64,000 nucleotides of DNA from Oscillospiraceae bacterium (GTDB lineage: Bacteria > Bacillota > Clostridia > Oscillospirales > Acutalibacteraceae). How positions within the stretch are numbered: the first letter of the stretch is position 1; each line of letters opens with the position of its first letter. The stretch is from the NCBI GenBank assembly GCA_031290105.1, contig JAITOD010000074.1:2563-66562 (forward strand), read 5' to 3'. Below the pieces are notes generated by a model. It worked only from the letters and a program-made list of their open reading frames with translations. It was not told where the DNA came from and searched no databases. Both the position numbers and the translations under genes were made by a program. Below, piece by piece: positions 1 through 64,000 of the stretch.

Positions 1-10
1 ATTTGACAAG

Positions 11-526
11 GTGAGCGGCACAACGGTTCAAGCGGAAAGTGACAACCCGCTCATACACCTTATCGGGCAGGCGGCAATCAAGTTTGTCAACGAGGAAATG
101 AAGAACGACAGCAAGGGCGTTCATTGGCCGGAGACAGGCAGCGTGAGTGATACGCTGTTTTCCGTCACACTCACCTCCACTAATGTTATCGGCATGTATT
201 CAAAGCCTAAGCAGTCCGGCAATTACCTCTTTTTGGATATCGGCGTGGCGGACAGCGCCGTTAAAATGCCGGCAGAAAGCACGCTGACCACAGAGGAAAT
301 CATTGCGGCGGCGGTTAAGGGCATTTCAGCGGTTACAAGCAAGGACGTTTCCGGCACCATCAAGTGGGCGCGTGTGTATTGCGCAATCGACCGCTCAACC
401 GGGCAGTTCCTGGCGCTGGAGCACGACTTTCTGCTGAAGCTCAGCGCCCCGGGCAGCGCCAATTACCCGGACCCCACCGAATTTAACGCTTTGCTGGCGC
501 AGGGATATGAGCGGTTCCAGTACTAA
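11..526 (+). CDS. hypothetical protein, possibly 5'-truncated at the window edge
   Basis: 171-aa ORF. The frame stays open upstream to position 2. No motif recognised. Confidence 0.4.
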   Translation: MSGTTVQAESDNPLIHLIGQAAIKFVNEEMKNDSKGVHWPETGSVSDTLFSVTLTSTNVIGMYSKPKQSGNYLFLDIGVADSAVKMPAESTLTTEEIIAAAVKGISAVTSKDVSGTIKWARVYCAIDRSTGQFLALEHDFLLKLSAPGSANYPDPTEFNALLAQGYERFQY

Positions 527-594
527 GCTGCCCATGTTATGCGCTATATGTTAGATTGTATTATCAAAGCTCGCACCTGAAAGCTAATATCTGA

Positions 595-4714
<4,120 letters not shown>

Positions 4715-4822
4715 CTCGTGTTGACACCATGCCCGCCGCAGGGGGCACTCCAACAAAGGAGGGGCGGCAATGCCAAGCCTGACATGCGCAATATGCGCCC
4801 CAACATCAGCAAAAGGAGTTGA

Positions 4823-7800
4823 TTGCCTGTGTCGTTTGCCCATTTGCATATTCACACCGAGTATTCCCTCCTTGATGGCGCAAACCGAATTCCTGCTCTT
4901 GTGAAGCGCGTAAAGGAGCTTGGTCAGACGGCGTGCGCAATCACCGACCACGGCGTGATGTACGGCGTGGTGGATTTTTACCGCGCGTGCAAAAAAGAGG
5001 GAGTCCGCCCGATAATCGGCTGCGAGGTCTACGTCGCCTCGCGCAAACGCACGGATAAGGACTTCCGACTGGACGGCGAACGTTATCACCTCGTCTTGCT
5101 CTGTGAAAACGAAACGGGCTACCGCAACCTGCTGCAGCTGGTGTCCCGCGCGTGGACGGAGGGATTTTACACCAAGCCGCGCGTTGACCGCGAGCTGCTG
5201 GAGCAATACCACGATGGCTTGATCGCCCTATCCGCGTGCCTTGCGGGGGAGCTGCCGCGAGCCGTTTCCCGCAGGGATTACAGCGGGGCGCGGGAGATTG
5301 CCCGGTGGTATCAAGGAATATTCGGCAAGGGCAACTACTATATTGAGATTCAAGACCACGGCTTGCGAGAGCAGCGGCAGATAATCGCCCCGCTAATCAA
5401 CATTGCGCGCGAGCTGGAGATTCCGCTTGCGGCAACGAACGATGCGCACTATCTTCACCGTGAGGACGCGGACCTGCAGCGCGTTTTGCTCTGCATTCAA
5501 ACCAACCACAAGCTTGGCGAGGACACCGGCATGGACTTCGGCACGGAGGAGTTCTACGTTAAGAGCGAGGACGAAATGCGCGCGCTGTTTCCGGAAGCGC
5601 AGGACGCAATCGACAACACTCAGGCAATCGCCGAGCGCTGTAATGTTGAGTTTAAGTTCGGCAGCTATAAGCTCCCGGAATTTGACGTACCGCCGGGTTA
5701 CGCCGACGCTTACGAGTATTTCCGCGTGAAGTGCGAGGAGGGTCTGCGGCGCGTTAAGGGCGAAAACCCGCCTGAGGAATACCGCCGGCGCATGGACTAC
5801 GAGCTTGGAATAATCCGCAACATGGGCTACGTTGATTACTTTTTAATAGTGCACGATTTTATCGCTTGGGCAAAGGCGCACGGCATCCCCGTGGGACCGG
5901 GACGCGGCAGCGGAGCGGGCAGCCTTGCGGCGTATTGCATTGGAATAACGGGCATTGACCCGCTGGAATACGCGCTTTTGTTTGAGCGTTTTTTGAACCC
6001 CGAGCGCGTGAGCATGCCGGATTTTGACATTGATTTTTGCTATGAGCGGCGCGGCGAGGTCATCCGTTACGTTCAGGGAAAATATGGCATCGACCACGTG
6101 GCGCAAATCGTCACCTTTGGGACTATTGCCGCCAAAACCGCAATCCGCGATGTTGGACGCGTTATGGGGCTGAGCTACGCCGCCGTGGACGCAGTCGCCA
6201 AAGCAATCCCGCCGGAGTTTGGGATATCGCTGAGTCGGGCGCTTGAGGTTTCGGCGGAACTGCGCGAAATGCGCGGAAGCGGCGGGGAAATCAAGTCTCT
6301 CATTGATATGGCGCTGCGTGTTGAGGGCACGCCGCGTCACACCTCAACGCACGCGGCGGGGGTTGTTATCACGCCGCAGCCCGTGGCGGAATACGTGCCG
6401 CTTGCCCTGAACGGAGAGGACCCCGTCACGCAGTTCCCAATGACCACGCTGGAGGAGCTGGGATTGCTCAAGATGGATTTTCTTGGCTTGCGCACACTGA
6501 CCGTGATTGACGGCGCGGCGAAGATGGTTGCGCAAAAGGTGCCGGGCTTTTGCATAGAGCAAATTGACCTGCAGGATCCGGAAGTATTTGCCATGCTGGG
6601 CAAGGGGCAGACCTCCGGCGTGTTTCAGCTGGAAAGCTCCGGTATGCGCTCCGCCCTGATGGGGCTTTCTCCGCAGGGGATTGAGGACATCATCGCCGTC
6701 ATTTCGCTCTATCGCCCGGGCCCCATGGATTCCATACCAAAGTACACAGAAAACCGTCACCACCCGGAGAAAATCAGCTACCCAACGCCGCTCCTTGCGC
6801 CGATTCTGGACGTGACATACGGCTGCATGGTCTATCAAGAGCAGGTTATGCAGGTTTTCCGTGATTTGGGCGGCTACAGCTTTGGGCACTCCGATGTTGT
6901 CCGCCGCGCCATGAGCAAAAAAAAGCACGCGGTATTGGAAGCGGAGCGGCAAACGTTCATCGCGGGCTGCGGAGAGCGCGGAATCCCGGCTGCAGCTGCG
7001 GGCGGAATCTTTGAGTCCATGACGTCGTTTGCGTCCTATGCCTTCAATAAGAGCCACGCGGCGGCTTATGCAATCATCGCCTATCAAACGGCGTGGCTTA
7101 AATGCCGCTACCCGTGCGAGTTCCTTGCGGCGCAGCTTTCGGCATACCTTGCGGACACGGTCAAGGTTGCGGAATATATTGGCGAAGCTAACCGTCTGGG
7201 GATACAAATTCTGCCGCCGCACGTCAACGAGGGCGGGGCTAATTTTGTTGCCGGAGAACGTCTTGAAAACACGGGAAGCACGTCGCTGCCGGAAAACTAC
7301 ATACGCTTTGGAATGCTGGCAATTAAGGGACTGGGGCTTGGCGTTATCGACGGGATTGTGGAGGAGCGCGGCAACGGTGAGTTCACGTCTTACTTTAACT
7401 TTTGCCGCCGTATGTTTGAGAAAAAAGGCTTCAATAAGCGTTCGGCTGAGTCGCTGATAAACGCGGGTGCGCTGGACGGCTTGGGTGCGCACCGCCGCCA
7501 AATGCTCCTTGCCTTGCCGGAAATTGCGGATTTGCTTGACCGCCGCAAAAACGAGCAGTTGCCCGGTCAGTTGGGCTTTGGTGAGCTTTTGCCGGAGCTG
7601 AATAATGCCGACGACTATCTGCTCCCCGCAGCGAAGGAGTTTTCCCAAGATGAGCTGCTGCGCTGCGAGAAAGAAGTGCTGGGGCTGTATATTTCCAACC
7701 ACCCGCTGAAGGAATACACCGCAAAGGCGCAGCTGCTGGGCTGCACGCAAATCGCCGCGCTGACTCAAAACGACGACTCGGCGCAGCAATCCCGCGACGG

Positions 7801-8380
7801 CGAAACCGTGCGTGTGCTTGCCATTTTAACCAAGGTGCGCAGTCGCCTGACACGCAAAAACGAGACGATGGCGAACCTTAGCGCCGAGGACATCAGCGGC
7901 GCGTTGGATGTAATGGTTTTCCCGCGGGTGCTGGAGAAATACCGCGGCGCGCTGTTGGAGGGCGATATTCTGCTGCTGCAGGGGCGGCTCTCCGCGCGTG
8001 AGGATGAGGATGTGAAGCTAATGTTAGATGCTTGCGTGCCCGTTGGAGAAATAGGGGAGGACGGTGCTTTGCCCGGCGATTTCCGCAATGGAGGTAGGGG
8101 GACTGCCGGTGCTCGTTTGGGGCAGAGCGGTAAAGGTGCGGAATTGTCTGCCCGTCCGCGCCGGCTGTGTTTGCGCTTTGCCGGGGTTGACTCACCGGAG
8201 CGCACTCAGGCGGAAAAGCTACTGGCAATCTTTTCGGGCGAGGACGCGGGAAAGGTACCGGTGCTGTTCTTTTTTGCGGACACAAAGGAATACGCGAAAC
8301 AGTCCGCCGCCGCACCGAATCCGCCGCTTTTGCGCGAGCTTGCGCGCCTACTTGGGGAAGAAAATGTTGCGGCGCAATAA
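4823..8380 (+). CDS. dnaE: DNA polymerase III alpha subunit (DnaE type)
   Basis: PHP motif FAHLHIHTEYSLLDG and the full polymerase core, ~1180 aa. The true start may be the GTG at 4829. Confidence 0.93.
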   Translation: MPVSFAHLHIHTEYSLLDGANRIPALVKRVKELGQTACAITDHGVMYGVVDFYRACKKEGVRPIIGCEVYVASRKRTDKDFRLDGERYHLVLLCENETGYRNLLQLVSRAWTEGFYTKPRVDRELLEQYHDGLIALSACLAGELPRAVSRRDYSGAREIARWYQGIFGKGNYYIEIQDHGLREQRQIIAPLINIARELEIPLAATNDAHYLHREDADLQRVLLCIQTNHKLGEDTGMDFGTEEFYVKSEDEMRALFPEAQDAIDNTQAIAERCNVEFKFGSYKLPEFDVPPGYADAYEYFRVKCEEGLRRVKGENPPEEYRRRMDYELGIIRNMGYVDYFLIVHDFIAWAKAHGIPVGPGRGSGAGSLAAYCIGITGIDPLEYALLFERFLNPERVSMPDFDIDFCYERRGEVIRYVQGKYGIDHVAQIVTFGTIAAKTAIRDVGRVMGLSYAAVDAVAKAIPPEFGISLSRALEVSAELREMRGSGGEIKSLIDMALRVEGTPRHTSTHAAGVVITPQPVAEYVPLALNGEDPVTQFPMTTLEELGLLKMDFLGLRTLTVIDGAAKMVAQKVPGFCIEQIDLQDPEVFAMLGKGQTSGVFQLESSGMRSALMGLSPQGIEDIIAVISLYRPGPMDSIPKYTENRHHPEKISYPTPLLAPILDVTYGCMVYQEQVMQVFRDLGGYSFGHSDVVRRAMSKKKHAVLEAERQTFIAGCGERGIPAAAAGGIFESMTSFASYAFNKSHAAAYAIIAYQTAWLKCRYPCEFLAAQLSAYLADTVKVAEYIGEANRLGIQILPPHVNEGGANFVAGERLENTGSTSLPENYIRFGMLAIKGLGLGVIDGIVEERGNGEFTSYFNFCRRMFEKKGFNKRSAESLINAGALDGLGAHRRQMLLALPEIADLLDRRKNEQLPGQLGFGELLPELNNADDYLLPAAKEFSQDELLRCEKEVLGLYISNHPLKEYTAKAQLLGCTQIAALTQNDDSAQQSRDGETVRVLAILTKVRSRLTRKNETMANLSAEDISGALDVMVFPRVLEKYRGALLEGDILLLQGRLSAREDEDVKLMLDACVPVGEIGEDGALPGDFRNGGRGTAGARLGQSGKGAELSARPRRLCLRFAGVDSPERTQAEKLLAIFSGEDAGKVPVLFFFADTKEYAKQSAAAPNPPLLRELARLLGEENVAAQ

Positions 8381-8504
8381 GAAAACGCTCAATATAGTAA
8401 CAAAACAGCATTTGCCCGCTGCCGGCGTTGCCGGTTTTTCGGTGACAAAACTCTTAATCTATGTTATAATGTATGTGTCAGCTTTTATGCAAGGGAGGTC
8501 ACCA

Positions 8505-10340
8505 ATGCCGAAAATCAACGTTCTGCCGAAAGAAATTGCCCAGCTGATTGCAGCGGGGGAAGTGGTGGAGCGTCCGGCGAGCGTCGTCAAGGAGCTGCTG
8601 GAAAACGCGATTGATGCGGGGGCAAAGCGTATAACGCTGGAAATCCGGGGCGGCGGTGTGCAGGAAATCCGCATAACGGACGATGGCTCCGGAATCTTGC
8701 GGGCGGATATCCGCAATGCGTTTTTGCCCCACGCAACAAGCAAAATCGCGGCGGCGGTCGATTTGGAATCAATACGCACATTGGGCTTTCGCGGCGAAGC
8801 ATTGGCGAGCATTGCCGCCGTTTCCCGCGTAGAGCTGCTTACTCATGCCCATGGCGAGGACGCAGGCACGCAGTATGTTATACATGGCGGCGAGGAAATA
8901 ACGCTGACGGAGACGGGCTGTCCGCCGGGCACAACGTTCATTATACGTGATTTGTTTTTCAATACGCCTGCCCGCATGAAATTCCTCAAGAAGGACGTGA
9001 GCGAGGCAAACGCCGTTGCGGGTGTGATTGACAGAATTGCGCTCTCACACCCTGAGGTGAGCTGCCGATTTTTGCGCGAGGGCAAGCAGGTTATGTTCAC
9101 AGCGGGCGACGGCGATTTGCTTGGCGCGGTGCGCGCGGTTTTGGGCAGGGATTTTGCATTGTCCCTCCTCCCGGCGGACTGCGAAGAAGGCGGCGTACGC
9201 GCTCGGGGATATGTAAGCAAGCCGTCCGCGTGCAGACCAACGCGAGGGTTTCAGTTTTTCTTCTTGAACGGGCGTTTTGTCAAGACGGGCACGGGAGCTG
9301 CGGCGCTGAGCGAAGCATACAAGGGCAGAGTGATGATTGGCAAGCAACCCGCTTGTGTGCTGAACGTCACGCTGCCGGAGCACTTGACGGATGTGAACGT
9401 CCACCCCGCCAAGCTGGAGGTGCGCTTTGCGGACGAGAGGGCTGTGTTCCGCGCGGTGTACGCCGCCGTTCGCTACGCGTTGGAAACAAGCGAGATATCC
9501 CGGAAAGCAGATACGCAGCAGACGGCTGATTTTTGGCAGCGCGGGGCTGCTGCTCCGGCGGATATTATCCCAGAGCCCCCCGCTTATCAGCTGCCGTCTG
9601 CAGGGGCGGGCGTTCCCTCCGGTCCGTTGCCGGCAGCTGCGCTGCACCGTAACAGCGGCGCGGCTGAGCTTTTGCCGGCGGGTTTTAAGGCGGAAGATAA
9701 TGCCGCTCCTGCGGAAGCCGATGTGCCGTATGAGAGCGCCGCCGCGGAAATGCCTGCATTAATACCACAACAAAGCCAAAGGGTCTTGGGCGAGCTGTTC
9801 AAAACTTACATCATAATAGAGCAGGGCGATGAGCTTCTCCTGCTGGACAAGCACGCCGCGCACGAGCGCATGATTTATGATGAACTGAAAGAAAGCCGCT
9901 CCGAACGCTATGCGCAGCAGCTGCTTGCGCCCTTACCACTGACGCTCAGCAAGGAGGAATACAGCGCTCTGCTTGAGGAGGAGGAGCTATTGCGCCGGGG
10001 CGGGTTTGAGTTCACGGACTTTCAGGGCGGGACGTTGCTGTTAACTGCCGCGCCAATGGAGTTCACGGCGGACGAAGCCCCCGCCGCGCTTGAGGAGCTT
10101 GCGGGCGAGTTATTGCGCCACCGCCGCGAGCCGCTCCCCGCAAAGCTTGACTGGCTCTATCAATCCATCGCTTGCCGCGCCGCAATCAAGGCGGGGGACT
10201 ACACAAGCGCGTATGAACGCGAACTGTTTGCGCTTAAGGTTCTTGCCATGCCGCAGCTTCGTCAGTGCCCGCATGGACGCCCGGTGTTTCTCTCGTTCCC
10301 GCGCAAGGAGCTTGAGCGGCGGTTTGGGCGCTTGGGGTGA
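8505..10340 (+). CDS. mutL: DNA mismatch repair protein MutL
   Basis: MPKINVLPKEIAQLIAAGEVVERPASVVKELLENAIDAG GHKL ATPase N-terminus. AGGGAGG RBS at 8492-8498. The listed ORF start 8064 is an upstream read-through. Confidence 0.93.
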   Translation: MPKINVLPKEIAQLIAAGEVVERPASVVKELLENAIDAGAKRITLEIRGGGVQEIRITDDGSGILRADIRNAFLPHATSKIAAAVDLESIRTLGFRGEALASIAAVSRVELLTHAHGEDAGTQYVIHGGEEITLTETGCPPGTTFIIRDLFFNTPARMKFLKKDVSEANAVAGVIDRIALSHPEVSCRFLREGKQVMFTAGDGDLLGAVRAVLGRDFALSLLPADCEEGGVRARGYVSKPSACRPTRGFQFFFLNGRFVKTGTGAAALSEAYKGRVMIGKQPACVLNVTLPEHLTDVNVHPAKLEVRFADERAVFRAVYAAVRYALETSEISRKADTQQTADFWQRGAAAPADIIPEPPAYQLPSAGAGVPSGPLPAAALHRNSGAAELLPAGFKAEDNAAPAEADVPYESAAAEMPALIPQQSQRVLGELFKTYIIIEQGDELLLLDKHAAHERMIYDELKESRSERYAQQLLAPLPLTLSKEEYSALLEEEELLRRGGFEFTDFQGGTLLLTAAPMEFTADEAPAALEELAGELLRHRREPLPAKLDWLYQSIACRAAIKAGDYTSAYERELFALKVLAMPQLRQCPHGRPVFLSFPRKELERRFGRLG

Positions 10341-10428
10341 GCCGCCGCTGTTTGCTTGGGAGCACGCTTTGCATTTTATCCTATATTGCGTAATAGGCAA
10401 ACCGATAATCAATTTCGGAGGAGCAATT

Positions 10429-12042
10429 ATGGCCGCAGAAAAATCAGTCAGCATTGGCGCGCGGTTGACCCATATGGCGGCGATAAACGGAGGAGCGGCT
10501 ATGTATCGTTTCCCGGAGCTTGGTGTGACGTACAGCCGAAAAGAATTTGACGAAAAAACCGACAGTCTGGCAGCGGCCTTCCTTTCAAAGGGCTTCGGCA
10601 AAGGCAGTCATATTGGCATTTTGGCGCCGAACCTGCCGATTTGGCTGCTCAGCTTCTTTGCTGCGGTAAAAATCGGGGCGCGGGCGGTGCCGTTTAATGC
10701 GGCTTATAAAGCGCCTGAAATCGCGGCGCAGCTGAAAGACGCGGACGCGGATTGCCTTATAATTACAGACGGCACAGGCGCGCGGGAATATGCGGACGCA
10801 CTGTCAGAATTATTGCCGCAGCTTGGGGAGGGCAAAATCAGCGCGCAATTCCCCTGCCTTAAGACGGTGGTCTATGCGGGCGCCGGCGAAACGCCGAAGG
10901 GTATGCTTGGGCTGGAAGAATTATTAATCAGCGGCAAGGCCGTTGATTCCGCGCAGCTTTCTGCCGCAAAGGCCGGTGTTTCTCCTGAAGAAATTGCGGC
11001 AATCTTCTATACCTCCGGCTCAGAGGGCATGGCAAAGGGAGTAATGCTCAGTCACAAAAATCTGGTGAATTATGTTTTGTTTAGCGACATCTATTTGCAG
11101 CTTAACGAGTCCGACCGAGTGTGCAACCCGCTTCCGCTTTTCCATATTTTCTCTATCACAAGCGTTATGGGATGTCTTTCGTCCGGGACGGAAATGGTAA
11201 TCCCCACAGCATTCCAACCGGCACGCCTTTTGGATGTTTTGGAAAAAGAAAAGTGCACGGTGCTTTGGGCCGTCCCCGCAATACTGGCGATTTTGCGGCA
11301 AGCCGGCGGACCGGGCAAGCGCGATTTAAGCCGAATGCGCAAGGGAGTCGTCGGAGGTTCTCCGGCAAGCCTTGATATTTTGCGTTGGGGCATGGAGGAG
11401 CTGCATATGCCGGATTTGCTTTATGGTTGGGCGCAGACGGAGAACACCTGCGCCGGTGTAATCGATTATGTGAAAAACGCTGTTGCGCGTGGCAAGGCAT
11501 ACGCCGGACGGGATATTCCCTACGTGCGGTTCCGTGTTGCGGACGCCGCCGGTGCGCCCGTGCCTGACGGTCAAGTCGGCGAGCTTTGCTGCCGCGGAGA
11601 TTACGTTATGCAGGGGTATTACAAAAACCCGGCGGCGACGGCTAAGGCAATTGACACAGAGGGTTGGCTGCACAGCGGCGACTTGGCAGTCCGTGACGCC
11701 GATGGCTGCTACAGCATCGTTGGGCGTATGCGCGATATCATTATCCGCGGCGGCGAGAACATTATGCCGTTGGAGATTGAGACGGTGCTTGCCGCACATC
11801 CTGATGTGGCTGATGCGCAGATTGTTGGGGTGCCGGACGAAATATTCGGCGAAGCGGTCTGCGCTTATGTGATACCTAAACCGGGTGTGCGGACCGATGA
11901 AACGTTTGCCGAAAAGCTGCGCGGCTATTGCGGCGAGAGGCTTGCCGGTTTCAAGGTGCCGGAATATATTCGCTTTACGGAGGGGTTTCCGATGAACGCC
12001 GCCGGGAAGGTCATGAAGTATGTTCTGCGCGCCGGATTTTAG
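10429..12042 (+). CDS. AMP-dependent synthetase/ligase (acyl-CoA synthetase family)
   Basis: AMP-binding motif YTSGSEGMAKGV and C-terminal GKVMKY. GGAGGAG RBS at 10417-10423. Start trimmed from ORF 10090. Confidence 0.85.
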   Translation: MAAEKSVSIGARLTHMAAINGGAAMYRFPELGVTYSRKEFDEKTDSLAAAFLSKGFGKGSHIGILAPNLPIWLLSFFAAVKIGARAVPFNAAYKAPEIAAQLKDADADCLIITDGTGAREYADALSELLPQLGEGKISAQFPCLKTVVYAGAGETPKGMLGLEELLISGKAVDSAQLSAAKAGVSPEEIAAIFYTSGSEGMAKGVMLSHKNLVNYVLFSDIYLQLNESDRVCNPLPLFHIFSITSVMGCLSSGTEMVIPTAFQPARLLDVLEKEKCTVLWAVPAILAILRQAGGPGKRDLSRMRKGVVGGSPASLDILRWGMEELHMPDLLYGWAQTENTCAGVIDYVKNAVARGKAYAGRDIPYVRFRVADAAGAPVPDGQVGELCCRGDYVMQGYYKNPAATAKAIDTEGWLHSGDLAVRDADGCYSIVGRMRDIIIRGGENIMPLEIETVLAAHPDVADAQIVGVPDEIFGEAVCAYVIPKPGVRTDETFAEKLRGYCGERLAGFKVPEYIRFTEGFPMNAAGKVMKYVLRAGF

Positions 12043-12114
12043 GCGATAAGTTGCATACGTTCGATGCCGGGCGGCACGCTGACAACCTGCCGCCCGCTCA
12101 TCGAAACTGCTGAC

Positions 12115-12501
12115 TTATTTCGGCAGCTGCGACTGAATCCCCTGAAATTTAGTCTTAGTCTGCGTAACCATCTTCTGCTGCGCCTTTGCGGGGGCATACC
12201 ATCCGCGCTGCTGCATCTGCGAAAACACACTGCTTTGCAGATTTTGATTCTCGCGCCAAAGGTTCAGAAAATCCGCCTTTAGCCGCTGGTTGACGCACTC
12301 GCTGCTGTAGGTGTTGTAAACCCCGGTGATGTGCTTCTGGCTGGTGAGGATGTCATCCATAATCTCCTGATCCGCCATAGTGAACCCGGCGGGAGGGGAC
12401 TGCATCTGTGCCGCCGTGCTGCGCGGGCTGCGTTTGGCGGGAGCGGTTTTTTTGACTGCGGTGCCTGGGTTTTTGCGCGCTGCTGTAGTCGCCATGTTCA
12501 A
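12115..12501 (-). CDS. spore coat protein, CotF-like
   Basis: Coat-F-like pattern DILTSQKHITGVYNTYSSEC...RLKADFLNLW. Paired with a small upstream partner, as in yraF/yraG-type pairs. Confidence 0.6.
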   Translation of the reverse strand: MNMATTAARKNPGTAVKKTAPAKRSPRSTAAQMQSPPAGFTMADQEIMDDILTSQKHITGVYNTYSSECVNQRLKADFLNLWRENQNLQSSVFSQMQQRGWYAPAKAQQKMVTQTKTKFQGIQSQLPK

Positions 12502-12509
12502 TGCCTCCT

Positions 12510-12695
12510 TCAGTTAAGATAGCTAATCAGGGTGTCAAAATGCTTGCGGTGCTGCTTTGCGGATTGGTTGCAGGCTTTCTGGATTTGCGGGTCCTGTGCA
12601 ACGGCGGCATAGCTGTGGAATTTTTTCACAAGCATTTGCTCAAAGTTGAGGGTATCCTCCAGCGCGTGGAGTTCCTCAGCGGTCAGATTTGCCAT
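12510..12695 (-). CDS. small spore-coat-associated protein (CotF-partner-like)
   Basis: 61 aa starting MANLTAEEL, with a GAGAGGAG RBS. Lies 9 nt upstream of the CotF-like gene. Confidence 0.45.
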   Translation of the reverse strand: MANLTAEELHALEDTLNFEQMLVKKFHSYAAVAQDPQIQKACNQSAKQHRKHFDTLISYLN

Positions 12696-12923
12696 TGGAA
12701 CGCTCCTCTCGTGTGTCAGTGTCGAAGCCGTGCTTCTACGGTGAGTATTGCCCAATTCTCAATATTTATGCACCGAACCGCAAACGCCGCACAGCAAAAT
12801 TTGCAGCGCCGATTACATTTTTTGAGCTTTTTTTGAGTATTTTTCCTTAAAAGACTTTACAGACGCGTGATATTCTGATATACTCGTACCTGTGGCACTG
12901 TAAATCAAAGGAGGTAAACAGCT

Positions 12924-14081
12924 GTGAGCAAAAGTAAAACTTTGCGGAATACAATAATCGGCGTTGCTGTTGCCGTGCTGGTTGTTTGTATCGCAATACC
13001 AATGTTCCCCAATTTGTTTCCTTGGTGGGCAAACGGCGACCCGGAGAATCCTCCCGTATATACAATAGCTCCGCAGGAAACGCTCACCTCAGAGCCGGAA
13101 ACCGAAGCGCCGGCTGAGCCGGAAACCGACCCGAATGTCCCTGCGTATGTTGAACCGGACACAGGCTATGTAGCTCCAACCCCTGCGCCGACTACAAAAA
13201 CGCCAACCACCAAAAAACCAACCGTAACCAAAGCGCCGACCACTAAAGCGCCAACCACTAAGGTGCCGACCACAACTAAGGCTCCAACGACTGCCGCTGC
13301 TCCGGAACCTACCGCTAAGATTACGCTTCCGGATTCGATTAAAGCTCCGGCCGGCACTTCAACGCTCCCGGGTTCAAGCGGCACAGTCGCCGCAGTCCCG
13401 GCACCGGTTAACGGCGAGGCAGACCCCCGCGCTGTCCTCTCCTATAAAATGAACGCCGTGGAGGGCTACTTCTACACGGAACAGAATGCGTGGCAGCGTC
13501 CGTTCGGGTTCAACAAAACGTTTGACCTGCTTGCCCAATTCATCATGATGTTCTACGATACCACGCGCGTTCGGTTTACTTACGGCGGTCATGACTGGAT
13601 GGTGCAGCTCTGGAAGGGTCAGTACGGCTTCATGTTCTTGGGCTCCGAGGTCGGCGTGTATTACCTTCCCGAGGGTAAAGGCAGCAAGAACGCCCACTAT
13701 AAAGCCGTGCCCGATGCGGACATGCTCAATATGTCCACCGCGCTGTTCAATTTCGGTGAGTTCCAGGCAAAGCGCCCGTATCAGCCATACTGGTGGTGCA
13801 CCACGTTTGTGCCCGGCACGCTCTCAAAGAACACCAACCGCTCACAGTTGCGCTTGGAAATGGTGATTGAGATGAAAGACAGCGCTATGGGCGATGCTTT
13901 TGAAGCGGCGCTGACCGGTAATGGTTTTGCGCTATCAGGCAAAAATTATGCAGATTGCATAAAAACCGGCTTTGACCATTCAGACGTTTATGCCCGCAGC
14001 GGCGCAAAGTTTGCCATTAACTGGTCGAACGTAAAGGATGAGGGCGGCAAGAAATACGATCACCCGGAAGTGGAATATTGA
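12924..14081 (+). CDS. membrane-anchored protein with Pro/Thr-rich linker and DUF4474-like C-terminal domain
   Basis: GTG start after an AAAGGAGGT RBS. N-terminal TM helix, KAPTT-type repeats, conserved C-terminal block WQRPFGFNKTFD...WMVQLWKGQYG. Confidence 0.6.
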   Translation: MSKSKTLRNTIIGVAVAVLVVCIAIPMFPNLFPWWANGDPENPPVYTIAPQETLTSEPETEAPAEPETDPNVPAYVEPDTGYVAPTPAPTTKTPTTKKPTVTKAPTTKAPTTKVPTTTKAPTTAAAPEPTAKITLPDSIKAPAGTSTLPGSSGTVAAVPAPVNGEADPRAVLSYKMNAVEGYFYTEQNAWQRPFGFNKTFDLLAQFIMMFYDTTRVRFTYGGHDWMVQLWKGQYGFMFLGSEVGVYYLPEGKGSKNAHYKAVPDADMLNMSTALFNFGEFQAKRPYQPYWWCTTFVPGTLSKNTNRSQLRLEMVIEMKDSAMGDAFEAALTGNGFALSGKNYADCIKTGFDHSDVYARSGAKFAINWSNVKDEGGKKYDHPEVEY

Positions 14082-14150
14082 CAGATTTTGGCATTTGCGG
14101 CTCGTGGAAAGAGTTTCCGACAAAAAAATAAAGTTTTTTTGCAAAAACAC

Positions 14151-14179
14151 TTGACAGCGGAGCAAAGTGCTGGTATAAT
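14151..14179 (+). promoter_or_regulatory. sigma-A promoter TTGACA-17-TATAAT
   Basis: Lies upstream of the 14215 gene. Confidence 0.6.
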
Positions 14180-14214
14180 CATCACATAGGAGACAGAGAA
14201 AGGATTGTCAAATC

Positions 14215-14853
14215 ATGAAAAGGGCATTAACACTTCTTCTTGCAATGAGCATGTTGCTTACCTTTGGGTTGTTCGCGTTTGCGGAGGATTCAGATGCATT
14301 GGACCCGGAGCTGGAGGGTCTTCTTGGGCAGACCACAGCGCCGCAGGACACGCTGGATCCCGCTGTTAAGGGCGCCGCTGAGAGCCTTGGGCTTCCCGAC
14401 ATGTCCATTTTAACCGATCTTTTGGGCGGCATCAGCTTGGATACATTAACCAGCGTTCTTGGCGACACCGCTTCAAGTATGGGGGTTCCTGACCTGTCTG
14501 CACTGTTCGGCGGAGGTTTGGCCGATATGGAGGTCGTTTCCCTCTTTACTGATACCATTGGCGGGTTCCTTGAGCCTATGGGTATTAATCTGCAGGATGC
14601 CCTGAGTGACAGTGTAATCTTCAGCTTCTTCAGCAAGCTTTACACCGGCGTTTATACCGGCGGCGCAAAAACTACAGTGCCTACGGCGGTTGCTGCTCCT
14701 GAAATCCCTGAGCCGGAACCAACACCGGATGACACAACTCCTTCAATCCCCGACACCGGCGTAGGTATGGATATTGCGTTGGTTGCTATGGGTGTGCTGG
14801 TGGTTGCTGTTGGCGCGGCGTTTGTTCTGCGCAAGAAAAAAGTTGAGGCGTAA
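14215..14853 (+). CDS. secreted cell-wall-anchored protein (LPXTG-type sorting signal IPDTG)
   Basis: Signal peptide. C-terminal IPDTG, hydrophobic stretch and RKKK tail. Confidence 0.7.
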   Translation: MKRALTLLLAMSMLLTFGLFAFAEDSDALDPELEGLLGQTTAPQDTLDPAVKGAAESLGLPDMSILTDLLGGISLDTLTSVLGDTASSMGVPDLSALFGGGLADMEVVSLFTDTIGGFLEPMGINLQDALSDSVIFSFFSKLYTGVYTGGAKTTVPTAVAAPEIPEPEPTPDDTTPSIPDTGVGMDIALVAMGVLVVAVGAAFVLRKKKVEA

Positions 14854-14870
14854 AACCGCCGTAAATAAAA

Positions 14871-14901
14871 TAAAAACGCCGCTCAGCTTGGGCGGCGTTT
14901 T
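14871..14901. terminator. bidirectional terminator AAAAACGCCGC-N9-GCGGCGTTTTT
   Basis: Lies between convergent genes. Confidence 0.75.
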
Positions 14902-14904
14902 TGC

Positions 14905-16251
14905 TTATGCTTCAGATGCAACCAGAACGGAATCAATTCCTGCTGCCGCAAGCGCCCCAACAACTGTGCCGTTGATTTCCTCGCCCGCAAGCACTATAGG
15001 TACGGCGGGCGGGCATGGGATTATGTTGCGCGCGGAAATTTTCCCCACGGCGCGGTCAACCGGCACACAAATAACCGACGCCAAAAACGCCTCACGCGGA
15101 GACATAATCCGTTGAGGAATTGGAAACTTGGGTGACGTTTCGTCGCACGGAAGAAATGCCTCAAGCTCAACTGCCAATGCGGATAACGCCGTACCCAACC
15201 GCGCAAAATCATCTATGCCGTTCGCGGCCCCCGGAATGAGTATGACTTTACCCTGCTCAGCGTATTCAGGTTCAATGCCGTTTTCGCGCAGAAATCTACC
15301 TGCGCCGCAATCTTTCGGCACGGCGAAAGCAATGCGCAATGGGTCAACGTCGCCCGGCGGCTGTAAAAAGCCAAGTTTTTCCAGCAAGGTTTTGCTGATT
15401 GCGACTCGTTCCGCCAGCCGCGCCAGTTCATACGCTCCGCGCTCTGCCAGCCACGCCCGCGCGCAGTCCAACGAAAGCAAAATCGGGAACGAAGGGCTTG
15501 ACGAGCCGAACATGCGCATGGCGTGCCGAGCGGAGTCTGTGTCACTTGCGTGTGCAAGGTGCAGCCACGCGGCTCCGGTCAGTGCGGGCAACGTCTTGTG
15601 CGCGGACTCTGCCGCAAAGTCCGCGCCGGCTGTAACCGCTCCGCGCGCCGCGTTCAGAAAATCCAAGTGTGCTCCATGCGCCGCATCAACCAGCAAGGGC
15701 AAACCCACCGCATGGGCGGCTTTGGCAAGTGACGATAAATCACTCAATGTGCCAAAATAATCCGGGCAGGTGACATAAACCGCGCGCGCGTCAGGATGTT
15801 GGCGCAGCGCCGACTTGAGTGCCTGCGGCGTGACCCGCCCCGGAAAGTGTCCGCCTGCAGAGCCGTCGCAGTCCGGAAAAACCGGCTCAATCCCCAGCAG
15901 ACAAAACGCGTCCGCTGCCGCGCGGTGCAGCACACGTCCGCAGATCAATTTTCCGCCATGAGGCAACGCACACCGCAGCATAGCTTGGATGCACAGCGTG
16001 GCGCCGCCCGCGCTGAACAGCGTTTGCGCCGTGCCGAACAAATCCGCGGCCAGGGCTTCAGCCTCGCGGATTGCCCCAAAACCTGCAAAAAGGTCGCCGG
16101 TGCCGGGCAGTTCTGTGCTGTCCAGCCGCAAAAATGCCGCCAGTTCCGGCGGAAGCGCACTGCCCGGCGTATTTTTGTGTCCCGGCATGTGCAGCGGCAC
16201 GCGCCCGCAAGCCGCCTGCGCCAGCAGTGCATCATAGATTGGTGCGGGCAT
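14905..16251 (-). CDS. PLP-dependent Orn/Lys/Arg decarboxylase family protein (YaaO-like)
   Basis: N-terminus PLHMPGHK plus the internal SAHKTL PLP-lysine motif. Sits in a recR/ybaB neighbourhood, as in Bacillus. Confidence 0.8.
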   Translation of the reverse strand: MPAPIYDALLAQAACGRVPLHMPGHKNTPGSALPPELAAFLRLDSTELPGTGDLFAGFGAIREAEALAADLFGTAQTLFSAGGATLCIQAMLRCALPHGGKLICGRVLHRAAADAFCLLGIEPVFPDCDGSAGGHFPGRVTPQALKSALRQHPDARAVYVTCPDYFGTLSDLSSLAKAAHAVGLPLLVDAAHGAHLDFLNAARGAVTAGADFAAESAHKTLPALTGAAWLHLAHASDTDSARHAMRMFGSSSPSFPILLSLDCARAWLAERGAYELARLAERVAISKTLLEKLGFLQPPGDVDPLRIAFAVPKDCGAGRFLRENGIEPEYAEQGKVILIPGAANGIDDFARLGTALSALAVELEAFLPCDETSPKFPIPQRIMSPREAFLASVICVPVDRAVGKISARNIIPCPPAVPIVLAGEEINGTVVGALAAAGIDSVLVASEA

Positions 16252-16289
16252 GGTACAACCTCCTTTGTGACAAAATAAATCACATAAGA

Positions 16290-17663
16290 CTAAGACGAGA
16301 ACGTCATATTTTTTAGCAGCGAATCTTGAAAATTCGTCACTAATGATAAATCTATATATTCACCGGCTTGCGCGATTTTATCTGCGTTTTGCACAGCTTT
16401 TGGCAGCAGAGCATACAAAATTCCTCCCGCAAGCGCGCTGTTGCCGAGGGCAATTTGAGGAATTGCTCTTCCAAAAATCCCCAGACGCATTGTATTAGCG
16501 AGGCTCAGCGCACTGCCAAGCGAACCGGAAAGCGCCGTCATTTTCAGCTCGCGCGGATCAATATCAGCGTGTGCACAGAGCAACTCAACACCAGCCGCAA
16601 CCGCTGCTTTTGCAAGCTGAAACGCCCGCACATCCGCCTGAGTTATGGTGATTCCCGCCGCAACTTGATATGCCTGCGCGAGTGAGCCGTCCGCGCGCAG
16701 TTGGTATGTGCGGCGCAGCTCTGCAAGCACATCAACCAGCCCGCCGGCACAAATACCGCATGGCTTTGAACCGGCGATTGCGACGATTTTTGTCCGAGCG
16801 CCAAGAATAGAAAATCCGCAGACAGCGCCGGGCAGCGCCGGCATTCCGCATGAAATACCCGCGCCCTCAAACACCGGACCCGCCGCCGCCGATGTGACAA
16901 AAAGTCCTGCGTCCGTGCACAACGCAAGCTCTGCGTTTGTTCCCAAATCCGCAAGCAAATAGGGGCGCGGCGCGTCCGCCAATGTGAGCAAACCGGCGGT
17001 GATGTCCGCGCCGCAAAACGCGTGCAGGCACGGCGGCGTATTGACCATTTTTGTCCAGTCCCAGCCAAAAAATGAGCCGCGTTCCTCACGCGCTTCCAAA
17101 AACGCAGGTTGGTAGGGGTAGCGCCCCAAGCCGGAGCAATCCGCTCCAAAAAGCAGGTGCAGCATGGCTGTATTGCCCACAACAACTGACTTTTTAACCC
17201 GCTGCTCGCCCAAAATCTCGCGACACATTCTGCCAATTTGCGCGCGGACACTGTCACGCAGGGCCGCAAGCTCCCCCGAAACGGCCGCCTGTAAACGGCT
17301 CAGCACGTCCGCGCCGAAGACCCGCTGCGCATTCATCTCGGTCGTCCGCGCAAGGATCGCCCCGGATTCGTCAATAAGCGCGGCGGTGATGGTTGTTGTG
17401 CCTAAATCAATCACGGCAGTGTGACATTTGCCGTGCTGCGCAGATGAAGATTTGGCAATTAGAGAATCCGCCGACGCGTCTGGCAGTTCCACGCGCATTC
17501 CCGCCCGCGCCGCCGTTCGGCAAGCTAAAACCGCCTTACCGTCGGCAATCACGGTGCATTTGCCGCACTTGCCAACCCCGCCGCAGGGCGCATCAACAAA
17601 CACGCCCAATCTGCGCAGGGCGTGGTAAATTGTCTCTCCCGGGCGCGGGGATTGCAGCGTGAT
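16290..17663 (-). CDS. ASKHA-fold (DUF4445) protein with N-terminal 2Fe-2S ferredoxin-like domain (RACo-like)
   Basis: CGGVGKCGKC cluster motif followed by DLGTTTI ASKHA motif. The domain needs residues upstream of the listed TTG at 17609, so the start is proposed at ATC 17663 behind a GGGGAGGGG RBS. Confidence 0.7.
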   Translation of the reverse strand: MTLQSPRPGETIYHALRRLGVFVDAPCGGVGKCGKCTVIADGKAVLACRTAARAGMRVELPDASADSLIAKSSSAQHGKCHTAVIDLGTTTITAALIDESGAILARTTEMNAQRVFGADVLSRLQAAVSGELAALRDSVRAQIGRMCREILGEQRVKKSVVVGNTAMLHLLFGADCSGLGRYPYQPAFLEAREERGSFFGWDWTKMVNTPPCLHAFCGADITAGLLTLADAPRPYLLADLGTNAELALCTDAGLFVTSAAAGPVFEGAGISCGMPALPGAVCGFSILGARTKIVAIAGSKPCGICAGGLVDVLAELRRTYQLRADGSLAQAYQVAAGITITQADVRAFQLAKAAVAAGVELLCAHADIDPRELKMTALSGSLGSALSLANTMRLGIFGRAIPQIALGNSALAGGILYALLPKAVQNADKIAQAGEYIDLSLVTNFQDSLLKNMTFSS

Positions 17664-17677
17664 GGTGACCCCTCCCC

Positions 17678-18277
17678 TTACAGCTCTTTTCGGCCCTCAA
17701 GCGCCCGCAGCAGCGTGACCTCGTCCGCATATTCCAGCGACGCGCCAACGGGAATCCCATAAGCAAGACGGCTGGTCCGTACGCCCAACGGCTTGATCAG
17801 CCGTGAGAGGTACATGGCGGTCGCCTCGCCCTCAACGGTGGGATTTGTTGCCATTATGACCTCGCGTACCACACTGTCGGCAAGCCGCGCGAGCAGCTCC
17901 TTCACGGTCAAATCCTGCGGACGCACGCCGTTGAGCGGCGAGATTGCCCCGTGCAGCACGTGATAAACACCGCCGTATTCATGCGTGCGCTCTATTGCAA
18001 GCACGTCGCGCGGGGTTTCAACAACACAGATGAGCGACGCGTCACGGCTTGGCGCGGCGCAGACCCCGCAGAGCGCCCCGTCGGTGAAATCACAGCACTT
18101 TGGGCAGCGGTGGATTTTTTCGTGCGCCGACAAAATTGCGTCGGCAAAGCCCTGCGCCTGTTCCGCCGGGAGCGTCAGCACAAAATAAGCCAAGCGTTGG
18201 GCAGTCTTTGCGCCAACGCCGGGCAAGCGATGAAACCAGTCGGTCAGCTCCGCGAGCGCCGCGCTGCCTTTGGGCAT
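17678..18277 (-). CDS. recR: recombination protein RecR
   Basis: HhH motif LPGVGAKTAQRLA, C4 zinc motif CPKC..C..C and a Toprim domain. Confidence 0.93.
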   Translation of the reverse strand: MPKGSAALAELTDWFHRLPGVGAKTAQRLAYFVLTLPAEQAQGFADAILSAHEKIHRCPKCCDFTDGALCGVCAAPSRDASLICVVETPRDVLAIERTHEYGGVYHVLHGAISPLNGVRPQDLTVKELLARLADSVVREVIMATNPTVEGEATAMYLSRLIKPLGVRTSRLAYGIPVGASLEYADEVTLLRALEGRKEL

Positions 18278-18409
18278 ATTTGGCAGTCACCACCTTTTGG
18301 TTTTAGTGATTAAGGTTGAGCGATGCTCAGCTACCGAGTTTTAAGCTTTATACGCCGCTCAATGTAAAGAACGTTCACGCTTTTCTTTATCCCGTGAAAA
18401 GAAAATAAG

Positions 18410-18736
18410 TTACAGCCCCGGAATCGGCACGCCGGATTTTGCGCCGTCAACCGCCGTATGCATTGCTTCCTCAGCCTTTTGCGTGGCCTCGTTGAACGCC
18501 GCAATCAGCAAATCCTGGAGCATTTCCACGTCCTCCGGGTCAACAACCTCCGGGGAAATCGTCACCGCAGTGACCTCGTGGTCCCCCTTGAGCGTTACGC
18601 TGACCGCCCCGCCGCCCGCCGACGCGCTATACTCAGTCGCCTCAATAACCGATTGCGCGGCGGCAAGTTTTTCCTGCATTTCTTGAACCTTTTTCATCAG
18701 CCCGTTGCCGATTGCCTGTGGAATTCTGGCTTTCAT
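18410..18736 (-). CDS. ybaB: nucleoid-associated protein YbaB/EbfC
   Basis: 108 aa with KKVQEMQEKL...GGGAV.V...G pattern. Lies upstream of recR. Confidence 0.88.
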   Translation of the reverse strand: MKARIPQAIGNGLMKKVQEMQEKLAAAQSVIEATEYSASAGGGAVSVTLKGDHEVTAVTISPEVVDPEDVEMLQDLLIAAFNEATQKAEEAMHTAVDGAKSGVPIPGL

Positions 18737-18874
18737 GGCGCACTCCTGTATTAATATGGTGGTTTTATACTTAATATTGTATCACTTGCGCGGACGAAAA
18801 GCAAGCGAGAATTGACTTATGCGTTAATATGCGTTATAATTAGAGCGGATATTCTGTGGACGGGAGCTGCGATT

Positions 18875-19798
18875 ATGTCTGTGCGGCGCGGCGTGAGTGC
18901 TTTTGTGGCGGTGGCAATGTTGCTGTCGCTTGGAGTTTTGCTGTCTGCTTGCGATTTTGGGGACGCAAACAAGCCCACTGAGCCGCCGCGCACGGTTTTT
19001 GCTGAGCCGCCCACGCTTGCGCTTCCGCCAACAGAGCCGACACAGCCGTTAACGCTGCCGAAGTTCACCGAGCCGACGGCGACTATACCAACCTTGCCTC
19101 CGGCAACAACACCGGCTCCTTCTACTGCGCCTAAACCGCCGTCAACAACGCCGCCATCCGCAAGTATCGGCGAGAGCACCACAAAACCACCGGAAGTGCC
19201 GAGCAATTTGCGGACAATTTCCGGCATTGTGGAATATTTTAACAAAGCGGCGAACGATGCAAAAGCTAACGCAAACAAGGCAACCCAAACGCTTGACCGC
19301 ATCAAAGTCATAGAAAGTTCTGCGGCGGGCGTTGACATGACGGGGCCTATTGGCCTGGCGCGCAACGTAGACAGCAGCAAGGAGAAGACTATCACCAAAA
19401 GCAACCTCCCGGTGCGCGGCAAGAGCTACGCCAGCCGCCTTCAGCCGGCAGGGGTTGCGGACGCGAGCTGCAAAATCGACGGCGGCGAATATGTAGTTAC
19501 CATTAGCCTTAAGCCTGAGAGCGGCAGAATCTATCAGGACAACAGCTACCACGGGCAGGTTTTCACCATAACCGACGGTGAGGGCGAGAACGACGATTTG
19601 CCCGGTGCTACAAAAAAAGCTGAATTCAAAATATCTTATTCCAACGCGTCAATTGTCTCCCGCATAAACCGCAAGACCGGCAGGCTCAACACCAGCCATT
19701 ACGCATTCCATCAGCGCATTGAGGGCACGATCGGCACTTTCGCCTGGGTTACTTATGAAATCGACGTGGAGGACGCATATGCGTTCACCTGGAACTAA
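18875..19798 (+). CDS. lipoprotein of unknown function
   Basis: ATG at 18875 gives a signal peptide ending in the lipobox LLSAC, then a Pro/Thr-rich linker. Confidence 0.6.
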   Translation: MSVRRGVSAFVAVAMLLSLGVLLSACDFGDANKPTEPPRTVFAEPPTLALPPTEPTQPLTLPKFTEPTATIPTLPPATTPAPSTAPKPPSTTPPSASIGESTTKPPEVPSNLRTISGIVEYFNKAANDAKANANKATQTLDRIKVIESSAAGVDMTGPIGLARNVDSSKEKTITKSNLPVRGKSYASRLQPAGVADASCKIDGGEYVVTISLKPESGRIYQDNSYHGQVFTITDGEGENDDLPGATKKAEFKISYSNASIVSRINRKTGRLNTSHYAFHQRIEGTIGTFAWVTYEIDVEDAYAFTWN

Positions 19799-19818
19799 AC
19801 AACGAACAAGGACACGCA

Positions 19819-20394
19819 ATGGATAATCTTAACATCCTTATCGCCGGAGTTGGCGGCCAAGGCACAGTGTTGCTGGCGCGCTTGATTGCTGACATGGCTT
19901 TGGCGCGCGATTTGGCGGTGCGCGGCAGTGAGACCATCGGCATGGCACAGCGCGGCGGGTCCGTCGTCAGCCATGTGCGCATTGGCGAATCGCACTCACC
20001 ACTAATTCCGCACGGAGAGGCGGATATACTCCTGGCATTCGAGCCTGGCGAAGCTATACGCGCGTTTGGGTATCTCAGACAAGGCGGCGCACTTGCTGTT
20101 TGCGATCGGCAACTAGCGGCGGCGGGGGCGGTTCCTGCCGCGCGGAGCGCGGAACCGCCCCCGCCGCTCGCAGAGCTGCGGACTCGCGCACCAAATATTA
20201 CCATCATATCCTTTGATAAAGTCCTACAAACTTGCGGCAGCGCCAAAGCACTGAACGTTGCACTCCTGGGCGCGGCAATCGCTGCAAACATTCTGCCGTT
20301 TTCAATCGGCGACGCAAGAGCGGCCCTGCGCGGGCGTGTGCCCGAACGGTTCCGGGAGCTGAACGAAACCGCGCTGAGCTGCGCCGCAGTGTAA
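19819..20394 (+). CDS. iorB: indolepyruvate/2-oxoacid:ferredoxin oxidoreductase beta(gamma-type) subunit
   Basis: ILIAGVGGQGTVLLARLI...SETIGMAQRGGSV signature. No iorA lies adjacent. Confidence 0.8.
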   Translation: MDNLNILIAGVGGQGTVLLARLIADMALARDLAVRGSETIGMAQRGGSVVSHVRIGESHSPLIPHGEADILLAFEPGEAIRAFGYLRQGGALAVCDRQLAAAGAVPAARSAEPPPPLAELRTRAPNITIISFDKVLQTCGSAKALNVALLGAAIAANILPFSIGDARAALRGRVPERFRELNETALSCAAV

Positions 20395-20694
20395 AGCAGC
20401 AGAAGCCCTGCTCTCGCGAAGCAACTCGCCCGAAAAGCGGTAGTAGCCGCGCAATATGCGCTCAGTCTCGCGGAGTTCTTCCAGCTGACGGTACATTACC
20501 GCAAGCCGTGAGCGCACCTGATATCCCCGCGCCGAATGCTGTGCGTTGGGGATTTTGTTGAATTCTGCCCGCGCCTGCGTAATGCGCCGCAGCTGATGCT
20601 CGCTTTCCGCAACGTAAAACTCCCATAAATCCTGCAAAGCCCCTGCTTGCTCGTTGACCGTACCCTGCGATTCAAATTCGATTTTTTCTATCAT
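20302..20694 (-). CDS. hypothetical small protein of element remnant; 3' end reads through into antisense iorB
   Basis: 130-aa ORF 24 nt downstream of the sigma-like gene. Its last ~31 codons are antisense to iorB. Confidence 0.4.
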   Translation of the reverse strand: MIEKIEFESQGTVNEQAGALQDLWEFYVAESEHQLRRITQARAEFNKIPNAQHSARGYQVRSRLAVMYRQLEELRETERILRGYYRFSGELLRESRASAALHCGAAQRGFVQLPEPFGHTPAQGRSCVAD

Positions 20695-20717
20695 CTTTTA
20701 CCTCTTTATATATAACT

Positions 20718-21026
20718 TCACGCTGCGTCGTCCAATTGGCTGCGCAGCTGAGAATAGCGAACGGCGTAGCGCAGCGCATTGCGCAGCTTGCCGTAGCAGT
20801 TTTTCAAACGCTTGCGTACTGCTTGTTCGCTGATTTGCTCCGCGCGCGCGATGCCGCTTATGCGTTCACCCTCAAACCAGATTGCGCGGAGCGTGGCTGC
20901 CTGTACTGAACTGAGTTCGCTGCCGATTGCCTCCCGCAAGAGCGCGGTGAGGATTGGGTCGCCGCCAAACGCGGGCCCCGGGAATTGCCCGTCGTTTTTG
21001 GCGGCCGGGATGGGTTTCTCTGTCAT
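20718..21026 (-). CDS. sigma-70 region-4-like HTH protein (conjugative-element/phage type)
   Basis: Start MTEKP at 21026. C-terminal ISGIARAEQISEQAVRKRLKNCYGKLR resembles a sigma region 4 HTH. Confidence 0.6.
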   Translation of the reverse strand: MTEKPIPAAKNDGQFPGPAFGGDPILTALLREAIGSELSSVQAATLRAIWFEGERISGIARAEQISEQAVRKRLKNCYGKLRNALRYAVRYSQLRSQLDDAA

Positions 21027-21613
21027 GTTGAATTCCTTTCTGTAAGCGCGTATAGAACAAATGTACCACCAATGATTTCCATTATAGCGAACTTTTGTTC
21101 GTTTGTCAAGAGGGAAGAGGAAAATTCTGCGCAAATCAGTCCCGCAGGGCGCTCCTGTAAGGCGACTATCGCGGACGTAGAAGTTTTGTTTGATTTTTTG
21201 TGCAATATGCACAAAATTTCCAGGGGGGTACTCGCCCGACCGGGAAATAAGTCGAAATTACGCACTAAATGCCTTCGTTGCATCCCGAAAAAACCAGTAA
21301 TATCAAGGATCCTTCACCGATTGTTCACAAAACTTGAAAAATCTGTCAAATCGCCCAAGATCGGAAGAGAGGGGAGGAATTATATATAAATTTTGCTAAA
21401 AACCGCGACGGCAAAGCAAAACGGAAAGCCGTTCCCGCAGGAGGTCGAATTGAGCGAAAAATCCGCGCGGCCGGCAGAGGTCAATATCGCTCTCAATCTC
21501 GACAAACGCGAGATTGAGGTAATTACCAGACGCCTCTTCTTCATTTTCGCAGAATAAAGGTTGTTTTTCGAACTGATATTATGTATAAATAAAGAAGATT
21601 GACCCGTTAGGAG

Positions 21614-21922
21614 GTGTGTGATTTGAAATGCTACGCCGATTTGTCGGCAAAGGGCTGTTTTATGCTGGAAGAAATTTCCACACTTACAGGCAATAATAAC
21701 ACAGCCGGAACGCTCACAAAGAGCTATCTGCGCAAAGAGTATATCCAAAAAATACGCCGCAATCTCTACGTCGCCGTGAATCTTGCGGACAATAAACCCG
21801 CGGCAAGCCGTTTCCGCATAGCAAAGCACATCACGCCCACGGCTTATCTGCTGCCGAATTATGCCAAAGTGCCGTCGCTGATGACGGCACTTTGCCGAGA
21901 ATCAGGGTTGTTCCTCCAATAA
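21614..21922 (+). pseudogene. AbiEi-type antitoxin N-terminal fragment, truncated
   Basis: LRKEYIQKIRRNLYVAVN...ITPTAYL resembles the AbiEi winged-helix N-terminus. The frame runs into the 3' end of the convergent vat gene and stops. Confidence 0.4.
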
Positions 21923-22546
21923 TTTTTGCACTTTGATTTTCACAACGCCTAAGTCGCTGTCGATCAAAATCGGTATCAACTTTTTGATGTGTTCTGTTGG
22001 CAAATCCCACCATTTTAATTTCAGAATAAGGTCAATCAACTCGTCATCGAAACGTTTTCTTATGAGCCGCGCCGGATTACCCGCAACAATTGAATATGCC
22101 CCGACTGTGCCGCCTACAGTGCTGTTTGCACCGACAATCACGCCATCACCTATGTGCGAACCGGGCAGGATTGGGACGTTTTGTCCTATCCAAACATCAT
22201 TACCTATAACCGTATCGCCTTTAAGCGGCATAGCTGAAAGCGGTGGCGCGGATTGTTCCCGGCCTTCAAAAATATAAAACGGAAATGTTGACACGGTGTC
22301 CATTTGATGGTTTGCGCCGTTCATTATGAACTCAACACCACTTGCGATTTGGCAGAACTTGCCGATAATCAATTTGTCACCGTAAAAATTGTAATGGTGT
22401 GTTATGTGCTTCTCAAAATCAATGCCGCTGAAATAGGTAAAGTCTCCGACAATTACATTTTCGCTCTTAACAGTCGGTTTTACATAAGTTACAGTATCTA
22501 TACTCGGCGCGGGGAAAATCGTGTTCGGATTTGGCATATTTTCCAT
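21902..22546 (-). CDS. vat: Vat-family streptogramin A O-acetyltransferase (xenobiotic hexapeptide acetyltransferase)
   Basis: Collinear with my recollection of VatD: HYNFYGDKLIIGKFCQIASGVEFIMNGANHQMD, PLKGDTVIGNDVWIGQNV, AGNPARLIRKRFD..LKWWDL. AGGGGG RBS. Visibly more AT-rich than its flanks. Confidence 0.85.
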   Translation of the reverse strand: MENMPNPNTIFPAPSIDTVTYVKPTVKSENVIVGDFTYFSGIDFEKHITHHYNFYGDKLIIGKFCQIASGVEFIMNGANHQMDTVSTFPFYIFEGREQSAPPLSAMPLKGDTVIGNDVWIGQNVPILPGSHIGDGVIVGANSTVGGTVGAYSIVAGNPARLIRKRFDDELIDLILKLKWWDLPTEHIKKLIPILIDSDLGVVKIKVQKLLEEQP

Positions 22547-22573
22547 TATTAACCCCCTAACTTTGATTGATTC

Positions 22574-22602
22574 ATTATACAATAAAATCATTCAACATTC
22601 AA
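22574..22602 (-). promoter_or_regulatory. promoter TTGAAT-17-TATAAT for vat
   Basis: The hexamers partly overlap the 22596-22627 hairpin. Confidence 0.5.
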
Positions 22603-22627
22603 CTGCTTTTTGAGAAGCAGTTGAATG
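22596..22627 (-). terminator. 13-bp perfect hairpin CATTCAACTGCTT/AAGCAGTTGAATG
   Basis: Lies between the methylase remnant and vat. Confidence 0.55.
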
Positions 22628-22743
22628 GCCGGAGCGAAAAGCCCCCCCCTGCATATCCACGCTCAAATCTCCATTTACCGCGCCCTTATCCTCCTCGGCG
22701 GGTTCGTTGTGAGCAGTCCCTGCTCGCCGTATTTGGGATAATC

Positions 22744-23048
22744 TCAACATCGCAGCAGTACGCCATCGCAGTAATTCTCGGTGTCAAAGTACGGCGGATT
22801 GCAGTAAAATACGGAATCCGGGCGGTCGTGTTGGCGGATCAGCGGCTCGAAATCGCGGTTCTCGATGACGACTTTTCGCAGCCGTCCGCATGCCACGCGA
22901 ATTGAGCGTAATTTCAATCTCCGCGATGAGCTTTTCGGGTGCGCCGCGCCGCGCACATCGTAGACGCGCCGCCCTTGACTTCCTCCGAAACACTCTTTAA
23001 GAGCCGTGCCGCCGCCGAGTCCGACAGAAAAAATTTTATATTTCTCAT
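22744..23048 (-). pseudogene. N6-adenine DNA methyltransferase (Dam-like, NPPY) remnant, frameshifted and 3'-truncated
   Basis: VVIENRDFEPLIRQHDRPDSVFYCNPPY motif IV. No start codon, pieces in at least 2 frames, and a stop shortly after NPPY. Confidence 0.5.
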
Positions 23049-23290
23049 AAAAAAATCACCCCACTTTTTTGTTTCTGTGAGCTTTGTTTCTCAGCGATTT
23101 CTTCGGGCGTTAGTTTGCGGAAACTGTCCTCCTCCATAATCAACGCCAAGCCGCGCCCGTTGCCCCGGCTGATGTGGATTTGCGGTGCGTAGTCGATGAA
23201 TTTCACAGTCCCGCGCAAGACCGGCGGCATACCGGGTTCGCCGTTGCAGATTGAGTTCAGCTCGACTCTCGTACCGGGCGGGTAGGGCAA
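23045..23290 (-). CDS. DUF4314-like small protein (mobile-element associated)
   Basis: GTRVELNSICNGEPGMPPVLRGTVKFIDYAPQIHISRGNGRGLALI matches the DUF4314 pattern as I recall it. TTG start. Confidence 0.5.
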   Translation of the reverse strand: MPYPPGTRVELNSICNGEPGMPPVLRGTVKFIDYAPQIHISRGNGRGLALIMEEDSFRKLTPEEIAEKQSSQKQKSGVIFL

Positions 23291-23671
23291 ATCAATAATG
23301 TCCGTGTGGTCGCCGAGGCTACTAAAACTTTTAACATGAAAATTCCTCCTTAAAATGCCAAAAACCTACAGATTCTAATCGAAAACTGTGGCCTTCACGG
23401 CTGTATATTCTGTTTTGAGTTTCCGCTTTAGGCTAAAATCACTATGGTTCGAGTCTATCTGACGCTTGCCGGCGTCCAAATTTTTTTCTTCGCGGATTGT
23501 TACTCCCGACCGCACCAAAAAGCCGGTTAATCACCAGCTTTTTCGAGGGTGCATCTTTTTAGGAGTGCCATCTTTGAAAAGAGACTTTAAAAAGATGCCG
23601 TTTAAGTTACCGAGGAACAAACGTTATGCTTTGCGCTGGGTAATGAACGTCTTCTTGCGGGCGTTGCCCGC

Positions 23672-23746
23672 TGGCTGGGGAGGCAGGATTCGAACCTACG
23701 AATGACGGAGTCAAAGCCCGTTGCCTTACCGCTTGGCGACACCCCA
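23672..23746 (-). tRNA. tRNA-Gln (anticodon UUG), CCA encoded
   Basis: The reverse complement folds as a cloverleaf: TGGGGTG/TC/GCC-AAGCGGTAA-GGC/ACGGG-CTTTGAC-TCCGT/GTAGG-TTCGAAT-CCTGC/CTCCCCA-G-CCA. Near-identical to Bacillus tRNA-Gln. One U-U mismatch in the acceptor stem. Confidence 0.88.
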
Positions 23747-24121
23747 ATGCTATTCGCATATTATAATTGAATTTTAACGATATGTCAAGAGCTTCCGGCG
23801 AAGCCCCCCGCTGCGAACGCATGAACACACCTTCCCGCGCGTTGCCCGCCCCGTCAACCGCTGCGGGTGTTTTCCGCCGCAGCTGACGAAGCTCCGAGCC
23901 TGCACCGGCTTGAATTGCTGCGTCAGGGAAGAAATCTGTTGCCGCAAATTGGCAATTTCAAGCTCTTTTTCGGTTAACAATTTCTGCCATTCAACAATAG
24001 CAGCTTTTCGTTGCCTTTCCCAAAAAACTTACATCTGTGCCCGATAACATTTGGCTTAAGAGTTTCGCCTCCGAGAACGTCGCCTTCCGTCACGCACGTC
24101 GTCTAACAGGCGTTGCCTGTA

Positions 24122-25288
24122 TTAAACCATATCAGCATTGGGGAAGAACAGCGGCACCGGGAACCAAGCCCGCGCAATCGGCGGCAAAGCATCGCGCTCC
24201 GGGGAAAGCGGGTCGAACAGGACGCGCGTTGCGGCCAGGTGCTCCAAGGCGGCATCGGGGGGCGCATCCGTTTGCGTGACGCTGATTTGCCCGTCATCTG
24301 CGGCAATGCGCAGGTTTTCCTCGCCCGCAAAGCCGTTGATGTGCAGCGTGAATGCGCCGTCAACCAGCGGGGCACGGTTGTTTTGCTCCTGCATAAGGAC
24401 CTCCAGCACACGGCGGTAATTCAGAATGAGGTAGCTTTCCGGCGTGCGTATGTTTGCGTCCTCGCAAAGGCTGCGGAAGAAGGCGTTTGCCTCAGTTTCC
24501 GCAGGTGAAAAATCGAACTTAAGTTTACTGCGCCAAAGCTCCTGAAAAATCACGCTGACTGTTTGCGGGAATTTTGCGCTGTCCAAAAGCCGCAGCTCCT
24601 CAATCACGCTGCCGGACCTGTTGACGATGAAATACCCGGCGAAGCTGCCGTCGTCCAACAGCACATACGGCTTGGCGAACCAAGAGCGCAAGGTGTCATA
24701 GAGTGCGTCCTCCTTGCAATCCACATGCACGGGTGCGTTCTGCCGCAGCGCATAGATCTTGGCAAGGTACTCTGTGTCGTCCTTCCTCAGCCGGTGCACA
24801 GAGAAGCCCTGCGCGTCGCCGCCGCCGAGCACGTGGCGTATATTTGTGGCTGTGACGCGGTATTCATACAGCGCGCCTACACGCTCATAGCCAAAGTAAT
24901 TGTAGCGCTGGCGTTTGCCGCCCAGCACCATGAAGTCCGCGCCGCGTTCGCTGCAGATGCTCAATGCCTCGCCCATCAGCTCCTTCATGTAGCCCATGCC
25001 ACGGAACTTTTTGCCAACGGCAACATTGCCGATCCCTCCGGCAAGCAGCGTTTCGCCTCCGCATACATATGTGAGCATATACAGTCCCACCGCCGCGCGG
25101 AGCCCCTTTTCGTCACGGATGACGATGTTGTTTTGGCATGGGCGGTAATCGTGTTTATAGAGCTTTGGCAGCAGCGGCAGGAAATACGGCACCGCGCGCA
25201 CCCGCAAGCGCGTGAAGACCTTATCCAAAAAGCGGAGCAGCTCCTTTTCCTGACCATCCTCGGCAATGCCTTTATAGATTTCAGCCAT
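24122..25288 (-). CDS. GNAT family N-acetyltransferase with C-terminal SCP2-like domain (Eis-like)
   Basis: Start MAEIYKG after an AAGGAGG RBS. Acetyl-CoA motif VAVGKKFRGMGYMKELM. Confidence 0.7.
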   Translation of the reverse strand: MAEIYKGIAEDGQEKELLRFLDKVFTRLRVRAVPYFLPLLPKLYKHDYRPCQNNIVIRDEKGLRAAVGLYMLTYVCGGETLLAGGIGNVAVGKKFRGMGYMKELMGEALSICSERGADFMVLGGKRQRYNYFGYERVGALYEYRVTATNIRHVLGGGDAQGFSVHRLRKDDTEYLAKIYALRQNAPVHVDCKEDALYDTLRSWFAKPYVLLDDGSFAGYFIVNRSGSVIEELRLLDSAKFPQTVSVIFQELWRSKLKFDFSPAETEANAFFRSLCEDANIRTPESYLILNYRRVLEVLMQEQNNRAPLVDGAFTLHINGFAGEENLRIAADDGQISVTQTDAPPDAALEHLAATRVLFDPLSPERDALPPIARAWFPVPLFFPNADMV

Positions 25289-25414
25289 GTTAGCCTCCTT
25301 GCTGTGCATAAGGGCGGCAATCTGCCGTCCGCGTTATTTTCGTCAGACCCTCTTGTCAGCGCCATGCCGGCGTTGCGGCCCGGAGGATTGCCGTTCTCGG
25401 AGTTTTCCGCAAAT

Positions 25415-26713
25415 TCACTCCATTGCCCGCGCAAGCCGCTGCTGCCATGCGGCAACACGCTTTTCGTTATATTCCTCGGGGATTGACCGCCCGCATTCCT
25501 CCGCCCAAATTGCGTGTGAAAACATGCTGAGCACTGAAATCATCAGCTTTGGGTGCGGAAGCAATTGCAGGCCGCGGCGCAGGAGGTCAGGCGGCGTAAG
25601 GGAGAAGAATCGCCCCGTGTAAATTCGCTCCGCGTCCTGCTGACTGACAATGCGCGAGGAAAATACGCGCTCCAGAAGCTCGTCCGGAATTTTCAGCAGC
25701 CAGCGTTTCATGATGTCCGTACGCCAAGTGTTTTTGGCGGCTTCGCGGTAATAGCGCACCTGATATTTCCAGAGGGACTCCATGTCCGCGCCGCCGCCGT
25801 CATTGATAAGCTCCGCCAGAATTTTAGCGCCGTGAAGCGCATTCACAATCCCTGTCCCCATGAACGGACTTGTCATGCAGGCGCTGTCGCCAAGCAGCGC
25901 ACAGCCGTCAAAGACCATCTGCGTCAAGGGGCAGCGCACGGGAACCTTGTATTCGCCCCAATTACCGGCGGGGACGTCCGGTTCGTCCCAAGCGCTTTGC
26001 TGTTTAAGCAGATTACTTAAAAGCCCCTCCGCCCAATTTGCTTCGGCAAGCCCGACACGGCTGATGAATATATCCGCTTTGTCCGCCGCGTCAAGGCTGT
26101 AGCGGCTCACGCCCTTGGTTCCAAGCGGTCTGACGGCAACGCAGTCCATTGTGGGAGGAGTGTCTTTTTTTTCGTGCGGAAAAATACCGCGGAAGACGGT
26201 CATAGTGTCTTCTTCCGCGAGGAACGATCCCCCCGGCAGCGGCTTGCTGATTTCCGATACGCCGGTGCAGTCAATGGTCAAGTCCGCACGAATCTCGCGT
26301 CCGTCCGGCAGGATTATGCCCGCAACCCGCCCGCTTTCAATCAGCAGAGCTTCCGCTTGAGTGTCGTAGCGCAGATTTGCGTTCTCCCGCGCCTTTTCGC
26401 GCAGATTAGCCAGCAAGCTTTGCCTTGATACCTGCTCATAGCTGAGAGGGCGCTCAATCCTGAAGCGCAGCTTAAACTTGCCGGAGAGCGATGCAATCGT
26501 GCGCTTACCCTGCTCCGGGAATGAATCGGGGAGTACGCCGCCATAGCCCAAACGGCGCAGCTCGGCAACGTTGAGGTTATCGTACCAGTTCCATTTTTTG
26601 GCGAACTCTTCGGGTGAATCCTGCTCCAAAACAACCACTCGGTGCTTGGTGCCGTCAATCAAGCCCGCAAGCGCAAGCCCGGCGATTCCGCCGCCAAGGA
26701 TTAATATATGCAT
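25415..26713 (-). CDS. FAD-dependent oxidoreductase (geranylgeranyl-reductase-like)
   Basis: N-terminal Rossmann motif MHILILGGGIAGLALA. Confidence 0.7.
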   Translation of the reverse strand: MHILILGGGIAGLALAGLIDGTKHRVVVLEQDSPEEFAKKWNWYDNLNVAELRRLGYGGVLPDSFPEQGKRTIASLSGKFKLRFRIERPLSYEQVSRQSLLANLREKARENANLRYDTQAEALLIESGRVAGIILPDGREIRADLTIDCTGVSEISKPLPGGSFLAEEDTMTVFRGIFPHEKKDTPPTMDCVAVRPLGTKGVSRYSLDAADKADIFISRVGLAEANWAEGLLSNLLKQQSAWDEPDVPAGNWGEYKVPVRCPLTQMVFDGCALLGDSACMTSPFMGTGIVNALHGAKILAELINDGGGADMESLWKYQVRYYREAAKNTWRTDIMKRWLLKIPDELLERVFSSRIVSQQDAERIYTGRFFSLTPPDLLRRGLQLLPHPKLMISVLSMFSHAIWAEECGRSIPEEYNEKRVAAWQQRLARAME

Positions 26714-26958
26714 AGGAATTTCTCCTGATATTTTTTAATTTGATGCCGAGAAAAACGGCGAATAAGAGGCGCACCTTCCTTCCTGTTTCAGAAGTCTTGC
26801 CTACAGTATATTACATTTGCGTAACTTTTTCAAGCCCCCCTGCAGATATTGCTGTAAAATCGCTGGATTTTTCCCGCGCAGTGTGATATGCTAAACGTCA
26901 GATTCCGTTATCAATACATCAAGCTCTGAAATCCAACAAGCAATTTAAGGAGCGCACC

Positions 26959-27903
26959 ATGTACGTATTCACCTACTCCCGCACAGCGCAGAATTTTTGC
27001 AAGCACTTCCCGCCGCGCCGGCGTGACGCGCACAAATATAACTTCGGGCGTGTGCTGTCAATCTGCGGCAGTGAGCGCTTTCCGGGTGCGGCAGTGTTGG
27101 CCGCGCGCGCGGCGGTCTTCTCCGGAGCCGGGGTTGTGAGGGCGGCGTTCCCGCGCGCGGCGTATGCGGCCATTGCCCCGCAGCTTACGGAGCCCATACT
27201 CTTCCCGCTGCCCGGCAATACACAGGGACAGTTGGCAAAGGGCGCGCTGGAGGAGTTGCTTTCGGCGTGCGAAAAATCGGATGCGGTGCTTTTGGGCTGC
27301 GGCTTAGGGCAAAGCCTTGACACTGCGGCTATTGTGCCGGAGCTTACAGAAAAGTGCCCCGCCCCGCTGATTCTGGATGCGGACGCGCTGAATCTTTTGG
27401 TCGGCAAGCTCAATTTGCTGCGCGCACGCTCCGCACCGACTATTCTTACGCCGCACGCGGGTGAATTCGCGCGTTTGCAAGCGGGCGTGAGTACGCTATC
27501 CGACCCTCGCAGTATGAGTGCTGAACGCGATTCGGTACGTCTGCACGCGGCGCACAGATTTGCGGCGGAATACGGCGTGACGCTGGTTCTTAAGGGCGCA
27601 GGGACGTTGGTTGCGCACTGCGGCTCGCCTGCCGTTTACCGCAACAAAACAGGCAACCCTGCCATGGCGACTGCAGGCAGCGGCGACATGCTGGCAGGAA
27701 TTATGCTCGGCTTTTGGGGTCAGGGATTGCCCGCACGCACGGCGGCGGAGTGCGCGGTATTCGTGCACGGGCTTTGCGGTGACCTGGCTGTTGCGGACAG
27801 CGTTATTGCAGCACGTTCGCTTACGCCGAGTTATATGCTGGACCGATTGCCGCACGTGCTGGCGGAACAGGAACAGCTTTTTAGACATCTTGCGGAATTG
27901 TGA
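26959..27903 (+). CDS. nnrD: ADP-dependent NAD(P)H-hydrate dehydratase (YjeF C-terminal type)
   Basis: HKYNFGRVLSICGS..PGAAVLAARAA and GSGDMLAG motifs. Confidence 0.85.
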   Translation: MYVFTYSRTAQNFCKHFPPRRRDAHKYNFGRVLSICGSERFPGAAVLAARAAVFSGAGVVRAAFPRAAYAAIAPQLTEPILFPLPGNTQGQLAKGALEELLSACEKSDAVLLGCGLGQSLDTAAIVPELTEKCPAPLILDADALNLLVGKLNLLRARSAPTILTPHAGEFARLQAGVSTLSDPRSMSAERDSVRLHAAHRFAAEYGVTLVLKGAGTLVAHCGSPAVYRNKTGNPAMATAGSGDMLAGIMLGFWGQGLPARTAAECAVFVHGLCGDLAVADSVIAARSLTPSYMLDRLPHVLAEQEQLFRHLAEL

Positions 27904-27974
27904 TATTTAGGAGAAATTCCCCCGAGTATCGTCAAAAACAGATGGCTACCGGAACAACTCGCGCTGAAAGTGGG

Positions 27975-28004
27975 TTGACAAGATGGGCATTTGGGGGGTA
28001 TAAT
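27975..28004 (+). promoter_or_regulatory. sigma-A-type promoter TTGACA-18-TATAAT
   Basis: TTGACA at 27975-27980 and TATAAT at 27999-28004. Ends directly at the left inverted repeat. Confidence 0.6.
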
Positions 28005-28050
28005 AAACATAACATCAGCACAGAGCTGATACTCAGAGCTGATAGTATGT
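28005..28050. repeat. left arm of 46-bp inverted repeat (37-bp perfect core 28014-28050)
   Basis: The core ATCAGCACAGAGCTGATACTCAGAGCTGATAGTATGT is the exact reverse complement of 28449-28485. A further 9 bp match with 1 mismatch. Confidence 0.9.
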
Positions 28051-28079
28051 TAACATAGCATGTATACATACTATGTTAA
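28050..28079. repeat. 30-nt near-palindrome TTAACATAGCATGTATACATACTATGTTAA
   Basis: Self-complementary with 2 mismatches. A related copy (TTAACATAGTATGTATACATACTAT) sits at 28433-28457. Confidence 0.85.
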
Positions 28080-28111
28080 TCTCCAAAAAACACAGTAAAC
28101 GAGGTATTTTT

Positions 28112-28387
28112 ATGGCACTGCGTTTCTTCAAATTGTATGAGCCGTTAAGTTTGGATGACTTGGAAAAACTGCTCCAGCAAGCAAGGGCTGAAATCAAAAA
28201 ACTCGACTCCGGCGACTGCTTCGCCGTTCAGGATCTTTTCATAGGTTATGTTTGGCGAAAACTATCGCCGTCAGACAGAAAAACCTTTGGCCGCCTGTTT
28301 TCGTTCTATGCGGAAAAGGGCGGGAAAGAGTACTTAGATAATGTTGGCAAGAGCGGACAAAGCCATCAAATCTACAGAAAAAAATAA
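28112..28387 (+). CDS. DUF1413-like small protein
   Basis: 91 aa from MALRFF. The pattern F.VQDLF.GY.W..L...DR...GRLF......G.......G.S...Q.Y matches the ~90-aa DUF1413 family as I recall it. Confidence 0.55.
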   Translation: MALRFFKLYEPLSLDDLEKLLQQARAEIKKLDSGDCFAVQDLFIGYVWRKLSPSDRKTFGRLFSFYAEKGGKEYLDNVGKSGQSHQIYRKK

Positions 28388-28448
28388 TAACATTTCGCGA
28401 AAAATCACTGTAATTACTATGTTTTTACGGTGTTAACATAGTATGTAT

Positions 28449-28494
28449 ACATACTATCAGCTCTGAGTATCAGCTCTGTGCTGATATTATGTTT
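28449..28494. repeat. right arm of 46-bp inverted repeat
   Basis: Reverse complement of 28005-28050. Confidence 0.9.
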
Positions 28495-28539
28495 TATATG
28501 CAAGCGAAAACTCAGCCGCATCTATCGTACCCATCGCCC

Positions 28540-29037
28540 TCAACCGCCGTTTTCCGACGAAAGAATTTCCGCCTCGCCGTGCGGCAGCATAAAGCTCTGA
28601 TAATCACCGCTAAGTTCATTTTGCCTTATCACAAAATCTCCCGTGCGGATTCGCCCCTGCGTTTCAATATAGCCGCCCTTATCCGCATAGGACAGCTCAT
28701 CATAAACAGAAAGCGCCTCCATCAATTCCCTAAAGAACGACTGCGCCGGCAAGAAGACGTCAGTCGCCAAACCTTTGTATGCGGCACGGCAGTCTGTCCC
28801 GGTGAAGGTCAGCGTCAGCCCGGCAAGTGTTTCCGGCTCAGTGACGCGGAACACAGCGCTGCCCGGCAAGCTCTGCTCCCAATCGCATTGCAGAGCATAT
28901 CCTTCGCCCTGCACACTCAAAACGGCGCGAAACGCTTGCGGCGCAGATGGCGGCGGCACGGGATGATCCGCGCAGGCGGCGAAAATCATTAAGCCCATAA
29001 GCAGCGCGGTTAACATGGCAACGGATTTTTTCATCAT
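28540..29037 (-). CDS. lipoprotein of unknown function
   Basis: Signal peptide with lipobox IFAAC. Confidence 0.6.
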   Translation of the reverse strand: MMKKSVAMLTALLMGLMIFAACADHPVPPPSAPQAFRAVLSVQGEGYALQCDWEQSLPGSAVFRVTEPETLAGLTLTFTGTDCRAAYKGLATDVFLPAQSFFRELMEALSVYDELSYADKGGYIETQGRIRTGDFVIRQNELSGDYQSFMLPHGEAEILSSENGG

Positions 29038-29106
29038 GACATCCTTAATGATTAGCTGTGCTTTCTAATGAATACGCACAAATGGCGGAAAGAATGCACA
29101 CGGCAT

Positions 29107-29135
29107 TTGACAATCCCGCAAAATGCCTGTATAAT
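29107..29135 (+). promoter_or_regulatory. sigma-A promoter TTGACA-17-TATAAT for tyrS
   Basis: Exact consensus hexamers with a 17-nt spacer, ~35 nt upstream of the tyrS ATG. Confidence 0.65.
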
Positions 29136-29170
29136 CTTACAATATATGTGTGTTTAGGAGAAAGACAATT

Positions 29171-30400
29171 ATGGGCGTTTTTGATGAACTGCAGGCCCGT
29201 GGCTTGATTGCCCAGTGCACCGACGAGGACAAGGTACGTGAGCTGCTGAACGGCGATAAGCCCACAGCTTTTTATATTGGCTTTGACCCAACGGCAGACA
29301 GCCTGCACGTGGGGCACTTTGTGGCGATTATGCTCCTTGCGCACCTCCAGCGGGCGGGGCATATTCCCATCGCGCTGTTTGGCGGCGGCACCGGCATGAT
29401 TGGCGACCCGAGCGGCAAAACCGATATGCGCAAAATGCTAACGCGTGAGGATATTGACCACAACATCGATTGCTTCCGCCGGCAAATGTCCCGCCTTGTT
29501 GACTTCGAAAACGGCAACGCACACATCGTCAACAATGCGGACTGGCTGTGCAACCTCAACTACATTGAGTTTCTGCGCGACGTGGGCGTGCATTTTTCCG
29601 TCAACAGAATGCTTGCCGCAGAGTGCTACAAGCAGCGGCTGGAAAAAGGTCTCTCGTTCTTTGAGCTTAACTACATGATAATGCAGTCCTACGATTTCCT
29701 TGTCCTGCGGCGCAAATACGGCTGCATCCTCCAGCTTGGCGGCGACGACCAGTGGAGCAACATCATCGGCGGCGTGGAACTCAACCGCCGCATGGACGGC
29801 AAGGAGAGCTACGGCATGACAGTCAAGCTTTTGCTGACCAGCGACGGGCGCAAAATGGGCAAGACCGAGGGCGGCGCGGTTTGGCTGGACCCGAACAAAA
29901 CCGGTCCTTATGATTTCTATCAATACTGGCGCAACGTGGACGACGCAGACGTTATCAACTGCTTGAAAATGCTCACCTTTATGCCCGTGCCGCAGATTGA
30001 GGAATACGCGCAGAAAACCGGCGGCGAGCTCAACGCCGTCAAGGAGATACTGGCGTACGAGGTCACGAAGCTCATCCACGGTGCGGAAGAAGCCGATAGA
30101 GCACAGGCGGCGGCACGCGCTCTCTTCGGCGTTGACTGCAACGCCGGCGATGCCGCGCCCTCAACCACACTGACGGACGCAGACTTCATCGGCGGCAAAG
30201 CGAATATCCTTGACCTGCTGGTGAAAACCGAGCTTGCTCCGTCCAAAGCGGAGGCGCGGCGCTTGGTGCAGCAGGGCGGGGTCCGTGCGGACGGAGAGCT
30301 TGTTGCGGCGATTGATTTTGCGCTCACGCGGGAGCAGGTAGCGGACGGCGGCGTGTTGATTAAGAAGGGGAAGAAAGCTTTCCACCGGGTGAATATTTAG
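29171..30400 (+). CDS. tyrS: tyrosine--tRNA ligase
   Basis: HIGH motif (DSLHVGH), KMSKS variant (KMGKT) and a C-terminal S4 domain. Confidence 0.93.
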   Translation: MGVFDELQARGLIAQCTDEDKVRELLNGDKPTAFYIGFDPTADSLHVGHFVAIMLLAHLQRAGHIPIALFGGGTGMIGDPSGKTDMRKMLTREDIDHNIDCFRRQMSRLVDFENGNAHIVNNADWLCNLNYIEFLRDVGVHFSVNRMLAAECYKQRLEKGLSFFELNYMIMQSYDFLVLRRKYGCILQLGGDDQWSNIIGGVELNRRMDGKESYGMTVKLLLTSDGRKMGKTEGGAVWLDPNKTGPYDFYQYWRNVDDADVINCLKMLTFMPVPQIEEYAQKTGGELNAVKEILAYEVTKLIHGAEEADRAQAAARALFGVDCNAGDAAPSTTLTDADFIGGKANILDLLVKTELAPSKAEARRLVQQGGVRADGELVAAIDFALTREQVADGGVLIKKGKKAFHRVNI

Positions 30401-30633
30401 CAGATATTCCCGCGTTAGAAAGCGATTGGTTTATCGAATTCAAAAATGAAACGCTTGAAGTTCTGTCCTAAGAGGGGCATTGTGACCGGAAGAATCACCC
30501 CTGCAACAGAAATAAAACACACAACAAATATTGGCGCTGAGCATAATTCAACCAACCCTCACAAAACGCGCACGCCCACGGCACAGCTTGGGGCGATAAT
30601 ACTGCCATACAATAAACAACGGAGTGTTAAGCT

Positions 30634-31317
30634 ATGTACAAAATCCTAATCGCCGACGATGAACAGGCAATCCGCGAGGGCTTTGCCGAATACGCGCGCT
30701 TTTTGGGCTATGATGTTACCGAAGCGGAGGACGGCATTGACGCCGTGCAAAAAAGCCGCGCGGACGATTTCGACATTATCGTGCTGGATATTATGATGCC
30801 GCGCATGGACGGATTCTCCGCGTGCAAGGAAATCCGCCGCAGTTCGCGCGTGCCAATCCTCATGCTCTCCGCGAGGAGTGAGGAATATGACAAGCTCTTC
30901 GGCTTTGAGCTGGGCGTGGACGATTATGTGACAAAGCCGTTTTCCGTCAAGGAGCTAATTGCGCGGATACAGGCAATCTGCGCAAGAGCAAAACCGGAAC
31001 CCGGGACGGAAAATTCGGAGGACGGGCACGAAACCTATGAGAACGACGGGCTCCTTGTTGATATGACGGCCCGCACCGTGACCTGTGACGGAGCAAAGGC
31101 TGAGCTGACGCCCAAAGAATATGATCTGCTCTTTTTCCTTGCGCGCAACAAAAACATTGCCTTGAGCCGTGAAACATTGCTCTCCAAGATTTGGGGCTAC
31201 GACTTTTTCGGCGACGACAGAACCGTGGATACGCACATCAAAACCCTGCGCGGACGCCTTGGACGCCACAAGGAGCACATCGTAACCCTGCGCGGCGTGG
31301 GCTACCGCTTTGAATAG
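30634..31317 (+). CDS. OmpR-family response regulator
   Basis: Receiver domain (ILIADDE...DIIVLDIMMP) plus a winged-helix output (TLRGVGYRF). Confidence 0.9.
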   Translation: MYKILIADDEQAIREGFAEYARFLGYDVTEAEDGIDAVQKSRADDFDIIVLDIMMPRMDGFSACKEIRRSSRVPILMLSARSEEYDKLFGFELGVDDYVTKPFSVKELIARIQAICARAKPEPGTENSEDGHETYENDGLLVDMTARTVTCDGAKAELTPKEYDLLFFLARNKNIALSRETLLSKIWGYDFFGDDRTVDTHIKTLRGRLGRHKEHIVTLRGVGYRFE

Positions 31318-31385
31318 TCGGGTAACTCCGGGCGTTTAGATTGCGCAAATCAATAACCCGCATCCAGTGTATTGTAGGTAACTAA

Positions 31386-32822
31386 ATGAAAACCAAAAGC
31401 CTTCGCTTCAAAATCTCGTTATATATCTCCCTGCTTAGCCTGCTTGTGCTGGGGGTTTTGTGGGTTTTGCAGTTTGTTTTGCTGCACCCGTTCCACGTGA
31501 GGATGGAGCTTGACGAGCTGGAGCGGGTCGGCACGCAGGTGCTGCACAGCGTTGAGAACAACGGCACGCTCTCCGCACTGGACGACTACGCCTTTGACCA
31601 CAACCTGCGCATCCTGCGTATGGACGAGGACGGCTCTCTTCTTAACCTATATGACGGTCTGGGCAGCGCGATTCCGTTTTTCCGTCTGCGCTTTCCCGCG
31701 GAGGAGTTTGCGCAGATTCAGGAAAAATTCAGCGACACAAAGGGCGGCACTATCCGCTACCTTGCCGAAGAAACCGATGAAGCCCAAAACGGAGCTGCGC
31801 AAAGCGCCGTAAAGGCGGTATTTGTTGCGCGTTTGCCGGAAAACTTGGGCGGATATCTTTATTTCAGCAGCACCATCCCGCCAATGAGCGCAACGCTTAC
31901 CGTCCTGCGCCAACAGTTTTTTATAATCTCCGCCGTAGTCCTCCTTTTGGGCTTGGTGGCGGCGCAGTGGATTGCCAAGCGGCTCTCCAAGCCAATCGTT
32001 GCGCTGACCGGCTCCGCGCGGCGGCTGGCACAGGGCGATTTCTCCGCCGATTTTGCCGCGGGGACTGACGGCTTTGCGGAAACGCAGGAGCTGGCGCAAA
32101 CCCTTGGCTATGCGGCGGGTGAGCTATCCCGCCTGGAGCAATACCGCAAGGATTTGATTGCCAACATCAGCCACGACCTGAAAACCCCGCTGACCGTCAT
32201 CAGAATGCACAGCGAAATAATCCGCGACGTGTGCGGGGACGACAAGCAGGCCCGCGACCGTCACTGCCAAACCATTGAGCGTGAGACTGATTGGCTCTCC
32301 GGCATGGTTGGCGAGGTGCTTGAGCTCAGCCGTTTGCAGGACGGCTCTGCGGCGTGGAATCCGCAGCCGCTTGACCTTTCAGCAATCACACGGGAGGTGT
32401 TGGAGAGCTTTGCGGCTCTGGAGGAAAGCGGCGGCTGCCACTTCTACACAGAGGTGGAGGACAGCCTTACCGTCATTGGCGACGCGGCGGGACTTCGGCG
32501 TGTGCTCATCAACCTAATCGGCAACGCAATCAACCACACCGGTGAGGACAAGGCGGTTGGCGTCTGCCTGCGGCGTGAGCCGGAGGGCGTATACTTTGCC
32601 GTGCGCGACACGGGCACGGGCATTGCCCCGGAGGAAATCCCCAACATCTGGGAACGGTATTATAAGAGCGGCAAGGCGCACAAACGCGCGGTTACGGGCA
32701 CGGGGCTTGGGCTTGCGATTGTGCGGGAGGTGCTGGAACGGCACGGGGCGCATTACGGTGTGCAGAGCGAGCTTGGCAAGGGCAGCACATTTTGGGTTTT
32801 GCTTGGCGGCAAAGCCGGCTAA
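31386..32822 (+). CDS. sensor histidine kinase (TM-HAMP-HisKA-HATPase)
   Basis: H-box ISHDLKTPLT, N-box LIGNAINHT and G-boxes DTGTGI / GTGLGLAI. Confidence 0.9.
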   Translation: MKTKSLRFKISLYISLLSLLVLGVLWVLQFVLLHPFHVRMELDELERVGTQVLHSVENNGTLSALDDYAFDHNLRILRMDEDGSLLNLYDGLGSAIPFFRLRFPAEEFAQIQEKFSDTKGGTIRYLAEETDEAQNGAAQSAVKAVFVARLPENLGGYLYFSSTIPPMSATLTVLRQQFFIISAVVLLLGLVAAQWIAKRLSKPIVALTGSARRLAQGDFSADFAAGTDGFAETQELAQTLGYAAGELSRLEQYRKDLIANISHDLKTPLTVIRMHSEIIRDVCGDDKQARDRHCQTIERETDWLSGMVGEVLELSRLQDGSAAWNPQPLDLSAITREVLESFAALEESGGCHFYTEVEDSLTVIGDAAGLRRVLINLIGNAINHTGEDKAVGVCLRREPEGVYFAVRDTGTGIAPEEIPNIWERYYKSGKAHKRAVTGTGLGLAIVREVLERHGAHYGVQSELGKGSTFWVLLGGKAG

Positions 32823-33271
32823 ATACCTGTTAATTATCCTGCAGGGGCGCGCCCGCTGTGTTAATAATCATCGCTGCGCCGCGGCGCAGCGATGCGTGAA
32901 AATCAGCGGATGCACAAGAACCTGTGCCCCTGCACGGGGTACATACGTTTATTTGGATCTAAACTTCTGCGGTACAAAAAACTACCATACAGCTGCGTTT
33001 GCGTTGAAATATATCACATGAGCAAATGCATCAACCAACCATTAAAGCGCAATATATAGCGATTTATCGGACAAAAATCGCTACATATTGTGATTTTTTG
33101 CGCCGAAAATCAATTATGACGAAATTGTAACCGCCTTTTTCTCCCTTTCGTACAAAATTCTGCATGTTTTGGGCTGTGCCAAATTTCTTTATCCGCAAGT
33201 TTTCCGTGTTTCTCCAAAATTCTCCCCAAAGCGTTTGTGCATATTGCACAAAACGTACTTGGTATTCTCGC

Positions 33272-33300
33272 TTGACAATCGAAAGTTTGGACAATATACT
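33272..33300 (+). promoter_or_regulatory. promoter TTGACA-17-TATACT
   Basis: Lies ~85 nt upstream of the 33386 ATG. Confidence 0.5.
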
Positions 33301-33385
33301 ACCAGCAGGCGGGCAGAACTCCGCCGACGAATCCACTCACCATCTTTTGTGCGGCAGATAGAGCTGCAAGAAAGGAAATATTTTC

Positions 33386-34618
33386 ATGGCGAATCACAGT
33401 CACCGAAAACGCAGGTTTGTTGCGATATTGGTTGTTCTGGCGATTTTATTGAGCACAACAGCAGTTATTGCGGCAGCAGCGGATGTCTTTACCGTGACTA
33501 TTGCGGCTGACGGTCAAACCAAAACCATAGAGACCCGGGCAAAAAGCACAGCCGATATTTTGGCGGAGGCCGGAATTGAATCGCGTCCCGGCGACCTGAT
33601 TGACGGCAGCGAATTCAGCCGCGGCTCTGACAGCCGTGTTACGCTTTACCGCGCAGCCTCTGTCCGCATTTTCGACGGCAAGAGCGAAACACTGGCGGTT
33701 ATTGCCGGAACAGTCGGCAGGGCGCTGGAGCAAGGCGGATACACCCTGCGCGTTGAGGACAGCGTTACACCCGCAGCAGAAACAGTCCTCACCGATGGGC
33801 TGGAAATCAAAATTACGCGCGCATTCAGCGTCAAAGTCACGGCTGACGGCAAGACGCAGGAGTTTTGGCTAAGCAGCGGCACAGTTAAGGACGCGCTGAA
33901 GCTTGCCGGAGTCGCATATAAAGCCACTGATGAGGTTGCGCCGAATCCAGAAAGCGCACTCACCAAAACGGTGGAAATCACCGTTGGGCGCGTGACATAC
34001 AAGACCCGCACGGTCAACGAGGAAGTGGCGTTCACCACAAGCAAACGCTACTCAAACGACCTTTATGTGGGCGAAACGAAAATCAGCACAAAAGGCGTAG
34101 CCGGGGTCAATAAAGTCACATATAAAGACAAGTATGTGGACGGCAAAAAAACCGGCACAGTTAAGGAAAGCACCGTGGAGGTCAAAACGCCTGTTGAGCA
34201 GGTGAAGCTTATCGGCGCGGTTTCGGCGGCTTACAGGCCCGTGATTATGAAGACGGGGCTCAAGCCAATCAGCGTCCTGCAGCCCTCAAGCAAGCTCCGG
34301 CTGGACGAAAACGGCATACCCAAAAACTACAAATCTGTTGTTGAGGGCAAAGCAAAGAGCTACTCCATCGGCAGCTATGGCGCGTCCGGGCGGGCATGTG
34401 TGCCGGGCAACATTGCCGTTGACCCGCGCCAATTCCCATACGGCACGGAACTCTATATTGTGTCCACGGACGGCAAGTATGTCTATGGTTACGCTGTGGC
34501 GAGCGACACAGGGCTGTTCGTCAAACAGCAGAGCTGTATGGTGGATTTGTTCATGCCCAGCATGGCCGCGTGCATCAATTGGGGAGCGCGGAACGTGCGG
34601 ATTTACGTCCTGCAATAG
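33386..34618 (+). CDS. YabE-like cell-wall protein (DUF348 repeats, G5 domain, C-terminal 3D domain)
   Basis: TM anchor, repeated ~45-aa DUF348-like units, G5-like region (VTYKDKYVDGKKTG) and a 3D-like C-terminus (GNIAVDP..FPYGT.LYI...G). Confidence 0.75.
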   Translation: MANHSHRKRRFVAILVVLAILLSTTAVIAAAADVFTVTIAADGQTKTIETRAKSTADILAEAGIESRPGDLIDGSEFSRGSDSRVTLYRAASVRIFDGKSETLAVIAGTVGRALEQGGYTLRVEDSVTPAAETVLTDGLEIKITRAFSVKVTADGKTQEFWLSSGTVKDALKLAGVAYKATDEVAPNPESALTKTVEITVGRVTYKTRTVNEEVAFTTSKRYSNDLYVGETKISTKGVAGVNKVTYKDKYVDGKKTGTVKESTVEVKTPVEQVKLIGAVSAAYRPVIMKTGLKPISVLQPSSKLRLDENGIPKNYKSVVEGKAKSYSIGSYGASGRACVPGNIAVDPRQFPYGTELYIVSTDGKYVYGYAVASDTGLFVKQQSCMVDLFMPSMAACINWGARNVRIYVLQ

Positions 34619-34636
34619 ATTCTCAGATATCGGACA

Positions 34637-34682
34637 AACAGACGTTAGATTGTGGGTGATCTAACGTCTGTTATTTGTTTTT
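34637..34682 (+). terminator. rho-independent terminator
   Basis: 14-bp stem AACAGACGTTAGAT/ATCTAACGTCTGTT followed by a T-rich tail. Confidence 0.8.
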
Positions 34683-34796
34683 GCGCAGAGTTTTTGACGC
34701 CTAACTTAAATTAAAGCTTAAACTTAAGTTAGTGCCGCATGTGGAATTTAGTCGCTGAAATCTTACGGCAATTTTGCGGCATAGATATATATAAAA

Positions 34797-34840
34797 TATA
34801 CCGGCAGCTCTAGCTGGAGCTGGAGCTAAAGCTGCCGGTA
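34797..34840 (-). terminator. hairpin terminator downstream of nrdR
   Basis: 12-bp stem ATACCGGCAGCT/AGCTGCCGGTAT. A U-rich tract follows on the minus strand. Confidence 0.55.
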
Positions 34841-34977
34841 TATCCAACAAACAACAACAAGCGCCTATAAATCAGCGCTCACTTAATTTCCGGGCAATAG
34901 CTTGTGCGTTAATCTATCGCCTGTTATTTTATAGCGTGTTGCTTTGGCATAAACTATACCGAGATGCCTGCGGGAAA

Positions 34978-35436
34978 TTAATCACGCTCCCCAAGTATCT
35001 GCGAAATGGCTTCCTTGAACGTGCTGATATCCTGAAAGCGGTGGTAGACCGACGCAAAGCGCACATACGCCACTTCATCAAGCGTACGCAGATTCTCCAT
35101 AACCAGCCCGCCGATTTTCTCGCTGGGGATTTCACGATCCAACGAGTTCTGCAGCGCGGTTTCAATATCGGCCACAATACGCTCCAACGCGGCGGTTTCA
35201 ACAGGGCGCTTGCCGCAGGCACGCAGCAGACTGTTGAAGAGCTTCTCGCGGCTGAACGGCTCGCGCGTCATGTTCTTTTTGACCACAACGATGGGGATAG
35301 TCTCCACAATCTCGTAAGTCGTGAAGCGTTTTTTGCAGTTCTCGCACTCGCGGCGGCGGCGGATTCGCAGTCCCTCGTCCGATGGGCGGGAATCGATGAC
35401 GCGGCTGTCCTCGCGTCCGCAGAATGGGCATTTCAT
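34978..35436 (-). CDS. nrdR: transcriptional repressor NrdR
   Basis: MKCPFCG...zinc ribbon plus an ATP-cone. AGAGGAG RBS. Start trimmed from 35487. Confidence 0.93.
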   Translation of the reverse strand: MKCPFCGREDSRVIDSRPSDEGLRIRRRRECENCKKRFTTYEIVETIPIVVVKKNMTREPFSREKLFNSLLRACGKRPVETAALERIVADIETALQNSLDREIPSEKIGGLVMENLRTLDEVAYVRFASVYHRFQDISTFKEAISQILGERD

Positions 35437-35463
35437 GGATGAACTCCTCTTTTTGTATGGGGC

Positions 35464-35492
35464 TTGACAAATATAACAATATGGCATATAAT
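35464..35492 (+). promoter_or_regulatory. sigma-A promoter TTGACA-17-TATAAT (drives the candidate sRNA)
   Basis: Exact consensus. No plus-strand CDS lies downstream. Confidence 0.6.
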
Positions 35493-35498
35493 AGTGGC

Positions 35499-35595
35499 AC
35501 AGGCAGACGAAACCGAACGGTTCGCTTGACCGGATAATTGATTACCGAAGTAGACCGCTTACCTGGCTAGGGGGAGCGGTCTACTTCTTTTTATT
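35499..35595 (+). ncRNA. candidate ~95-nt small RNA (promoter-to-terminator unit), antisense to the 3' end of the small peptide gene
   Basis: Bounded by the consensus promoter and by the terminator at 35547-35595. The 5' end is inferred, not mapped. Confidence 0.45.
35547..35595 (+). terminator. rho-independent terminator
   Basis: 13-bp stem GAAGTAGACCGCT/AGCGGTCTACTTC followed by TTTTTATT. Confidence 0.75.
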
Positions 35596-35664
35596 ATATC
35601 GTACCGAAGCGATGAGAACTGCCGTAACCGCAAGGATTAGGTAGAGTATCACTAAGTATTCCAT
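35581..35664 (-). CDS. 27-aa hydrophobic peptide MEYLVILYLILAVTAVLIASVRYNKKK (type-I-toxin-like)
   Basis: GGGGGAGGTGAT RBS 7 nt upstream of the ATG. One TM helix plus a basic tail. Below the ORF-track length cut-off. Confidence 0.5.
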   Translation of the reverse strand: MEYLVILYLILAVTAVLIASVRYNKKK

Positions 35665-35810
35665 AATATCACCTCCCCCGTGTTAAGGATGGAGGGTCAA
35701 GTGAACCGCCCGGGCGCTGGCTCGAAGGCAGCTTCTGCCCGTTGAAGACGTTCAACACGCTGACAGAATTCGCTTGCGCAAAATCCGCCCCCCCTGCCTG
35801 TGCCAACTGT

Positions 35811-35839
35811 ATTATACTATACGCCGGCAAAGATTGCAA
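35811..35839 (-). promoter_or_regulatory. promoter TTGCAA-17-TATAAT (minus strand) upstream of the peptide gene
   Basis: Hexamers at 35834-35839 and 35811-35816, giving a ~140-nt leader. Confidence 0.5.
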
Positions 35840-35853
35840 GCAAATTCAGCGCC

Positions 35854-38040
35854 TTAGTTCACCCGCAAAAAGCTGTTTGCCTGTATTGTCAGCCCGTTTA
35901 CGGTGGCTGCTTTTTCCGTTGCGTTAACGTAGACCACCGCGCCGGATTCGTATTCCGTACCCGTCACTCCTGCTTGGTGGACGGTGTGACGCGTTATCCG
36001 CGAGCCGCGCAAATCGGCAAGCGCCTCGGTGGCTTTGGAGCTGCTTTGCGCCGCAAAAGTCAGGGAGCTCTCGTAGTCAAGCTTATCCGCGGCAGTGTCG
36101 CCGCTCTCGGGAGCCTTAGCTACCCAACTGAACGCGGGCAGTGCGCCGTACTCAATTGTTTTGAGCAGCGCTTTCTCCGGCTTTTCCTCAAGATTAAGCG
36201 GCGCAAAGGAGTAATCCACCACGCCGTGGAGCAGCATCTGCGCCAGCGGAATACTCACATAAGCCGCACTCTCTTTAATGGCACGCGCGGCACTGGGCAG
36301 ACGCGTTACAACGGACGCGCTGCGCAGCAGATAGAAGTTCCCGCCGGGCACCATCAGCTTGCGCTCTGTGGAAAGCGGCGTGAGCTGCGCCTTAATCTCC
36401 TGCGCCGCGCTCTGGCGGTTGTTGAAGTCGCCGGAATAATCCGAGCAAAGCGCCGTGTCCAAGTCGCTGAGCGAGAGTCCCATCGGCTCTATATCTCGCA
36501 GACTGAGCAGGATTTTAGTGGTGATTTTTTCCAGCGTTCCCACCGCGCGCAGCGGAACATCCCGCACTGTTGCGCCGTATAACTCACTGACCTCGCTAAG
36601 CTGAGGCAGCTTCACCGTTTTGCCGTAGAGGTTCTCCGCATTTGCGCCGCCGGAGCCCGTGATATACGGGACATCAAGGAAAAGCTGCATATTCTGCGCC
36701 CGAACCAGATTCTGCAGCTTGGTGTATTCAGCATTGCCGCCCACGCGCCTGAGCACCTGCACATTGCCGCTTTTCTGCGTTGCACCGACCAATTGCAGGA
36801 AGGCGTTGTCTATCCCCTTACTCTTTATGAGGGCCAAAAGCTCCTGCGCCTGTTCGGCAGTGGTGAGTGTTTTTGTGTATTCAATGCCGCGCTTAACACG
36901 CGCCGTAGCCGTCAACGTGATGTTGATTGGCAGCTTATCCTGATTTTCCACCGCGCGTGACGGGATTAGCTTGCTGCGAATCAACTGTTCGCGCAGCGCG
37001 CCCGCCATGCCGGAGTAATCTGCCGCCGTGCCGGAAAGGAAGCGGTATCGGATTGCCACAGGCTCTTTATAGCTCTTCGCCGCGCTGTATACGGCTGTTT
37101 TGCTGCCCTTTGGCTGAGTCACGGTGGGCGTGACGGCAAAGCGCGTGCCCACGCTGTTAACGCTGTTGCCGCTGCGCTGACGGTCCGCGATGACGGAGGC
37201 GATGGCGTCGCCTTGCTCAATGTAAGCCGCAAAGCCGCTGTTGCCGCGGCGGATACCAAACACCGGCAATATTGCGGAGAAGGCGTAATTTGCCGACGGC
37301 GTCGCCCTATCGGGACCATAAATCTGAAAGCTCAAGGGCTGTGTAAAGTTAACGTCCGTCTTGCCTGTGTTGACCACCGCGCCGGAGCCGTCCGGAAGAA
37401 GCAGGAAGTCGCCCGCGCCGCTCTTTTCGTATGCGCCGAAGCCCTCGAGCACCCCAATGGATTCTATCACCGCGCCGGAAGAGGGCACTAAATCATCCCA
37501 AGACACGCGGACAACCAGGCTGCCGTCCACCAGCGTATATCGCAGCTCAACCCGAAACGCCAGCGGCGGCATGGGGTTTTTGGCTGCTTCGGCATCGGGG
37601 TAGCAGTCATATGTTACAACAAGCCCGGAGCCGTCGGCAAGCTTTTCGGACTTTGCCTTGCCAAAAGCAACAGAGTTTTCCTGCACATTCCAGTTGCTGC
37701 GGCTGTTCCCCTGGCGGACGGTAAGCGTGACGGGTGCGGCAGTGTCGCTCTGACCTTTAACATACGGCGGCAGGGTGTGCCAAAACTGACCGCTTACGGT
37801 TTCGCGCACACTGACGGTAAGGCTTTTTGTGTCCTCGTATAGTTCCACAATGCCGCTTGCCGCAATTTTGGTGAGCTTCTTTGCGTCCGTCTGCGGGGTG
37901 TGCAGCGCAGCAAGGGTCATCGGCGCAGTGGATTCGGTGATTTCGGGAAAAACCTCCTCACGCAGAGCGGAATTTGCACCGCACGCGGCGGGCAATATCA
38001 GCAATACGGCAATCAACAGCACCGCAATAATACGTTTCAT
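35854..38040 (-). CDS. large secreted lipoprotein of unknown function
   Basis: Start MKRIIAVLL after an AAGGAG RBS. Lipobox LPAAC. 728 aa with no recognised catalytic motif. Confidence 0.6.
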   Translation of the reverse strand: MKRIIAVLLIAVLLILPAACGANSALREEVFPEITESTAPMTLAALHTPQTDAKKLTKIAASGIVELYEDTKSLTVSVRETVSGQFWHTLPPYVKGQSDTAAPVTLTVRQGNSRSNWNVQENSVAFGKAKSEKLADGSGLVVTYDCYPDAEAAKNPMPPLAFRVELRYTLVDGSLVVRVSWDDLVPSSGAVIESIGVLEGFGAYEKSGAGDFLLLPDGSGAVVNTGKTDVNFTQPLSFQIYGPDRATPSANYAFSAILPVFGIRRGNSGFAAYIEQGDAIASVIADRQRSGNSVNSVGTRFAVTPTVTQPKGSKTAVYSAAKSYKEPVAIRYRFLSGTAADYSGMAGALREQLIRSKLIPSRAVENQDKLPINITLTATARVKRGIEYTKTLTTAEQAQELLALIKSKGIDNAFLQLVGATQKSGNVQVLRRVGGNAEYTKLQNLVRAQNMQLFLDVPYITGSGGANAENLYGKTVKLPQLSEVSELYGATVRDVPLRAVGTLEKITTKILLSLRDIEPMGLSLSDLDTALCSDYSGDFNNRQSAAQEIKAQLTPLSTERKLMVPGGNFYLLRSASVVTRLPSAARAIKESAAYVSIPLAQMLLHGVVDYSFAPLNLEEKPEKALLKTIEYGALPAFSWVAKAPESGDTAADKLDYESSLTFAAQSSSKATEALADLRGSRITRHTVHQAGVTGTEYESGAVVYVNATEKAATVNGLTIQANSFLRVN

Positions 38041-38544
38041 AAGCAAACTCCTTATGTCCGGCAAAAAAATTTAAGTAACGCGGAGAAAGACACAATCGCC
38101 TTTTGGGAGATTCTGTCTTTCCGAACAATGGATTTGTTTGAAAAAATCCATGCTCTATTGTAACACAGGGCACTTTTTTTTTCAAGCTTGCCGTTTTGTG
38201 CTCCCCAATTCGCGTTCGCGATCAAAGGACCGTTAATGGGTTTTTGGGAAGCCTTCACGCATAAAATGCCCCGCACCCAGCAGAAACGTTTTGCGCTTGC
38301 CGGCTTATATCCTTCACGTTCGACGGGAAACTTGGTTTCCGTTCCGCAATGGTAGTATGTGCAGAGGCAAGCGCGGAATTCATGTGCTGTAATTGAGAAA
38401 TAATAACAATTCGGCAGTATGCTTTTGTGCGAAAGGTAAATGTTTCGGCGCCCGGCGGAGGAATTTATTTGTTTTTTGGGCATAATAATCAATAAATCGC
38501 GGTTTTTTGAGGGCGATGCGGACAAGCCCTTCAACAATTTTGGG

Positions 38545-38584
38545 CATGTTGCACAAAATGAATACGTTGCTTTTGTGCAACATG
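38545..38584. repeat. 14-bp perfect inverted repeat CATGTTGCACAAAA-N12-TTTTGTGCAACATG
   Basis: Abuts the -35 box of the 38586 promoter. Confidence 0.85.
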
Positions 38585-38585
38585 C

Positions 38586-38614
38586 TTGACAAATTTGCGA
38601 AAAGCGGTTATAAT
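38586..38614 (+). promoter_or_regulatory. sigma-A promoter TTGACA-17-TATAAT
   Basis: Exact consensus, 32 nt upstream of the small ORF. Confidence 0.6.
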
Positions 38615-38646
38615 GGTATCATACCAAAGAAAAGGAGGTGGAATAA

Positions 38647-38784
38647 ATGAGAATGCGTGAACGGTTGAACTTGGAGAAGCAACTGCTCCAAAAGCTGGAG
38701 CGCGAACAGGGGCTGGTGTCCAAGTTCCTGACGGTGCTTGCCCTGATTTCTTTGGAACAGGGTGACCGCGCCCGAGCGGCATAA
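38647..38784 (+). CDS. 45-aa small protein MRMRERLNLEKQLLQKLEREQGLVSKFLTVLALISLEQGDRARAA
   Basis: AAAGGAGGTGG RBS 6 nt upstream. A bulged hairpin with a T-tract follows (~38814-38850). Confidence 0.4.
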   Translation: MRMRERLNLEKQLLQKLEREQGLVSKFLTVLALISLEQGDRARAA

Positions 38785-39072
38785 AATGCAGCCGATTTCA
38801 ACTAAACCAAGGTAACTCCTGCGGCAGTTCGCACTGCGGGGGTTATTTTGCTTTTATAGGGCTGATTTTTGTTTTAACCGATATTACCGTTTGCGTGTAC
38901 ACGTTCACCAACATCATTGCATTTATGACCCGTTAATAGGTTAGCTCGCACTTTGTTGCCCCGCTCGCAGCGTCCAAGGCGTGTGCGAAATATGCGAGGG
39001 TGAGCTCCAAAAACAAATTGCCGGTCAACTTATGTTTCGGCGGCGAGATTGATGGAAATTAAAATGGGGGGG

Positions 39073-39101
39073 TTGCGGAATTGGGAAAACTGTGCTATAC
39101 T
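39073..39101 (+). promoter_or_regulatory. promoter TTGCGG-17-(TGc)TATACT upstream of tRNA-Pro
   Basis: Extended -10-like TGCTATACT. Lies ~200 nt upstream of the tRNA. Confidence 0.4.
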
Positions 39102-39307
39102 AATGTAGGACGCAATGTATCTTTTGGGGCGTGTCATTATGGTCGGCGGCGTTGGCAAGAAAAATGTTCACCGCCTTGTAAGACTCGTCAGGTTGCTGCT
39201 CGGTAACTAAATCCTGTGTTGCCGCTCTAACCCGGCAGACCGATTCCGCAAGGTTTATGCTCGGCGACCGGACGTTGTTAGACTTTATTTCATGCAGAAA
39301 GCATTAT

Positions 39308-39383
39308 CCGGGTGTGGCGCAGTTGGTAGCGCGCTTGACTGGGGGTCAAGAGGCCGTGGGTTCAAGTCCCGCCACTCGGACCA
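39308..39383 (+). tRNA. tRNA-Pro (anticodon GGG), CCA encoded
   Basis: Cloverleaf CCGGGTG/TG/GCGC-AGTTGGTA-GCGC/G/CTTGA-CTGGGGG-TCAAG/AGGCC/GTGGG-TTCAAGT-CCCGC/CACTCGG-A-CCA. G37 is present. Confidence 0.9.
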
Positions 39384-39387
39384 CAAG

Positions 39388-39434
39388 AAGCCCCTATATC
39401 TCAACGATTTTGAGACGTAGGGCTTTTAATTTTA
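39388..39434 (+). terminator. hairpin plus T-tract after tRNA-Pro
   Basis: AAGCCCCTA...TAGGGCTT (one bulge) followed by TTTTAATTTT. Confidence 0.45.
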
Positions 39435-39478
39435 GCTCTCAGTGACTACAAAGTGACTAATAAACTTTCCAGCACTCC

Positions 39479-40012
39479 CTATCCCACCATCACTCCCTCT
39501 GCCACCCAAGCTCTCGAGAAATCCCGATCCCGAAACAGCGCCGCCAGCCCGCTGAGCTGCTTGAGCCGTAATAACTCGTCGGCGTCCATGCCGAAGTTGC
39601 GCATAATCCAGTCGTCGCCCATGCCTGCCTCAATAACATTCTGTACAATGCCCTGCATAAGCTCAATTGAGTGCATACCCCGCGCGCGGTTGTGCCTGAT
39701 TGTGCTGGCCATGCGGTCGCTGATGGGCTTGTCGATGACGGACACCGGCAAGCAAGCACCCTCGCGTTCGCGAATGCGTTTGCTCGTCAGCATTACCGTG
39801 TAGCGGTGGAATCCGTCCACAATTTCGTACTTGCCGCTCTCCTCAAGGTAGTAGCACACAATGGGCATGGTGTATCCGTCTTCCCAAATTGACTTCTCCA
39901 AAAGCTTCATTTCCGGTGGCGCAACGTGGTTTGGATTATAGGCGTTTGCTTGTATTTTTCCGATTGGCACACGCCGAATATCATAGACCGGACTTATAAA
40001 AGATCGCTCCAT
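39479..40012 (-). CDS. ParB-like nuclease domain protein (IbrB-like)
   Basis: ParB N-terminal motifs IVDGFHRY and RHNRARG. Overlaps the upstream gene by 19 nt. Confidence 0.75.
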   Translation of the reverse strand: MERSFISPVYDIRRVPIGKIQANAYNPNHVAPPEMKLLEKSIWEDGYTMPIVCYYLEESGKYEIVDGFHRYTVMLTSKRIREREGACLPVSVIDKPISDRMASTIRHNRARGMHSIELMQGIVQNVIEAGMGDDWIMRNFGMDADELLRLKQLSGLAALFRDRDFSRAWVAEGVMVG

Positions 40013-41280
40013 TTTTCAATAGCCGCCTTTCTTTTTTTGATTTCGGATTTTGTTTTCGCAAACCCCATGTACTTGCAAGTGTGGTCGTTTTTGAGTATGC
40101 ATACGCACATGCGCTTGTAGCTTGGCACTGATTTGAAGTCACTTATCTGCGGCATGTCGTCCGGATAATCGGCGAATCGCACAACGGCTTGACCATCATG
40201 CGCGCGTGCAACGGCGGTTTGGGCTTCACGTAGCTCACGCAAGGTTCGTTCGGACAAAACTCCGCCCTTTTCCCGCCAGAATTTTATAGAAACAGCGAGC
40301 TTGCGCAAATAATTTTGCCGTGCTTCATCCGGCAATGTTGATAGCAAAAACTCCATATATTCACGCCATGTGAAATGCGCAGGTTTTTGGATATTTCGCC
40401 AGCCCATTGCCGTGGTATTGCCGTAAATACCCGTAAAATTTACTCCATTGACGCGTGAAATCATGCGGCCCCAATTGTCGGGGTCAATTGCTTTGTAGTA
40501 TGCAAGGCTGCCTTTTGCGTAGTCTAAAAAAGGGCTTGCAACGCGCATTTGGCTAATGGTCATCCCAGCTTGATACATCAGGTCGTATAAAGAGTTATAG
40601 GTAAAACCAAATCGCGCATTCGCCGTCCAGATATCTTCTGTTCGCCAGTCGTAAATCGGGTGTCCAAGCGTGTATGCCGGCCGGTCAGTCAGCCAGCATA
40701 GCCCCCTGTGTTGGTTGACTTTTTTCGCGGAGGTGATAGCCGACAGCCGATTCAAGCTTTCGTCCGAGCGCACGCCGGTAAGACAGCATAATTTATTGCT
40801 ATGTTTTCCGGATAGCCATGCGCAAAAATTCTCCTGCACGTCATAATCCCATAAATCGCGGAAACTGAATTCGGCGGTATTTTCTGTAATGATATATTGA
40901 AAATCCGGCATTGAACGCACCCATAATTCTTGTTTTTCTCGCTCCCACGGAATCCAGTGGTCTTGAAACATTGACGTCGCACATGTCACTTTAATAGGCA
41001 AACAAAGCCAGTATTTGCCTACTTCATCGGGTAACGCCGCAAAGGCCTGCGTTACATAGTCCGTGGTCATTTGATACTGCGCCTCGTAGTCAATATGGTA
41101 TACAGACAGCTTATTTAAGCAACTATTTTCACTCGCATATTTCAAACAAAGATTCAGCAGCACGCCCGAATCTTTCCCGCCTGAAAATGCTACGAGCACG
41201 TTTTCAAACTCCGCGAATGCGTAAGCAATCCGTTCCATCGCCGCTTCATAAACATTTTCTGTTATAAAGATTTTACCCAT
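39994..41280 (-). CDS. PP-loop / phosphoadenosine-phosphosulfate reductase family protein with extended C-terminal domain (IbrA-like)
   Basis: PP-loop VLVAFSGGKDSGVLL. ~430 aa, consistent with a PAPS_reduct plus DUF3440-type architecture. Confidence 0.75.
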   Translation of the reverse strand: MGKIFITENVYEAAMERIAYAFAEFENVLVAFSGGKDSGVLLNLCLKYASENSCLNKLSVYHIDYEAQYQMTTDYVTQAFAALPDEVGKYWLCLPIKVTCATSMFQDHWIPWEREKQELWVRSMPDFQYIITENTAEFSFRDLWDYDVQENFCAWLSGKHSNKLCCLTGVRSDESLNRLSAITSAKKVNQHRGLCWLTDRPAYTLGHPIYDWRTEDIWTANARFGFTYNSLYDLMYQAGMTISQMRVASPFLDYAKGSLAYYKAIDPDNWGRMISRVNGVNFTGIYGNTTAMGWRNIQKPAHFTWREYMEFLLSTLPDEARQNYLRKLAVSIKFWREKGGVLSERTLRELREAQTAVARAHDGQAVVRFADYPDDMPQISDFKSVPSYKRMCVCILKNDHTCKYMGFAKTKSEIKKRKAAIEKWSDLL

Positions 41281-42902
41281 TTTATGCTTGCCTCCTTGCC
41301 CCTCAAATTTCGATTAATCTCCGCCAGCAGTCCGCCTTTTTTCTCAATATTCCGCACGAAGATTTCCTCCATGCCGCACTTGCAAAGAATGTCGGTGAAG
41401 TGCAGCTCGTCCGCAGCTTGCCCTGTGCGAAAAATTCGGTGTTCCGCGTGGATTTTTTGCGCGTAGTCAAAGGTCTGGTCGGCAAAAATTACGTGTGAGC
41501 AAAACTGCAGATTCAGCCCTTTCGCGCCCGTACCGTAAGTCAGCCAAAGCGCTTTTTCGTCATTTTCGCGAAAGTCTGCCAGCGTTTCATCGCGCTGTTT
41601 TCGGGTCTCGCTACCGGTGATTCGCGCCGCGCCCTCGGGTATTCCGTCCAAGTATTTCACAAAAACCAGCGCCTTGCCGGGTCGGCTCTCCAGTGCGGCG
41701 TTGACCGCCTCCGGCCGCCCGGCGCTCTTGGTGTAGCAGACCTGCAAGCGCGTGCACAGCTCCCAAAAGTCGATGTCGCTGTATTCCATCCGCGCAAGAA
41801 TTTCTTCCTTTATTTTCCTATACTCACTATCAAAATCGTTGTCGTATCGCAGTATTTCGTAGCTTTTTCGCACGTCCAGCACAAGGTCGCACTCGTAGCT
41901 GTAGGGCGCGATTAGACCCGTCAAGTGCTCAAGATTTTTGTAGCCCTTGATGTAGCGCCGCCCCTCTTCGCCGTCCCAGATGATGTAGTTGTGCGAAAAT
42001 TCGCGCCACTCCATGTCCAAAATTTGCGGCGAGAGAAACAAAATCTGGTTGTATAAATCCCGCGCGCCGCGGCTGATTGGCGTGCCGTTGAGTATGTACC
42101 GAAACGTGCTTTGCCGCCCGATTTCCTGCACTCGCGGCGTCCTCTTCTTGTTCCAATTTTTGATTGTCAGCGACTCGTCCACCACGCAGACTGCGCGCTT
42201 TCCCTCAAGCAAACGCAGGATTTTCAAGTACACGCGATCGCTCTGCGTCAGGCTCTCCACACCGTACGCGGCGACCTCCATATCGGGCCGCCACCGTTTC
42301 CGCTCCCTCTCAAAGTCGTCCAAAATTGCGCAGGGGCAGATGTACAGCACCAAATCCGCACCGCAATTTTCCAGCTTGTGGGCGCATAAATCCAGCGCGA
42401 CCTTCGTTTTGCCGCTCCCCATGCGCATGAAAAGTGCGCCGTAGTCAAGCGCCGCCAGCTTCGCGAAAGCAGCCCGCTGGTGAGCTTCCTGCGTCTGCGG
42501 GTCCTCCACTTCCGGCTCGTTGTAGACGTAGTTACCGTAGAGCGCCGCCCGCAGAATTTTCTGCGCCTTCAGCCAGCCCTTGGCCGTGCCCAGCGGCTCT
42601 TTTTTCTCGTCACCGACGGCGCGAAAAATCGCCAATTCTTTCATGTAATCGCACTCTAAAATCACCGCGTCCTTGGGTACAAGCGACGCTTTGAAAACCG
42701 GGATAGGCGTCCCAAGCGCGCAAAATCCGTTGAGCTTTCGCGGGTCAACGCCCGTCACGATTTTCGCCCAAGTGATATATCCGGTGCCGGACGGCTTGTA
42801 TATCACCGTGTCAAGCATGCTGTGGAGCCGCTCCACGCACTCGCGCGCCAGGTCGGACAGCTCCTGCACCGACAGCTCCGAAATGTCGAGACTTGCCACC
42901 AT
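41262..42902 (-). CDS. SNF2/DEAD-like superfamily 2 helicase
   Basis: Walker A MGSGKTK, motif II VVDESL, motif III LNGTP and a C-terminal helicase lobe (LTYGTGAKGLNLQ, RIFRTGQ). Confidence 0.8.
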   Translation of the reverse strand: MVASLDISELSVQELSDLARECVERLHSMLDTVIYKPSGTGYITWAKIVTGVDPRKLNGFCALGTPIPVFKASLVPKDAVILECDYMKELAIFRAVGDEKKEPLGTAKGWLKAQKILRAALYGNYVYNEPEVEDPQTQEAHQRAAFAKLAALDYGALFMRMGSGKTKVALDLCAHKLENCGADLVLYICPCAILDDFERERKRWRPDMEVAAYGVESLTQSDRVYLKILRLLEGKRAVCVVDESLTIKNWNKKRTPRVQEIGRQSTFRYILNGTPISRGARDLYNQILFLSPQILDMEWREFSHNYIIWDGEEGRRYIKGYKNLEHLTGLIAPYSYECDLVLDVRKSYEILRYDNDFDSEYRKIKEEILARMEYSDIDFWELCTRLQVCYTKSAGRPEAVNAALESRPGKALVFVKYLDGIPEGAARITGSETRKQRDETLADFRENDEKALWLTYGTGAKGLNLQFCSHVIFADQTFDYAQKIHAEHRIFRTGQAADELHFTDILCKCGMEEIFVRNIEKKGGLLAEINRNLRGKEASIKWVKSL

Positions 42903-42905
42903 TTT

Positions 42906-43736
42906 TCACCTCCCCAGCACAAAAATTTTTGAGATTCTGCTCTCTTTATATAGCAGCTTTTGCACGCGGTTGTACGTGTCCACGCCGACTATCGCCTCGT
43001 GCTCGCCGGGAAAAACCTGCCCGCTGTGGTAGCACCAGCCGGCGTACACAGCGTTGCGCAGGATTTTGTCAACCGCGCCGGGAATCATGTCGAACCCGCC
43101 GACCGTGCGGATGCCTTTATTTCGGCACCAGCTTGACAAGGCGACGCAGTCTTTCACGCGCAAATACTGCTCAAAAATCGTCCTGACCCGCTCCGCTTCC
43201 TCCGGCCGTATTACAAGGCTGCCGTCCCGGTGCCTGTATCCGAGTATATGCGAACATATGTGCTTGCCTTGAGCAACCCTCTCCAGCGACGCGAGCTTCA
43301 CATTTTCGGCGATGACCTCGCGCTCCCACTGAGCAATCACACCGAGGATGTAGAGCACCATGCGCCCCATCGGCGTGCCGAAGTCGAAGCTCTCCGAAAC
43401 GCTCTGGAGGGACACTTTGTAGGTGAGAAGCGTTTCGCAAATCGCGCACAAATCGCGTACGCTGCGAGTCAGGCGCGTCAGCTTCCAGATTAAAATCTTG
43501 TCGAATTTTTTCAATTTTGCGTCCGTGATTAGCCTCAGCATGGCGGGTCGGTGCGCCAAATCCTTCGCTGAAATCCCCTCGTCGCGGTATATTTCGACGA
43601 CTTCCCAGCCCTGCGCTGTGCAGAAGTCGAGCAGAGTTTTTTCTTGCGCGGCGAGTGAGTACCCCGAAAGCGCTTGCTCCGAGGTGCTCACTCGTATGTA
43701 AATTGCGATTCGCATGGCGGTCGTCACCGGGCGCAT
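42906..43736 (-). CDS. serine recombinase, short form (resolvase plus recombinase domains, no zinc-ribbon/coiled-coil region)
   Basis: Catalytic IYIRVSTSEQ. The recombinase domain ends ...NRVQKLLYKESRISKIFVLGR-stop. An alternative start is ATG 43715. Confidence 0.8.
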   Translation of the reverse strand: MRPVTTAMRIAIYIRVSTSEQALSGYSLAAQEKTLLDFCTAQGWEVVEIYRDEGISAKDLAHRPAMLRLITDAKLKKFDKILIWKLTRLTRSVRDLCAICETLLTYKVSLQSVSESFDFGTPMGRMVLYILGVIAQWEREVIAENVKLASLERVAQGKHICSHILGYRHRDGSLVIRPEEAERVRTIFEQYLRVKDCVALSSWCRNKGIRTVGGFDMIPGAVDKILRNAVYAGWCYHSGQVFPGEHEAIVGVDTYNRVQKLLYKESRISKIFVLGR

Positions 43737-44194
43737 CCCTCCAAAACCTCAGCACCCCAAATGTATGATGAGTAGTAGCAAAGCGCGTCATAGTCTTTCC
43801 CGTCGAGCAGTCTTAAGCCGCTCATCAGACTCTCGGCGGCACTGAGGATTCCGCGGGACCTTGCACGCCTGTCACTGTCGCTAATCTCGCGCTCGTGGTG
43901 TGCGTCGAAAGCCAAGCCGCGCATAGCTGAAAAAATTTCGTACAGCACTGACGGTACTTTCGCGTCTGATATTGCTTGCTCAGCAAAGGCGTGCGCTTCT
44001 TCTTCGGTGATTTTTTCGACTCCTTCCAGCCCGCCCTCATAGTCGGGAATCTGCTTTTTTGTGAAGCGGTCCGCAAGCACGGCTCTCGCTTTAAGCGCGT
44101 CTTGCGTCATGTATCCTTTGGAATAGTCGTATACTCTGCCGTCGGCGGTAGTTGCGATTTTGTGCTCGACCAGCTCAATAGAAAACTTTTTCAT
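43724..44194 (-). CDS. hypothetical protein (first gene of the recombinase operon)
   Basis: 156 aa. Its RBS and first codons lie inside IR-L. No motif recognised. Confidence 0.55.
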   Translation of the reverse strand: MKKFSIELVEHKIATTADGRVYDYSKGYMTQDALKARAVLADRFTKKQIPDYEGGLEGVEKITEEEAHAFAEQAISDAKVPSVLYEIFSAMRGLAFDAHHEREISDSDRRARSRGILSAAESLMSGLRLLDGKDYDALCYYSSYIWGAEVLEGCAR

Positions 44195-44327
44195 GATGAA
44201 ACCTCTTTCTTATGTGCGGGGCGTTGTGCCCCGGTTGATGAGTACAGCATACACTATCTATAGGTCTTTGTCAAGCACTAGAGCCAGCAAGATTAAAGCT
44301 TTGTAGGAATGTACAAAAATAACACTG
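44187..44327. repeat. IR-L: 141-bp arm of a large inverted repeat
   Basis: Matches the reverse complement of 45005-45144 with 4 substitutions and a 1-nt indel. Confidence 0.92.
44246..44274 (-). promoter_or_regulatory. outward promoter in IR-L: TTGACA-17-TATGCT
   Basis: Drives the 43724-44194 gene and its operon. The spacer contains CACTATCTATAGG. Confidence 0.55.
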
Positions 44328-44348
44328 CTGATAGTGCTATTTTGTCCA

Positions 44349-44377
44349 TTGATTTTTTTATCATAAAGTGATATAAT
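44349..44377 (+). promoter_or_regulatory. inward promoter TTGATT-17-TATAAT for RHH-like gene 1
   Basis: Hexamers at 44349-44354 and 44372-44377. Confidence 0.55.
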
Positions 44378-44401
44378 GGAGCAGAAAAGGAGGTGGCGTC
44401 T

Positions 44402-44593
44402 GTGCCGGTATCTGAAGCCAAGTCAAAAAATAACGCCAAGTGGGACAAAGAAAATATGATAAAGTTGTCAACCGCCGCGCGAAAAGAGGACGCGGAAGCT
44501 TTTCGCGCATGGGCCAAAAGCCAAGGCTTGAGCGTACACGCTGCACTTCTGGCATATGTCTTTGAGAAGATAGGAAAAAGCCGCCGGCAATAA
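44402..44593 (+). CDS. 63-aa ribbon-helix-helix-like DNA-binding protein, paralog 1
   Basis: GTG start 6 nt after AAGGAGGTG. Predicted strand-helix-helix pattern. ~55% identical to the 44733-44924 product. Confidence 0.6.
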   Translation: MPVSEAKSKNNAKWDKENMIKLSTAARKEDAEAFRAWAKSQGLSVHAALLAYVFEKIGKSRRQ

Positions 44594-44610
44594 AAAAACT
44601 GCCGTCCACT

Positions 44611-44646
44611 AAAAAGAGCACTAAGTCATAGCTTGGTGCTCTTTTT
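44611..44646. terminator. bidirectional terminator at the palindrome centre
   Basis: AAAAAGAGCAC-N14-GTGCTCTTTTT. Confidence 0.7.
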
Positions 44647-44732
44647 AAATTGGGATTACCCCCGCGCGTTTGGGGGCTTCGGTCGTATTTAAGGGTCACC
44701 CACGCAAGTGCGTGGTATTGGTTGGGATTGCG

Positions 44733-44924
44733 CTACTCGGCGGGAGTCTCCCCGATTTTTTCAAGGACGTACGCTAAAAAAACGGCGTGCACACTCATTC
44801 CGCGGCTCGCAGCCCATGCGCGAAAAGCTTCCGCGTAGTCTTTTCGTATGGAGCAAGATAGTGTGCTCATATTTTCTTTGTTCCATTTCGCGTCTGTCAA
44901 CTTTTTGGACGGCGTTTTCGGCAC
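44733..44924 (-). CDS. 63-aa ribbon-helix-helix-like DNA-binding protein, paralog 2
   Basis: GTG start after GGGGGTGAG. Shares AKW.KENM..LS..RK..AEAFRAWA...G.SVHA..LAYV.EKIG with paralog 1. Confidence 0.6.
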   Translation of the reverse strand: MPKTPSKKLTDAKWNKENMSTLSCSIRKDYAEAFRAWAASRGMSVHAVFLAYVLEKIGETPAE

Positions 44925-44950
44925 AAACTCACCCCCATAAATTCGACTTC

Positions 44951-44979
44951 ATTATACCATATCACGACATAAAAATCAA
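44951..44979 (-). promoter_or_regulatory. inward promoter TTGATT-17-TATAAT for RHH-like gene 2
   Basis: Mirror image of the 44349-44377 promoter. Confidence 0.55.
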
Positions 44980-45004
44980 CTATCCACAAAAACAACACTA
45001 TAGA

Positions 45005-45144
45005 CAGTGTTATTTTTGTACATTCCTACAAGGCTTAATCTTGCTGGCTCTAGTGCTTGACAAAGCCGTATAGATAGTGTATACTGTACTCATCAACCGG
45101 GGCACAACGCCCCGCACATAAGAAAGAGGTTTCATCATGAAAAA
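45005..45144. repeat. IR-R: 140-bp arm of the large inverted repeat
   Basis: Reverse complement of IR-L (~96% identity). Confidence 0.92.
45057..45085 (+). promoter_or_regulatory. outward promoter in IR-R: TTGACA-17-TATACT
   Basis: Drives the 45137-45334 gene. Confidence 0.55.
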
Positions 45145-45334
45145 CATTGAAAAAAGTGAGTCTTTAACCCGCGCCGCCGAACTTCTCCGGCAAGCAAAAT
45201 TTGTCTGCTCGCGCGTGATGGGCAATGTGAGTTACGACGAAGGGAAAAGCCCCCGTGCGGATTTTTCCGGAATCTTCTTTGTGCCCGAAGAGAGCGAGAA
45301 GCCCGGGCACATCACCGCTTGCGGCAGAGCTTGA
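45137..45334 (+). CDS. 65-aa hypothetical protein
   Basis: Uses the RBS and ATGAAAAA duplicated in IR-R. Followed by the 45357-45398 terminator. Confidence 0.45.
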   Translation: MKNIEKSESLTRAAELLRQAKFVCSRVMGNVSYDEGKSPRADFSGIFFVPEESEKPGHITACGRA

Positions 45335-45356
45335 ATCACGCGGACTGTAAGGGCAG

Positions 45357-45398
45357 AAAAACGGGCAATAACGCCGGCGTTATTGCCCGTTTTATTTT
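45357..45398. terminator. bidirectional terminator (36-nt perfect palindrome)
   Basis: AAAACGGGCAATAACGCC/GGCGTTATTGCCCGTTTT, flanked by A/T runs. Confidence 0.8.
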
Positions 45399-45460
45399 CA
45401 GCCATAATATAGCGGTGTTCGCACCCGCTCACGTCCTTGGCGATTTCTCGGTAATTCATT

Positions 45461-45670
45461 CTACGTTACCGCGTTCAACTCTTTAATTTTCAGCCATTCA
45501 GCTTTTTTAATCCGCGTCAGCCGCATTGCGTCGTGCCGAAAAATCTGTGTGTCGCAGCGGTACTCGTAGGTCTTGCCCTCGTGCTTGATGTACTCCGCCG
45601 TGTCCTTGTGCCGCCGTGCCGGAAATCCGCTGTAAACCGCATTGCTAACGCACCCGCTTGGTCTTGCCAT
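45461..45670 (-). CDS. 69-aa hypothetical protein
   Basis: AAGGAGG RBS. Promoter at 45724-45753. Its leader shares the conserved CAACCGGGG(G)CACAACGCC block. Confidence 0.5.
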   Translation of the reverse strand: MARPSGCVSNAVYSGFPARRHKDTAEYIKHEGKTYEYRCDTQIFRHDAMRLTRIKKAEWLKIKELNAVT

Positions 45671-45723
45671 AGTCTTGTCCTCCTTGATTTTCGGTTGGCG
45701 TTGTGCCCCCGGTTGATATACGT

Positions 45724-45753
45724 ATTATACACTATTTCCAGTGCCATTGTCAA
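45724..45753 (-). promoter_or_regulatory. promoter TTGACA-18-TATAAT (third copy of the IR promoter module)
   Basis: 45695-45755 is partly homologous to IR-L. Confidence 0.55.
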
Positions 45754-45861
45754 GCCCTATAGATGGTGTTTTAGAAAGTTTGTCGGAGTGTACAAAGCTT
45801 CACTATCTATAGGGCGTATTTTGTGTTGGTTATAGTCATAAAAAATTCGCATTCACAAACA

Positions 45862-45893
45862 CAAAAAAAGGGGGGAGTGCACACGCTCCCCCA
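45862..45893 (-). terminator. rho-independent terminator ending the late operon
   Basis: GGGGGAG-N8-CTCCCCC, followed on the minus strand by T7. Confidence 0.7.
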
Positions 45894-45913
45894 ACAGTGA
45901 TTTATTGAGCCGC

Positions 45914-46192
45914 TCACGTGCCGTATGCCGTCCAGAAGTCTGTGCATCGGAAGCCTCGGATATCGCTGCCGCCAAGAGTTGCCGCCCCATTTCCTGCGTA
46001 CCATATGGTGCGGTCTGACGCTTTCTCACCTACACGATATAGTATATGCCCAAGCCTTTTATCCTTTTTATAGGCAAGCTTTACGGGCACCGCAGAGCTT
46101 GCTGTGCAACCGATAGCGCGTGTGGGCGCGCCGTACGTGCGCGGGTCTTCATCCAGCCAGAGTATCAAGTCGGCAAGAGCGTGCGCGTCCAC
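45914..46192 (-). CDS. hypothetical protein, last late gene (possibly frameshifted)
   Basis: 92-aa ORF with no RBS. An RBS-preceded ATG at 46244 lies in another frame. Confidence 0.35.
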   Translation of the reverse strand: MDAHALADLILWLDEDPRTYGAPTRAIGCTASSAVPVKLAYKKDKRLGHILYRVGEKASDRTIWYAGNGAATLGGSDIRGFRCTDFWTAYGT

Positions 46193-46267
46193 GCCGACAT
46201 ACAGCGGGCACTATTTCGGTAAGCTCCTGCATTACGCATTCCATGTGCTTCCCCTTGTTATCTCATG

Positions 46268-47275
46268 CTATGATTGAAAAAGTGTTACAGCGGTCAATGC
46301 GAAAAATGGGGCGATAGACGTTATCGTCGTACCCACGGTTGGATTTTTCCAGATACCCGTTCCTGTTCTTTGCAGAATATTCCCCGCCCAATCCGACGCG
46401 GTAGGATTGGTTTTAGTAAGCATTTCTGTGTTGATAAAGTAAGTTCCCGCCGGTAATCCTGTGCCGCTCAATTGCGCCGCAGTAAATGACCCTTTAATCC
46501 AAACGTTAACAGTCAATCCCATTTGACAAATAGCATAGCTTTTATCCAAAATGGGCAGCGTTTTGCTCGTATTGCCCGCCCACAAATCTGTTGTAATTGG
46601 CATTAGCGGGATTATTTTAGTTGGGTTGGTGAGCGCGGCAATACTGCTCCACATGGTGTCCGGCTGTATCGCGTCTTGCAATGCCATGATTGATTGCGCG
46701 AATGGCACCAAGTCGGCTTGGGTTGCGGCGTTGTTCCATTTCGTGCGCTCAGTGGCGGTAATATGCATCACTGCATCTGTGAAGTGTCCATTGTGTGACG
46801 CCATGCTTATATCATGCGCTGTAATATCCGCTTGTGTCGCCACCTCAACATTGGCGTCAATGCTCAGTTCCACATCAGCTTCAGAAGATATTCGCAGGTG
46901 CAGCCAAAGAGCAACGTCATTTGTTGCACCCTGCGTGGCTATGGACTTTGTGATTGCCGGGACGCTTGCAATCGCCAACAGCGAACCGGTTTCATCAAAA
47001 AGCCCAGTCTCGCGCACGGTAAAGCCGCCCACATCAGCGGGTATCACAATGCGAACGTCCAGAATATCGCTGTCCGTGGAGTTTTGCTGTACTAGATTCA
47101 CCATTCCGCTCCAGGTCTGATTTACAAGCGCAGTCATGTCCGTATTGGGCGTGTAATCTGTTCCGCCGCCGTCCCCAACCGCGCACGTGGGGATTTGCAC
47201 CGGCACGCCCTGAGCAATGTTAGTGGCAATTTTCGCGCGCCCCGCGTCCGTGACTACGGCAATATAGTTTGGCAT
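46268..47275 (-). CDS. phage tail fibre protein (tail-collar N-terminal type)
   Basis: N-terminus MPNYIAVVTDAGRAKIA...VGDGGG...ETGLFDE resembles the conserved P2 gpH/XkdV-like fibre N-terminal domain. Confidence 0.7.
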   Translation of the reverse strand: MPNYIAVVTDAGRAKIATNIAQGVPVQIPTCAVGDGGGTDYTPNTDMTALVNQTWSGMVNLVQQNSTDSDILDVRIVIPADVGGFTVRETGLFDETGSLLAIASVPAITKSIATQGATNDVALWLHLRISSEADVELSIDANVEVATQADITAHDISMASHNGHFTDAVMHITATERTKWNNAATQADLVPFAQSIMALQDAIQPDTMWSSIAALTNPTKIIPLMPITTDLWAGNTSKTLPILDKSYAICQMGLTVNVWIKGSFTAAQLSGTGLPAGTYFINTEMLTKTNPTASDWAGNILQRTGTGIWKNPTVGTTITSIAPFFALTAVTLFQS

Positions 47276-47284
47276 TTTCTTCTC

Positions 47285-47854
47285 CTATTCTGATTCTGTA
47301 ATGTCTATTCGCTCGCCGGAGCTCGTCCAGCTTGCAACGGGAATTTCGAATGACGGTTCTGATTGAATCGTTATGTTGAGCTGCAGGTGCGCCGGTATTG
47401 CTGACGTGATTTTTTGCACTAGTATATCATCCAAGAAATTTTGTTTGCTGAAAAGATAAATAACTACCAGGAGTTGCAGCATGTCGGTGCCGTCAATTGC
47501 TTCGAGCGTAACCTCGCAGTTAGTTTTCGGCACATATTTTTGTACTATGTCCCGAATCCACGTCAAGTTTATTTTTTGCGTGCTTATTACTCTGTGGAGC
47601 GTTTCACGCCGTTCGTCAAGCTTTGCGCCAGAGTCTGGAAATAGACGCAAAAAAGCTTCCAGCCGCACCAACAAATTGCCGCTTATGCTCGATAGATATG
47701 CGTTGGCGTAAAGCTTCCCAATGTCAGACAGCAGCACGTCAATCAGCGCGCCCTGTGTGCGCCATATCGCTTCAGCTTCAAGCACACCGCGATAGTAGAA
47801 CGGCGAGTATGCCCGAAGCTCTTCATAGCCGCCATTAAATCCGGAGTTAAACAT
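47285..47854 (-). CDS. phage tail protein XkdU/YmfQ-like (DUF2313)
   Basis: Position after baseplate J, appropriate size, and a YY...LE.E N-terminal pattern. Confidence 0.55.
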   Translation of the reverse strand: MFNSGFNGGYEELRAYSPFYYRGVLEAEAIWRTQGALIDVLLSDIGKLYANAYLSSISGNLLVRLEAFLRLFPDSGAKLDERRETLHRVISTQKINLTWIRDIVQKYVPKTNCEVTLEAIDGTDMLQLLVVIYLFSKQNFLDDILVQKITSAIPAHLQLNITIQSEPSFEIPVASWTSSGERIDITESE

Positions 47855-48923
47855 TAAGGGTCACCTCCGAAAGAATCGGCACTTGGTTGATTGTCAGCGT
47901 GATGTTCGCATTGTCCCCGCCAACCAGCAAGCCGCTGTAGTCAATTATTTCCGGCAAGCTTGAAATCATAGCGCCAATTTGGCTGTACACAACAACTGCC
48001 GGATAGTTCGGACTGTAAAGCGATAGCGAGCGAAAATACTCAGTGATGCTTTTTGTGAACGCAACTTGCGCCGAATCTATCTCCGCTCCGGGCGCAAGCT
48101 TCACCGTCGCCGTTATGGATATTGGCATAGACTCTGCCGCCCACGCCGTGAACCTTGCGCCAATAGGAGCTTCGCCCATTCCAAGCCCATCACCCTCTCC
48201 GTCGGCGTCATTGTCCGGGTCAATGAACGACTGCACCGAAGCCACAGTCATTGCCGAAGGAGGTGTTCCTTGGGGCGTGATTATTACTGCGCCCACAGTA
48301 TTTGCCCCGTTCCATTTGGGCAAAATTCGCGCCGCCCCAACGCCTTCTATAGATAAGCACCAGTCAAGATATTGCGCCTTGTTCGCGCTTTTCACTCGCT
48401 GTATGAGTGTATCTTGAATGCGTGCGCGAAACGCTTCATCAGTTTCAACGTCTTGTCCCGCGACTTCAAGCGCGCCGAAAGTCGATGAAGTCAACCCCGT
48501 TATGCTCTCGTAAGGTAACGCGGGTGTCCCGGCGGCAATGTTGTTCGCGTAACTGCCCGCGATTTCCGCACGCAGGAATAGTGTTGTTTCCTGCAATTCC
48601 ACGCGAAAATAAAGGGATTCGCTAAGGAACCGCGCGCCAATCGGCGGCTGTGTCCCTGTGTAGTTCATTATATATTTTGCCGTCACTGCGCCTGTGCGGG
48701 TAAGCCCAAAGTCTTTAGCTTTCAAGTCCAGATTCTCGCCTGTCGCCGTGTCAAGTGAAATGTCGTCTGCAATCATTGACAGGTCTGTGTAAATCCGCGC
48801 CAGAAGCAAGCACATGGGCGCAACCGAATCAAAAAACACTTCGCCCTGTCGGGTGTTGATTCCCTCCGGCGCGGCGGCAATCGCCTGATTCAATAAATTC
48901 TCGTATGTTTTGTCCTCAAACAT
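47847..48923 (-). CDS. baseplate J-like protein (XkdT-like)
   Basis: 358 aa with N-terminus MFEDKTYENLL and a baseplate-J-like central region. Synteny supports the call. Confidence 0.7.
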   Translation of the reverse strand: MFEDKTYENLLNQAIAAAPEGINTRQGEVFFDSVAPMCLLLARIYTDLSMIADDISLDTATGENLDLKAKDFGLTRTGAVTAKYIMNYTGTQPPIGARFLSESLYFRVELQETTLFLRAEIAGSYANNIAAGTPALPYESITGLTSSTFGALEVAGQDVETDEAFRARIQDTLIQRVKSANKAQYLDWCLSIEGVGAARILPKWNGANTVGAVIITPQGTPPSAMTVASVQSFIDPDNDADGEGDGLGMGEAPIGARFTAWAAESMPISITATVKLAPGAEIDSAQVAFTKSITEYFRSLSLYSPNYPAVVVYSQIGAMISSLPEIIDYSGLLVGGDNANITLTINQVPILSEVTLNV

Positions 48924-49326
48924 AGGTTTTTACTCCTTCCGTGATTTCGCCTTCTGTTGTGTTTACCGTGCATAAGATTATCAAGCTTTCATCTTGAAAT
49001 TCCAGCGTGATATTCTGAACCTCGAGAATCCGTTCGTCATCCAATAGCGAATCCTCCAGCAATCCCGGCAGTGCGCTGGTGATTAGCTCTCGCGTGGCGT
49101 CGTCTCCATGGGTCAGCGCACGCAGTTCAAGCCCGTATTCATCATCGTAAATCGGGACGGCGTAGCGCTCTGTCAGTATGATTTTTGTTATCGCCTGCCG
49201 GACCCCGTCCATGCCGTCCACAGTGCCGATAATGCGTCCCGCTTGCAAATCTAGCTTGTAGGTTTTGTTCTGAACGCTGATACTTTCTTCTATTCCCTCA
49301 ATAGGTATTGGTATAAATACAGCCAT
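48916..49326 (-). CDS. baseplate wedge protein XkdS-like (DUF2634)
   Basis: Start MAVFIPIP after AAGGGGTGAG. Size and synteny fit. Confidence 0.55.
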   Translation of the reverse strand: MAVFIPIPIEGIEESISVQNKTYKLDLQAGRIIGTVDGMDGVRQAITKIILTERYAVPIYDDEYGLELRALTHGDDATRELITSALPGLLEDSLLDDERILEVQNITLEFQDESLIILCTVNTTEGEITEGVKTYV

Positions 49327-49330
49327 GTTC

Positions 49331-49585
49331 TCACCCCTTGTCCAGCAGATAAAACGAGTTCTCGGCCAATGATAGAACATATACCGTGTCACCCGGTTTG
49401 GGAGCATTTTCGCCGGAGAGCCGGGCAGGAATAATAAGATCTCCTTCATCAAGCCAAAACTTTTCATCATGAATTCCCTGCAGTTCCAGTGGCTCGACCG
49501 AAATAACCGCGCATGAAATGATCCCGCCGCCGCCGGCGCTGATTGCTCCACGAATGAGCTGCAAAATGCCGTTGTCCCCGCCCAT
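49331..49585 (-). CDS. XkdR-like small baseplate protein (DUF2577)
   Basis: 84 aa. Synteny supports the call. Confidence 0.5.
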   Translation of the reverse strand: MGGDNGILQLIRGAISAGGGGIISCAVISVEPLELQGIHDEKFWLDEGDLIIPARLSGENAPKPGDTVYVLSLAENSFYLLDKG

Positions 49586-50562
49586 CAGATCTCGTCCTCC
49601 GTCCTTGTCAGCTTTAAGCGCATTCGGTGCGTCCCGTCAAAGGTGTGCGCGTCTTCGTCCACATAGTAAGTGCGCCCCGCTATATTTGGCAAAATCGCGT
49701 GTACGCATCGCCCCGATATGATATCAGCAATGCCAATAGCTTCAACCGATAGTGTAATCACCGGCTTCGCCAGCTCAGCGATTTTTTGCTTCCCCAACGC
49801 AAGGTACTGCGCCCTTGGAGTTCCCTTGCTAACGCTCTCAATTTCTTGCATAATGCCAATTCGGCTTTCAAGTTCCGGGCGTTTTTCCAGCAAAATAGTT
49901 GTGTCAATGTCTGATGTATTCCATACCATTTTCAGCCGTGTGCGCGTTTTTTCAATGCTGGTGCTAAGGTTGTATGAGATTAAATTCACGCCCGGTTCAA
50001 GAACCCACGGTATCGTCGTTTCGCGCCGCAAAATCAGTTCCAGGCGGTCTTTTTCACTGTATATCCAGTATCTCCGTCCGGTCGCGGTGAAGGTTGCGCT
50101 CATCGCTTCCTGCAAAACGTCCCAAGCCGTCGCTGCGGATTTTTTAAGGCTCGGTATTTTGTATCCGCTTTCTGCCGCCGAGTAGGGAATTTCAAAGCGC
50201 GTGCAAATGTCGCGGAAAATCTGCGTCAGCGTCTTGGATTTATAGCAAAATGTGTCGCGGTTATTTGAAAGATAAACCCCGTTGTCAAAAGCCTTTATGC
50301 TCATAGTTTCCTTGTCGCTCGGCGCGTCAGAAAAGATTAGCCCCCTAAAAAGCTCCGCACCCTTGTAAAGGAAAATCAAATGGTTGCCTTGCACAGCGTC
50401 TATGCCGGAGCGCGGATATTTGCCGCTCTCAAGCAGAGTCGCCGTCATCGTCCGCGCGGAAGCGCCCTTGCGTCCGCTCCACTGAACGGAACCCACAAGC
50501 AGCTGCGATATATCGTAAGTCTGCCCGGAGCGGATTAAAAGCAAAGTGCAGTCGGTTAGCAT
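49585..50562 (-). CDS. XkdQ / late-control-D-like tail protein
   Basis: Start MLTDCTLLL after AAAGGAG. ~325 aa. Lies between the LysM protein and the baseplate genes. Confidence 0.6.
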   Translation of the reverse strand: MLTDCTLLLIRSGQTYDISQLLVGSVQWSGRKGASARTMTATLLESGKYPRSGIDAVQGNHLIFLYKGAELFRGLIFSDAPSDKETMSIKAFDNGVYLSNNRDTFCYKSKTLTQIFRDICTRFEIPYSAAESGYKIPSLKKSAATAWDVLQEAMSATFTATGRRYWIYSEKDRLELILRRETTIPWVLEPGVNLISYNLSTSIEKTRTRLKMVWNTSDIDTTILLEKRPELESRIGIMQEIESVSKGTPRAQYLALGKQKIAELAKPVITLSVEAIGIADIISGRCVHAILPNIAGRTYYVDEDAHTFDGTHRMRLKLTRTEDEI

Positions 50563-50600
50563 GGCAAATTCTCCTTTGTGATATATTTCCACTAAAAAGC

Positions 50601-50629
50601 TTGACACGTTAAAACATATCGGATATAAT
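50601..50629 (+). promoter_or_regulatory. sigma-A promoter TTGACA-17-TATAAT for the toxin-antitoxin pair
   Basis: Exact consensus, 43 nt upstream of 50672. Confidence 0.6.
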
Positions 50630-50671
50630 AATGACATCATATAGCATATCAAGCATGATTGTGGGGTTACG

Positions 50672-51031
50672 ATGCAAAACTACGACATCCAATTTTTTGA
50701 AACCTCCGAAGGCAAATGTCCCGTGCGTGATTTCATGGATTCGCTAGATATGAAAATGCTTGCAAAGCTCTATCGCACACTTGAAATGGTGGAAGAATTT
50801 GGCTCAGCGTTGCGCGAACCTTATTCTAAACACCTGGATGACGGCATTTTTGAGCTTCGTGCTAAGGTCGGCTCAGATATCACACGTGTGTTGTATTTTT
50901 TCTTCATCGGTCATAAGGTAATTTTGACCAATGGTTTTATTAAGAAAACACAGAAAACGCCGCAAGGTGAAATTAATAAAGCCAAGGAATACCGAAAAGA
51001 ATATTTGATACGAGAGGAGCAAAGCCAATGA
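50672..51031 (+). CDS. RelE/HigB-family toxin (phage Gp49-like)
   Basis: 119 aa. F.ETS.G..PV.DF...L........L..L.E.G..L..P..KHL.DGIFELR...G..I.RVLYFF matches the Gp49/HigB-like pattern. Confidence 0.75.
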   Translation: MQNYDIQFFETSEGKCPVRDFMDSLDMKMLAKLYRTLEMVEEFGSALREPYSKHLDDGIFELRAKVGSDITRVLYFFFIGHKVILTNGFIKKTQKTPQGEINKAKEYRKEYLIREEQSQ

Positions 51032-51306
51032 CTTCCTTCAAAGCCCTCAAGGCCGAGCTTATGCAAAACCCTGAATTCCGCACCGAGTATGAGGCCCTCG
51101 CGCCCGAATTCGAGATTGCCCGTGCCGTGATTTACGCGCGCGAAACGGCTGGGCTATCCCAACGCCAGCTGTCCGAAAAGACGGGCATAACCCAGTCTGA
51201 CATAAACAAGCTCGAAAACGGTAATGCAAACCCCACGCTCAAAACTCTTCAACGCCTGGCCGAGGGTATCGGGGCCAAGCTCACGATTGAATTTCAGCGC
51301 GCCTAG
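51028..51306 (+). CDS. XRE-family HTH antitoxin (HigA-like)
   Basis: HTH LSQRQLSEKTGITQSDINKLENG. 4-nt overlap with the toxin. Toxin-first gene order. Confidence 0.75.
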   Translation: MTSFKALKAELMQNPEFRTEYEALAPEFEIARAVIYARETAGLSQRQLSEKTGITQSDINKLENGNANPTLKTLQRLAEGIGAKLTIEFQRA

Positions 51307-51962
51307 CCTTTCGGAATCACAAAAACCTGCCCCGGATAAATCCAGTGCGGGTCTTTGATTTTTGCTTTGTTCGCGTTGTAAATCAACTTCCATTTAGCTC
51401 CATCTCCCAGGAGCTTTTTGGCAATGAGATATAGGCTGTCGCCCTTGATTACCGTGTAAGTTCCGGGTATTGTTCTGCTGCCGCTGCGTGATTTCGAGTT
51501 GCCCGGCAGCTGCGCTTTGCCGTTCTTAACCGTTATTTTTCGCACAGTGACTAAGGGCGACGCTTTCAGACTGAACGAGTAGCCAATGTCGCCCGCACCG
51601 AACGCCCCCTCGTCACACGCGAAAGTGTCAACGTATCCGGTCAGGTTTATCCAGCTGTTCGTTACTATTAAGTGGACTCGCGTGCCGTCGTCTTTCCATT
51701 TCTTTATCTTTGTAACAAGCTTTTTAGGTGACGGCCAGGTTCCCGTCCATGAGATGGTCGGCGGCTTGTGTGCCGGGAAAAAGCCGGAAAAGCTGACCGA
51801 TTGCGCAGGGCTTGGCTGAGGAATCGTTAGTTCGCCCAAGCCCAGCACGGTCAACGAGCTGTTTTTGCTTGCCCCCGAAACTTGAAATTTGCTTGACACA
51901 ATAGGCAGTCGCAGATTATCCTTTTCGCCGTTAGCCGTTAACCAAAGCTGATATTTTGCCAT
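51303..51962 (-). CDS. LysM-domain tail protein (XkdP-like)
   Basis: C-terminal LysM YTVIKGDSLYLIAKKLLGDGAKWKLIYNANK. Start trimmed to 51962 (TAAGGAGG RBS). Confidence 0.7.
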   Translation of the reverse strand: MAKYQLWLTANGEKDNLRLPIVSSKFQVSGASKNSSLTVLGLGELTIPQPSPAQSVSFSGFFPAHKPPTISWTGTWPSPKKLVTKIKKWKDDGTRVHLIVTNSWINLTGYVDTFACDEGAFGAGDIGYSFSLKASPLVTVRKITVKNGKAQLPGNSKSRSGSRTIPGTYTVIKGDSLYLIAKKLLGDGAKWKLIYNANKAKIKDPHWIYPGQVFVIPKG

Positions 51963-51973
51963 TTGCCGCCTCC

Positions 51974-54900
51974 TTATGTTATATAGCTTCCGTCGCCGTC
52001 CGTCACGATTTCTTCCGCAATCAGGTCCATCACCGCCGTGCGCAAACGCGGCTGCACAAACGTCCATACTTGCTCTTCGTCCATGCCGCCGCTGATTTTA
52101 ATGCTGCCGCCGCCGTTTATGTTAAGCGTGATTTCTTTGTGCTGTGCGGAAGTGTTTACGGGCGCGGACGCTCCCTGCGGTTTGGCAAGGATGTCGCGTG
52201 TCCTGCCGTTAGTCAAAACCTGTTCGCCGCCACGGAAGTTAACGATTTCGGGACCGTATTCGCCAACCAGTGTCGGACCCGGAAGAGCTGACGCGGTTCC
52301 GTTCGCGTCGCCCGGAAGCGTCAGCCCAGTGGTCGGCGTTTCAGGGTTGATGTTCAAGCCCATACCCAGAACGCCCGACACAAGTTCAACCGCCGATTCC
52401 ACCCCGCCGATTTTCGATTGAATCCCGGCAATGTACCCGTTCATAGTCTTGATGGCGGCTTTTTTCGCGTCGCCCTCAATGTCAAGGCCGTTTATTGCGT
52501 TTTTCGCGCTTGTTTGCGCGTCCGTCAAAACGTCGTCAAATTGGGTTTTGATTTTCGTCGTTTCGGTTGCTAGTTTGTCCTCGCCTTCCAAAACCTTCTC
52601 GTACTGCTTGTTGATTTCATCAATTGTAGACTTGCTGGCTCCCGCTAAGGCTTTGACCTGCTCCCCGCTCTCAACGCTGCCGTCGGAAAGTCTTTCCAGC
52701 AGTTCCTGAGAAAGTCCCTTGTCTTTCAGCGTCTGTAACCGATTCGCGTAGTTTTCGAAGAAGCTTGCTTGCGTTGTTAATGCGTCTTTAATGGTTCCAA
52801 TCGTTGTTTCGCCGCTGAATTCTACCTTTTCAAACAGCCCGATTTGCCCGCCAATGCTTTCTTTTGCCGCTTTGTATGTTTCATCGTAAGCCAGCGCAAG
52901 GTCTGCCAAGCTGCTTTTTAGCATCGACGTTCCGGCGGCCATCGCCTGTTGTGAATCGGTGAGCTTGTCGGTGCCCTCAGGCATACCACTCATTTCGTGC
53001 AAAATCTTTTCTATGTCTTCAAGGTTTTCCTGATATGTTCTTCCCGCATCATCATAAGAAGCTTTAAGGTCGTCAACCTGTTTTTGTGCCGCCGAAAGCT
53101 CTGAGCTATTGAGCCCGGCTAGTCCCCAGTCGTTGCCCTGATTGCCGGCTAATGATGCCCAGAAATTGTCGTCATTGCCGCGTACCCGGCGAACATATTC
53201 AGCGTCTGCAATTTTCAATGCTTCTTTAGCGTCAGTTAAAAGCTTTTGTTTTTCAGCTAAATCATTTTTAAGCCCCGGCGATTTAGCCATTAGTTCGTTG
53301 TATCGCTCTTGGTTCGCCTTTATTTTCTCGTTTTCGATTCTAAATGCTGCTAATGCCCCAACTTTTTTTGTTATCGCTTCGTGGGTTCCCATCAAGTCGT
53401 CATAGTTCAATCCCATTTCCGGCATAGCCGCGTTAATCGCTTTAATTACAGCCATCAATTCCGTCTGTGCTTCTGTGTTGTCTTTTGCTAATGGAACAAG
53501 TCTTGCCATCTTTGCCATTAGCGCTTCAATATTTTGTTCTTCTAAAAATATTGAATACTTAGTTTCATTGAACGCAGTGCGCGCGTCCTCGCTTGCTTTT
53601 ACCAGCGCATCCGTTTTCGCGACCGCTTCCTCTACCGACTGCTTGTTGTTTTCGAACGCTTCGGTTTCATCGTCAACGCGTTTGCGCAGCTCCATAGCCT
53701 CGGTAGAGTACTCGCCGTGTATGCGTTTTGCTTCTTCATATTCGCCGTTCAGTTTTTGCAGCTCGCCGTATTGTTCGCGTGTGGACGCGGTCATACCATG
53801 CATAGGGTCCTGAGTCTCAAGCACCTTAAAGAACGCGGCCAGTGCAATTGTTGCGGTTACTATCCCCGCGATTATCGCCGCCGGCGCCAAAATCGGATTT
53901 GACGCCAGCGCCAGATTGAGATTTTTAATAGCCGGAACCGCTACTTTGGTAACAATCACAAATCCCGCCAGCGCTGCTGACGCAACTGCCAATCCTGTGC
54001 CCACACCGGTAATTGCCGCCGCAACGCCGGAGTTGTTTTCCACAATCCCCGCCATCCAGTTCAGAATCCCCGTGCCCTTATCGGCAAAATCCTTTATGGC
54101 GGGATTCAGCTTGTCGCCAAACGCAGATTTGAGGTTTTCGGCGGCATTTTTTGTCATCGCCAGCTTGCTCTCAAGGGTTCCGTAGCGCAGCGAAGCCTCG
54201 CGGCTAAGCGCAGAGTTTTCCTCCCACGCAGTGTTGGCCATTTCAACAGCGCTTCCCAAAAGCTCACTGTTTCCGGCTAGTGAGCGAATCGCGTTTGAAA
54301 GCCTTATGTCGGTTAGCCCCATCTCGTCGAGTATGACCGTAGCCGTGGACGATCCGTTGTTCAGTCCCTCAAAAAAGCGTTGCATAGTGCCAACTGCGTC
54401 TGTGCCAAATGCCAGCTTGAATTGCTCAGCGGACATTCCCGACGCGTCCGCGAATTGCTCCAGCTTTTTGTTGCCCGTTTCAACTGCCGTCTGCATGAGG
54501 GTAATTAGCCGTGAGAGCGCAGAACCGCCTGCCTCCGATTCAATGCCCAGTGAAGAGAGCGAAGCCGAAAGTGCAAGAATATTCGGCTCGTTCATGTTAG
54601 CAAGCTTTCCGGCAGAAGCAAGCCGCAGGCTCATGTTTGTAATGTCCAGTTCTGTCGTTGCAAAATTGTTTCCCAGCGCAACAATGGTCGAACCCAATTT
54701 GTCGTAATTGTCCGGGTTCATTTTTGTTATGTTGGCAAACTTTGCCAGAGTGCTTGCTCCATTTTCAGCGCCAAGGTTGGTTGATTCCGATAAGTCCATA
54801 ATAACGCGGCTGAACTTCGTCACGTTTTCCGTTGATATTCCCAGTTGCCCCGCAGCTTCTGCTACCGCCGCGATTTCAGCCGCCGTGCTTGGCAGTTCCG

Positions 54901-55444
54901 TAGCCATATTCTTTATTTCTTTGCTTATCGCCGCCAGCTGCTCAGGAGTGCCGGACACCGTCTTGTATACGCCCGTGATTGCGCTTTCAAATGCCGCCGA
55001 TGCGGAAACCGCGCTTGAGAGCCCCTCAATAATTTGCTTTGAGAATTTCAGCAGTACGCCGGAAGCTATGACACTTTCAATTGTCGCCGCCGTACCGGAT
55101 ATTTTTTCGCCGAGCTTTTGTGTTTTCGCTGACGCTTCTTCTTCCTTTTCGCCGAAAGTCCGCGCTTTTTCTTTGCTTTCGTCAAAGCCTTTGCCCAGAG
55201 CTTTTGTGGCGGTATTTGTCTGTGACAGAGCTTGCTCCAGCTTTTCGCCGCTCTGAGCTGTGCCGCCAAGCGCAGTCGCCGTTCCATCAGCTGTTTTTTC
55301 TGCACCGGATAAAGCCGCGTCAGCCGCAGTTCCACCCGTTTCAAGAGTTTGGAACAATTTTGCCGCGCGGGTTTCAATTTGTTCAAGCTTCGCGCTCATT
55401 TGGTCAATCAACTCGAACGTCGCCGATAGTTTCCTGTCTGCCAC
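51974..55444 (-). CDS. tail tape measure protein
   Basis: ~1157 aa, alpha-helical and Ala/Glu/Lys-rich, with internal hydrophobic TM-like segments. Lies after the chaperone pair. Confidence 0.85.
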   Translation of the reverse strand: MADRKLSATFELIDQMSAKLEQIETRAAKLFQTLETGGTAADAALSGAEKTADGTATALGGTAQSGEKLEQALSQTNTATKALGKGFDESKEKARTFGEKEEEASAKTQKLGEKISGTAATIESVIASGVLLKFSKQIIEGLSSAVSASAAFESAITGVYKTVSGTPEQLAAISKEIKNMATELPSTAAEIAAVAEAAGQLGISTENVTKFSRVIMDLSESTNLGAENGASTLAKFANITKMNPDNYDKLGSTIVALGNNFATTELDITNMSLRLASAGKLANMNEPNILALSASLSSLGIESEAGGSALSRLITLMQTAVETGNKKLEQFADASGMSAEQFKLAFGTDAVGTMQRFFEGLNNGSSTATVILDEMGLTDIRLSNAIRSLAGNSELLGSAVEMANTAWEENSALSREASLRYGTLESKLAMTKNAAENLKSAFGDKLNPAIKDFADKGTGILNWMAGIVENNSGVAAAITGVGTGLAVASAALAGFVIVTKVAVPAIKNLNLALASNPILAPAAIIAGIVTATIALAAFFKVLETQDPMHGMTASTREQYGELQKLNGEYEEAKRIHGEYSTEAMELRKRVDDETEAFENNKQSVEEAVAKTDALVKASEDARTAFNETKYSIFLEEQNIEALMAKMARLVPLAKDNTEAQTELMAVIKAINAAMPEMGLNYDDLMGTHEAITKKVGALAAFRIENEKIKANQERYNELMAKSPGLKNDLAEKQKLLTDAKEALKIADAEYVRRVRGNDDNFWASLAGNQGNDWGLAGLNSSELSAAQKQVDDLKASYDDAGRTYQENLEDIEKILHEMSGMPEGTDKLTDSQQAMAAGTSMLKSSLADLALAYDETYKAAKESIGGQIGLFEKVEFSGETTIGTIKDALTTQASFFENYANRLQTLKDKGLSQELLERLSDGSVESGEQVKALAGASKSTIDEINKQYEKVLEGEDKLATETTKIKTQFDDVLTDAQTSAKNAINGLDIEGDAKKAAIKTMNGYIAGIQSKIGGVESAVELVSGVLGMGLNINPETPTTGLTLPGDANGTASALPGPTLVGEYGPEIVNFRGGEQVLTNGRTRDILAKPQGASAPVNTSAQHKEITLNINGGGSIKISGGMDEEQVWTFVQPRLRTAVMDLIAEEIVTDGDGSYIT

Positions 55445-55633
55445 AAAAATTGCTCCTCTCCCCAAATTTCAAGAACCGGATTTTTGCACCTGCCTAATCC
55501 GGCTCTTCTTCAAACAACTCCAGCTGAAGCTCCGCAATGTATAAGCTTTTTAGTCTTATGTCCATTTCGGAGAAATCCTCCATCCGAAGTCTGCGGTGAC
55601 GCCACAGTAAGCCCGCCCAGTAAAGCTCGCTGC

Positions 55634-56083
55634 CTACTGCGGCAAATCCTTTTTTGCCTTTTTTATGAGAGTTTCGGCGTCTGCGTTGTCGTTGATTACG
55701 GCGTAAACCATGCTGATTACGTGTTCAACCTCGCCCGGCTCATGAAAAACACGGTCAAGCATTTCCGTTATGTCTATGCAGTCAAGTTTTGCCATCAGCC
55801 CCGCGTCTTTTAGGTCCGGGTAAACTAACGCTTCCGCAACTATAAGCCGCACAGCTTTTTCGGTGTCATAAATCACTTCATGCACCACTTCACCGCCGTT
55901 GATGTAAGGATTTCCCTTGTCGTCAACCGCAATTTTAGTGTCCTTGCAGTCGCCGCGCAGCTTTTTAAGTACTTGCGGCGGCAGTGTGCGGATTTCCATC
56001 AGGTCATCGCCGAAACGCTTCGGTAAAGGAGCCTTGATGATTTTCTCCTCAAACGGGTGCATGAACGCAGTTAAGCTTTTCAT
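55634..56083 (-). CDS. tail assembly chaperone (XkdN-like)
   Basis: 149 aa between the tube and tape measure genes. A slippery site lies 5 codons before the stop. Confidence 0.65.
   Translation of the reverse strand: MKSLTAFMHPFEEKIIKAPLPKRFGDDLMEIRTLPPQVLKKLRGDCKDTKIAVDDKGNPYINGGEVVHEVIYDTEKAVRLIVAEALVYPDLKDAGLMAKLDCIDITEMLDRVFHEPGEVEHVISMVYAVINDNADAETLIKKAKKDLPQ
55649..55655 (-). other. candidate -1 programmed frameshift heptamer A_AAA_AAG
   Basis: Zero frame reads GCA AAA AAG. The -1 frame stays open for ~52 more codons to the TAG at 55494-55496. Confidence 0.6.
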
Positions 56084-56094
56084 GTTACTTCTCC

Positions 56095-56541
56095 TTATTT
56101 GATTGTGACGTTTTTGACGTTGAACTGAATTGTGTCCTTTAGGACTTCGCCGTTCACGTCCAGCCAGAATAGATTGATGTCGCTCGTAACGACGCACCCG
56201 GTCGCTGTTACCGTATCGTCTTTCCCGCCGCTTGCCGCGTAGTCGCTGCCCTTGACGACTTGAATTCCCTGCATCGTGAAAGACGGCGTAATGCCTTTCG
56301 ACTTCCACACAGTAACTTGGTCGCGCAGGAATTTTGACGCGCGGATTCGCACCATCTCGCCCTTGGCGGTGTACCCCAGCCAGTTTGTGTTTTCGCCGTC
56401 GGGGTCGCCGCTTTCTCTGAACGTGGATACAATCGGCGTAATCCAAATGCGTGCGGACTCAGCGTCGCCAACGTGAAGTCCGTTTGCATAAAGCTTTGCG
56501 TTTCGCAGAACAATTTTCTGCACATTTTCAGGGTTAGCCAT
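56095..56541 (-). CDS. tail tube protein (XkdM-like)
   Basis: 148 aa, directly downstream of the sheath gene. Confidence 0.7.
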   Translation of the reverse strand: MANPENVQKIVLRNAKLYANGLHVGDAESARIWITPIVSTFRESGDPDGENTNWLGYTAKGEMVRIRASKFLRDQVTVWKSKGITPSFTMQGIQVVKGSDYAASGGKDDTVTATGCVVTSDINLFWLDVNGEVLKDTIQFNVKNVTIK

Positions 56542-56554
56542 GGTTTGCTCCTTT

Positions 56555-57919
56555 CTATTTCACAATTGCCGTCACGTAAGTTTTGTCTGTGCTGTCCAGC
56601 GGCTGAATTGCAATTTGAACCACCGTGTGGTCGTCAACGCTTCCCGCGCGGTCAATGTAAACATCGTTTTCTTCGTCCACGTTCTGAATGGCTTTGTCTG
56701 ATTGCATTTCCAGCAGAAGATTCGTTATCAGCCCCTCGCGAATCTTGAAGCCGTCTTCGTCGTTGTCGAACTTGCCCGGCGTCAGCAGCCGCTGCAGCCT
56801 GGCGTCCAGCTCGTCAAAAACGCTCAGAATGCGGTTTTTGCGCCAACGTTCGTCCTTCTCTGCATTGAACGAAACAAGGGAGTTGATGTCATAGTACGCA
56901 ACAACGGTTCCGTCTTGGTCTGTTGCAAAAGCAAACCCGCCCGAAAGAATTGTTTCGTCCATGTCTTCAACCGCCGGATAAACTTCTGTTGCGCCCTCAA
57001 CAGGCGAGAATGTCAGCGTTTGAGTGTATTTTGCCGCCGCACGCGCTCCCGCTACCCACGCGCAAGCGGTTTGTGCCGTAAGGTTCCCCGCGTCACACGC
57101 ATATCCGTTGACCACGTTAGTAACGCCCTCATAATCTGCGGGAAAATTCGGAAATACAGCGCGGATTTTCTTGCCATTGCCGTCCCTCAGTTGTCGCACC
57201 TTTGAGAGTGTCGCTGTAAGAATCGCTTGGTCTGCAGTGGGTACGCAAATCACGTCAAAGTGCAGTGCGTCCAGCGTCTGCAAGAACGCTTCAAAGTCGT
57301 CGTTATTGGCTTCCGCGTCTGTGCCGTCCGCAAGGTTAAGCCCGGCGGTTGGAACAAGTGCTTCAGCAGCGTCTCCGCTAAAGGTTACCCAGCCGCTTGC
57401 CTGAACGCCCGGCAGGTCTCCGATTGTTGTGAGTCCCTTATATTCGCCTACGGCTTCATTGCCAAGCAGTATTATCACTTTAAAGGTTGAGTTCGGCTCT
57501 TCCGTGATTACGACCTTAATGAGGTTGCCCAATGAGCCGCCCTTTGCCGCCGTTATCGTTAGCCCCGGCGTGGCATTTTCTCCGTCTGTGCCCGGCAAAT
57601 TCGCCGTAGCCGGTACGCCTTGACCAACAGTGTAAGCAATCACCGCCGCCGCCCGTTTGAGTGCCTCTCGAATGAGCAATGAGTTTGTGTTTGTTGCCGC
57701 GTCGTCATAGATTCTGTGCCCAAGCTCCGCAAAAGATGCGTCCGGATTCTCCGCCGTTACTGTGACTGAAGTGCCGGATGTGCCCCATTCCGAATTCAGC
57801 AGCGGCAAAAGCACCGTACCGCGCCCGTCGGTATTGGCGATTGTTCGTCCGCTTCGCGTGTTGATGTATACGCCCGGCTGGATTTTGGGTTTACCCTGTT
57901 CAAAATTTCCGCCTGCCAT
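56555..57919 (-). CDS. contractile tail sheath protein (XkdK-like)
   Basis: 454 aa with N-terminal PGVYI motif. Synteny supports the call. Confidence 0.8.
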   Translation of the reverse strand: MAGGNFEQGKPKIQPGVYINTRSGRTIANTDGRGTVLLPLLNSEWGTSGTSVTVTAENPDASFAELGHRIYDDAATNTNSLLIREALKRAAAVIAYTVGQGVPATANLPGTDGENATPGLTITAAKGGSLGNLIKVVITEEPNSTFKVIILLGNEAVGEYKGLTTIGDLPGVQASGWVTFSGDAAEALVPTAGLNLADGTDAEANNDDFEAFLQTLDALHFDVICVPTADQAILTATLSKVRQLRDGNGKKIRAVFPNFPADYEGVTNVVNGYACDAGNLTAQTACAWVAGARAAAKYTQTLTFSPVEGATEVYPAVEDMDETILSGGFAFATDQDGTVVAYYDINSLVSFNAEKDERWRKNRILSVFDELDARLQRLLTPGKFDNDEDGFKIREGLITNLLLEMQSDKAIQNVDEENDVYIDRAGSVDDHTVVQIAIQPLDSTDKTYVTAIVK

Positions 57920-57920
57920 A

Positions 57921-58178
57921 TCAGTTTTCCTCCTTGCTTATTTTCTGTTTGCCCCAGCCCGCAAGCTTGGCGCGGATTTCAGCCACCGTGTATTCGCCTT
58001 TAAGCCCCGCCGCCGCGCCGTCAAAGTATGCCGTGCTTACCTTTAAAAGGCTTCGGCAGTGTTCTCTCAACGTCGCGAGAGGGAATTTTTTGGCGTCCGG
58101 CGTTGCAACAGTTTTTGCAACGCCGCCACCTATTGCCTGTGTTTCGCCAGTAGTTGGATTTGTCGTATTTTTAGCCAT
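57921..58178 (-). CDS. hypothetical phage protein
   Basis: 85-aa ORF packed tightly between neighbouring genes. Confidence 0.45.
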   Translation of the reverse strand: MAKNTTNPTTGETQAIGGGVAKTVATPDAKKFPLATLREHCRSLLKVSTAYFDGAAAGLKGEYTVAEIRAKLAGWGKQKISKEEN

Positions 58179-58626
58179 TTTTAGCCTCCTTTGGATTGTA
58201 ATGGATTTCGTGTGTGAGTGCGGGCAGAGCCGTCGCTTTTGGGTATTTTCTGCGGCTTGTCCAAGTCAGGGTGAGGTTTGCCGCACCCGTGTCGATTATG
58301 TTGCTGCTCGGGTCGTCCAGTCTCATGATTTCAGCCAACTGGGCACCTTGCTCATTATATAGCGGGATTTGGCATCGTCTCTCGCAGAGTGCCTCCGCTG
58401 CGCCTTGCGCCATGGCAATCGCATCCTGTGTTTCGTGCACAAAGAAAAGCACTACCCAGCGGCGTAACAGCGCCCAGGTGCTTGTGCTGTCGCCGCTTGC
58501 CGTTGCTGTGGGAGCGGGAAAGTAGACGGCGGGCACCATGAAGTTTTCGGGCATTTTGTGATAATATGGCGTTGCGGCTGTGTTTGCCAGTATAAATCGC
58601 GCAATGCTTGCAGTTTCCCAATCCAT
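58171..58626 (-). CDS. tail completion / neck protein (XkdJ-like)
   Basis: Synteny only. Confidence 0.45.
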   Translation of the reverse strand: MDWETASIARFILANTAATPYYHKMPENFMVPAVYFPAPTATASGDSTSTWALLRRWVVLFFVHETQDAIAMAQGAAEALCERRCQIPLYNEQGAQLAEIMRLDDPSSNIIDTGAANLTLTWTSRRKYPKATALPALTHEIHYNPKEAKNG

Positions 58627-58635
58627 AGTTCCCCC

Positions 58636-59142
58636 CTAGAAGTATTTTGCTATCCAGTCGTCTAACATCTTGTACATTTTCTCCCGAATGAACCACCCTG
58701 CAACCGTCACAGCATCGTCAAAGTATGGTTTGCCCGGTATCCACTTTTGGTAAAGCATCATGCCGCCTTTTGCGCTCTTGTCGTATACAAAGTGATGGCC
58801 CTTCCAGTAACCCGGAACGAAGCGTTCGTTAACGCCGGTCGGATTCAGCCAGTGCCCGTCATTAACGTATGCCGCGTAATCCACAACGCTTCCGATTTCA
58901 AGCGTCATGTTGCCATGCGTCAGAGCCCATACGCCGCCGGGGCTTCCCTTTGTGAAGCTGTGAAGCAGGTTTCGCGTGTCCATAACCGGCATCTGCATAA
59001 TTGATTCCCGCACCAAGCCCAGAAAGTCGTCCCCCACTTTTTTCAGGAACTCCTCATAGGTTTTGGGCAAGCCCGCCCCGGCTTTCCCAATCGCAGCAGA
59101 GAATTCTTTCAGCGCGCTTGCGTCAATTTTAATAACGTTCAT
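58636..59142 (-). CDS. HK97 gp10-family head-tail protein
   Basis: N-terminal pattern ...LKEF...I...........FLKKVG..FL..V. Confidence 0.6.
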   Translation of the reverse strand: MNVIKIDASALKEFSAAIGKAGAGLPKTYEEFLKKVGDDFLGLVRESIMQMPVMDTRNLLHSFTKGSPGGVWALTHGNMTLEIGSVVDYAAYVNDGHWLNPTGVNERFVPGYWKGHHFVYDKSAKGGMMLYQKWIPGKPYFDDAVTVAGWFIREKMYKMLDDWIAKYF

Positions 59143-59147
59143 GCCGA

Positions 59148-59525
59148 TTATTCCCCCAGCGGTTTTTGGTCGTCAGTGCGGTAAACGTACACAGTCATGT
59201 GGTGCCCGCGTATGTTCATCGGCTCTTCTGCTGTGTATTCCAAGCCGCCTTCCCGGTGAATCACCTTGTCGTTTATGCGGATATCTGTGCCTGCCGGCAA
59301 ATCAAGCTTCCTGCGTCCGCTAAGCTCGTTTTGCGGCTCCAGCTGATGAAGTCCCTGTGACCCCGCCGACGCTCTTACCGCAAAGTGGCAGGGAACGTCG
59401 GAGAGGTCAGGTGCTTGCGGATAGCTGAATGTTTTGGACGCGGCAAGGCCCCAACCCGGCGATTTATCTTCTGCTGAGATGTGATAAATATCGCAGCTAT
59501 GGTCAAGCAGTGCGTTGAAGCTCAT
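59148..59525 (-). CDS. head closure / head-tail adaptor protein
   Basis: Size and synteny. Confidence 0.5.
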   Translation of the reverse strand: MSFNALLDHSCDIYHISAEDKSPGWGLAASKTFSYPQAPDLSDVPCHFAVRASAGSQGLHQLEPQNELSGRRKLDLPAGTDIRINDKVIHREGGLEYTAEEPMNIRGHHMTVYVYRTDDQKPLGE

Positions 59526-59540
59526 GCCGCATCCCTCCGT

Positions 59541-59927
59541 TCATATAGCTTGCATTTTCAGTGTAACGCCGGTTTTTGGCGGTTCTATAACCCAATCGTC
59601 AAGCAGCGAATCCAAGCCCAGAGCCTCAATGTCAATTCCCGCTTTGTCGGCCCGCGTATAGGCGTAATCGTCATAGGTTTCGGACTTTAAGCCATCGTTT
59701 GGGTTAAACGACATTATGGCGTATTGCTCCGCAATGAGAAGAAGCGCAATTTTCACTTCTTCAGGCAGAAGCTCCGCATCGTCAAAGCTGTTGTGTGTGT
59801 AACACACAATGTAGCTTTTCGCGCGGTAAATATCCATCTGAAGCTGTAAATCTGTGCGCTTCTTCACGTCCTTGTTGTTGCTGTATTCCCGCAGCTCGTC
59901 GGGAGTCAGCCAAATCTCCGCCGCCAT
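59541..59927 (-). CDS. gp6-like head-tail connector protein
   Basis: L.....L..........D..L...I..A...I pattern plus synteny. Confidence 0.5.
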   Translation of the reverse strand: MAAEIWLTPDELREYSNNKDVKKRTDLQLQMDIYRAKSYIVCYTHNSFDDAELLPEEVKIALLLIAEQYAIMSFNPNDGLKSETYDDYAYTRADKAGIDIEALGLDSLLDDWVIEPPKTGVTLKMQAI

Positions 59928-59929
59928 GA

Positions 59930-60115
59930 TTAAGCCGTGCTTTCTGCTGCTTTGGCTTTTTCTTTCACCCGCTCAAAGTAGCCGGAGCGGATAAGCTCTG
60001 CGGCGGTTTTCTCATCTGCTGCCGTAACGAATGGGTTTGCAAGAGTTGCTTTTACCTTGCCCGTGTAACTGCGTCCCTTTTTGAGCCGCAGTTTAATCTG
60101 AGTTGAAGCAGCCAT
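59930..60115 (-). CDS. small phage protein
   Basis: 61-aa ORF after the capsid gene. Confidence 0.4.
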   Translation of the reverse strand: MAASTQIKLRLKKGRSYTGKVKATLANPFVTAADEKTAAELIRSGYFERVKEKAKAAESTA

Positions 60116-60120
60116 ATCAA

Positions 60121-61110
60121 TTAACCTCCTGTTACGTCAACGCCGGTGATTAGCGCAACCGCGTCAAGCTCTTCAACGATTGAATCAAGGTCGAAGTGAA
60201 TGACATAGAAGGTTTTGTCCTCCATGATTGAGCGAACATCGGAGTTCGTCTTGCGAATCTGCACGTCATACGTACCCACCTTGATGAGGTTGCGCGGGTT
60301 CACAAGCATAATCTTGTCGTCAGGCATACGCGGAACCTGCACAATTGGAATGCCGAACGGAGACGTGTACATGCTATCGGGCACGTTGCCGCCGCCGTTG
60401 ACTGCGGCGTTCAGCAGGTTGTTTGTCCATTTCTGCGCCGTGTGCGGAGATACCAGCCAGCGCAAAGAGCCGCTGTTGTATTTTGCAGGGAGCGCGAGAA
60501 GCGCCAGATTGAACGCCTGTTGGTTGAGCGTGCCGTTTTCCAACGCGGTCAAATCCACAATATGACCGCCGTTCTGTATCTTTTTTATCCAACCGTCGTT
60601 CATTCGCAGGAAGGTTGCGTCTGCGTCTCCGGCGTCGGTGCTTGTGTCGCCGTTCAGGCAAAGGTCTTCGGTGTCGATTGCCGCTTGAGCGACCATAAGC
60701 GCTTCCGTTGTCTGCTCATAGCCTTGCCCCTCAATGTTTTGCCGCAGGGTTTCGTTGGTGATTTCCCACGGCAGACGCACAGCCTTGCAAGCGTACGGAA
60801 CTACGCTTGTAATGGGGTTCGCGCGGTATCCTGTAATCTGCCCTGTGGCAGAGTTGAGCGTTGGCGGCGTGCCGTCGGCGTTTGCGTCAATGTTTTCAAC
60901 TTTGGGGCGAAGAATGCGGCTTGCAATGCCGATTTTGTCAATCTCGCCTGTTTTAACGCGGCGCATTTCGTTTCGCACCATGCCGCCAAGCGCTGTCTGT
61001 TCGAAAACTTGACGCAGGAACCGGCTTGATTGCTCCGGGTTCAGCAAACCCCCTGTGCTAAGCGTGTCGGTGGTGATTGCTTCTTTAGCAATTTGTTTAC
61101 TGTTAGGCAT
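60121..61110 (-). CDS. major capsid protein (XkdG-like)
   Basis: Start MPNSK after ACGGAGGAA. ~329 aa. Lies downstream of the protease/scaffold gene. Confidence 0.75.
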   Translation of the reverse strand: MPNSKQIAKEAITTDTLSTGGLLNPEQSSRFLRQVFEQTALGGMVRNEMRRVKTGEIDKIGIASRILRPKVENIDANADGTPPTLNSATGQITGYRANPITSVVPYACKAVRLPWEITNETLRQNIEGQGYEQTTEALMVAQAAIDTEDLCLNGDTSTDAGDADATFLRMNDGWIKKIQNGGHIVDLTALENGTLNQQAFNLALLALPAKYNSGSLRWLVSPHTAQKWTNNLLNAAVNGGGNVPDSMYTSPFGIPIVQVPRMPDDKIMLVNPRNLIKVGTYDVQIRKTNSDVRSIMEDKTFYVIHFDLDSIVEELDAVALITGVDVTGG

Positions 61111-61129
61111 AATTTCCTCCGTTTCTGTA

Positions 61130-62131
61130 TTAAAGAATTCCGCTAAGATAATGGTTTTCAGCGGCTTGATTGTTGTCGCCGTCAAGCCCTGTGGGCAAGC
61201 CGGCGGCTTTCATAATCGGCGCGATAGCCTTTGCTACAGCGCTTGATACCGCGTCCGCAATCAGCGTTTCAGTGTCCGCAGCAGGTTCGGTTTTTTCTAT
61301 TGGCTCGGGGGTAGCAGCGCTTGTCTTTGTCGCCTGTTCAATCGCCTTGCTGATGGCTTCAGGCAGCGCCGCCCCAAGAGCTTTGCTCAGAGCGTCAGGT
61401 AATGCCGTGTTGATTGCGTCCTTGGCAATTTGTGTGACTTGTTCTTCTGTCATTGTGTTCTCCTCCGTTTCTTTTTTCGTTTTAGCGGCTGCTTGTGCGC
61501 TTGGCTCGTCCGGCAAGCTCTCACCGGACATTTTCAGCAGCCAGTGCGCGAATTTTCGCACAAACCCCGTTTCTTCTTTTGCGCTGAATTCGAGTGGATT
61601 TGCTTCCGTTTCGTCTGTGCTGTCTTCCGACTTCATGAATTCGCCAAGCCCGTATAGCGAAAAGCCGCCGATTTCCCTTGAAGTGATTTTCCCCCATAGT
61701 TCCTCATCTTCAATTTCCACGGTGACCATCCACGTGCCCTTGCGTATGGATATTCTTCCGAAAAACGGGTCGTCAAGCTCCATGTTGCTTTTTGCTATGC
61801 AGTTTTCAACAACCGCCGCGCTGCTTAGTCCAACGCATGAATGCTGCAGGTCAACCCTGTTTCCGTTCTTCGCGAACCAGTGAGCCGCTTTGGCGATTTC
61901 TGCCGCCGTCATGTAGTCGCCGTGCGCGTCTTCAACAAGCGGTTCGTAAACGATTCCCGTTATCAGGTGGCTGTCTTCCTCGGCGCAAACGATTATTCCC
62001 TCCGTCGTCACTTGTGCCCCGCCGTCGTCTGCTTTTGACGCAACAAAGCTTCGGCGGTTTGCGGGTTTCTTAACCAGCGACACAAAGGAGGGTTTAAGGT
62101 TTCTTATTTCTCTTGCTTTTTGTATCTTCAT
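61130..62131 (-). CDS. XkdF-like prohead protease fused to scaffold-like C-terminus
   Basis: N-terminus FVSLVKKPANRRSF...YEP...D.HGD.M matches the XkdF pattern. The C-terminus is acidic and Ala-rich. ATG at 62131 after GGAGGTGAT. Confidence 0.65.
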   Translation of the reverse strand: MKIQKAREIRNLKPSFVSLVKKPANRRSFVASKADDGGAQVTTEGIIVCAEEDSHLITGIVYEPLVEDAHGDYMTAAEIAKAAHWFAKNGNRVDLQHSCVGLSSAAVVENCIAKSNMELDDPFFGRISIRKGTWMVTVEIEDEELWGKITSREIGGFSLYGLGEFMKSEDSTDETEANPLEFSAKEETGFVRKFAHWLLKMSGESLPDEPSAQAAAKTKKETEENTMTEEQVTQIAKDAINTALPDALSKALGAALPEAISKAIEQATKTSAATPEPIEKTEPAADTETLIADAVSSAVAKAIAPIMKAAGLPTGLDGDNNQAAENHYLSGIL

Positions 62132-62231
62132 TTGCAATCACCTCCTAAAAAGACACAACAAAATACCCGCCTTGTTAAAGACAGGTTATCAAAAAAACGG
62201 TTACCCGTTATTTTGCAAAGGGGAAAAGGAT

Positions 62232-62257
62232 AAAGCAGCCCGGTTAGGAGCTGCTTT
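62232..62257 (-). terminator. hairpin AAAGCAGC-N10-GCTGCTTT inside the head module
   Basis: A T-rich tract follows on the minus strand. Confidence 0.4.
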
Positions 62258-62271
62258 ATTTGTAAGGTTAA

Positions 62272-62535
62272 TTAAGCCGCAGAGTTCTCTCGCCTAAAGA
62301 TTGTCACTAAGTCGTACGGCAGCAAGTCCTCGCCGCAGTGCACAAACTTCGGGCATGGCTCATTGTGGAAGTAGACGCGGTCAGGTTTCCCATTTGGTTC
62401 CGGATAGACTGAGCAGTAGCCGCGACCAATATGCTCCCTATCTGCGTGTTTGCAGAAACGGCATGGCAGCTTTTCTTCTTCACCGGTTATAAAGCTCGGC
62501 GGCTCTTCCCATGATTCCGGCCAACGCCTAGACAT
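62272..62535 (-). CDS. 87-aa Cys-rich protein (possible zinc-binding), phage moron
   Basis: CRFC...C...C..F.HC spacing. 1-nt gap from the upstream gene. Confidence 0.45.
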   Translation of the reverse strand: MSRRWPESWEEPPSFITGEEEKLPCRFCKHADREHIGRGYCSVYPEPNGKPDRVYFHNEPCPKFVHCGEDLLPYDLVTIFRRENSAA

Positions 62536-62536
62536 A

Positions 62537-63976
62537 TCAATCCACCTCCTCTAATAGCTCTAGTATAACATATATGAACTCATTTTGCAAGCTTATGCCC
62601 TTAACTTTAAAACTGCGGCCGCGCTGAAGTAAAACTTCAACTTGTCCAAACATCGGTGAACTTGCAACTCCGTTCCATGTGCCATCTTTATTTGTTTCGC
62701 CATATGCGCTAAAAGGTTCCATGTAAATTGTTTTTGAGCTTTTTGGTGCCAAAACATCATAAAGAATACGCAGCCCAGTATCACCTGCCGAAGCTTCTGA
62801 GAATGCAATAGCAACATCTTTTGACGTTGCCGTTGAAAAGAATGCAGAATCGCTTACCTTTTTGCCCGCAAACAATTTATTGAGTTGCTCGACATTTTCC
62901 AGCGTGATTTTGCTTGCTTCTATGCCAAGCAGCCCCGCAAGGCCCTTCTCATCAGAACCTCTAAACAGCACTGTGTCTCTCGGCAAGCCCGAGGATTTTT
63001 CAATCGCGCGGGTCAAATCAGCAATCATGTCGCCAATGCCTTCATGGTCAAAAGGTACTTTCCCAACGCCGACAAACGTATTCCAGTTGTCAAGGAAGCC
63101 CCTAAGCGGTCTGTTGAAAGCCCCCGAGCCTTGCGTATATCTAAACGCCGCCGCTTTTTCTGCCGCTGTCAGCTTAGACCATAGTTCTTCTGTCTGCGGC
63201 CGCAATTCAGCGTCAGCTGTTTCTTTATTAGTATATGCGGCATAGAGCTTATGTTTCGGGCTTGGCTCCGGCTCTTTAGGAACCTCAAAAGCCGGGTCTG
63301 TTTCATGATACTTGTTTCGATAGTCCAGTGCGGCACGTTGACGCGCTCTCAGGTTGGTTCCTGTCAAAGTATTCTCATCTATCACGGCTGGTTCCATTAG
63401 GCAGTGGCAGTAAATGCTTTCCTCCGGCGGAAGCGTAGGGTCAACCGGGTATAGGGGATAGTGCATAGTTCCCTTTTTCCCCGGCAGCTCGAACCGCTCC
63501 GCTTTGGGCACAACCTGGTTGTTTATTGCAATGTGATTCTCGCGCGGCGTGGTTCGGTATCCTGAGGTGTGCCGCCAACGCTTCGCGTCATGGCTTGGGT
63601 CTTGCATCAACGCTTCAAACGCGCCTATGTTGTGCGCTCGCATCATCTCGGTCAGCGCGGCGCGTTGGGCGCGATAGTAAGAATCGCGAATTCCGCTTTC
63701 CTCAAATTGCTGTGCCAGCCAGTCAATGCTTTTCCCTCCCGTTGTAGCTTTGTCAAGCAAGTCCTGCATCTTGTCGTAGCTGTCAAGCTTCATGAGTTCA
63801 CCAAGCTTTGGCGACCAGCGTTCAGCCCATCTCAGCGTTTCAAGCGAGATTTCCCCCGTAAGCAGCTCCGGATTAAGCTTTTTCAGGTGCTCGTCCACTA
63901 TTTTCGGCAATGCTGAATCAAGCATTTTCTTTTCTGCTTGCGCAATGCGCTCTGCAGTGTCGTCAATAATCGGCAA
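62537..63976 (-). CDS. head morphogenesis protein (SPP1 gp7 / Mu F family) fused to a C-terminal ADP-ribosyltransferase domain; N-terminus may lie beyond the window
   Basis: gp7 core (NHIAINNQVVP...YCHCLMEP) followed by R-S-E ART motifs LFRG, FFSTATS and QVEVLL. The frame stays open to position 64000. Confidence 0.7.
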   Translation of the reverse strand: MPIIDDTAERIAQAEKKMLDSALPKIVDEHLKKLNPELLTGEISLETLRWAERWSPKLGELMKLDSYDKMQDLLDKATTGGKSIDWLAQQFEESGIRDSYYRAQRAALTEMMRAHNIGAFEALMQDPSHDAKRWRHTSGYRTTPRENHIAINNQVVPKAERFELPGKKGTMHYPLYPVDPTLPPEESIYCHCLMEPAVIDENTLTGTNLRARQRAALDYRNKYHETDPAFEVPKEPEPSPKHKLYAAYTNKETADAELRPQTEELWSKLTAAEKAAAFRYTQGSGAFNRPLRGFLDNWNTFVGVGKVPFDHEGIGDMIADLTRAIEKSSGLPRDTVLFRGSDEKGLAGLLGIEASKITLENVEQLNKLFAGKKVSDSAFFSTATSKDVAIAFSEASAGDTGLRILYDVLAPKSSKTIYMEPFSAYGETNKDGTWNGVASSPMFGQVEVLLQRGRSFKVKGISLQNEFIYVILELLEEVD

Positions 63977-64000
63977 CGATAGTGTTGGTATAAGCGAACC

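Follow-up and report, generated by a model that had tools for sequence, protein, structure and literature searches.

Phosphorothioate (PT) synthesis requires a PAPS-reductase-domain protein together with a P-loop NTPase (PMC12914056). DpdB is a ParB-like partner required by a DNA-modifying enzyme, and phage T-dioxygenases acting on dsDNA also need a ParB-like partner (PMC13229309). Dnd is countered by a pair of phage genes, one product of which is a PAPS-domain::Dam fusion (bioRxiv 10.1101/2021.05.05.442762), and Aca-regulated anti-defence operons include PAPS reductases (PMC13551039). For the IbrA/IbrB pair, the initial annotation of the DNA described here held that no biochemistry has been resolved, and none was found in the searchable literature.

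The window, which is the whole 64,000-nt stretch analysed, contains five minus-strand genes next to a tRNA-Pro gene (Table 1). Their tight packing was found again as first described, with overlaps of 13 nt (43724-43736), 19 nt (41262-41280) and 19 nt (39994-40012) and a 3-nt gap (42903-42905) between recombinase and helicase, as was every motif quoted for the translations (SGGKDS, DGFHRY, RHNRARG, GSGKTK, VVDESL and LNGTP). The prophage setting is also right, since the neighbouring region 46268-64000 encodes myovirus tail, baseplate, sheath and head genes. The tRNA-Pro gene marks the left prophage edge and is the likely attachment site; in the closest relative (L005), the end also lies at a tRNA 3′ end, immediately after IbrB. 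A hairpin separating tRNA-Pro from the stop codon of IbrB is followed by a T-run on the plus strand, where it serves as the terminator of tRNA-Pro. It may also end the operon, although this is uncertain because the minus strand has no T-run.

Table 1. Features of the operon, its promoter region and the adjoining prophage edge in the window.
Feature	Coordinates	Strand	Basis or remark
tRNA-Pro (GGG)	39308-39383	plus	ARAGORN; Rfam 65 bits
Hairpin between tRNA-Pro and IbrB stop codon	39386-39427		RNAfold -18.9 kcal/mol
IbrB-like protein, 177 aa	39479-40012	minus	ORF list
IbrA-like protein, 428 aa	39994-41280	minus	ORF list
SNF2 helicase, 546 aa	41262-42902	minus	ORF list
Minimal SNF2-type ATPase core, helicase residues ~136-546	41262-42497	minus	SNF2-rel_dom + Helicase_C
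N-terminal helicase extension, ~135 aa	42498-42902	minus	place of a separate small-protein gene in relatives
Short serine recombinase, 276 aa	42906-43736	minus	ORF list
156-aa ORF	43724-44194	minus	first gene of operon
Imperfect palindrome	44187-45144		repeat search
Left-arm outward promoter TTGACA-17-TATGCT	44274-44246	minus	promoter scan
RHH-like paralogue	44393-44593	plus	own inward TTGATT-17-TATAAT promoter
RHH-like paralogue	44733-44924	minus	own inward TTGATT-17-TATAAT promoter
Right-arm outward promoter	45057-45085	plus	promoter scan
Third promoter copy TTGACA-18-TATAAT	45724-45753	minus	flanked by the same repeated motif; similar leader after it

All five genes had been proposed to be expressed from a single outward promoter in the left repeat arm. 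The promoter-like site exists, while co-expression of all five is plausible rather than established: a Shine-Dalgarno-like sequence precedes each gene, the outward promoter lies upstream, and no convincing internal terminator was found within the operon. The palindrome that carries this promoter consists of inverted repeats of 115 nt (96% identical), 48 nt (88%), 38 nt (74%) and 142 nt (72%), and, judged by its sequence, is a putative regulatory hub. The motif CTATAGATAGTG is common to both arms and lies between the -35 and -10 boxes. Between the arms are two convergent RHH-like paralogues with weak matches to ParD/DUF6290, which have the RHH fold (E 0.08), and these two neighbouring proteins probably repress the operon promoter. 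The third promoter copy is predicted to drive a 69-aa ORF (45461-45670). The same layout recurs, without the long arms, in a related prophage (L089), where it surrounds a RepB-RCR_reg RHH gene.

With only the helicase as seed, a scan of genomes recovered 80 loci in about seven phyla. IbrA was adjacent in 79 of these and IbrB was present in 75, bearing out the suggestion that the SNF2-IbrA-IbrB trio recurs as a strongly conserved neighbourhood. Carriers are found in Bacillota, Bacteroidota, Verrucomicrobiota, Alphaproteobacteria, Nocardia, Arcobacteraceae and Gastranaerophilaceae. The five genes do not hold together as one system, however, as the recombinase and the first gene are unlinked to the trio in all 80 genome loci; only in this phage does the trio stand "fused behind" a recombinase. 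When viral loci were instead seeded with IbrA, IbrB was present in 78/80 and the SNF2 helicase in 23/80. IbrA and IbrB are thus the universal core, and the SNF2 helicase is an accessory that marks one subclade. IbrAB loci lacking SNF2 often have another SF2 helicase, of the ResIII type (12/55). In most relatives, a fourth conserved gene immediately upstream of the helicase encodes a small, unannotated protein; this is missing from the window, whose helicase carries the ~135-residue extension instead.

The module occupies varied positions in phage genomes. It lies between terminase and portal genes in Flavobacterium phage FCV-1, between lysin and cro-like genes in S. thermophilus phage CHPC877 and Lactobacillus phages AQ113 and CR28, and among primase, exonuclease and helicase genes in mycobacteriophage Gaia. 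Lytic dairy and fish-pathogen phages are among the carriers, and Flavobacterium phage FCL-2, which is related to FCV-1 and for which no lysogeny has been seen so far, has IbrA and IbrB and no integrase or repressor. Retention of the module by phages that carry neither integrase nor repressor suggests that it works to the benefit of the phage. In Opitutales and in E. coli K-12 (as ybdNM), however, copies also lie on the chromosome between housekeeping genes, so phages are not its only users. The module neighbourhoods contain no conserved dedicated nuclease or restriction partner, and IbrA is not accompanied in them by a cysteine desulfurase or any other gene for making a donor.

IbrA combines an N-terminal PAPS-reductase fold with a helical DUF3440 domain (Pfam DUF3440 3e-80, PAPS_reduct 3e-11; phrog_2302 5e-107). 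Its SGGKDS PP-loop is at residue 33. The AF2 model has a pLDDT of 86, and residues ~1-240 match CysH, the FAD-synthase PAPS domain, CysD, LarE and TilS in Foldseek; no close solved structure was found. A 29-sequence alignment (A2) shows no variation at SGGKDS, E66, C93, R171/E174/S175/R178 and N398/D399. In a wider 71-sequence set, 94% have Cys at position 93, and C93 is the sole near-invariant cysteine in the IbrA alignments, in which a conserved three-cysteine Fe-S site is absent. IbrA falls far under the thresholds of the DndC model (15 bits versus 290) and the cysH model (16 bits versus 165), and a 20-bit match to BrxP (PADLOC-DB 2.0) spans the PP-loop alone. It is ~33% identical to IbrA of Escherichia phage PhiR5_2.

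IbrB has a ParB/Srx fold, with DGFHRY at residue 66 and RHNRARG at residue 106. It matches Pfam ParB_N slightly under the cut-off (1.3e-5) and phrog_2159 at 2.9e-77, and 52 of its residues are at least 90% conserved in 77 homologues. The nearest solved sequences are Noc and SbnI, a ParB-fold serine kinase with an IDGVHRY motif. The helicase consists of SNF2-rel_dom and Helicase_C domains (Pfam), with GSGKTK at residue 162, VVDESL at 240 and LNGTP at 271. Among solved structures it is closest to 1z63, the SNF2/Rad54 dsDNA translocase of Sulfolobus, motifs I, II, III and VI are kept across 85 homologues, and it is 34-36% identical to the IbrA-adjacent helicases of dairy phages. The ~135-aa extension is common only to the window and L005, has no Pfam match, and shows no profile similarity to the small-protein family. 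Matches of the helicase to the DrmD, ZorD and DpdE models (PADLOC-DB 2.0) are weak and at motif level only. Because the catalytic motifs of SNF2, IbrA and IbrB are kept across phyla, all three are probably active enzymes.

The 276-aa recombinase (Pfam Resolvase 3e-37, Recombinase 7e-12) contains a catalytic domain with RVST followed by a "Recombinase" domain. It shares these domains with large serine recombinases and phage integrases, with best matches to CcrC/CcrB and phrog_95, and aligns to positions 85-362 of the 651-position phrog_95 integrase profile. Unlike those proteins, it stops after the recombinase domain, and the zinc ribbon and coiled coil are lacking family-wide. The lengths of the best 120 homologues all fall within 252-313 aa, and members are located at prophage ends, after lysis genes; the protein belongs to a separate, real short-recombinase family. 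The 156-aa first gene has a strong RBS, which is located in the repeat arm. Its product has no family match among Pfam, PADLOC-DB, PHROG and NCBIfam profiles and only a self-match among 5.8 billion proteins; when 1.8 billion representatives were searched exhaustively with HMMER, one marginal match came up (E 3e-5).

It is quite possible, and is the reading we tentatively favour, that the module is an ATP-driven post-replicative nucleic-acid modification machine, most likely acting on dsDNA, with which mobile elements would mark their own DNA against host immunity. The SNF2 motor would move along dsDNA and open the target. IbrB, as a ParB/Srx-fold NTP-binding protein, would load or activate the modifying enzyme on dsDNA, a role modelled on that of DpdB for DpdA and of phage ParB for thymine dioxygenases. 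The IbrA PP-loop would convert ATP to AMP and PPi, adenylating an oxygen of a base or of the backbone phosphate, and a nucleophile, which might be sulfur, an amine or some other group, would then displace the AMP. Mobile-element DNA marked in this way could escape or manipulate host immunity. In the window prophage, the trio at the attachment-site end would be transcribed with the short recombinase and the orphan gene from the consensus promoter. The earlier "DNA-modifying, defence or counter-defence" reading was drawn from domain families and context. Modification is favoured by the linkage of the trio, the conserved motifs, the PAPS-reductase/CysD/FMN-adenylyltransferase fold of IbrA with its perfect SGGKDS, the resemblance of the helicase to a dsDNA-translocating SNF2 protein, the presence of the module in phages without integrase or repressor, the ResIII-type helicases of IbrAB loci without SNF2, and the published cases cited above of PAPS-reductase-domain and ParB-like proteins in DNA modification and counter-defence. 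Against it stand the missing three-Cys Fe-S site and donor-making gene, the sub-threshold DndC, CysH and BrxP scores, and the chromosomal copies in Opitutales and E. coli K-12. In one LC-MS survey, a Bacteroides strain yielded no PT dinucleotides although it has "a PAPS reductase next to an ATPase", a gene described only in these terms.

Prophage gene activation, the sole phenotype tied to the Ibr name, also speaks against modification. It is embodied in the SEED subsystem name "co-activators of prophage gene expression", which recurs in phage annotations, and ibrAB were reportedly identified in E. coli ECOR-9 as activating the eib genes of a prophage. In E. coli without the repressor YbdO/CitR, ybdNM is strongly up and many other genes are shifted in the same mutant. 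An NCBIfam model for a "pilus expression-regulating Snf2 family helicase" exists, but the window helicase matches it weakly (25.8 bits versus a cut-off of 1100). A transcription regulator, in which DNA-binding ParB-like IbrB, IbrA and an SNF2 remodeller would activate silenced prophage or host genes, is nevertheless unlikely: the PP-loop, DGxHR and RHNRARG are invariant and unneeded by a pure DNA-binding regulator, and lytic phages with no lysogeny to regulate still keep the module. Gene activation could moreover follow from DNA modification, and so may be one of its consequences and not a competing explanation. Prophage ends near the attachment site or integrase are a typical place of prophage-borne defence genes, and the module is found there in the window and in L047 and L053. 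This position would suit anti-phage defence or superinfection exclusion as prophage cargo, marking self or attacking incoming DNA with IbrB as nuclease and SNF2 as translocase. The chromosomal copies fit as well, ParB-fold proteins can act as nickases or NTPases (PMC5512222), and DISARM, Zorya and Dpd contain SNF2 proteins, albeit ones that the window helicase matches weakly. We regard defence as improbable, given that no PADLOC model matched as a system, that no nuclease or restriction partner is conserved, and that strictly lytic phages are carriers, one with the module inside its packaging genes.

The terminase-portal position in FCV-1, the neighbours in Gaia and the documented nickase activity of ParB-fold proteins (PMC5512222) would fit an aid to phage DNA replication, repair or packaging that leaves no covalent mark, for example by nicking or remodelling concatemers or processing ends. 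This is quite improbable, as the module's position is highly variable (after lysis genes, at prophage ends, in chromosomal islands) and its absence from most related phages shows it to be dispensable. Nor is a PP-loop adenylyltransferase known to take part in these processes. It is very unlikely that the five genes and palindrome form one recombinase-driven cassette, either an invertible switch like the Gin/G segment or a mobile unit with the trio. The serine recombinase does adjoin 115-160-nt inverted repeats downstream of a tail-fibre gene, and the short-read assembly of L176 breaks exactly at a repeat arm, but such a break is expected at a repeat anyway, the recombinase is never beside the trio elsewhere (80 genome loci), and in L089 the repeated promoter/operator layout is the same but long arms are absent. 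In addition, inversion would alter little, given a symmetric interior and outward promoters that both lie within the arms. Least credible of all, and extremely improbable, is a metabolic role for IbrA, in which an auxiliary metabolic gene would supply genuine PAPS reductase to boost host sulfur assimilation. A preprint on virus-associated organosulfur metabolism is said to mention DUF3440. The Pfam PAPS_reduct domain and CysH-like fold agree with this reading, which is assumed by many annotation pipelines and virome papers and adopted in bioRxiv 10.64898/2026.02.18.706556. However, the cysH score is far under its cut-off, IbrA has a ParB-fold protein as its obligate partner and in many cases a DNA helicase as well, and no other sulfur-pathway gene is linked. 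An intact SGGKDS PP-loop of the ATP type, as in IbrA, is a feature typical of CysD and DndC, not of CysH.

As the initial annotation supposed, the module corresponds to no named system in PADLOC-DB 2.0 or NCBIfam, where DndC/BrxP and DrmD/ZorD/DpdE gave motif-level matches only. It parallels DndBCDE component by component: the small protein and DndE, the P-loop ATPase and DndD, the PAPS-reductase-fold enzyme and DndC, and the DGxHR ParB-fold protein and DndB. Its ATPase is nonetheless SNF2 rather than SMC-like DndD, IbrA lacks conserved Fe-S cysteines, and DndA and the DndFGH restriction partner are missing; none of the module proteins is a Dnd orthologue, and the DndC model scores 15 bits versus 290. 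SspBCD and BREX type 4 (BrxP/BrxC) share with the module a PAPS-reductase-domain protein plus NTPase, the minimal PT-writing pair (PMC12914056), whereas the module has no DUF4007, PglZ, BrxL or SspA and its BrxP match is to the PP-loop only. The Dpd 7-deazaguanine system resembles it in a modifying enzyme that needs a ParB-like ATPase partner and is clustered with SNF2-type helicases, but the Dpd writer is a transglycosylase, not a PP-loop enzyme, and the module lacks DpdA and DpdC. For the phage 5mYOX thymine dioxygenases, a phage ParB-like protein is the obligate activator of a post-replicative dsDNA-modifying enzyme (PMC13229309), although the Fe/2OG dioxygenase class and the ParB architecture both differ. 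The Vibrio podophage PAPS-domain::Dam protein is a phage-borne PAPS-reductase-fold protein experimentally tied to counter-defence (bioRxiv 10.1101/2021.05.05.442762); in contrast to IbrA, it is a methyltransferase fusion with no DUF3440, ParB partner or helicase. The prophage- or island-borne IbrA/IbrB of E. coli and YbdN/YbdM of K-12, for which the sole reported phenotype is activating genes or being themselves repressed by CitR, are without the SNF2 helicase and the small upstream protein, but have the same core as the window, a PAPS_reduct+DUF3440 protein beside a ParB-fold protein in overlapping genes.

The operon comprises five co-oriented ORFs, and ORF calling reproduces the packing described in the initial annotation, with overlaps of 13, 19, and 19 nt and a single 3-nt gap. 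All of the motifs quoted there are found in the window proteins, and a tRNA-Pro(GGG) gene does adjoin the operon. Each operon start codon is preceded by a Shine-Dalgarno-like sequence. Because myovirus tail-fibre, baseplate, tape-measure, sheath, and head genes lie upstream, the operon is placed at the tRNA-proximal end of a prophage. A 73.7-kb contig of an Oscillospiraceae MAG encodes an identical IbrA protein.

Coordinates of the operon, its surroundings, and features of related loci (window positions unless a locus is named)
Feature	Position	Strand	Description
Low-GC stretch	38065-39307		1.2 kb, GC 0.46; host lipoprotein-like gene on one side, tRNA-Pro on the other
Promoter in low-GC stretch	38586-38614	+	perfect TTGACA-17-TATAAT
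tRNA-Pro(GGG)	39308-39383		adjoins operon
Operon	39479-44194	-	five ORFs
IbrB	39479-40012	-	ParB-fold
IbrA	39994-41280	-	PAPS_reduct and DUF3440
SNF2 helicase	41262-42902	-	SNF2-rel_dom and Helicase_C
Short serine recombinase	42906-43736	-	276 aa
156-aa protein	43724-44194	-	first operon gene
Palindrome	44187-45144		958 nt, imperfect
Orphan ORF	45137-45334	+	65 aa
Hairpin terminator	45358-45393		perfect, 18 nt
Orphan ORF	45461-45670	-	69 aa
Third promoter copy	45753-45724		
CTATAGATAGTG or close variants	44187-45144, 45724-45753, 45803-45818		inside first two promoters, flanking third
Myovirus structural genes	46268-64000		upstream of operon
Mu F-like head-morphogenesis protein	62537-63976	-	
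Tail of L005 (closest relative of trio)	6455-6653		ends against 3' end of a tRNA gene
Succinivibrio locus L019	7556-9311		small protein and helicase
Opitutales locus L036	7675-11028		four-gene module
Mu F-like protein, L093	1460-3184		

The tRNA is the only Rfam match over 38-46.3 kb of the window. Within the low-GC stretch, where neither a credible ORF nor an Rfam family was found, lies a perfect promoter. At the structural end, the Mu F-like proteins of the window and of locus L093 have a C-terminal ADP-ribosyltransferase toxin domain, and may be virion-delivered effectors. Within the operon, the GC3 of IbrA is 0.50, compared to 0.67 in the overlapping IbrB, 0.69 in the SNF2 core, and 0.72 in the recombinase. 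This contrast suggests the recent replacement of one gene within a translationally coupled operon.

The last three genes form a trio of helicase, IbrA, and IbrB. IbrA contains an N-terminal PP-loop domain (PAPS_reduct, PF01507, 3e-11) and a C-terminal DUF3440 domain (PF11922, 3e-80), both above cut-off. Across 71 homologues, the SGGKDS motif, D64/E66, R171-x2-E-S-x2-R178, D211, and N398/D399 are conserved, and C93 is the only near-invariant cysteine. The remaining cysteines vary, and a conserved Fe-S triad was therefore rejected. In the AF2 model (pLDDT 86), the first ~240 residues match CysH, the FAD-synthase PAPS domain, CysD, APS reductase, LarE, and TilS, and the helical DUF3440 half has no structural match. 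A PDB sequence search with the IbrA profile found matches at the PP-loop level only, none of them close. IbrB, co-oriented with IbrA and overlapping it by 19 nt, matches phrog_2159 (2.9e-77), while its Pfam ParB_N score of 25.6 bits is slightly under the 26.3 cut-off. Alignments pair it with the nucleotide-binding domain of Noc/ParB and with SbnI, a ParB-fold kinase that shares its xDGxHRY motif. The helicase has SNF2-rel_dom and Helicase_C domains by profile search, is nearest to the Sulfolobus SNF2/Rad54 dsDNA translocase, and keeps motifs I, II, III, and VI.

The best helicase matches in sequenced phages are genes that adjoin IbrA and IbrB. They occur in S. thermophilus phage CHPC877, L. 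helveticus phages AQ113 and CR28, S. equinus phages, Fusobacterium phage phiFN37, and Listeria phage fragments, and 90 Flavobacterium phage records also have the helicase beside IbrA/IbrB. A genome scan with one genome per species, seeded by the helicase alone, gave 80 loci in Bacillota, Bacteroidota, Opitutales, Alphaproteobacteria, Nocardia, Arcobacteraceae, Gastranaerophilaceae, and Tenericutes. IbrA adjoins the helicase in 79 of these 80 loci and IbrB is encoded in 75, those without IbrB being mostly at contig ends. Neither the recombinase nor the 156-aa protein lies beside the trio in any of the 80 loci; the five genes are not a single system. The SNF2 helicase of the window, whose gene directly precedes that of IbrA and overlaps it by 19 nt, has a minimal ATPase core (~400 aa) and is 31-61% identical to the 84 neighbours of IbrA.

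In the reverse test, an IbrA-seeded search of IMG/VR, IbrB adjoins IbrA in 78 of 80 loci and SNF2 does so in only 23. This means that IbrA and IbrB are the core, and that SNF2 is the accessory of one subclade. It is concentrated among the closest IbrA relatives (22 of the 27 best), and E. coli phage PhiR5_2 has an IbrA/IbrB pair without a helicase. Of the 55 viral loci that have no SNF2, 12 encode another SF2 helicase, of ResIII type, and 25 encode an uncharacterised partner of ~143 aa (IMG/VR L123-L175). In eight of the same 55, the last ~80 DUF3440 residues (ILKNDH...LGF motif) are encoded as a separate mini-ORF.

The genomic settings of related loci vary. L005, an Oscillospiraceae MAG locus, also ends against a tRNA gene, but no recombinase gene precedes its helicase. 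The Succinivibrio locus has the small protein described below with the helicase, IbrA and IbrB being absent, and the four-gene module of Opitutales lies between ClpC-like and PurL housekeeping genes, a non-phage setting. In Gemella and Streptococcus (L025, L027, L038, L046, L071), the trio-bearing prophage end abuts a cas9 fragment (residues ~980-1341), followed by cas1 and csn2. An intact 1341-aa cas9 is found 567 nt after IbrB in L023. The Gemella/Streptococcus prophage thus looks like an insertion into cas9.

Most relatives have a fourth component just upstream of the helicase. By neighbour clustering, at least 68 of 84 loci encode a small protein of 85-140 aa, the gene for which runs up to or into the helicase start. 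Conservation of the protein is loose in the N-terminal half, a C-terminal motif H-x-P-x-K-I...L is shared, and no Pfam family was found for it. That "the two ORFs upstream" accompany IbrAB was noted earlier by the authors of the FCL-2 phage paper. In the window and in L005, the helicases of which are 60% identical, this gene is absent, no separate protein with the H-x-P-x-K-I...L motif was found, and the helicase instead has a 135-residue N-terminal extension. Fusion of the small protein to the helicase was considered and rejected, as neither local HMM comparison nor hhalign detected similarity; judged by sequence, extension and small protein would be analogous in position only. Single-sequence AF2 of the helicase gave an unusable model (pLDDT 32). 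The window therefore holds an atypical member of the module, in which the helicase is extended, the small gene is missing, and a short recombinase is part of the operon.

The 156-aa protein has zero family matches in four HMM libraries, and neither a word-indexed search nor an exhaustive HMMER scan found relatives. The recombinase has a catalytic Resolvase domain (PF00239, 3e-37) with the active-site serine in RVSTSEQ at residue 15, and stops after PF07508, so that the C-terminal zinc ribbon with its embedded coiled coil is absent. In phrog_95, a profile of 651 positions, its alignment covers 85-362. A truncated pseudogene was rejected, because every one of the 120 best homologues has a length of 252-313 aa and only the Resolvase and Recombinase domains. 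A role as partner or integrase of the trio was likewise rejected, given the lack of co-occurrence and the trio of L005 at a tRNA without a recombinase. Among the loci examined (L085-L092), relatives lie at a prophage end after holin and endolysin genes. In front of them are a small regulator gene in divergent orientation and one or two small ORFs unrelated to each other. Serine recombinases of 252-313 aa without the zinc ribbon or coiled coil form a large family and may be a separate functional class at prophage ends.

Upstream of the operon lies the palindrome, in which arm identity falls from 96% outside to 72% inside. Promoters point outward from both arms (TTGACA-17-TATGCT in the left arm, TTGACA-17-TATACT in the right), and the spacer of each, from the -35 to the -10 box, contains the motif CTATAGATAGTG. 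Each arm also has a common leader with a GGGGCACAACGCCCC hairpin, and includes the RBS and start codon (ATG) of the first gene in the outward direction. Inside the palindrome are genes for two convergent paralogues of ~65 aa, 72% identical at the DNA level, with an RHH-like pattern and weak Pfam matches. The repeated motif also flanks the third promoter copy, which has a 69-aa ORF behind it, and a similar leader hairpin follows all three near-consensus promoters. The two orphan ORFs, for which no family matches were found, have the same promoter type and converge on the hairpin terminator. Together, the three promoters and the RHH-like paralogues suggest that several cargo transcription units make up a small regulon. 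In the related prophage L089, identical operator-bearing promoters lie on both sides of an RHH (RepB-RCR_reg) gene, and the palindrome is read as a putative repressor-controlled hub for cargo operons. The inverted repeats (115+48 nt) adjoin the operon and carry promoters; they occur in a single orientation in the data, and the segment could also be subject to inversion, as by a small serine invertase of the Gin/Hin type.

PP-loop enzymes of the IbrA fold adenylate oxygens, whether of sulfate (CysD), FMN phosphate (FMN adenylyltransferase), or DNA (Dnd, Ssp). PT writers require a PAPS-reductase-domain protein and a P-loop NTPase, and DpdA and phage thymine dioxygenases need ParB-fold partners on dsDNA. 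Bacteroides dorei CL03T12C01, in which a PAPS reductase adjoins an ATPase, is PT-negative according to PMC12914056. Lytic phages retain the module, and one of them has it between its terminase and portal genes. On the basis of this fold chemistry, the parts list of PT writers, the ParB-partner precedents, and the retention by lytic phages, the module may be an ATP-driven post-replicative DNA-modification machine with Dnd-like parts made of non-orthologous proteins, a reading that we put slightly short of an even chance. IbrA would adenylate base or backbone on dsDNA opened by the SNF2 motor. That the four parts (small adaptor, SNF2 motor, IbrA, and IbrB) write a chemically new DNA mark for phages, prophages, and some chromosomes in at least seven phyla is a bolder proposal, and we consider it rather unlikely. 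Such a mark would let carriers evade or reprogramme host immunity and transcription.

The rival explanations are transcriptional co-activation, prophage-borne defence, an aid to replication or packaging, and sulfur metabolism. Co-activation would take at face value the old "co-activator" phenotype, for which a new mark would also account. Sulfur metabolism is the weakest of the four; the literature treats phage PAPS reductases either as sulfur genes or, where they occur in anti-defence operons, as enzymes that may modify DNA. No biochemical function for IbrA/IbrB or YbdN/YbdM was found in the searched literature, and the pair is named but uncharacterised. We found no description of the version with SNF2 and the small protein as a system. 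A 2013 comparative-genomics study reportedly predicted that phages modify DNA by means of PP-loop enzymes.

IbrA-like proteins are abundant, with more than 6,400 cluster representatives at E<=1e-20 and occurrence in 223 sequenced phage genomes, and are routinely annotated as sulfur-metabolism genes or "co-activators." The lock with a ParB-fold protein, the lock with SNF2 and the small adaptor in a large subclade, and the parts parallel to Dnd turn this vague annotation into a testable hypothesis of new DNA modification. Lytic carriers that can be cultivated include phages of S. thermophilus, L. helveticus, and F. columnare. The question bears on phage therapy and dairy starter design, on the interpretation of gut viromes, where these genes are classed as metabolic, and on the inventory of chemistries used in defence and counter-defence.

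Compared to known systems, IbrA scores far under the thresholds of the TilS, cysH, DndC, and BrxP families. It is not a DndC orthologue (TIGR03183, 15.3 bits vs a cut-off of 290); PADLOC DndC reaches only 21 bits over 57 residues, and IbrA lacks the Fe-S cysteines, C93 being its only conserved cysteine. None of the five window proteins has a PADLOC or NCBIfam match to DndD (an SMC-like ATPase), DndE, DndA, or DndB. With respect to BREX type 4 and Ssp, BrxP scores 20 bits over IbrA residues 23-47 only, and the ORF listing of the 36-48 kb region contains none of the partner genes BrxC/SspC, PglZ, BrxL, and SspB (DUF4007). The helicase scores 13-27 bits against the DISARM (DrmD), Zorya (ZorD), and Dpd (DpdE) components in PADLOC, and in NCBIfam 24.9 against 950 for DrmD and 20.5 against 1500 for ZorD, with partners absent. 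CysH shares the fold, but TIGR00434 scores 16.2 bits vs 165 on IbrA, the C-terminal half of which is DUF3440 instead. The IbrA/IbrB pair reportedly activates prophage (eib) gene expression, a phenotype that also appears in a subsystem name, and the window carries such a pair, its IbrA having both the PAPS_reduct and the DUF3440 domains.

Follow-up and report, generated by a model that had tools for sequence, protein, structure and literature searches.

Small repressors of several phages and plasmids provide the closest described counterparts of the locus analysed here. In the immI region of phage P22, mnt and arc-ant are read divergently from a single pair of overlapping promoters, and it is an antirepressor that is controlled. 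The omega protein of inc18 plasmids (pSM19035 omega-epsilon-zeta) is a small ribbon-helix-helix (RHH) repressor, which controls several promoters by way of short boxes repeated in arrays, whether direct or inverted. More generally, a divergent arrangement of regulator and target is the commonest layout for local repressors, and long inverted repeats are also present in phage P1. Here we describe a quasi-palindrome at positions 44187-45144 of the window (the whole 64,000-nucleotide stretch of DNA that was analysed), which lies in an Oscillospiraceae genome, among the accessory genes at one end of a prophage with a contractile tail, between a tail-fibre gene and the prophage end at tRNA-Pro. Its features are collected in Table 1.

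The outer arms of the element are nearly identical inverted copies. Global alignment of the left arm with the reverse complement of the right arm gave 136 identical columns of 141 (96.5%), reproducing exactly the four substitutions and one indel that an earlier note on this DNA had counted. The substitutions fall at 44248, 44262, 44264 and 44300, and the 1-nt indel at 44295; three of the four substitutions cluster in or beside the -10 and box O1, and the promoter scan recovered the -10 difference that had been pointed out (TATGCT on the left, TATACT on the right). An independent repeat search returned the arms as 115 nt at 96%, followed inward by 48 nt at 88%, 38 nt at 74% and 142 nt at 72%. 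The outward promoter, hairpin, RBS and gene starts attributed to each arm are all present; identity ends 8 nt inside the flanking ORFs (ATGAAAAA) at the outer limit, and drops sharply, to ~60%, at 44328 on the inner side. The interior is a diverged mirror image at ~60% identity, which holds two convergent 63-aa GTG-start ORFs and a bidirectional terminator. As the earlier note had it, each half carries an inward TTGATT-17-TATAAT promoter and an ORF beginning GTG CCG, and the predicted terminator was also found, about 37 nt off the geometric centre. A transposon or MITE was considered and rejected: no transposase is present, the arm ends are not flanked by a target-site duplication, and the start codons of the flanking genes fall within the arms.

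Beyond the right arm lies a third, diverged arm copy, which is absent from the earlier note, and the element is larger than was described there. This third unit has no RHH gene alongside and abuts a late-operon terminator at 45871-45892. It also provides an internal control for the identity of the arms. Whereas the arms match each other at 96.5%, they match the third unit at only ~60%, and the inner promoters match each other at ~60%. Thus, constraint alone does not explain the arm identity. Recent gene conversion or recombination, acting between the inverted copies, has probably made the arms alike, and we infer conversion as the homogenising process. The high-identity tract coincides exactly with the signals for outward expression, and leaves the RHH genes and their promoters outside. 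The contrast between near-identical arms and diverged interior had been read as ongoing homogenisation or selection on the arms; with the third unit as a control, homogenisation is supported, and selection by itself is not.

Table 1. Coordinates of the mirror-image element, its flanking genes and the third unit in the window.
Feature	Coordinates	Strand	Basis or remark
Left arm of inverted repeat; minus-strand content: first 8 nt of p156, RBS, 5'-UTR hairpin, outward promoter, central palindrome, half of box O2	44187..44327		
Right arm of inverted repeat; left-arm content on plus strand, ends 8 nt into p65	45005..45144		
Outward promoter P_out-L, TTGACA-17-TATGCT (10/12)	44246..44274	-	pattern match only
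Outward promoter P_out-R, TTGACA-17-TATACT (11/12)	45057..45085	+	pattern match only
Predicted inward promoter of RHH-A, TTGATT-17-TATAAT with TG extension	44349..44377	+	promoter scan
Predicted inward promoter of RHH-B, TTGATT-17-TATAAT with TG extension	44951..44979	-	promoter scan
RHH-A gene, 63 aa; GGAGG precedes the GTG start by 8 nt	44402..44593	+	ORF and family evidence
RHH-B gene, 63 aa, GTG start	44733..44924	-	ORF and family evidence
5'-leader hairpin CGGGGC-ACAAC-GCCCCG, p156 operon transcript	44217..44233	-	~-13 kcal/mol, z -2.6
5'-leader hairpin of p65 transcript, identical to that of p156	45098..45114	+	z -2.8
Intrinsic terminator (bidirectional), stem of 17 bp flanked by A and T tracts	44610..44647	.	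repeat search, folding z -3.0 and -3.5
Further GC hairpin after central terminator	44661..44679		folding
Further GC hairpin after central terminator	44700..44715		folding
Bidirectional terminator common to p65 and p69, perfect 18+18 nt	45358..45393	.	folding z -4.1
Box O1-L, CACTATCTATAG, in P_out-L spacer, abuts -10 hexamer; candidate operator	44252..44263	.	motif search
Box O1-R, CACTATCTATAC on minus strand, in P_out-R spacer	45068..45079	.	motif search
Palindrome TTTGTA-N6-TACAAA between the left unit's two divergent promoters	44300..44317	.	kept in all three units
Palindrome TTTGTA-N6-TACAAA, right unit, 1 mismatch	45015..45032	.	motif search
Box O2-L, CACTGCTGATAGTG, arm's inner edge, ~13 nt upstream of inward -35 hexamer	44323..44336	.	
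Box O2-R, CACTGTCTATAGTG (minus strand)	44996..45009	.	motif search
Five-gene operon downstream of P_out-L, p156-recombinase-SNF2-IbrA-IbrB	39479..44194	-	genes overlap or 3 nt apart
p65, 65-aa ORF downstream of P_out-R	45137..45334	+	no homologues found
p69, 69-aa ORF downstream of third promoter	45461..45670	-	no homologues found
Third, diverged arm copy, ~60% identical to arms; degraded leader hairpin	45660..45830	-	repeat, promoter and motif searches
Third-unit predicted promoter TTGACA-18-TATAAT	45753..45724	-	promoter scan
Third-unit palindrome	45779..45796		
Third-unit box	45730..45743		
Third-unit box	45757..45768		
Third-unit box	45801..45814		

The two interior ORFs, which we call RHH-A and RHH-B, had been labelled 'RHH-like', and the label is borne out by profile matches, a strand-helix-helix model and an unnamed family of 773 protein clusters at E<=1e-3. 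The two proteins share 57% identity in global and 60% in local alignment (E 2e-26) and are reciprocal best matches, at 75 bits versus at most 68 bits for any other protein. Identity at the three codon positions is 41, 47 and 29 of 60, with dN at 0.28 and dS saturated. A profile built from 71 family members matched solved RHH proteins (AvtR, 8e-6; PutA RHH, 8e-5; ParG, 2e-4; Arc, 1e-3 to 3e-2; CopG and Mnt weakly), in each case with positions 20-62 aligned. Individual family members matched ParG (8), RHH_1 (7), DUF6290 (7) and RHH_10 (6) in Pfam; RHH-A and RHH-B alone fall under every Pfam RHH gathering score. In an AF2 monomer model (pLDDT 88), an extended segment at 19-27 is followed by helices at 28-40 and 45-57, with an extra N-terminal helix at 5-18; the best Foldseek matches (Arc, VapB12, PutA, ParD) have TM (target) values of 0.6-0.8 with E>0.5, and are not significant. 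A large family, purifying selection on both and reciprocal best matches mark RHH-A and RHH-B as real genes, and they belong to the RHH (MetJ/Arc/CopG) superfamily. Both are monocistronic, each running into terminator hairpins, and neither has a downstream toxin gene. The paralogs differ at predicted DNA-facing strand residues (K21/T21 and A25/S25) and in their own promoter regions. Their two closest relatives are encoded directly upstream of Zeta_toxin kinases, with three repeated 12-nt boxes upstream of the RHH genes, and the modules in which the nearest family relatives occur are of the zeta-toxin or DUF4160/DUF2442 type. The kinase neighbours point to a role of the family other than the one proposed below, and weigh against it. 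A palindrome inside the RHH genes was rejected as an RNA element, since it folds no better than shuffles.

The promoter scan found 8 promoter-like sites in 2.8 kb, versus 2.8 +/- 1.5 in shuffles. Both hexamers and the spacer length of the inward promoters are kept within a stretch that is otherwise ~60% identical. The hairpin of the p156 leader would lie about 5 nt from the predicted transcription start; the five predicted starts are at about 44239 (-), 44384 (+), 44944 (-), 45092 (+) and 45717 (-). Among known RNA families, the region gave sub-threshold matches only, on the terminator. RHH proteins act as dimers, with an antiparallel beta-ribbon placed in the major groove at repeated operator sub-sites. 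Candidate operator boxes are concentrated around these predicted promoters: five of the six window matches to CACTATCTATAG lie within this region, versus 1.0 expected by chance, and the density of ATAGTG is 4.3 per kb in the region versus 0.29 per kb elsewhere. The region also holds four of six window matches to CTATAG and three of four to TGTACAAA. Both the palindrome and a CACT-N4-ATAGTG box occur in all three units, although boxes common to three homologous units could reflect descent, not function. Across the 25 kb of prophage within view, the motif search found the candidate boxes at no other place. The cores of the inward promoters are free of boxes, and autoregulation of the RHH genes is not evident.

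On the left, the outward promoter was said to head a recombinase/SNF2/IbrAB operon, in keeping with the tight packing of five genes. Their products are p156 (an ORFan), a 276-aa serine recombinase, an SNF2 helicase, an IbrA-like protein (PAPS_reduct plus DUF3440) and an IbrB-like protein (ParB_N). Of 80 viral loci with IbrA, 63 have the SNF2-IbrA-IbrB trio. For p156, p65 and p69, searches of Pfam, PHROG, NCBIfam and PADLOC found no match. A defence role for the operon was rejected, PADLOC giving only weak helicase and PAPS-reductase similarities, and integration of two elements in tandem at tRNA-Pro is unsupported, as the tRNA 3' end and flank are not repeated in the window.

The element is a singleton in the collections searched, and the arms, p156, p65 and p69 are without relatives there. 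The region had no blastn match in GenBank phages, and tblastn of p65, p69 and RHH-A against phages and plasmids found none. Arm patterns had 0 matches in IMG/VR, and a third pattern gave 22 matches sharing only 21 nt; 13 matches in one metagenome scan showed no further similarity and were taken as chance. Among 5.8 billion proteins p156 matches only itself, and RHH-A matches itself and three proteins at ~50% identity. The recombinase search returned no close viral locus, and nothing consistent was found in the way of inverted repeats near homologous short recombinases. The twin mirrored architecture is absent in all 105 loci carrying family members, one of which carries a tandem RHH pair on the same strand. 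Exact-product look-ups of RHH-A, RHH-B and p65 found no orientation variants, and the only second assembly (a Logan contig) ends inside the arm, 30 nt in.

We lean, with a little more confidence than doubt, towards a reading of this locus as the control region of the prophage's accessory ('moron') end, in which a duplicated RHH repressor-promoter unit regulates three transcription units. The layout is most likely an unusual arrangement of an ordinary repressor-controlled promoter region, not a flip-switch. The basic unit would be a small monocistronic RHH gene with a TG-extended promoter; adjoining it and pointing the other way, a strong outward promoter would give a transcript that opens with a GC hairpin, followed by an RBS and ATGAAAAA. 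Such a unit may have been duplicated in inverted orientation inside this phage lineage, long enough ago for synonymous sites to have become saturated, which would have left two convergent RHH paralogs with terminators between them, and a third outward-promoter copy that survives without a regulator. RHH dimers-of-dimers would bind the shared CACT..ATAGTG boxes abutting the -10 of all three outward promoters, and probably the upstream box and the TTTGTA-N6-TACAAA palindrome as well, repressing a regulon of three units: the p156-recombinase-SNF2-IbrA-IbrB operon, p65 and p69. Here we infer promoter activity, protein-box pairing and repression. The differences between the paralogs in strand residues and in their own promoter regions would permit different inputs. 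However, the boxes of the two arms are nearly identical, so that the left and right promoters would be co-regulated, not separately controlled. The idea of a 'double switch', in which the two paralogs control different sides, thus finds no footing here: the arms share candidate operators, and the third promoter is in the same set.

The absence of a regulator beside the third arm copy could also point elsewhere. The arms may be a portable outward-promoter cassette under another factor (a phage master repressor, a late activator or a host protein), with the RHH proteins acting otherwise, whether in self-regulation only, as orphan omega- or antitoxin-like proteins, or on targets outside the window. 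Such an arrangement would fit a high-identity tract that covers the outward signals and leaves out the RHH genes and promoters, and it would fit nearest relatives in zeta-toxin-type or DUF4160/DUF2442 modules. We nevertheless consider it unlikely. The candidate boxes lie nowhere else in the visible 25 kb, so they form no part of a phage-wide operator set, at least within the window; both RHH genes are monocistronic and followed by terminators, with no toxin gene downstream; and the divergent pairing of regulator and target is, as a general rule, how local repressors are most often arranged. We find it hardly credible that the repeat is an artefact of assembly, or that it arose by a recent neutral rearrangement and has no function. 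The element is a metagenome-assembled singleton, and short-read assemblers break or mis-join at such repeats, but the interior is a diverged mirror rather than a copy, and encodes two different proteins under purifying selection. Promoter hexamers, spacer length and GTG starts are kept within 60%-identical sequence, and the independent Logan assembly matches the left junction over 3956 of 3956 nt and ends 30 nt into the arm, as for a real repeat.

Inversion has to be weighed against the surroundings of the repeat. Apart from the quasi-palindrome, the 26 kb of prophage that the window covers contain no sizeable inverted repeat. The serine recombinase gene is 450 bp away, the repeat lies between this gene and the tail-fibre gene, and the order of tail fibre, inverted-repeat segment, recombinase, DNA-modification-like genes and prophage end parallels S/U-G-gin-mom of Mu. 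If the adjacent recombinase flipped the element, it would swap the RHH paralog and the -10 variant facing SNF2-IbrAB with those facing p65, and such a swap would suit the way in which three arm substitutions out of four gather at the -10 and box O1 or beside them. Yet both ends of the symmetric segment give the same promoter, leader, RBS and start codon, and flipping changes almost nothing. The recombinase itself combines Resolvase and PF07508 Recombinase domains, which is not the Hin/Gin-type invertase architecture; its best NCBIfam matches are to the N-terminal parts of CcrC and CcrB, and its score with the Mpi invertase model, 41.9 bits, falls short of the cutoff of 272. In other prophages, relatives of the recombinase (262-296 aa) lack comparable inverted repeats in their vicinity, only one orientation was seen, and the second assembly breaks at the repeat. 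Because the segment is symmetric and the recombinase is not of the Hin/Gin type, a flip-switch is unlikely; we rate the swap of paralog and -10 variant as quite improbable, and as a shade more improbable again a 0.7-1.0-kb regulator cassette whose 141-bp arms let the short serine recombinase next to it flip the segment or keep converting it. This would be a Mu gin/G-like module turned to the use of two repressor paralogs in place of tail-fibre ends, with phase-variable control of the widespread phage module SNF2-IbrA-IbrB. The earlier note had offered the arms as substrates for inversion or gene conversion. Homogenisation survives from this proposal, on the evidence of the third unit, and a functional flip-switch is disfavoured by the symmetry and the type of recombinase.

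If the duplicated repressor-promoter unit is the correct reading, this locus would be a compact case of a prophage wiring independently acquired accessory genes into one small repressor regulon, and of promoter cassettes in one genome evolving in concert while their regulators diverge. It would also provide a regulatory handle on the SNF2-IbrA-IbrB trio, which is conserved in many phages. The basis is a single metagenomic sequence, every component is of a familiar kind, and we do not regard the arrangement as a major surprise.

How, then, does the locus compare with known systems? Like the serine-invertase switches (Gin/G of Mu, Cin/C of P1, Hin of Salmonella and the gut invertons), it has inverted repeats flanking a short segment beside a serine recombinase and tail-fibre genes. 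However, the arms are 141 bp here versus 26-34 bp for the classical sites, and the 276-aa recombinase carries Resolvase and PF07508 domains, versus ~190 aa with a resolvase domain and a C-terminal HTH. The segment is symmetric and has no tail-fibre coding parts, and its flipping would be without an on/off or either/or effect. The RHH antitoxins of type II TA systems (ParD, RelB/DinJ and VapB-type) are likewise small proteins, with weak Pfam matches to ParD and DUF6290 in this case, and relatives of RHH-A and RHH-B occur in TA-like operons; in contrast, no toxin gene is co-transcribed here, terminators follow, and the proteins, at 63 aa, have no C-terminal neutralising extension. The omega regulon resembles the surroundings of the closest relatives of the RHH pair, whose genes immediately precede those of Zeta_toxin kinases and are themselves preceded by three repeated boxes. 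However, no sequence relationship to omega was detected outside the RHH superfamily itself, the matches of the family members and of the family profile including neither Omega_Repress nor omega structures. There is no zeta or epsilon gene here, and the boxes are of 12-14 bp rather than heptads. P22 immI shares a position outside the main immunity locus of a phage and near tail genes, two small paralogous RHH repressors, and closely spaced promoters with operators in the promoter core, where candidate boxes lie in the present case. Arc and Mnt are among the PDB matches of the family profile, and Arc tops the structure search. There is, however, no Ant homologue, and, unlike those of immI, the RHH genes here are convergent, each with its own divergent promoter pair, and the outer promoter cassettes are near-identical inverted repeats.

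The mirrored region most likely arose when a divergent-promoter cassette, probably under RHH control, was duplicated as a mirror image within this lineage; its outer arms have probably been homogenised recently. When 44187-44665 is aligned with the reverse complement of 44666-45144, the outer arms are identical at 136 of 141 columns, exactly the four substitutions and one indel that an earlier note had counted, and the same arms were recovered independently by a repeat search. Identity stops 8 nt into both flanking ORFs (ATGAAAAA), and at the inner edge it falls sharply at 44328 to ~60%, with indels, in keeping with the much more diverged inward homology that had been described. The other parts of that description also held: a consensus scan found the two outward promoters, with their differing -10 boxes, and the inward pair; the twin 63-aa GTG-start ORFs, RHH-A and RHH-B, are 57-60% identical to each other (~55% had been claimed); and the proposed bidirectional terminator corresponds to a long-stemmed hairpin. 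By consensus scan, promoter-like sites number 8 in 2.8 kb, versus 2.8 +/- 1.5 in shuffles, and the leader hairpin has a predicted fold of ~ -13 kcal/mol (z ~ -2.7). In an independent Logan assembly of SRR14710898, contig SRR14710898_1106597 matches 40261-44216 at 100% identity and breaks off exactly 30 nt inside the left arm. Such a break is how a genuine repeat behaves, 30 nt being the k-1 overlap to be expected where a repeat makes the assembly branch. Searches of GenBank phages, IMG/VR, JGI metagenomes, PLSDB and protein collections returned no relatives of the arms or of the 156-, 65- and 69-aa ORFs p156, p65 and p69.

Features of the promoter units and of the accessory prophage end (window positions)
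Feature	Position	Strand	Description
Arm differences	44248, 44262, 44264, 44300; 44295		substitutions; 1-nt indel (pairwise alignment)
Left outward promoter	44274..44246	-	TTGACA-17-TATGCT (consensus scan)
Right outward promoter	45057..45085	+	TTGACA-17-TATACT (consensus scan)
Two inward promoters			TTGATT-17-TATAAT with TG extension (consensus scan)
Terminator-like hairpin	44610-44647		17-bp stem, A/T tracts on both sides; two GC hairpins after
Third-unit promoter	45753..45724	-	TTGACA-18-TATAAT (consensus)
Candidate box			CACT..ATAGTG / CACTATCTATAG; ATAGTG half abuts -10 of every outward promoter
Second copy of CACT..ATAGTG box	~72 bp upstream		adjoins inward -35 hexamer
Palindrome			TTTGTA-N6-TACAAA, between the two boxes in all three units
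tRNA-Pro	39308-39383
Operon gene 1			p156; ORFan, matches itself alone among 5.8 billion proteins
Operon gene 2	42906-43736	-	276-aa serine recombinase; Resolvase and Recombinase domains
Operon gene 3	trio (genes 3-5) spans 39479-42902	-	SNF2 helicase
Operon gene 4		-	IbrA-like PAPS-reductase/DUF3440 protein (PAPS_reduct and DUF3440)
Operon gene 5		-	IbrB-like ParB_N protein

The element is larger than previously described, since a third copy of the arm, absent from that description, lies at 45660-45830 on the minus strand. In addition to its promoter, this unit holds a degraded leader hairpin, an RBS and p69 (45670..45461, -), which is convergent with p65 of the right arm and shares with it a perfect 18+18-nt bidirectional terminator (45358-45393). 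Its homology ends about where the inward -35 hexamer lies in the other units, followed by the tail-operon terminator (45871-45892), and no RHH gene lies beside it. With this unit, the region's outward promoter cassettes come to three, against two regulators.

The window is from an Oscillospiraceae MAG. Between 64 kb and 46.3 kb its minus strand encodes tail fibre, baseplate, tape measure, sheath, capsid and head-morphogenesis proteins; given these and the tRNA-Pro, 39.4-45.9 kb is the accessory end of a contractile-tailed prophage. The SPP1 gp7/Mu F-like head-morphogenesis protein (62537-63976, -) has a C-terminal region matching ADP-ribosyltransferase families (phrog_16625, phrog_3895). Downstream of the left outward promoter lie five overlapping or abutting genes, the last three of which, SNF2-IbrA-IbrB, form a conserved phage module: among 80 IMG/VR loci with an IbrA relative (L126-L205), SNF2 lies just upstream in 63 and IbrB downstream in 79. 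The recombinase, p156 and the RHH family were in none of the IMG/VR loci examined with this trio, and by comparison with those 80 the present window is alone in having a serine recombinase and an ORFan share an operon with the trio. PADLOC reported merely weak DndC, BrxP, DrmD and ZorD similarities for the trio.

Several lines of evidence establish that the two small ORFs are real RHH genes, as had been proposed. A 71-member family profile matches solved RHH proteins across the strand-helix-helix (AvtR, the PutA N-terminal domain, ParG, Arc, 56B, CopG and Mnt), and individual members match Pfam ParG, RHH_1, DUF6290 and RHH_10. In the AF2 model (pLDDT 88), a helix at the N-terminus precedes an extended stretch at 19-27, after which come two helices; structure comparison places the model nearest to Arc, VapB, PutA and ParD, with E-values that are not significant for a protein this small. 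Identity between RHH-A and RHH-B by codon position is 41/47/29 of 60, the second position being most and the third least conserved, and with dN at 0.28 and dS saturated, this indicates an old duplication with purifying selection on both copies. A five-sequence profile, searched exhaustively with HMMER, gave 773 protein clusters at E<=1e-3, and relatives are encoded at no fewer than 96 loci in IMG/VR and 25 in GTDB genomes, mostly Oscillospiraceae and Ruminococcaceae. A and B, the only family copies in the window, are mutual best matches (75 bits, versus at most 68 for any other member collected), which suggests that the duplication arose within this lineage. The mirrored architecture did not recur, a convergent pair being found in 0 of 105 loci with a family member; one, in Ruminococcus albus AR67 (L103, 5786-6177), is the sole other locus with two copies, a tandem pair on the same strand ~57 nt apart. 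The closest relatives of the pair adjoin Zeta_toxin-family kinases (L081, L082 and L092), directly adjoining in an omega/zeta-like layout in L082 (616-1379) and separated by DUF4160 and DUF2442 genes in L081 (6001-7789). Each paralog contains a palindrome (A, 44477-44517, GCGCGAAAAG-N10-CTTTTCGCGC; B, 44818-44846, CGAAAAG..CTTTTCG) encoded by the conserved RK..AEAFR motif, and a ~28-nt block is identical between the genes, which are elsewhere 65% identical; the RNA of these palindromes folds no better than shuffles (z -1.2 and -0.25). Just beyond the prophage end, 38609-38641 (TATAATGGTATCATACCAAAGAAAAGGAGGTGG) is 73% identical over 33 nt to the stretch from -10 to RBS upstream of RHH-A, which may be chance.

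Why are the arms so alike? Homogenisation and selection had both been suggested. The third unit, in which the promoter hexamers, the box motifs and some of the leader survive, is an internal control: it shows how much sequence is kept when functional constraint acts by itself. Its identity to each of the arms is ~60%, and the inner promoter regions of left and right are alike to the same degree. Arm identity of 96.5%, beside coding sequence with saturated synonymous sites, is therefore best explained by recent homogenisation; constraint alone does not suffice. Most likely, one outward cassette was copied onto the other, by gene conversion or in a recombination event. The homogenised tract coincides exactly with the outward expression signals, running from the third codon as far as the inner box.

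The arms had alternatively been proposed as substrates for inversion or gene conversion, in view of the neighbouring serine recombinase. They are the sole large inverted repeat in the visible prophage and adjoin both the recombinase and a tail fibre gene, in an order that recalls S/U-G-gin-mom of phage Mu. However, the segment is symmetric, such that a flip merely exchanges TATGCT for TATACT and swaps the neighbouring paralog, and the recombinase does not belong to the invertase type. It lacks a zinc-ribbon or coiled-coil part, and its 276 aa are the natural length in a large family: among 536 relatives at E<=1e-20 the best 120 (P0155-P0274) are all 262-296 aa. These short relatives (L120-L125 among the loci) occur in prophages beside tyrosine integrases and lysins, without consistent inverted repeats nearby. 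In L123-L125 (11600-13650), an RVT_1 reverse transcriptase and an RNase H gene lie a few kb away near lysis/tail genes and could be a diversity-generating retroelement. No second orientation was seen, the Logan contig being uninformative on this point because it ends 30 nt into the arm. We therefore regard a dedicated inversion switch as very improbable, while occasional RecA-dependent inversion between the 141-bp repeats, alongside conversion, is plausible.

For the duplicated and homogenised cassettes, the most likely mechanism is shared repression. Three motifs are common to all three units and nearly absent elsewhere in the 64-kb window. We infer that RHH proteins bound to the candidate box at the core of each outward promoter would repress a small regulon of three units, namely p65, p69 and the p156-recombinase-SNF2-IbrAB operon; cooperative binding may come from the upstream box and the palindrome. 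The two closest RHH relatives (L081 and L082) have three ~12-nt boxes upstream of the RHH gene that are unlike those of the window in sequence, in keeping with a family whose members bind operator arrays but differ in specificity. In the family alignment, variation falls at the strand positions predicted to face the DNA, and at these A and B differ (K21/T21 and A25/S25, pairwise alignment). The identical 5' GC hairpin probably stabilises the left and right transcripts, as stem-loops at the 5' terminus are known to do in Firmicutes. Left/right differences lie in the regulators and their own promoters; with arms this similar, it would be difficult for each paralog to control a side of its own. 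Thus, the RHH twins of the proposed "symmetric double switch" are genuine, but separate control of the two sides is unlikely, and the term is overstated.

A toxin-antitoxin pair was ruled out, as no toxin gene is present, although close relatives do adjoin Zeta_toxin kinases. In its proposed working, the region is closest to two known systems. The immI region of phage P22 carries Arc and Mnt, which are paralogous RHH repressors, as A and B are proposed to be, but the gene arrangement here is different and there is no Ant homologue, so the region is not a member. The other is the omega regulon of inc18 plasmids, where repeated boxes place several promoters under a single RHH protein, and here too repeated boxes occur at several promoters; no specific similarity to omega was found, so membership again does not apply. 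Every component is ordinary; what is unusual is the layout, for which there is a single sequence.
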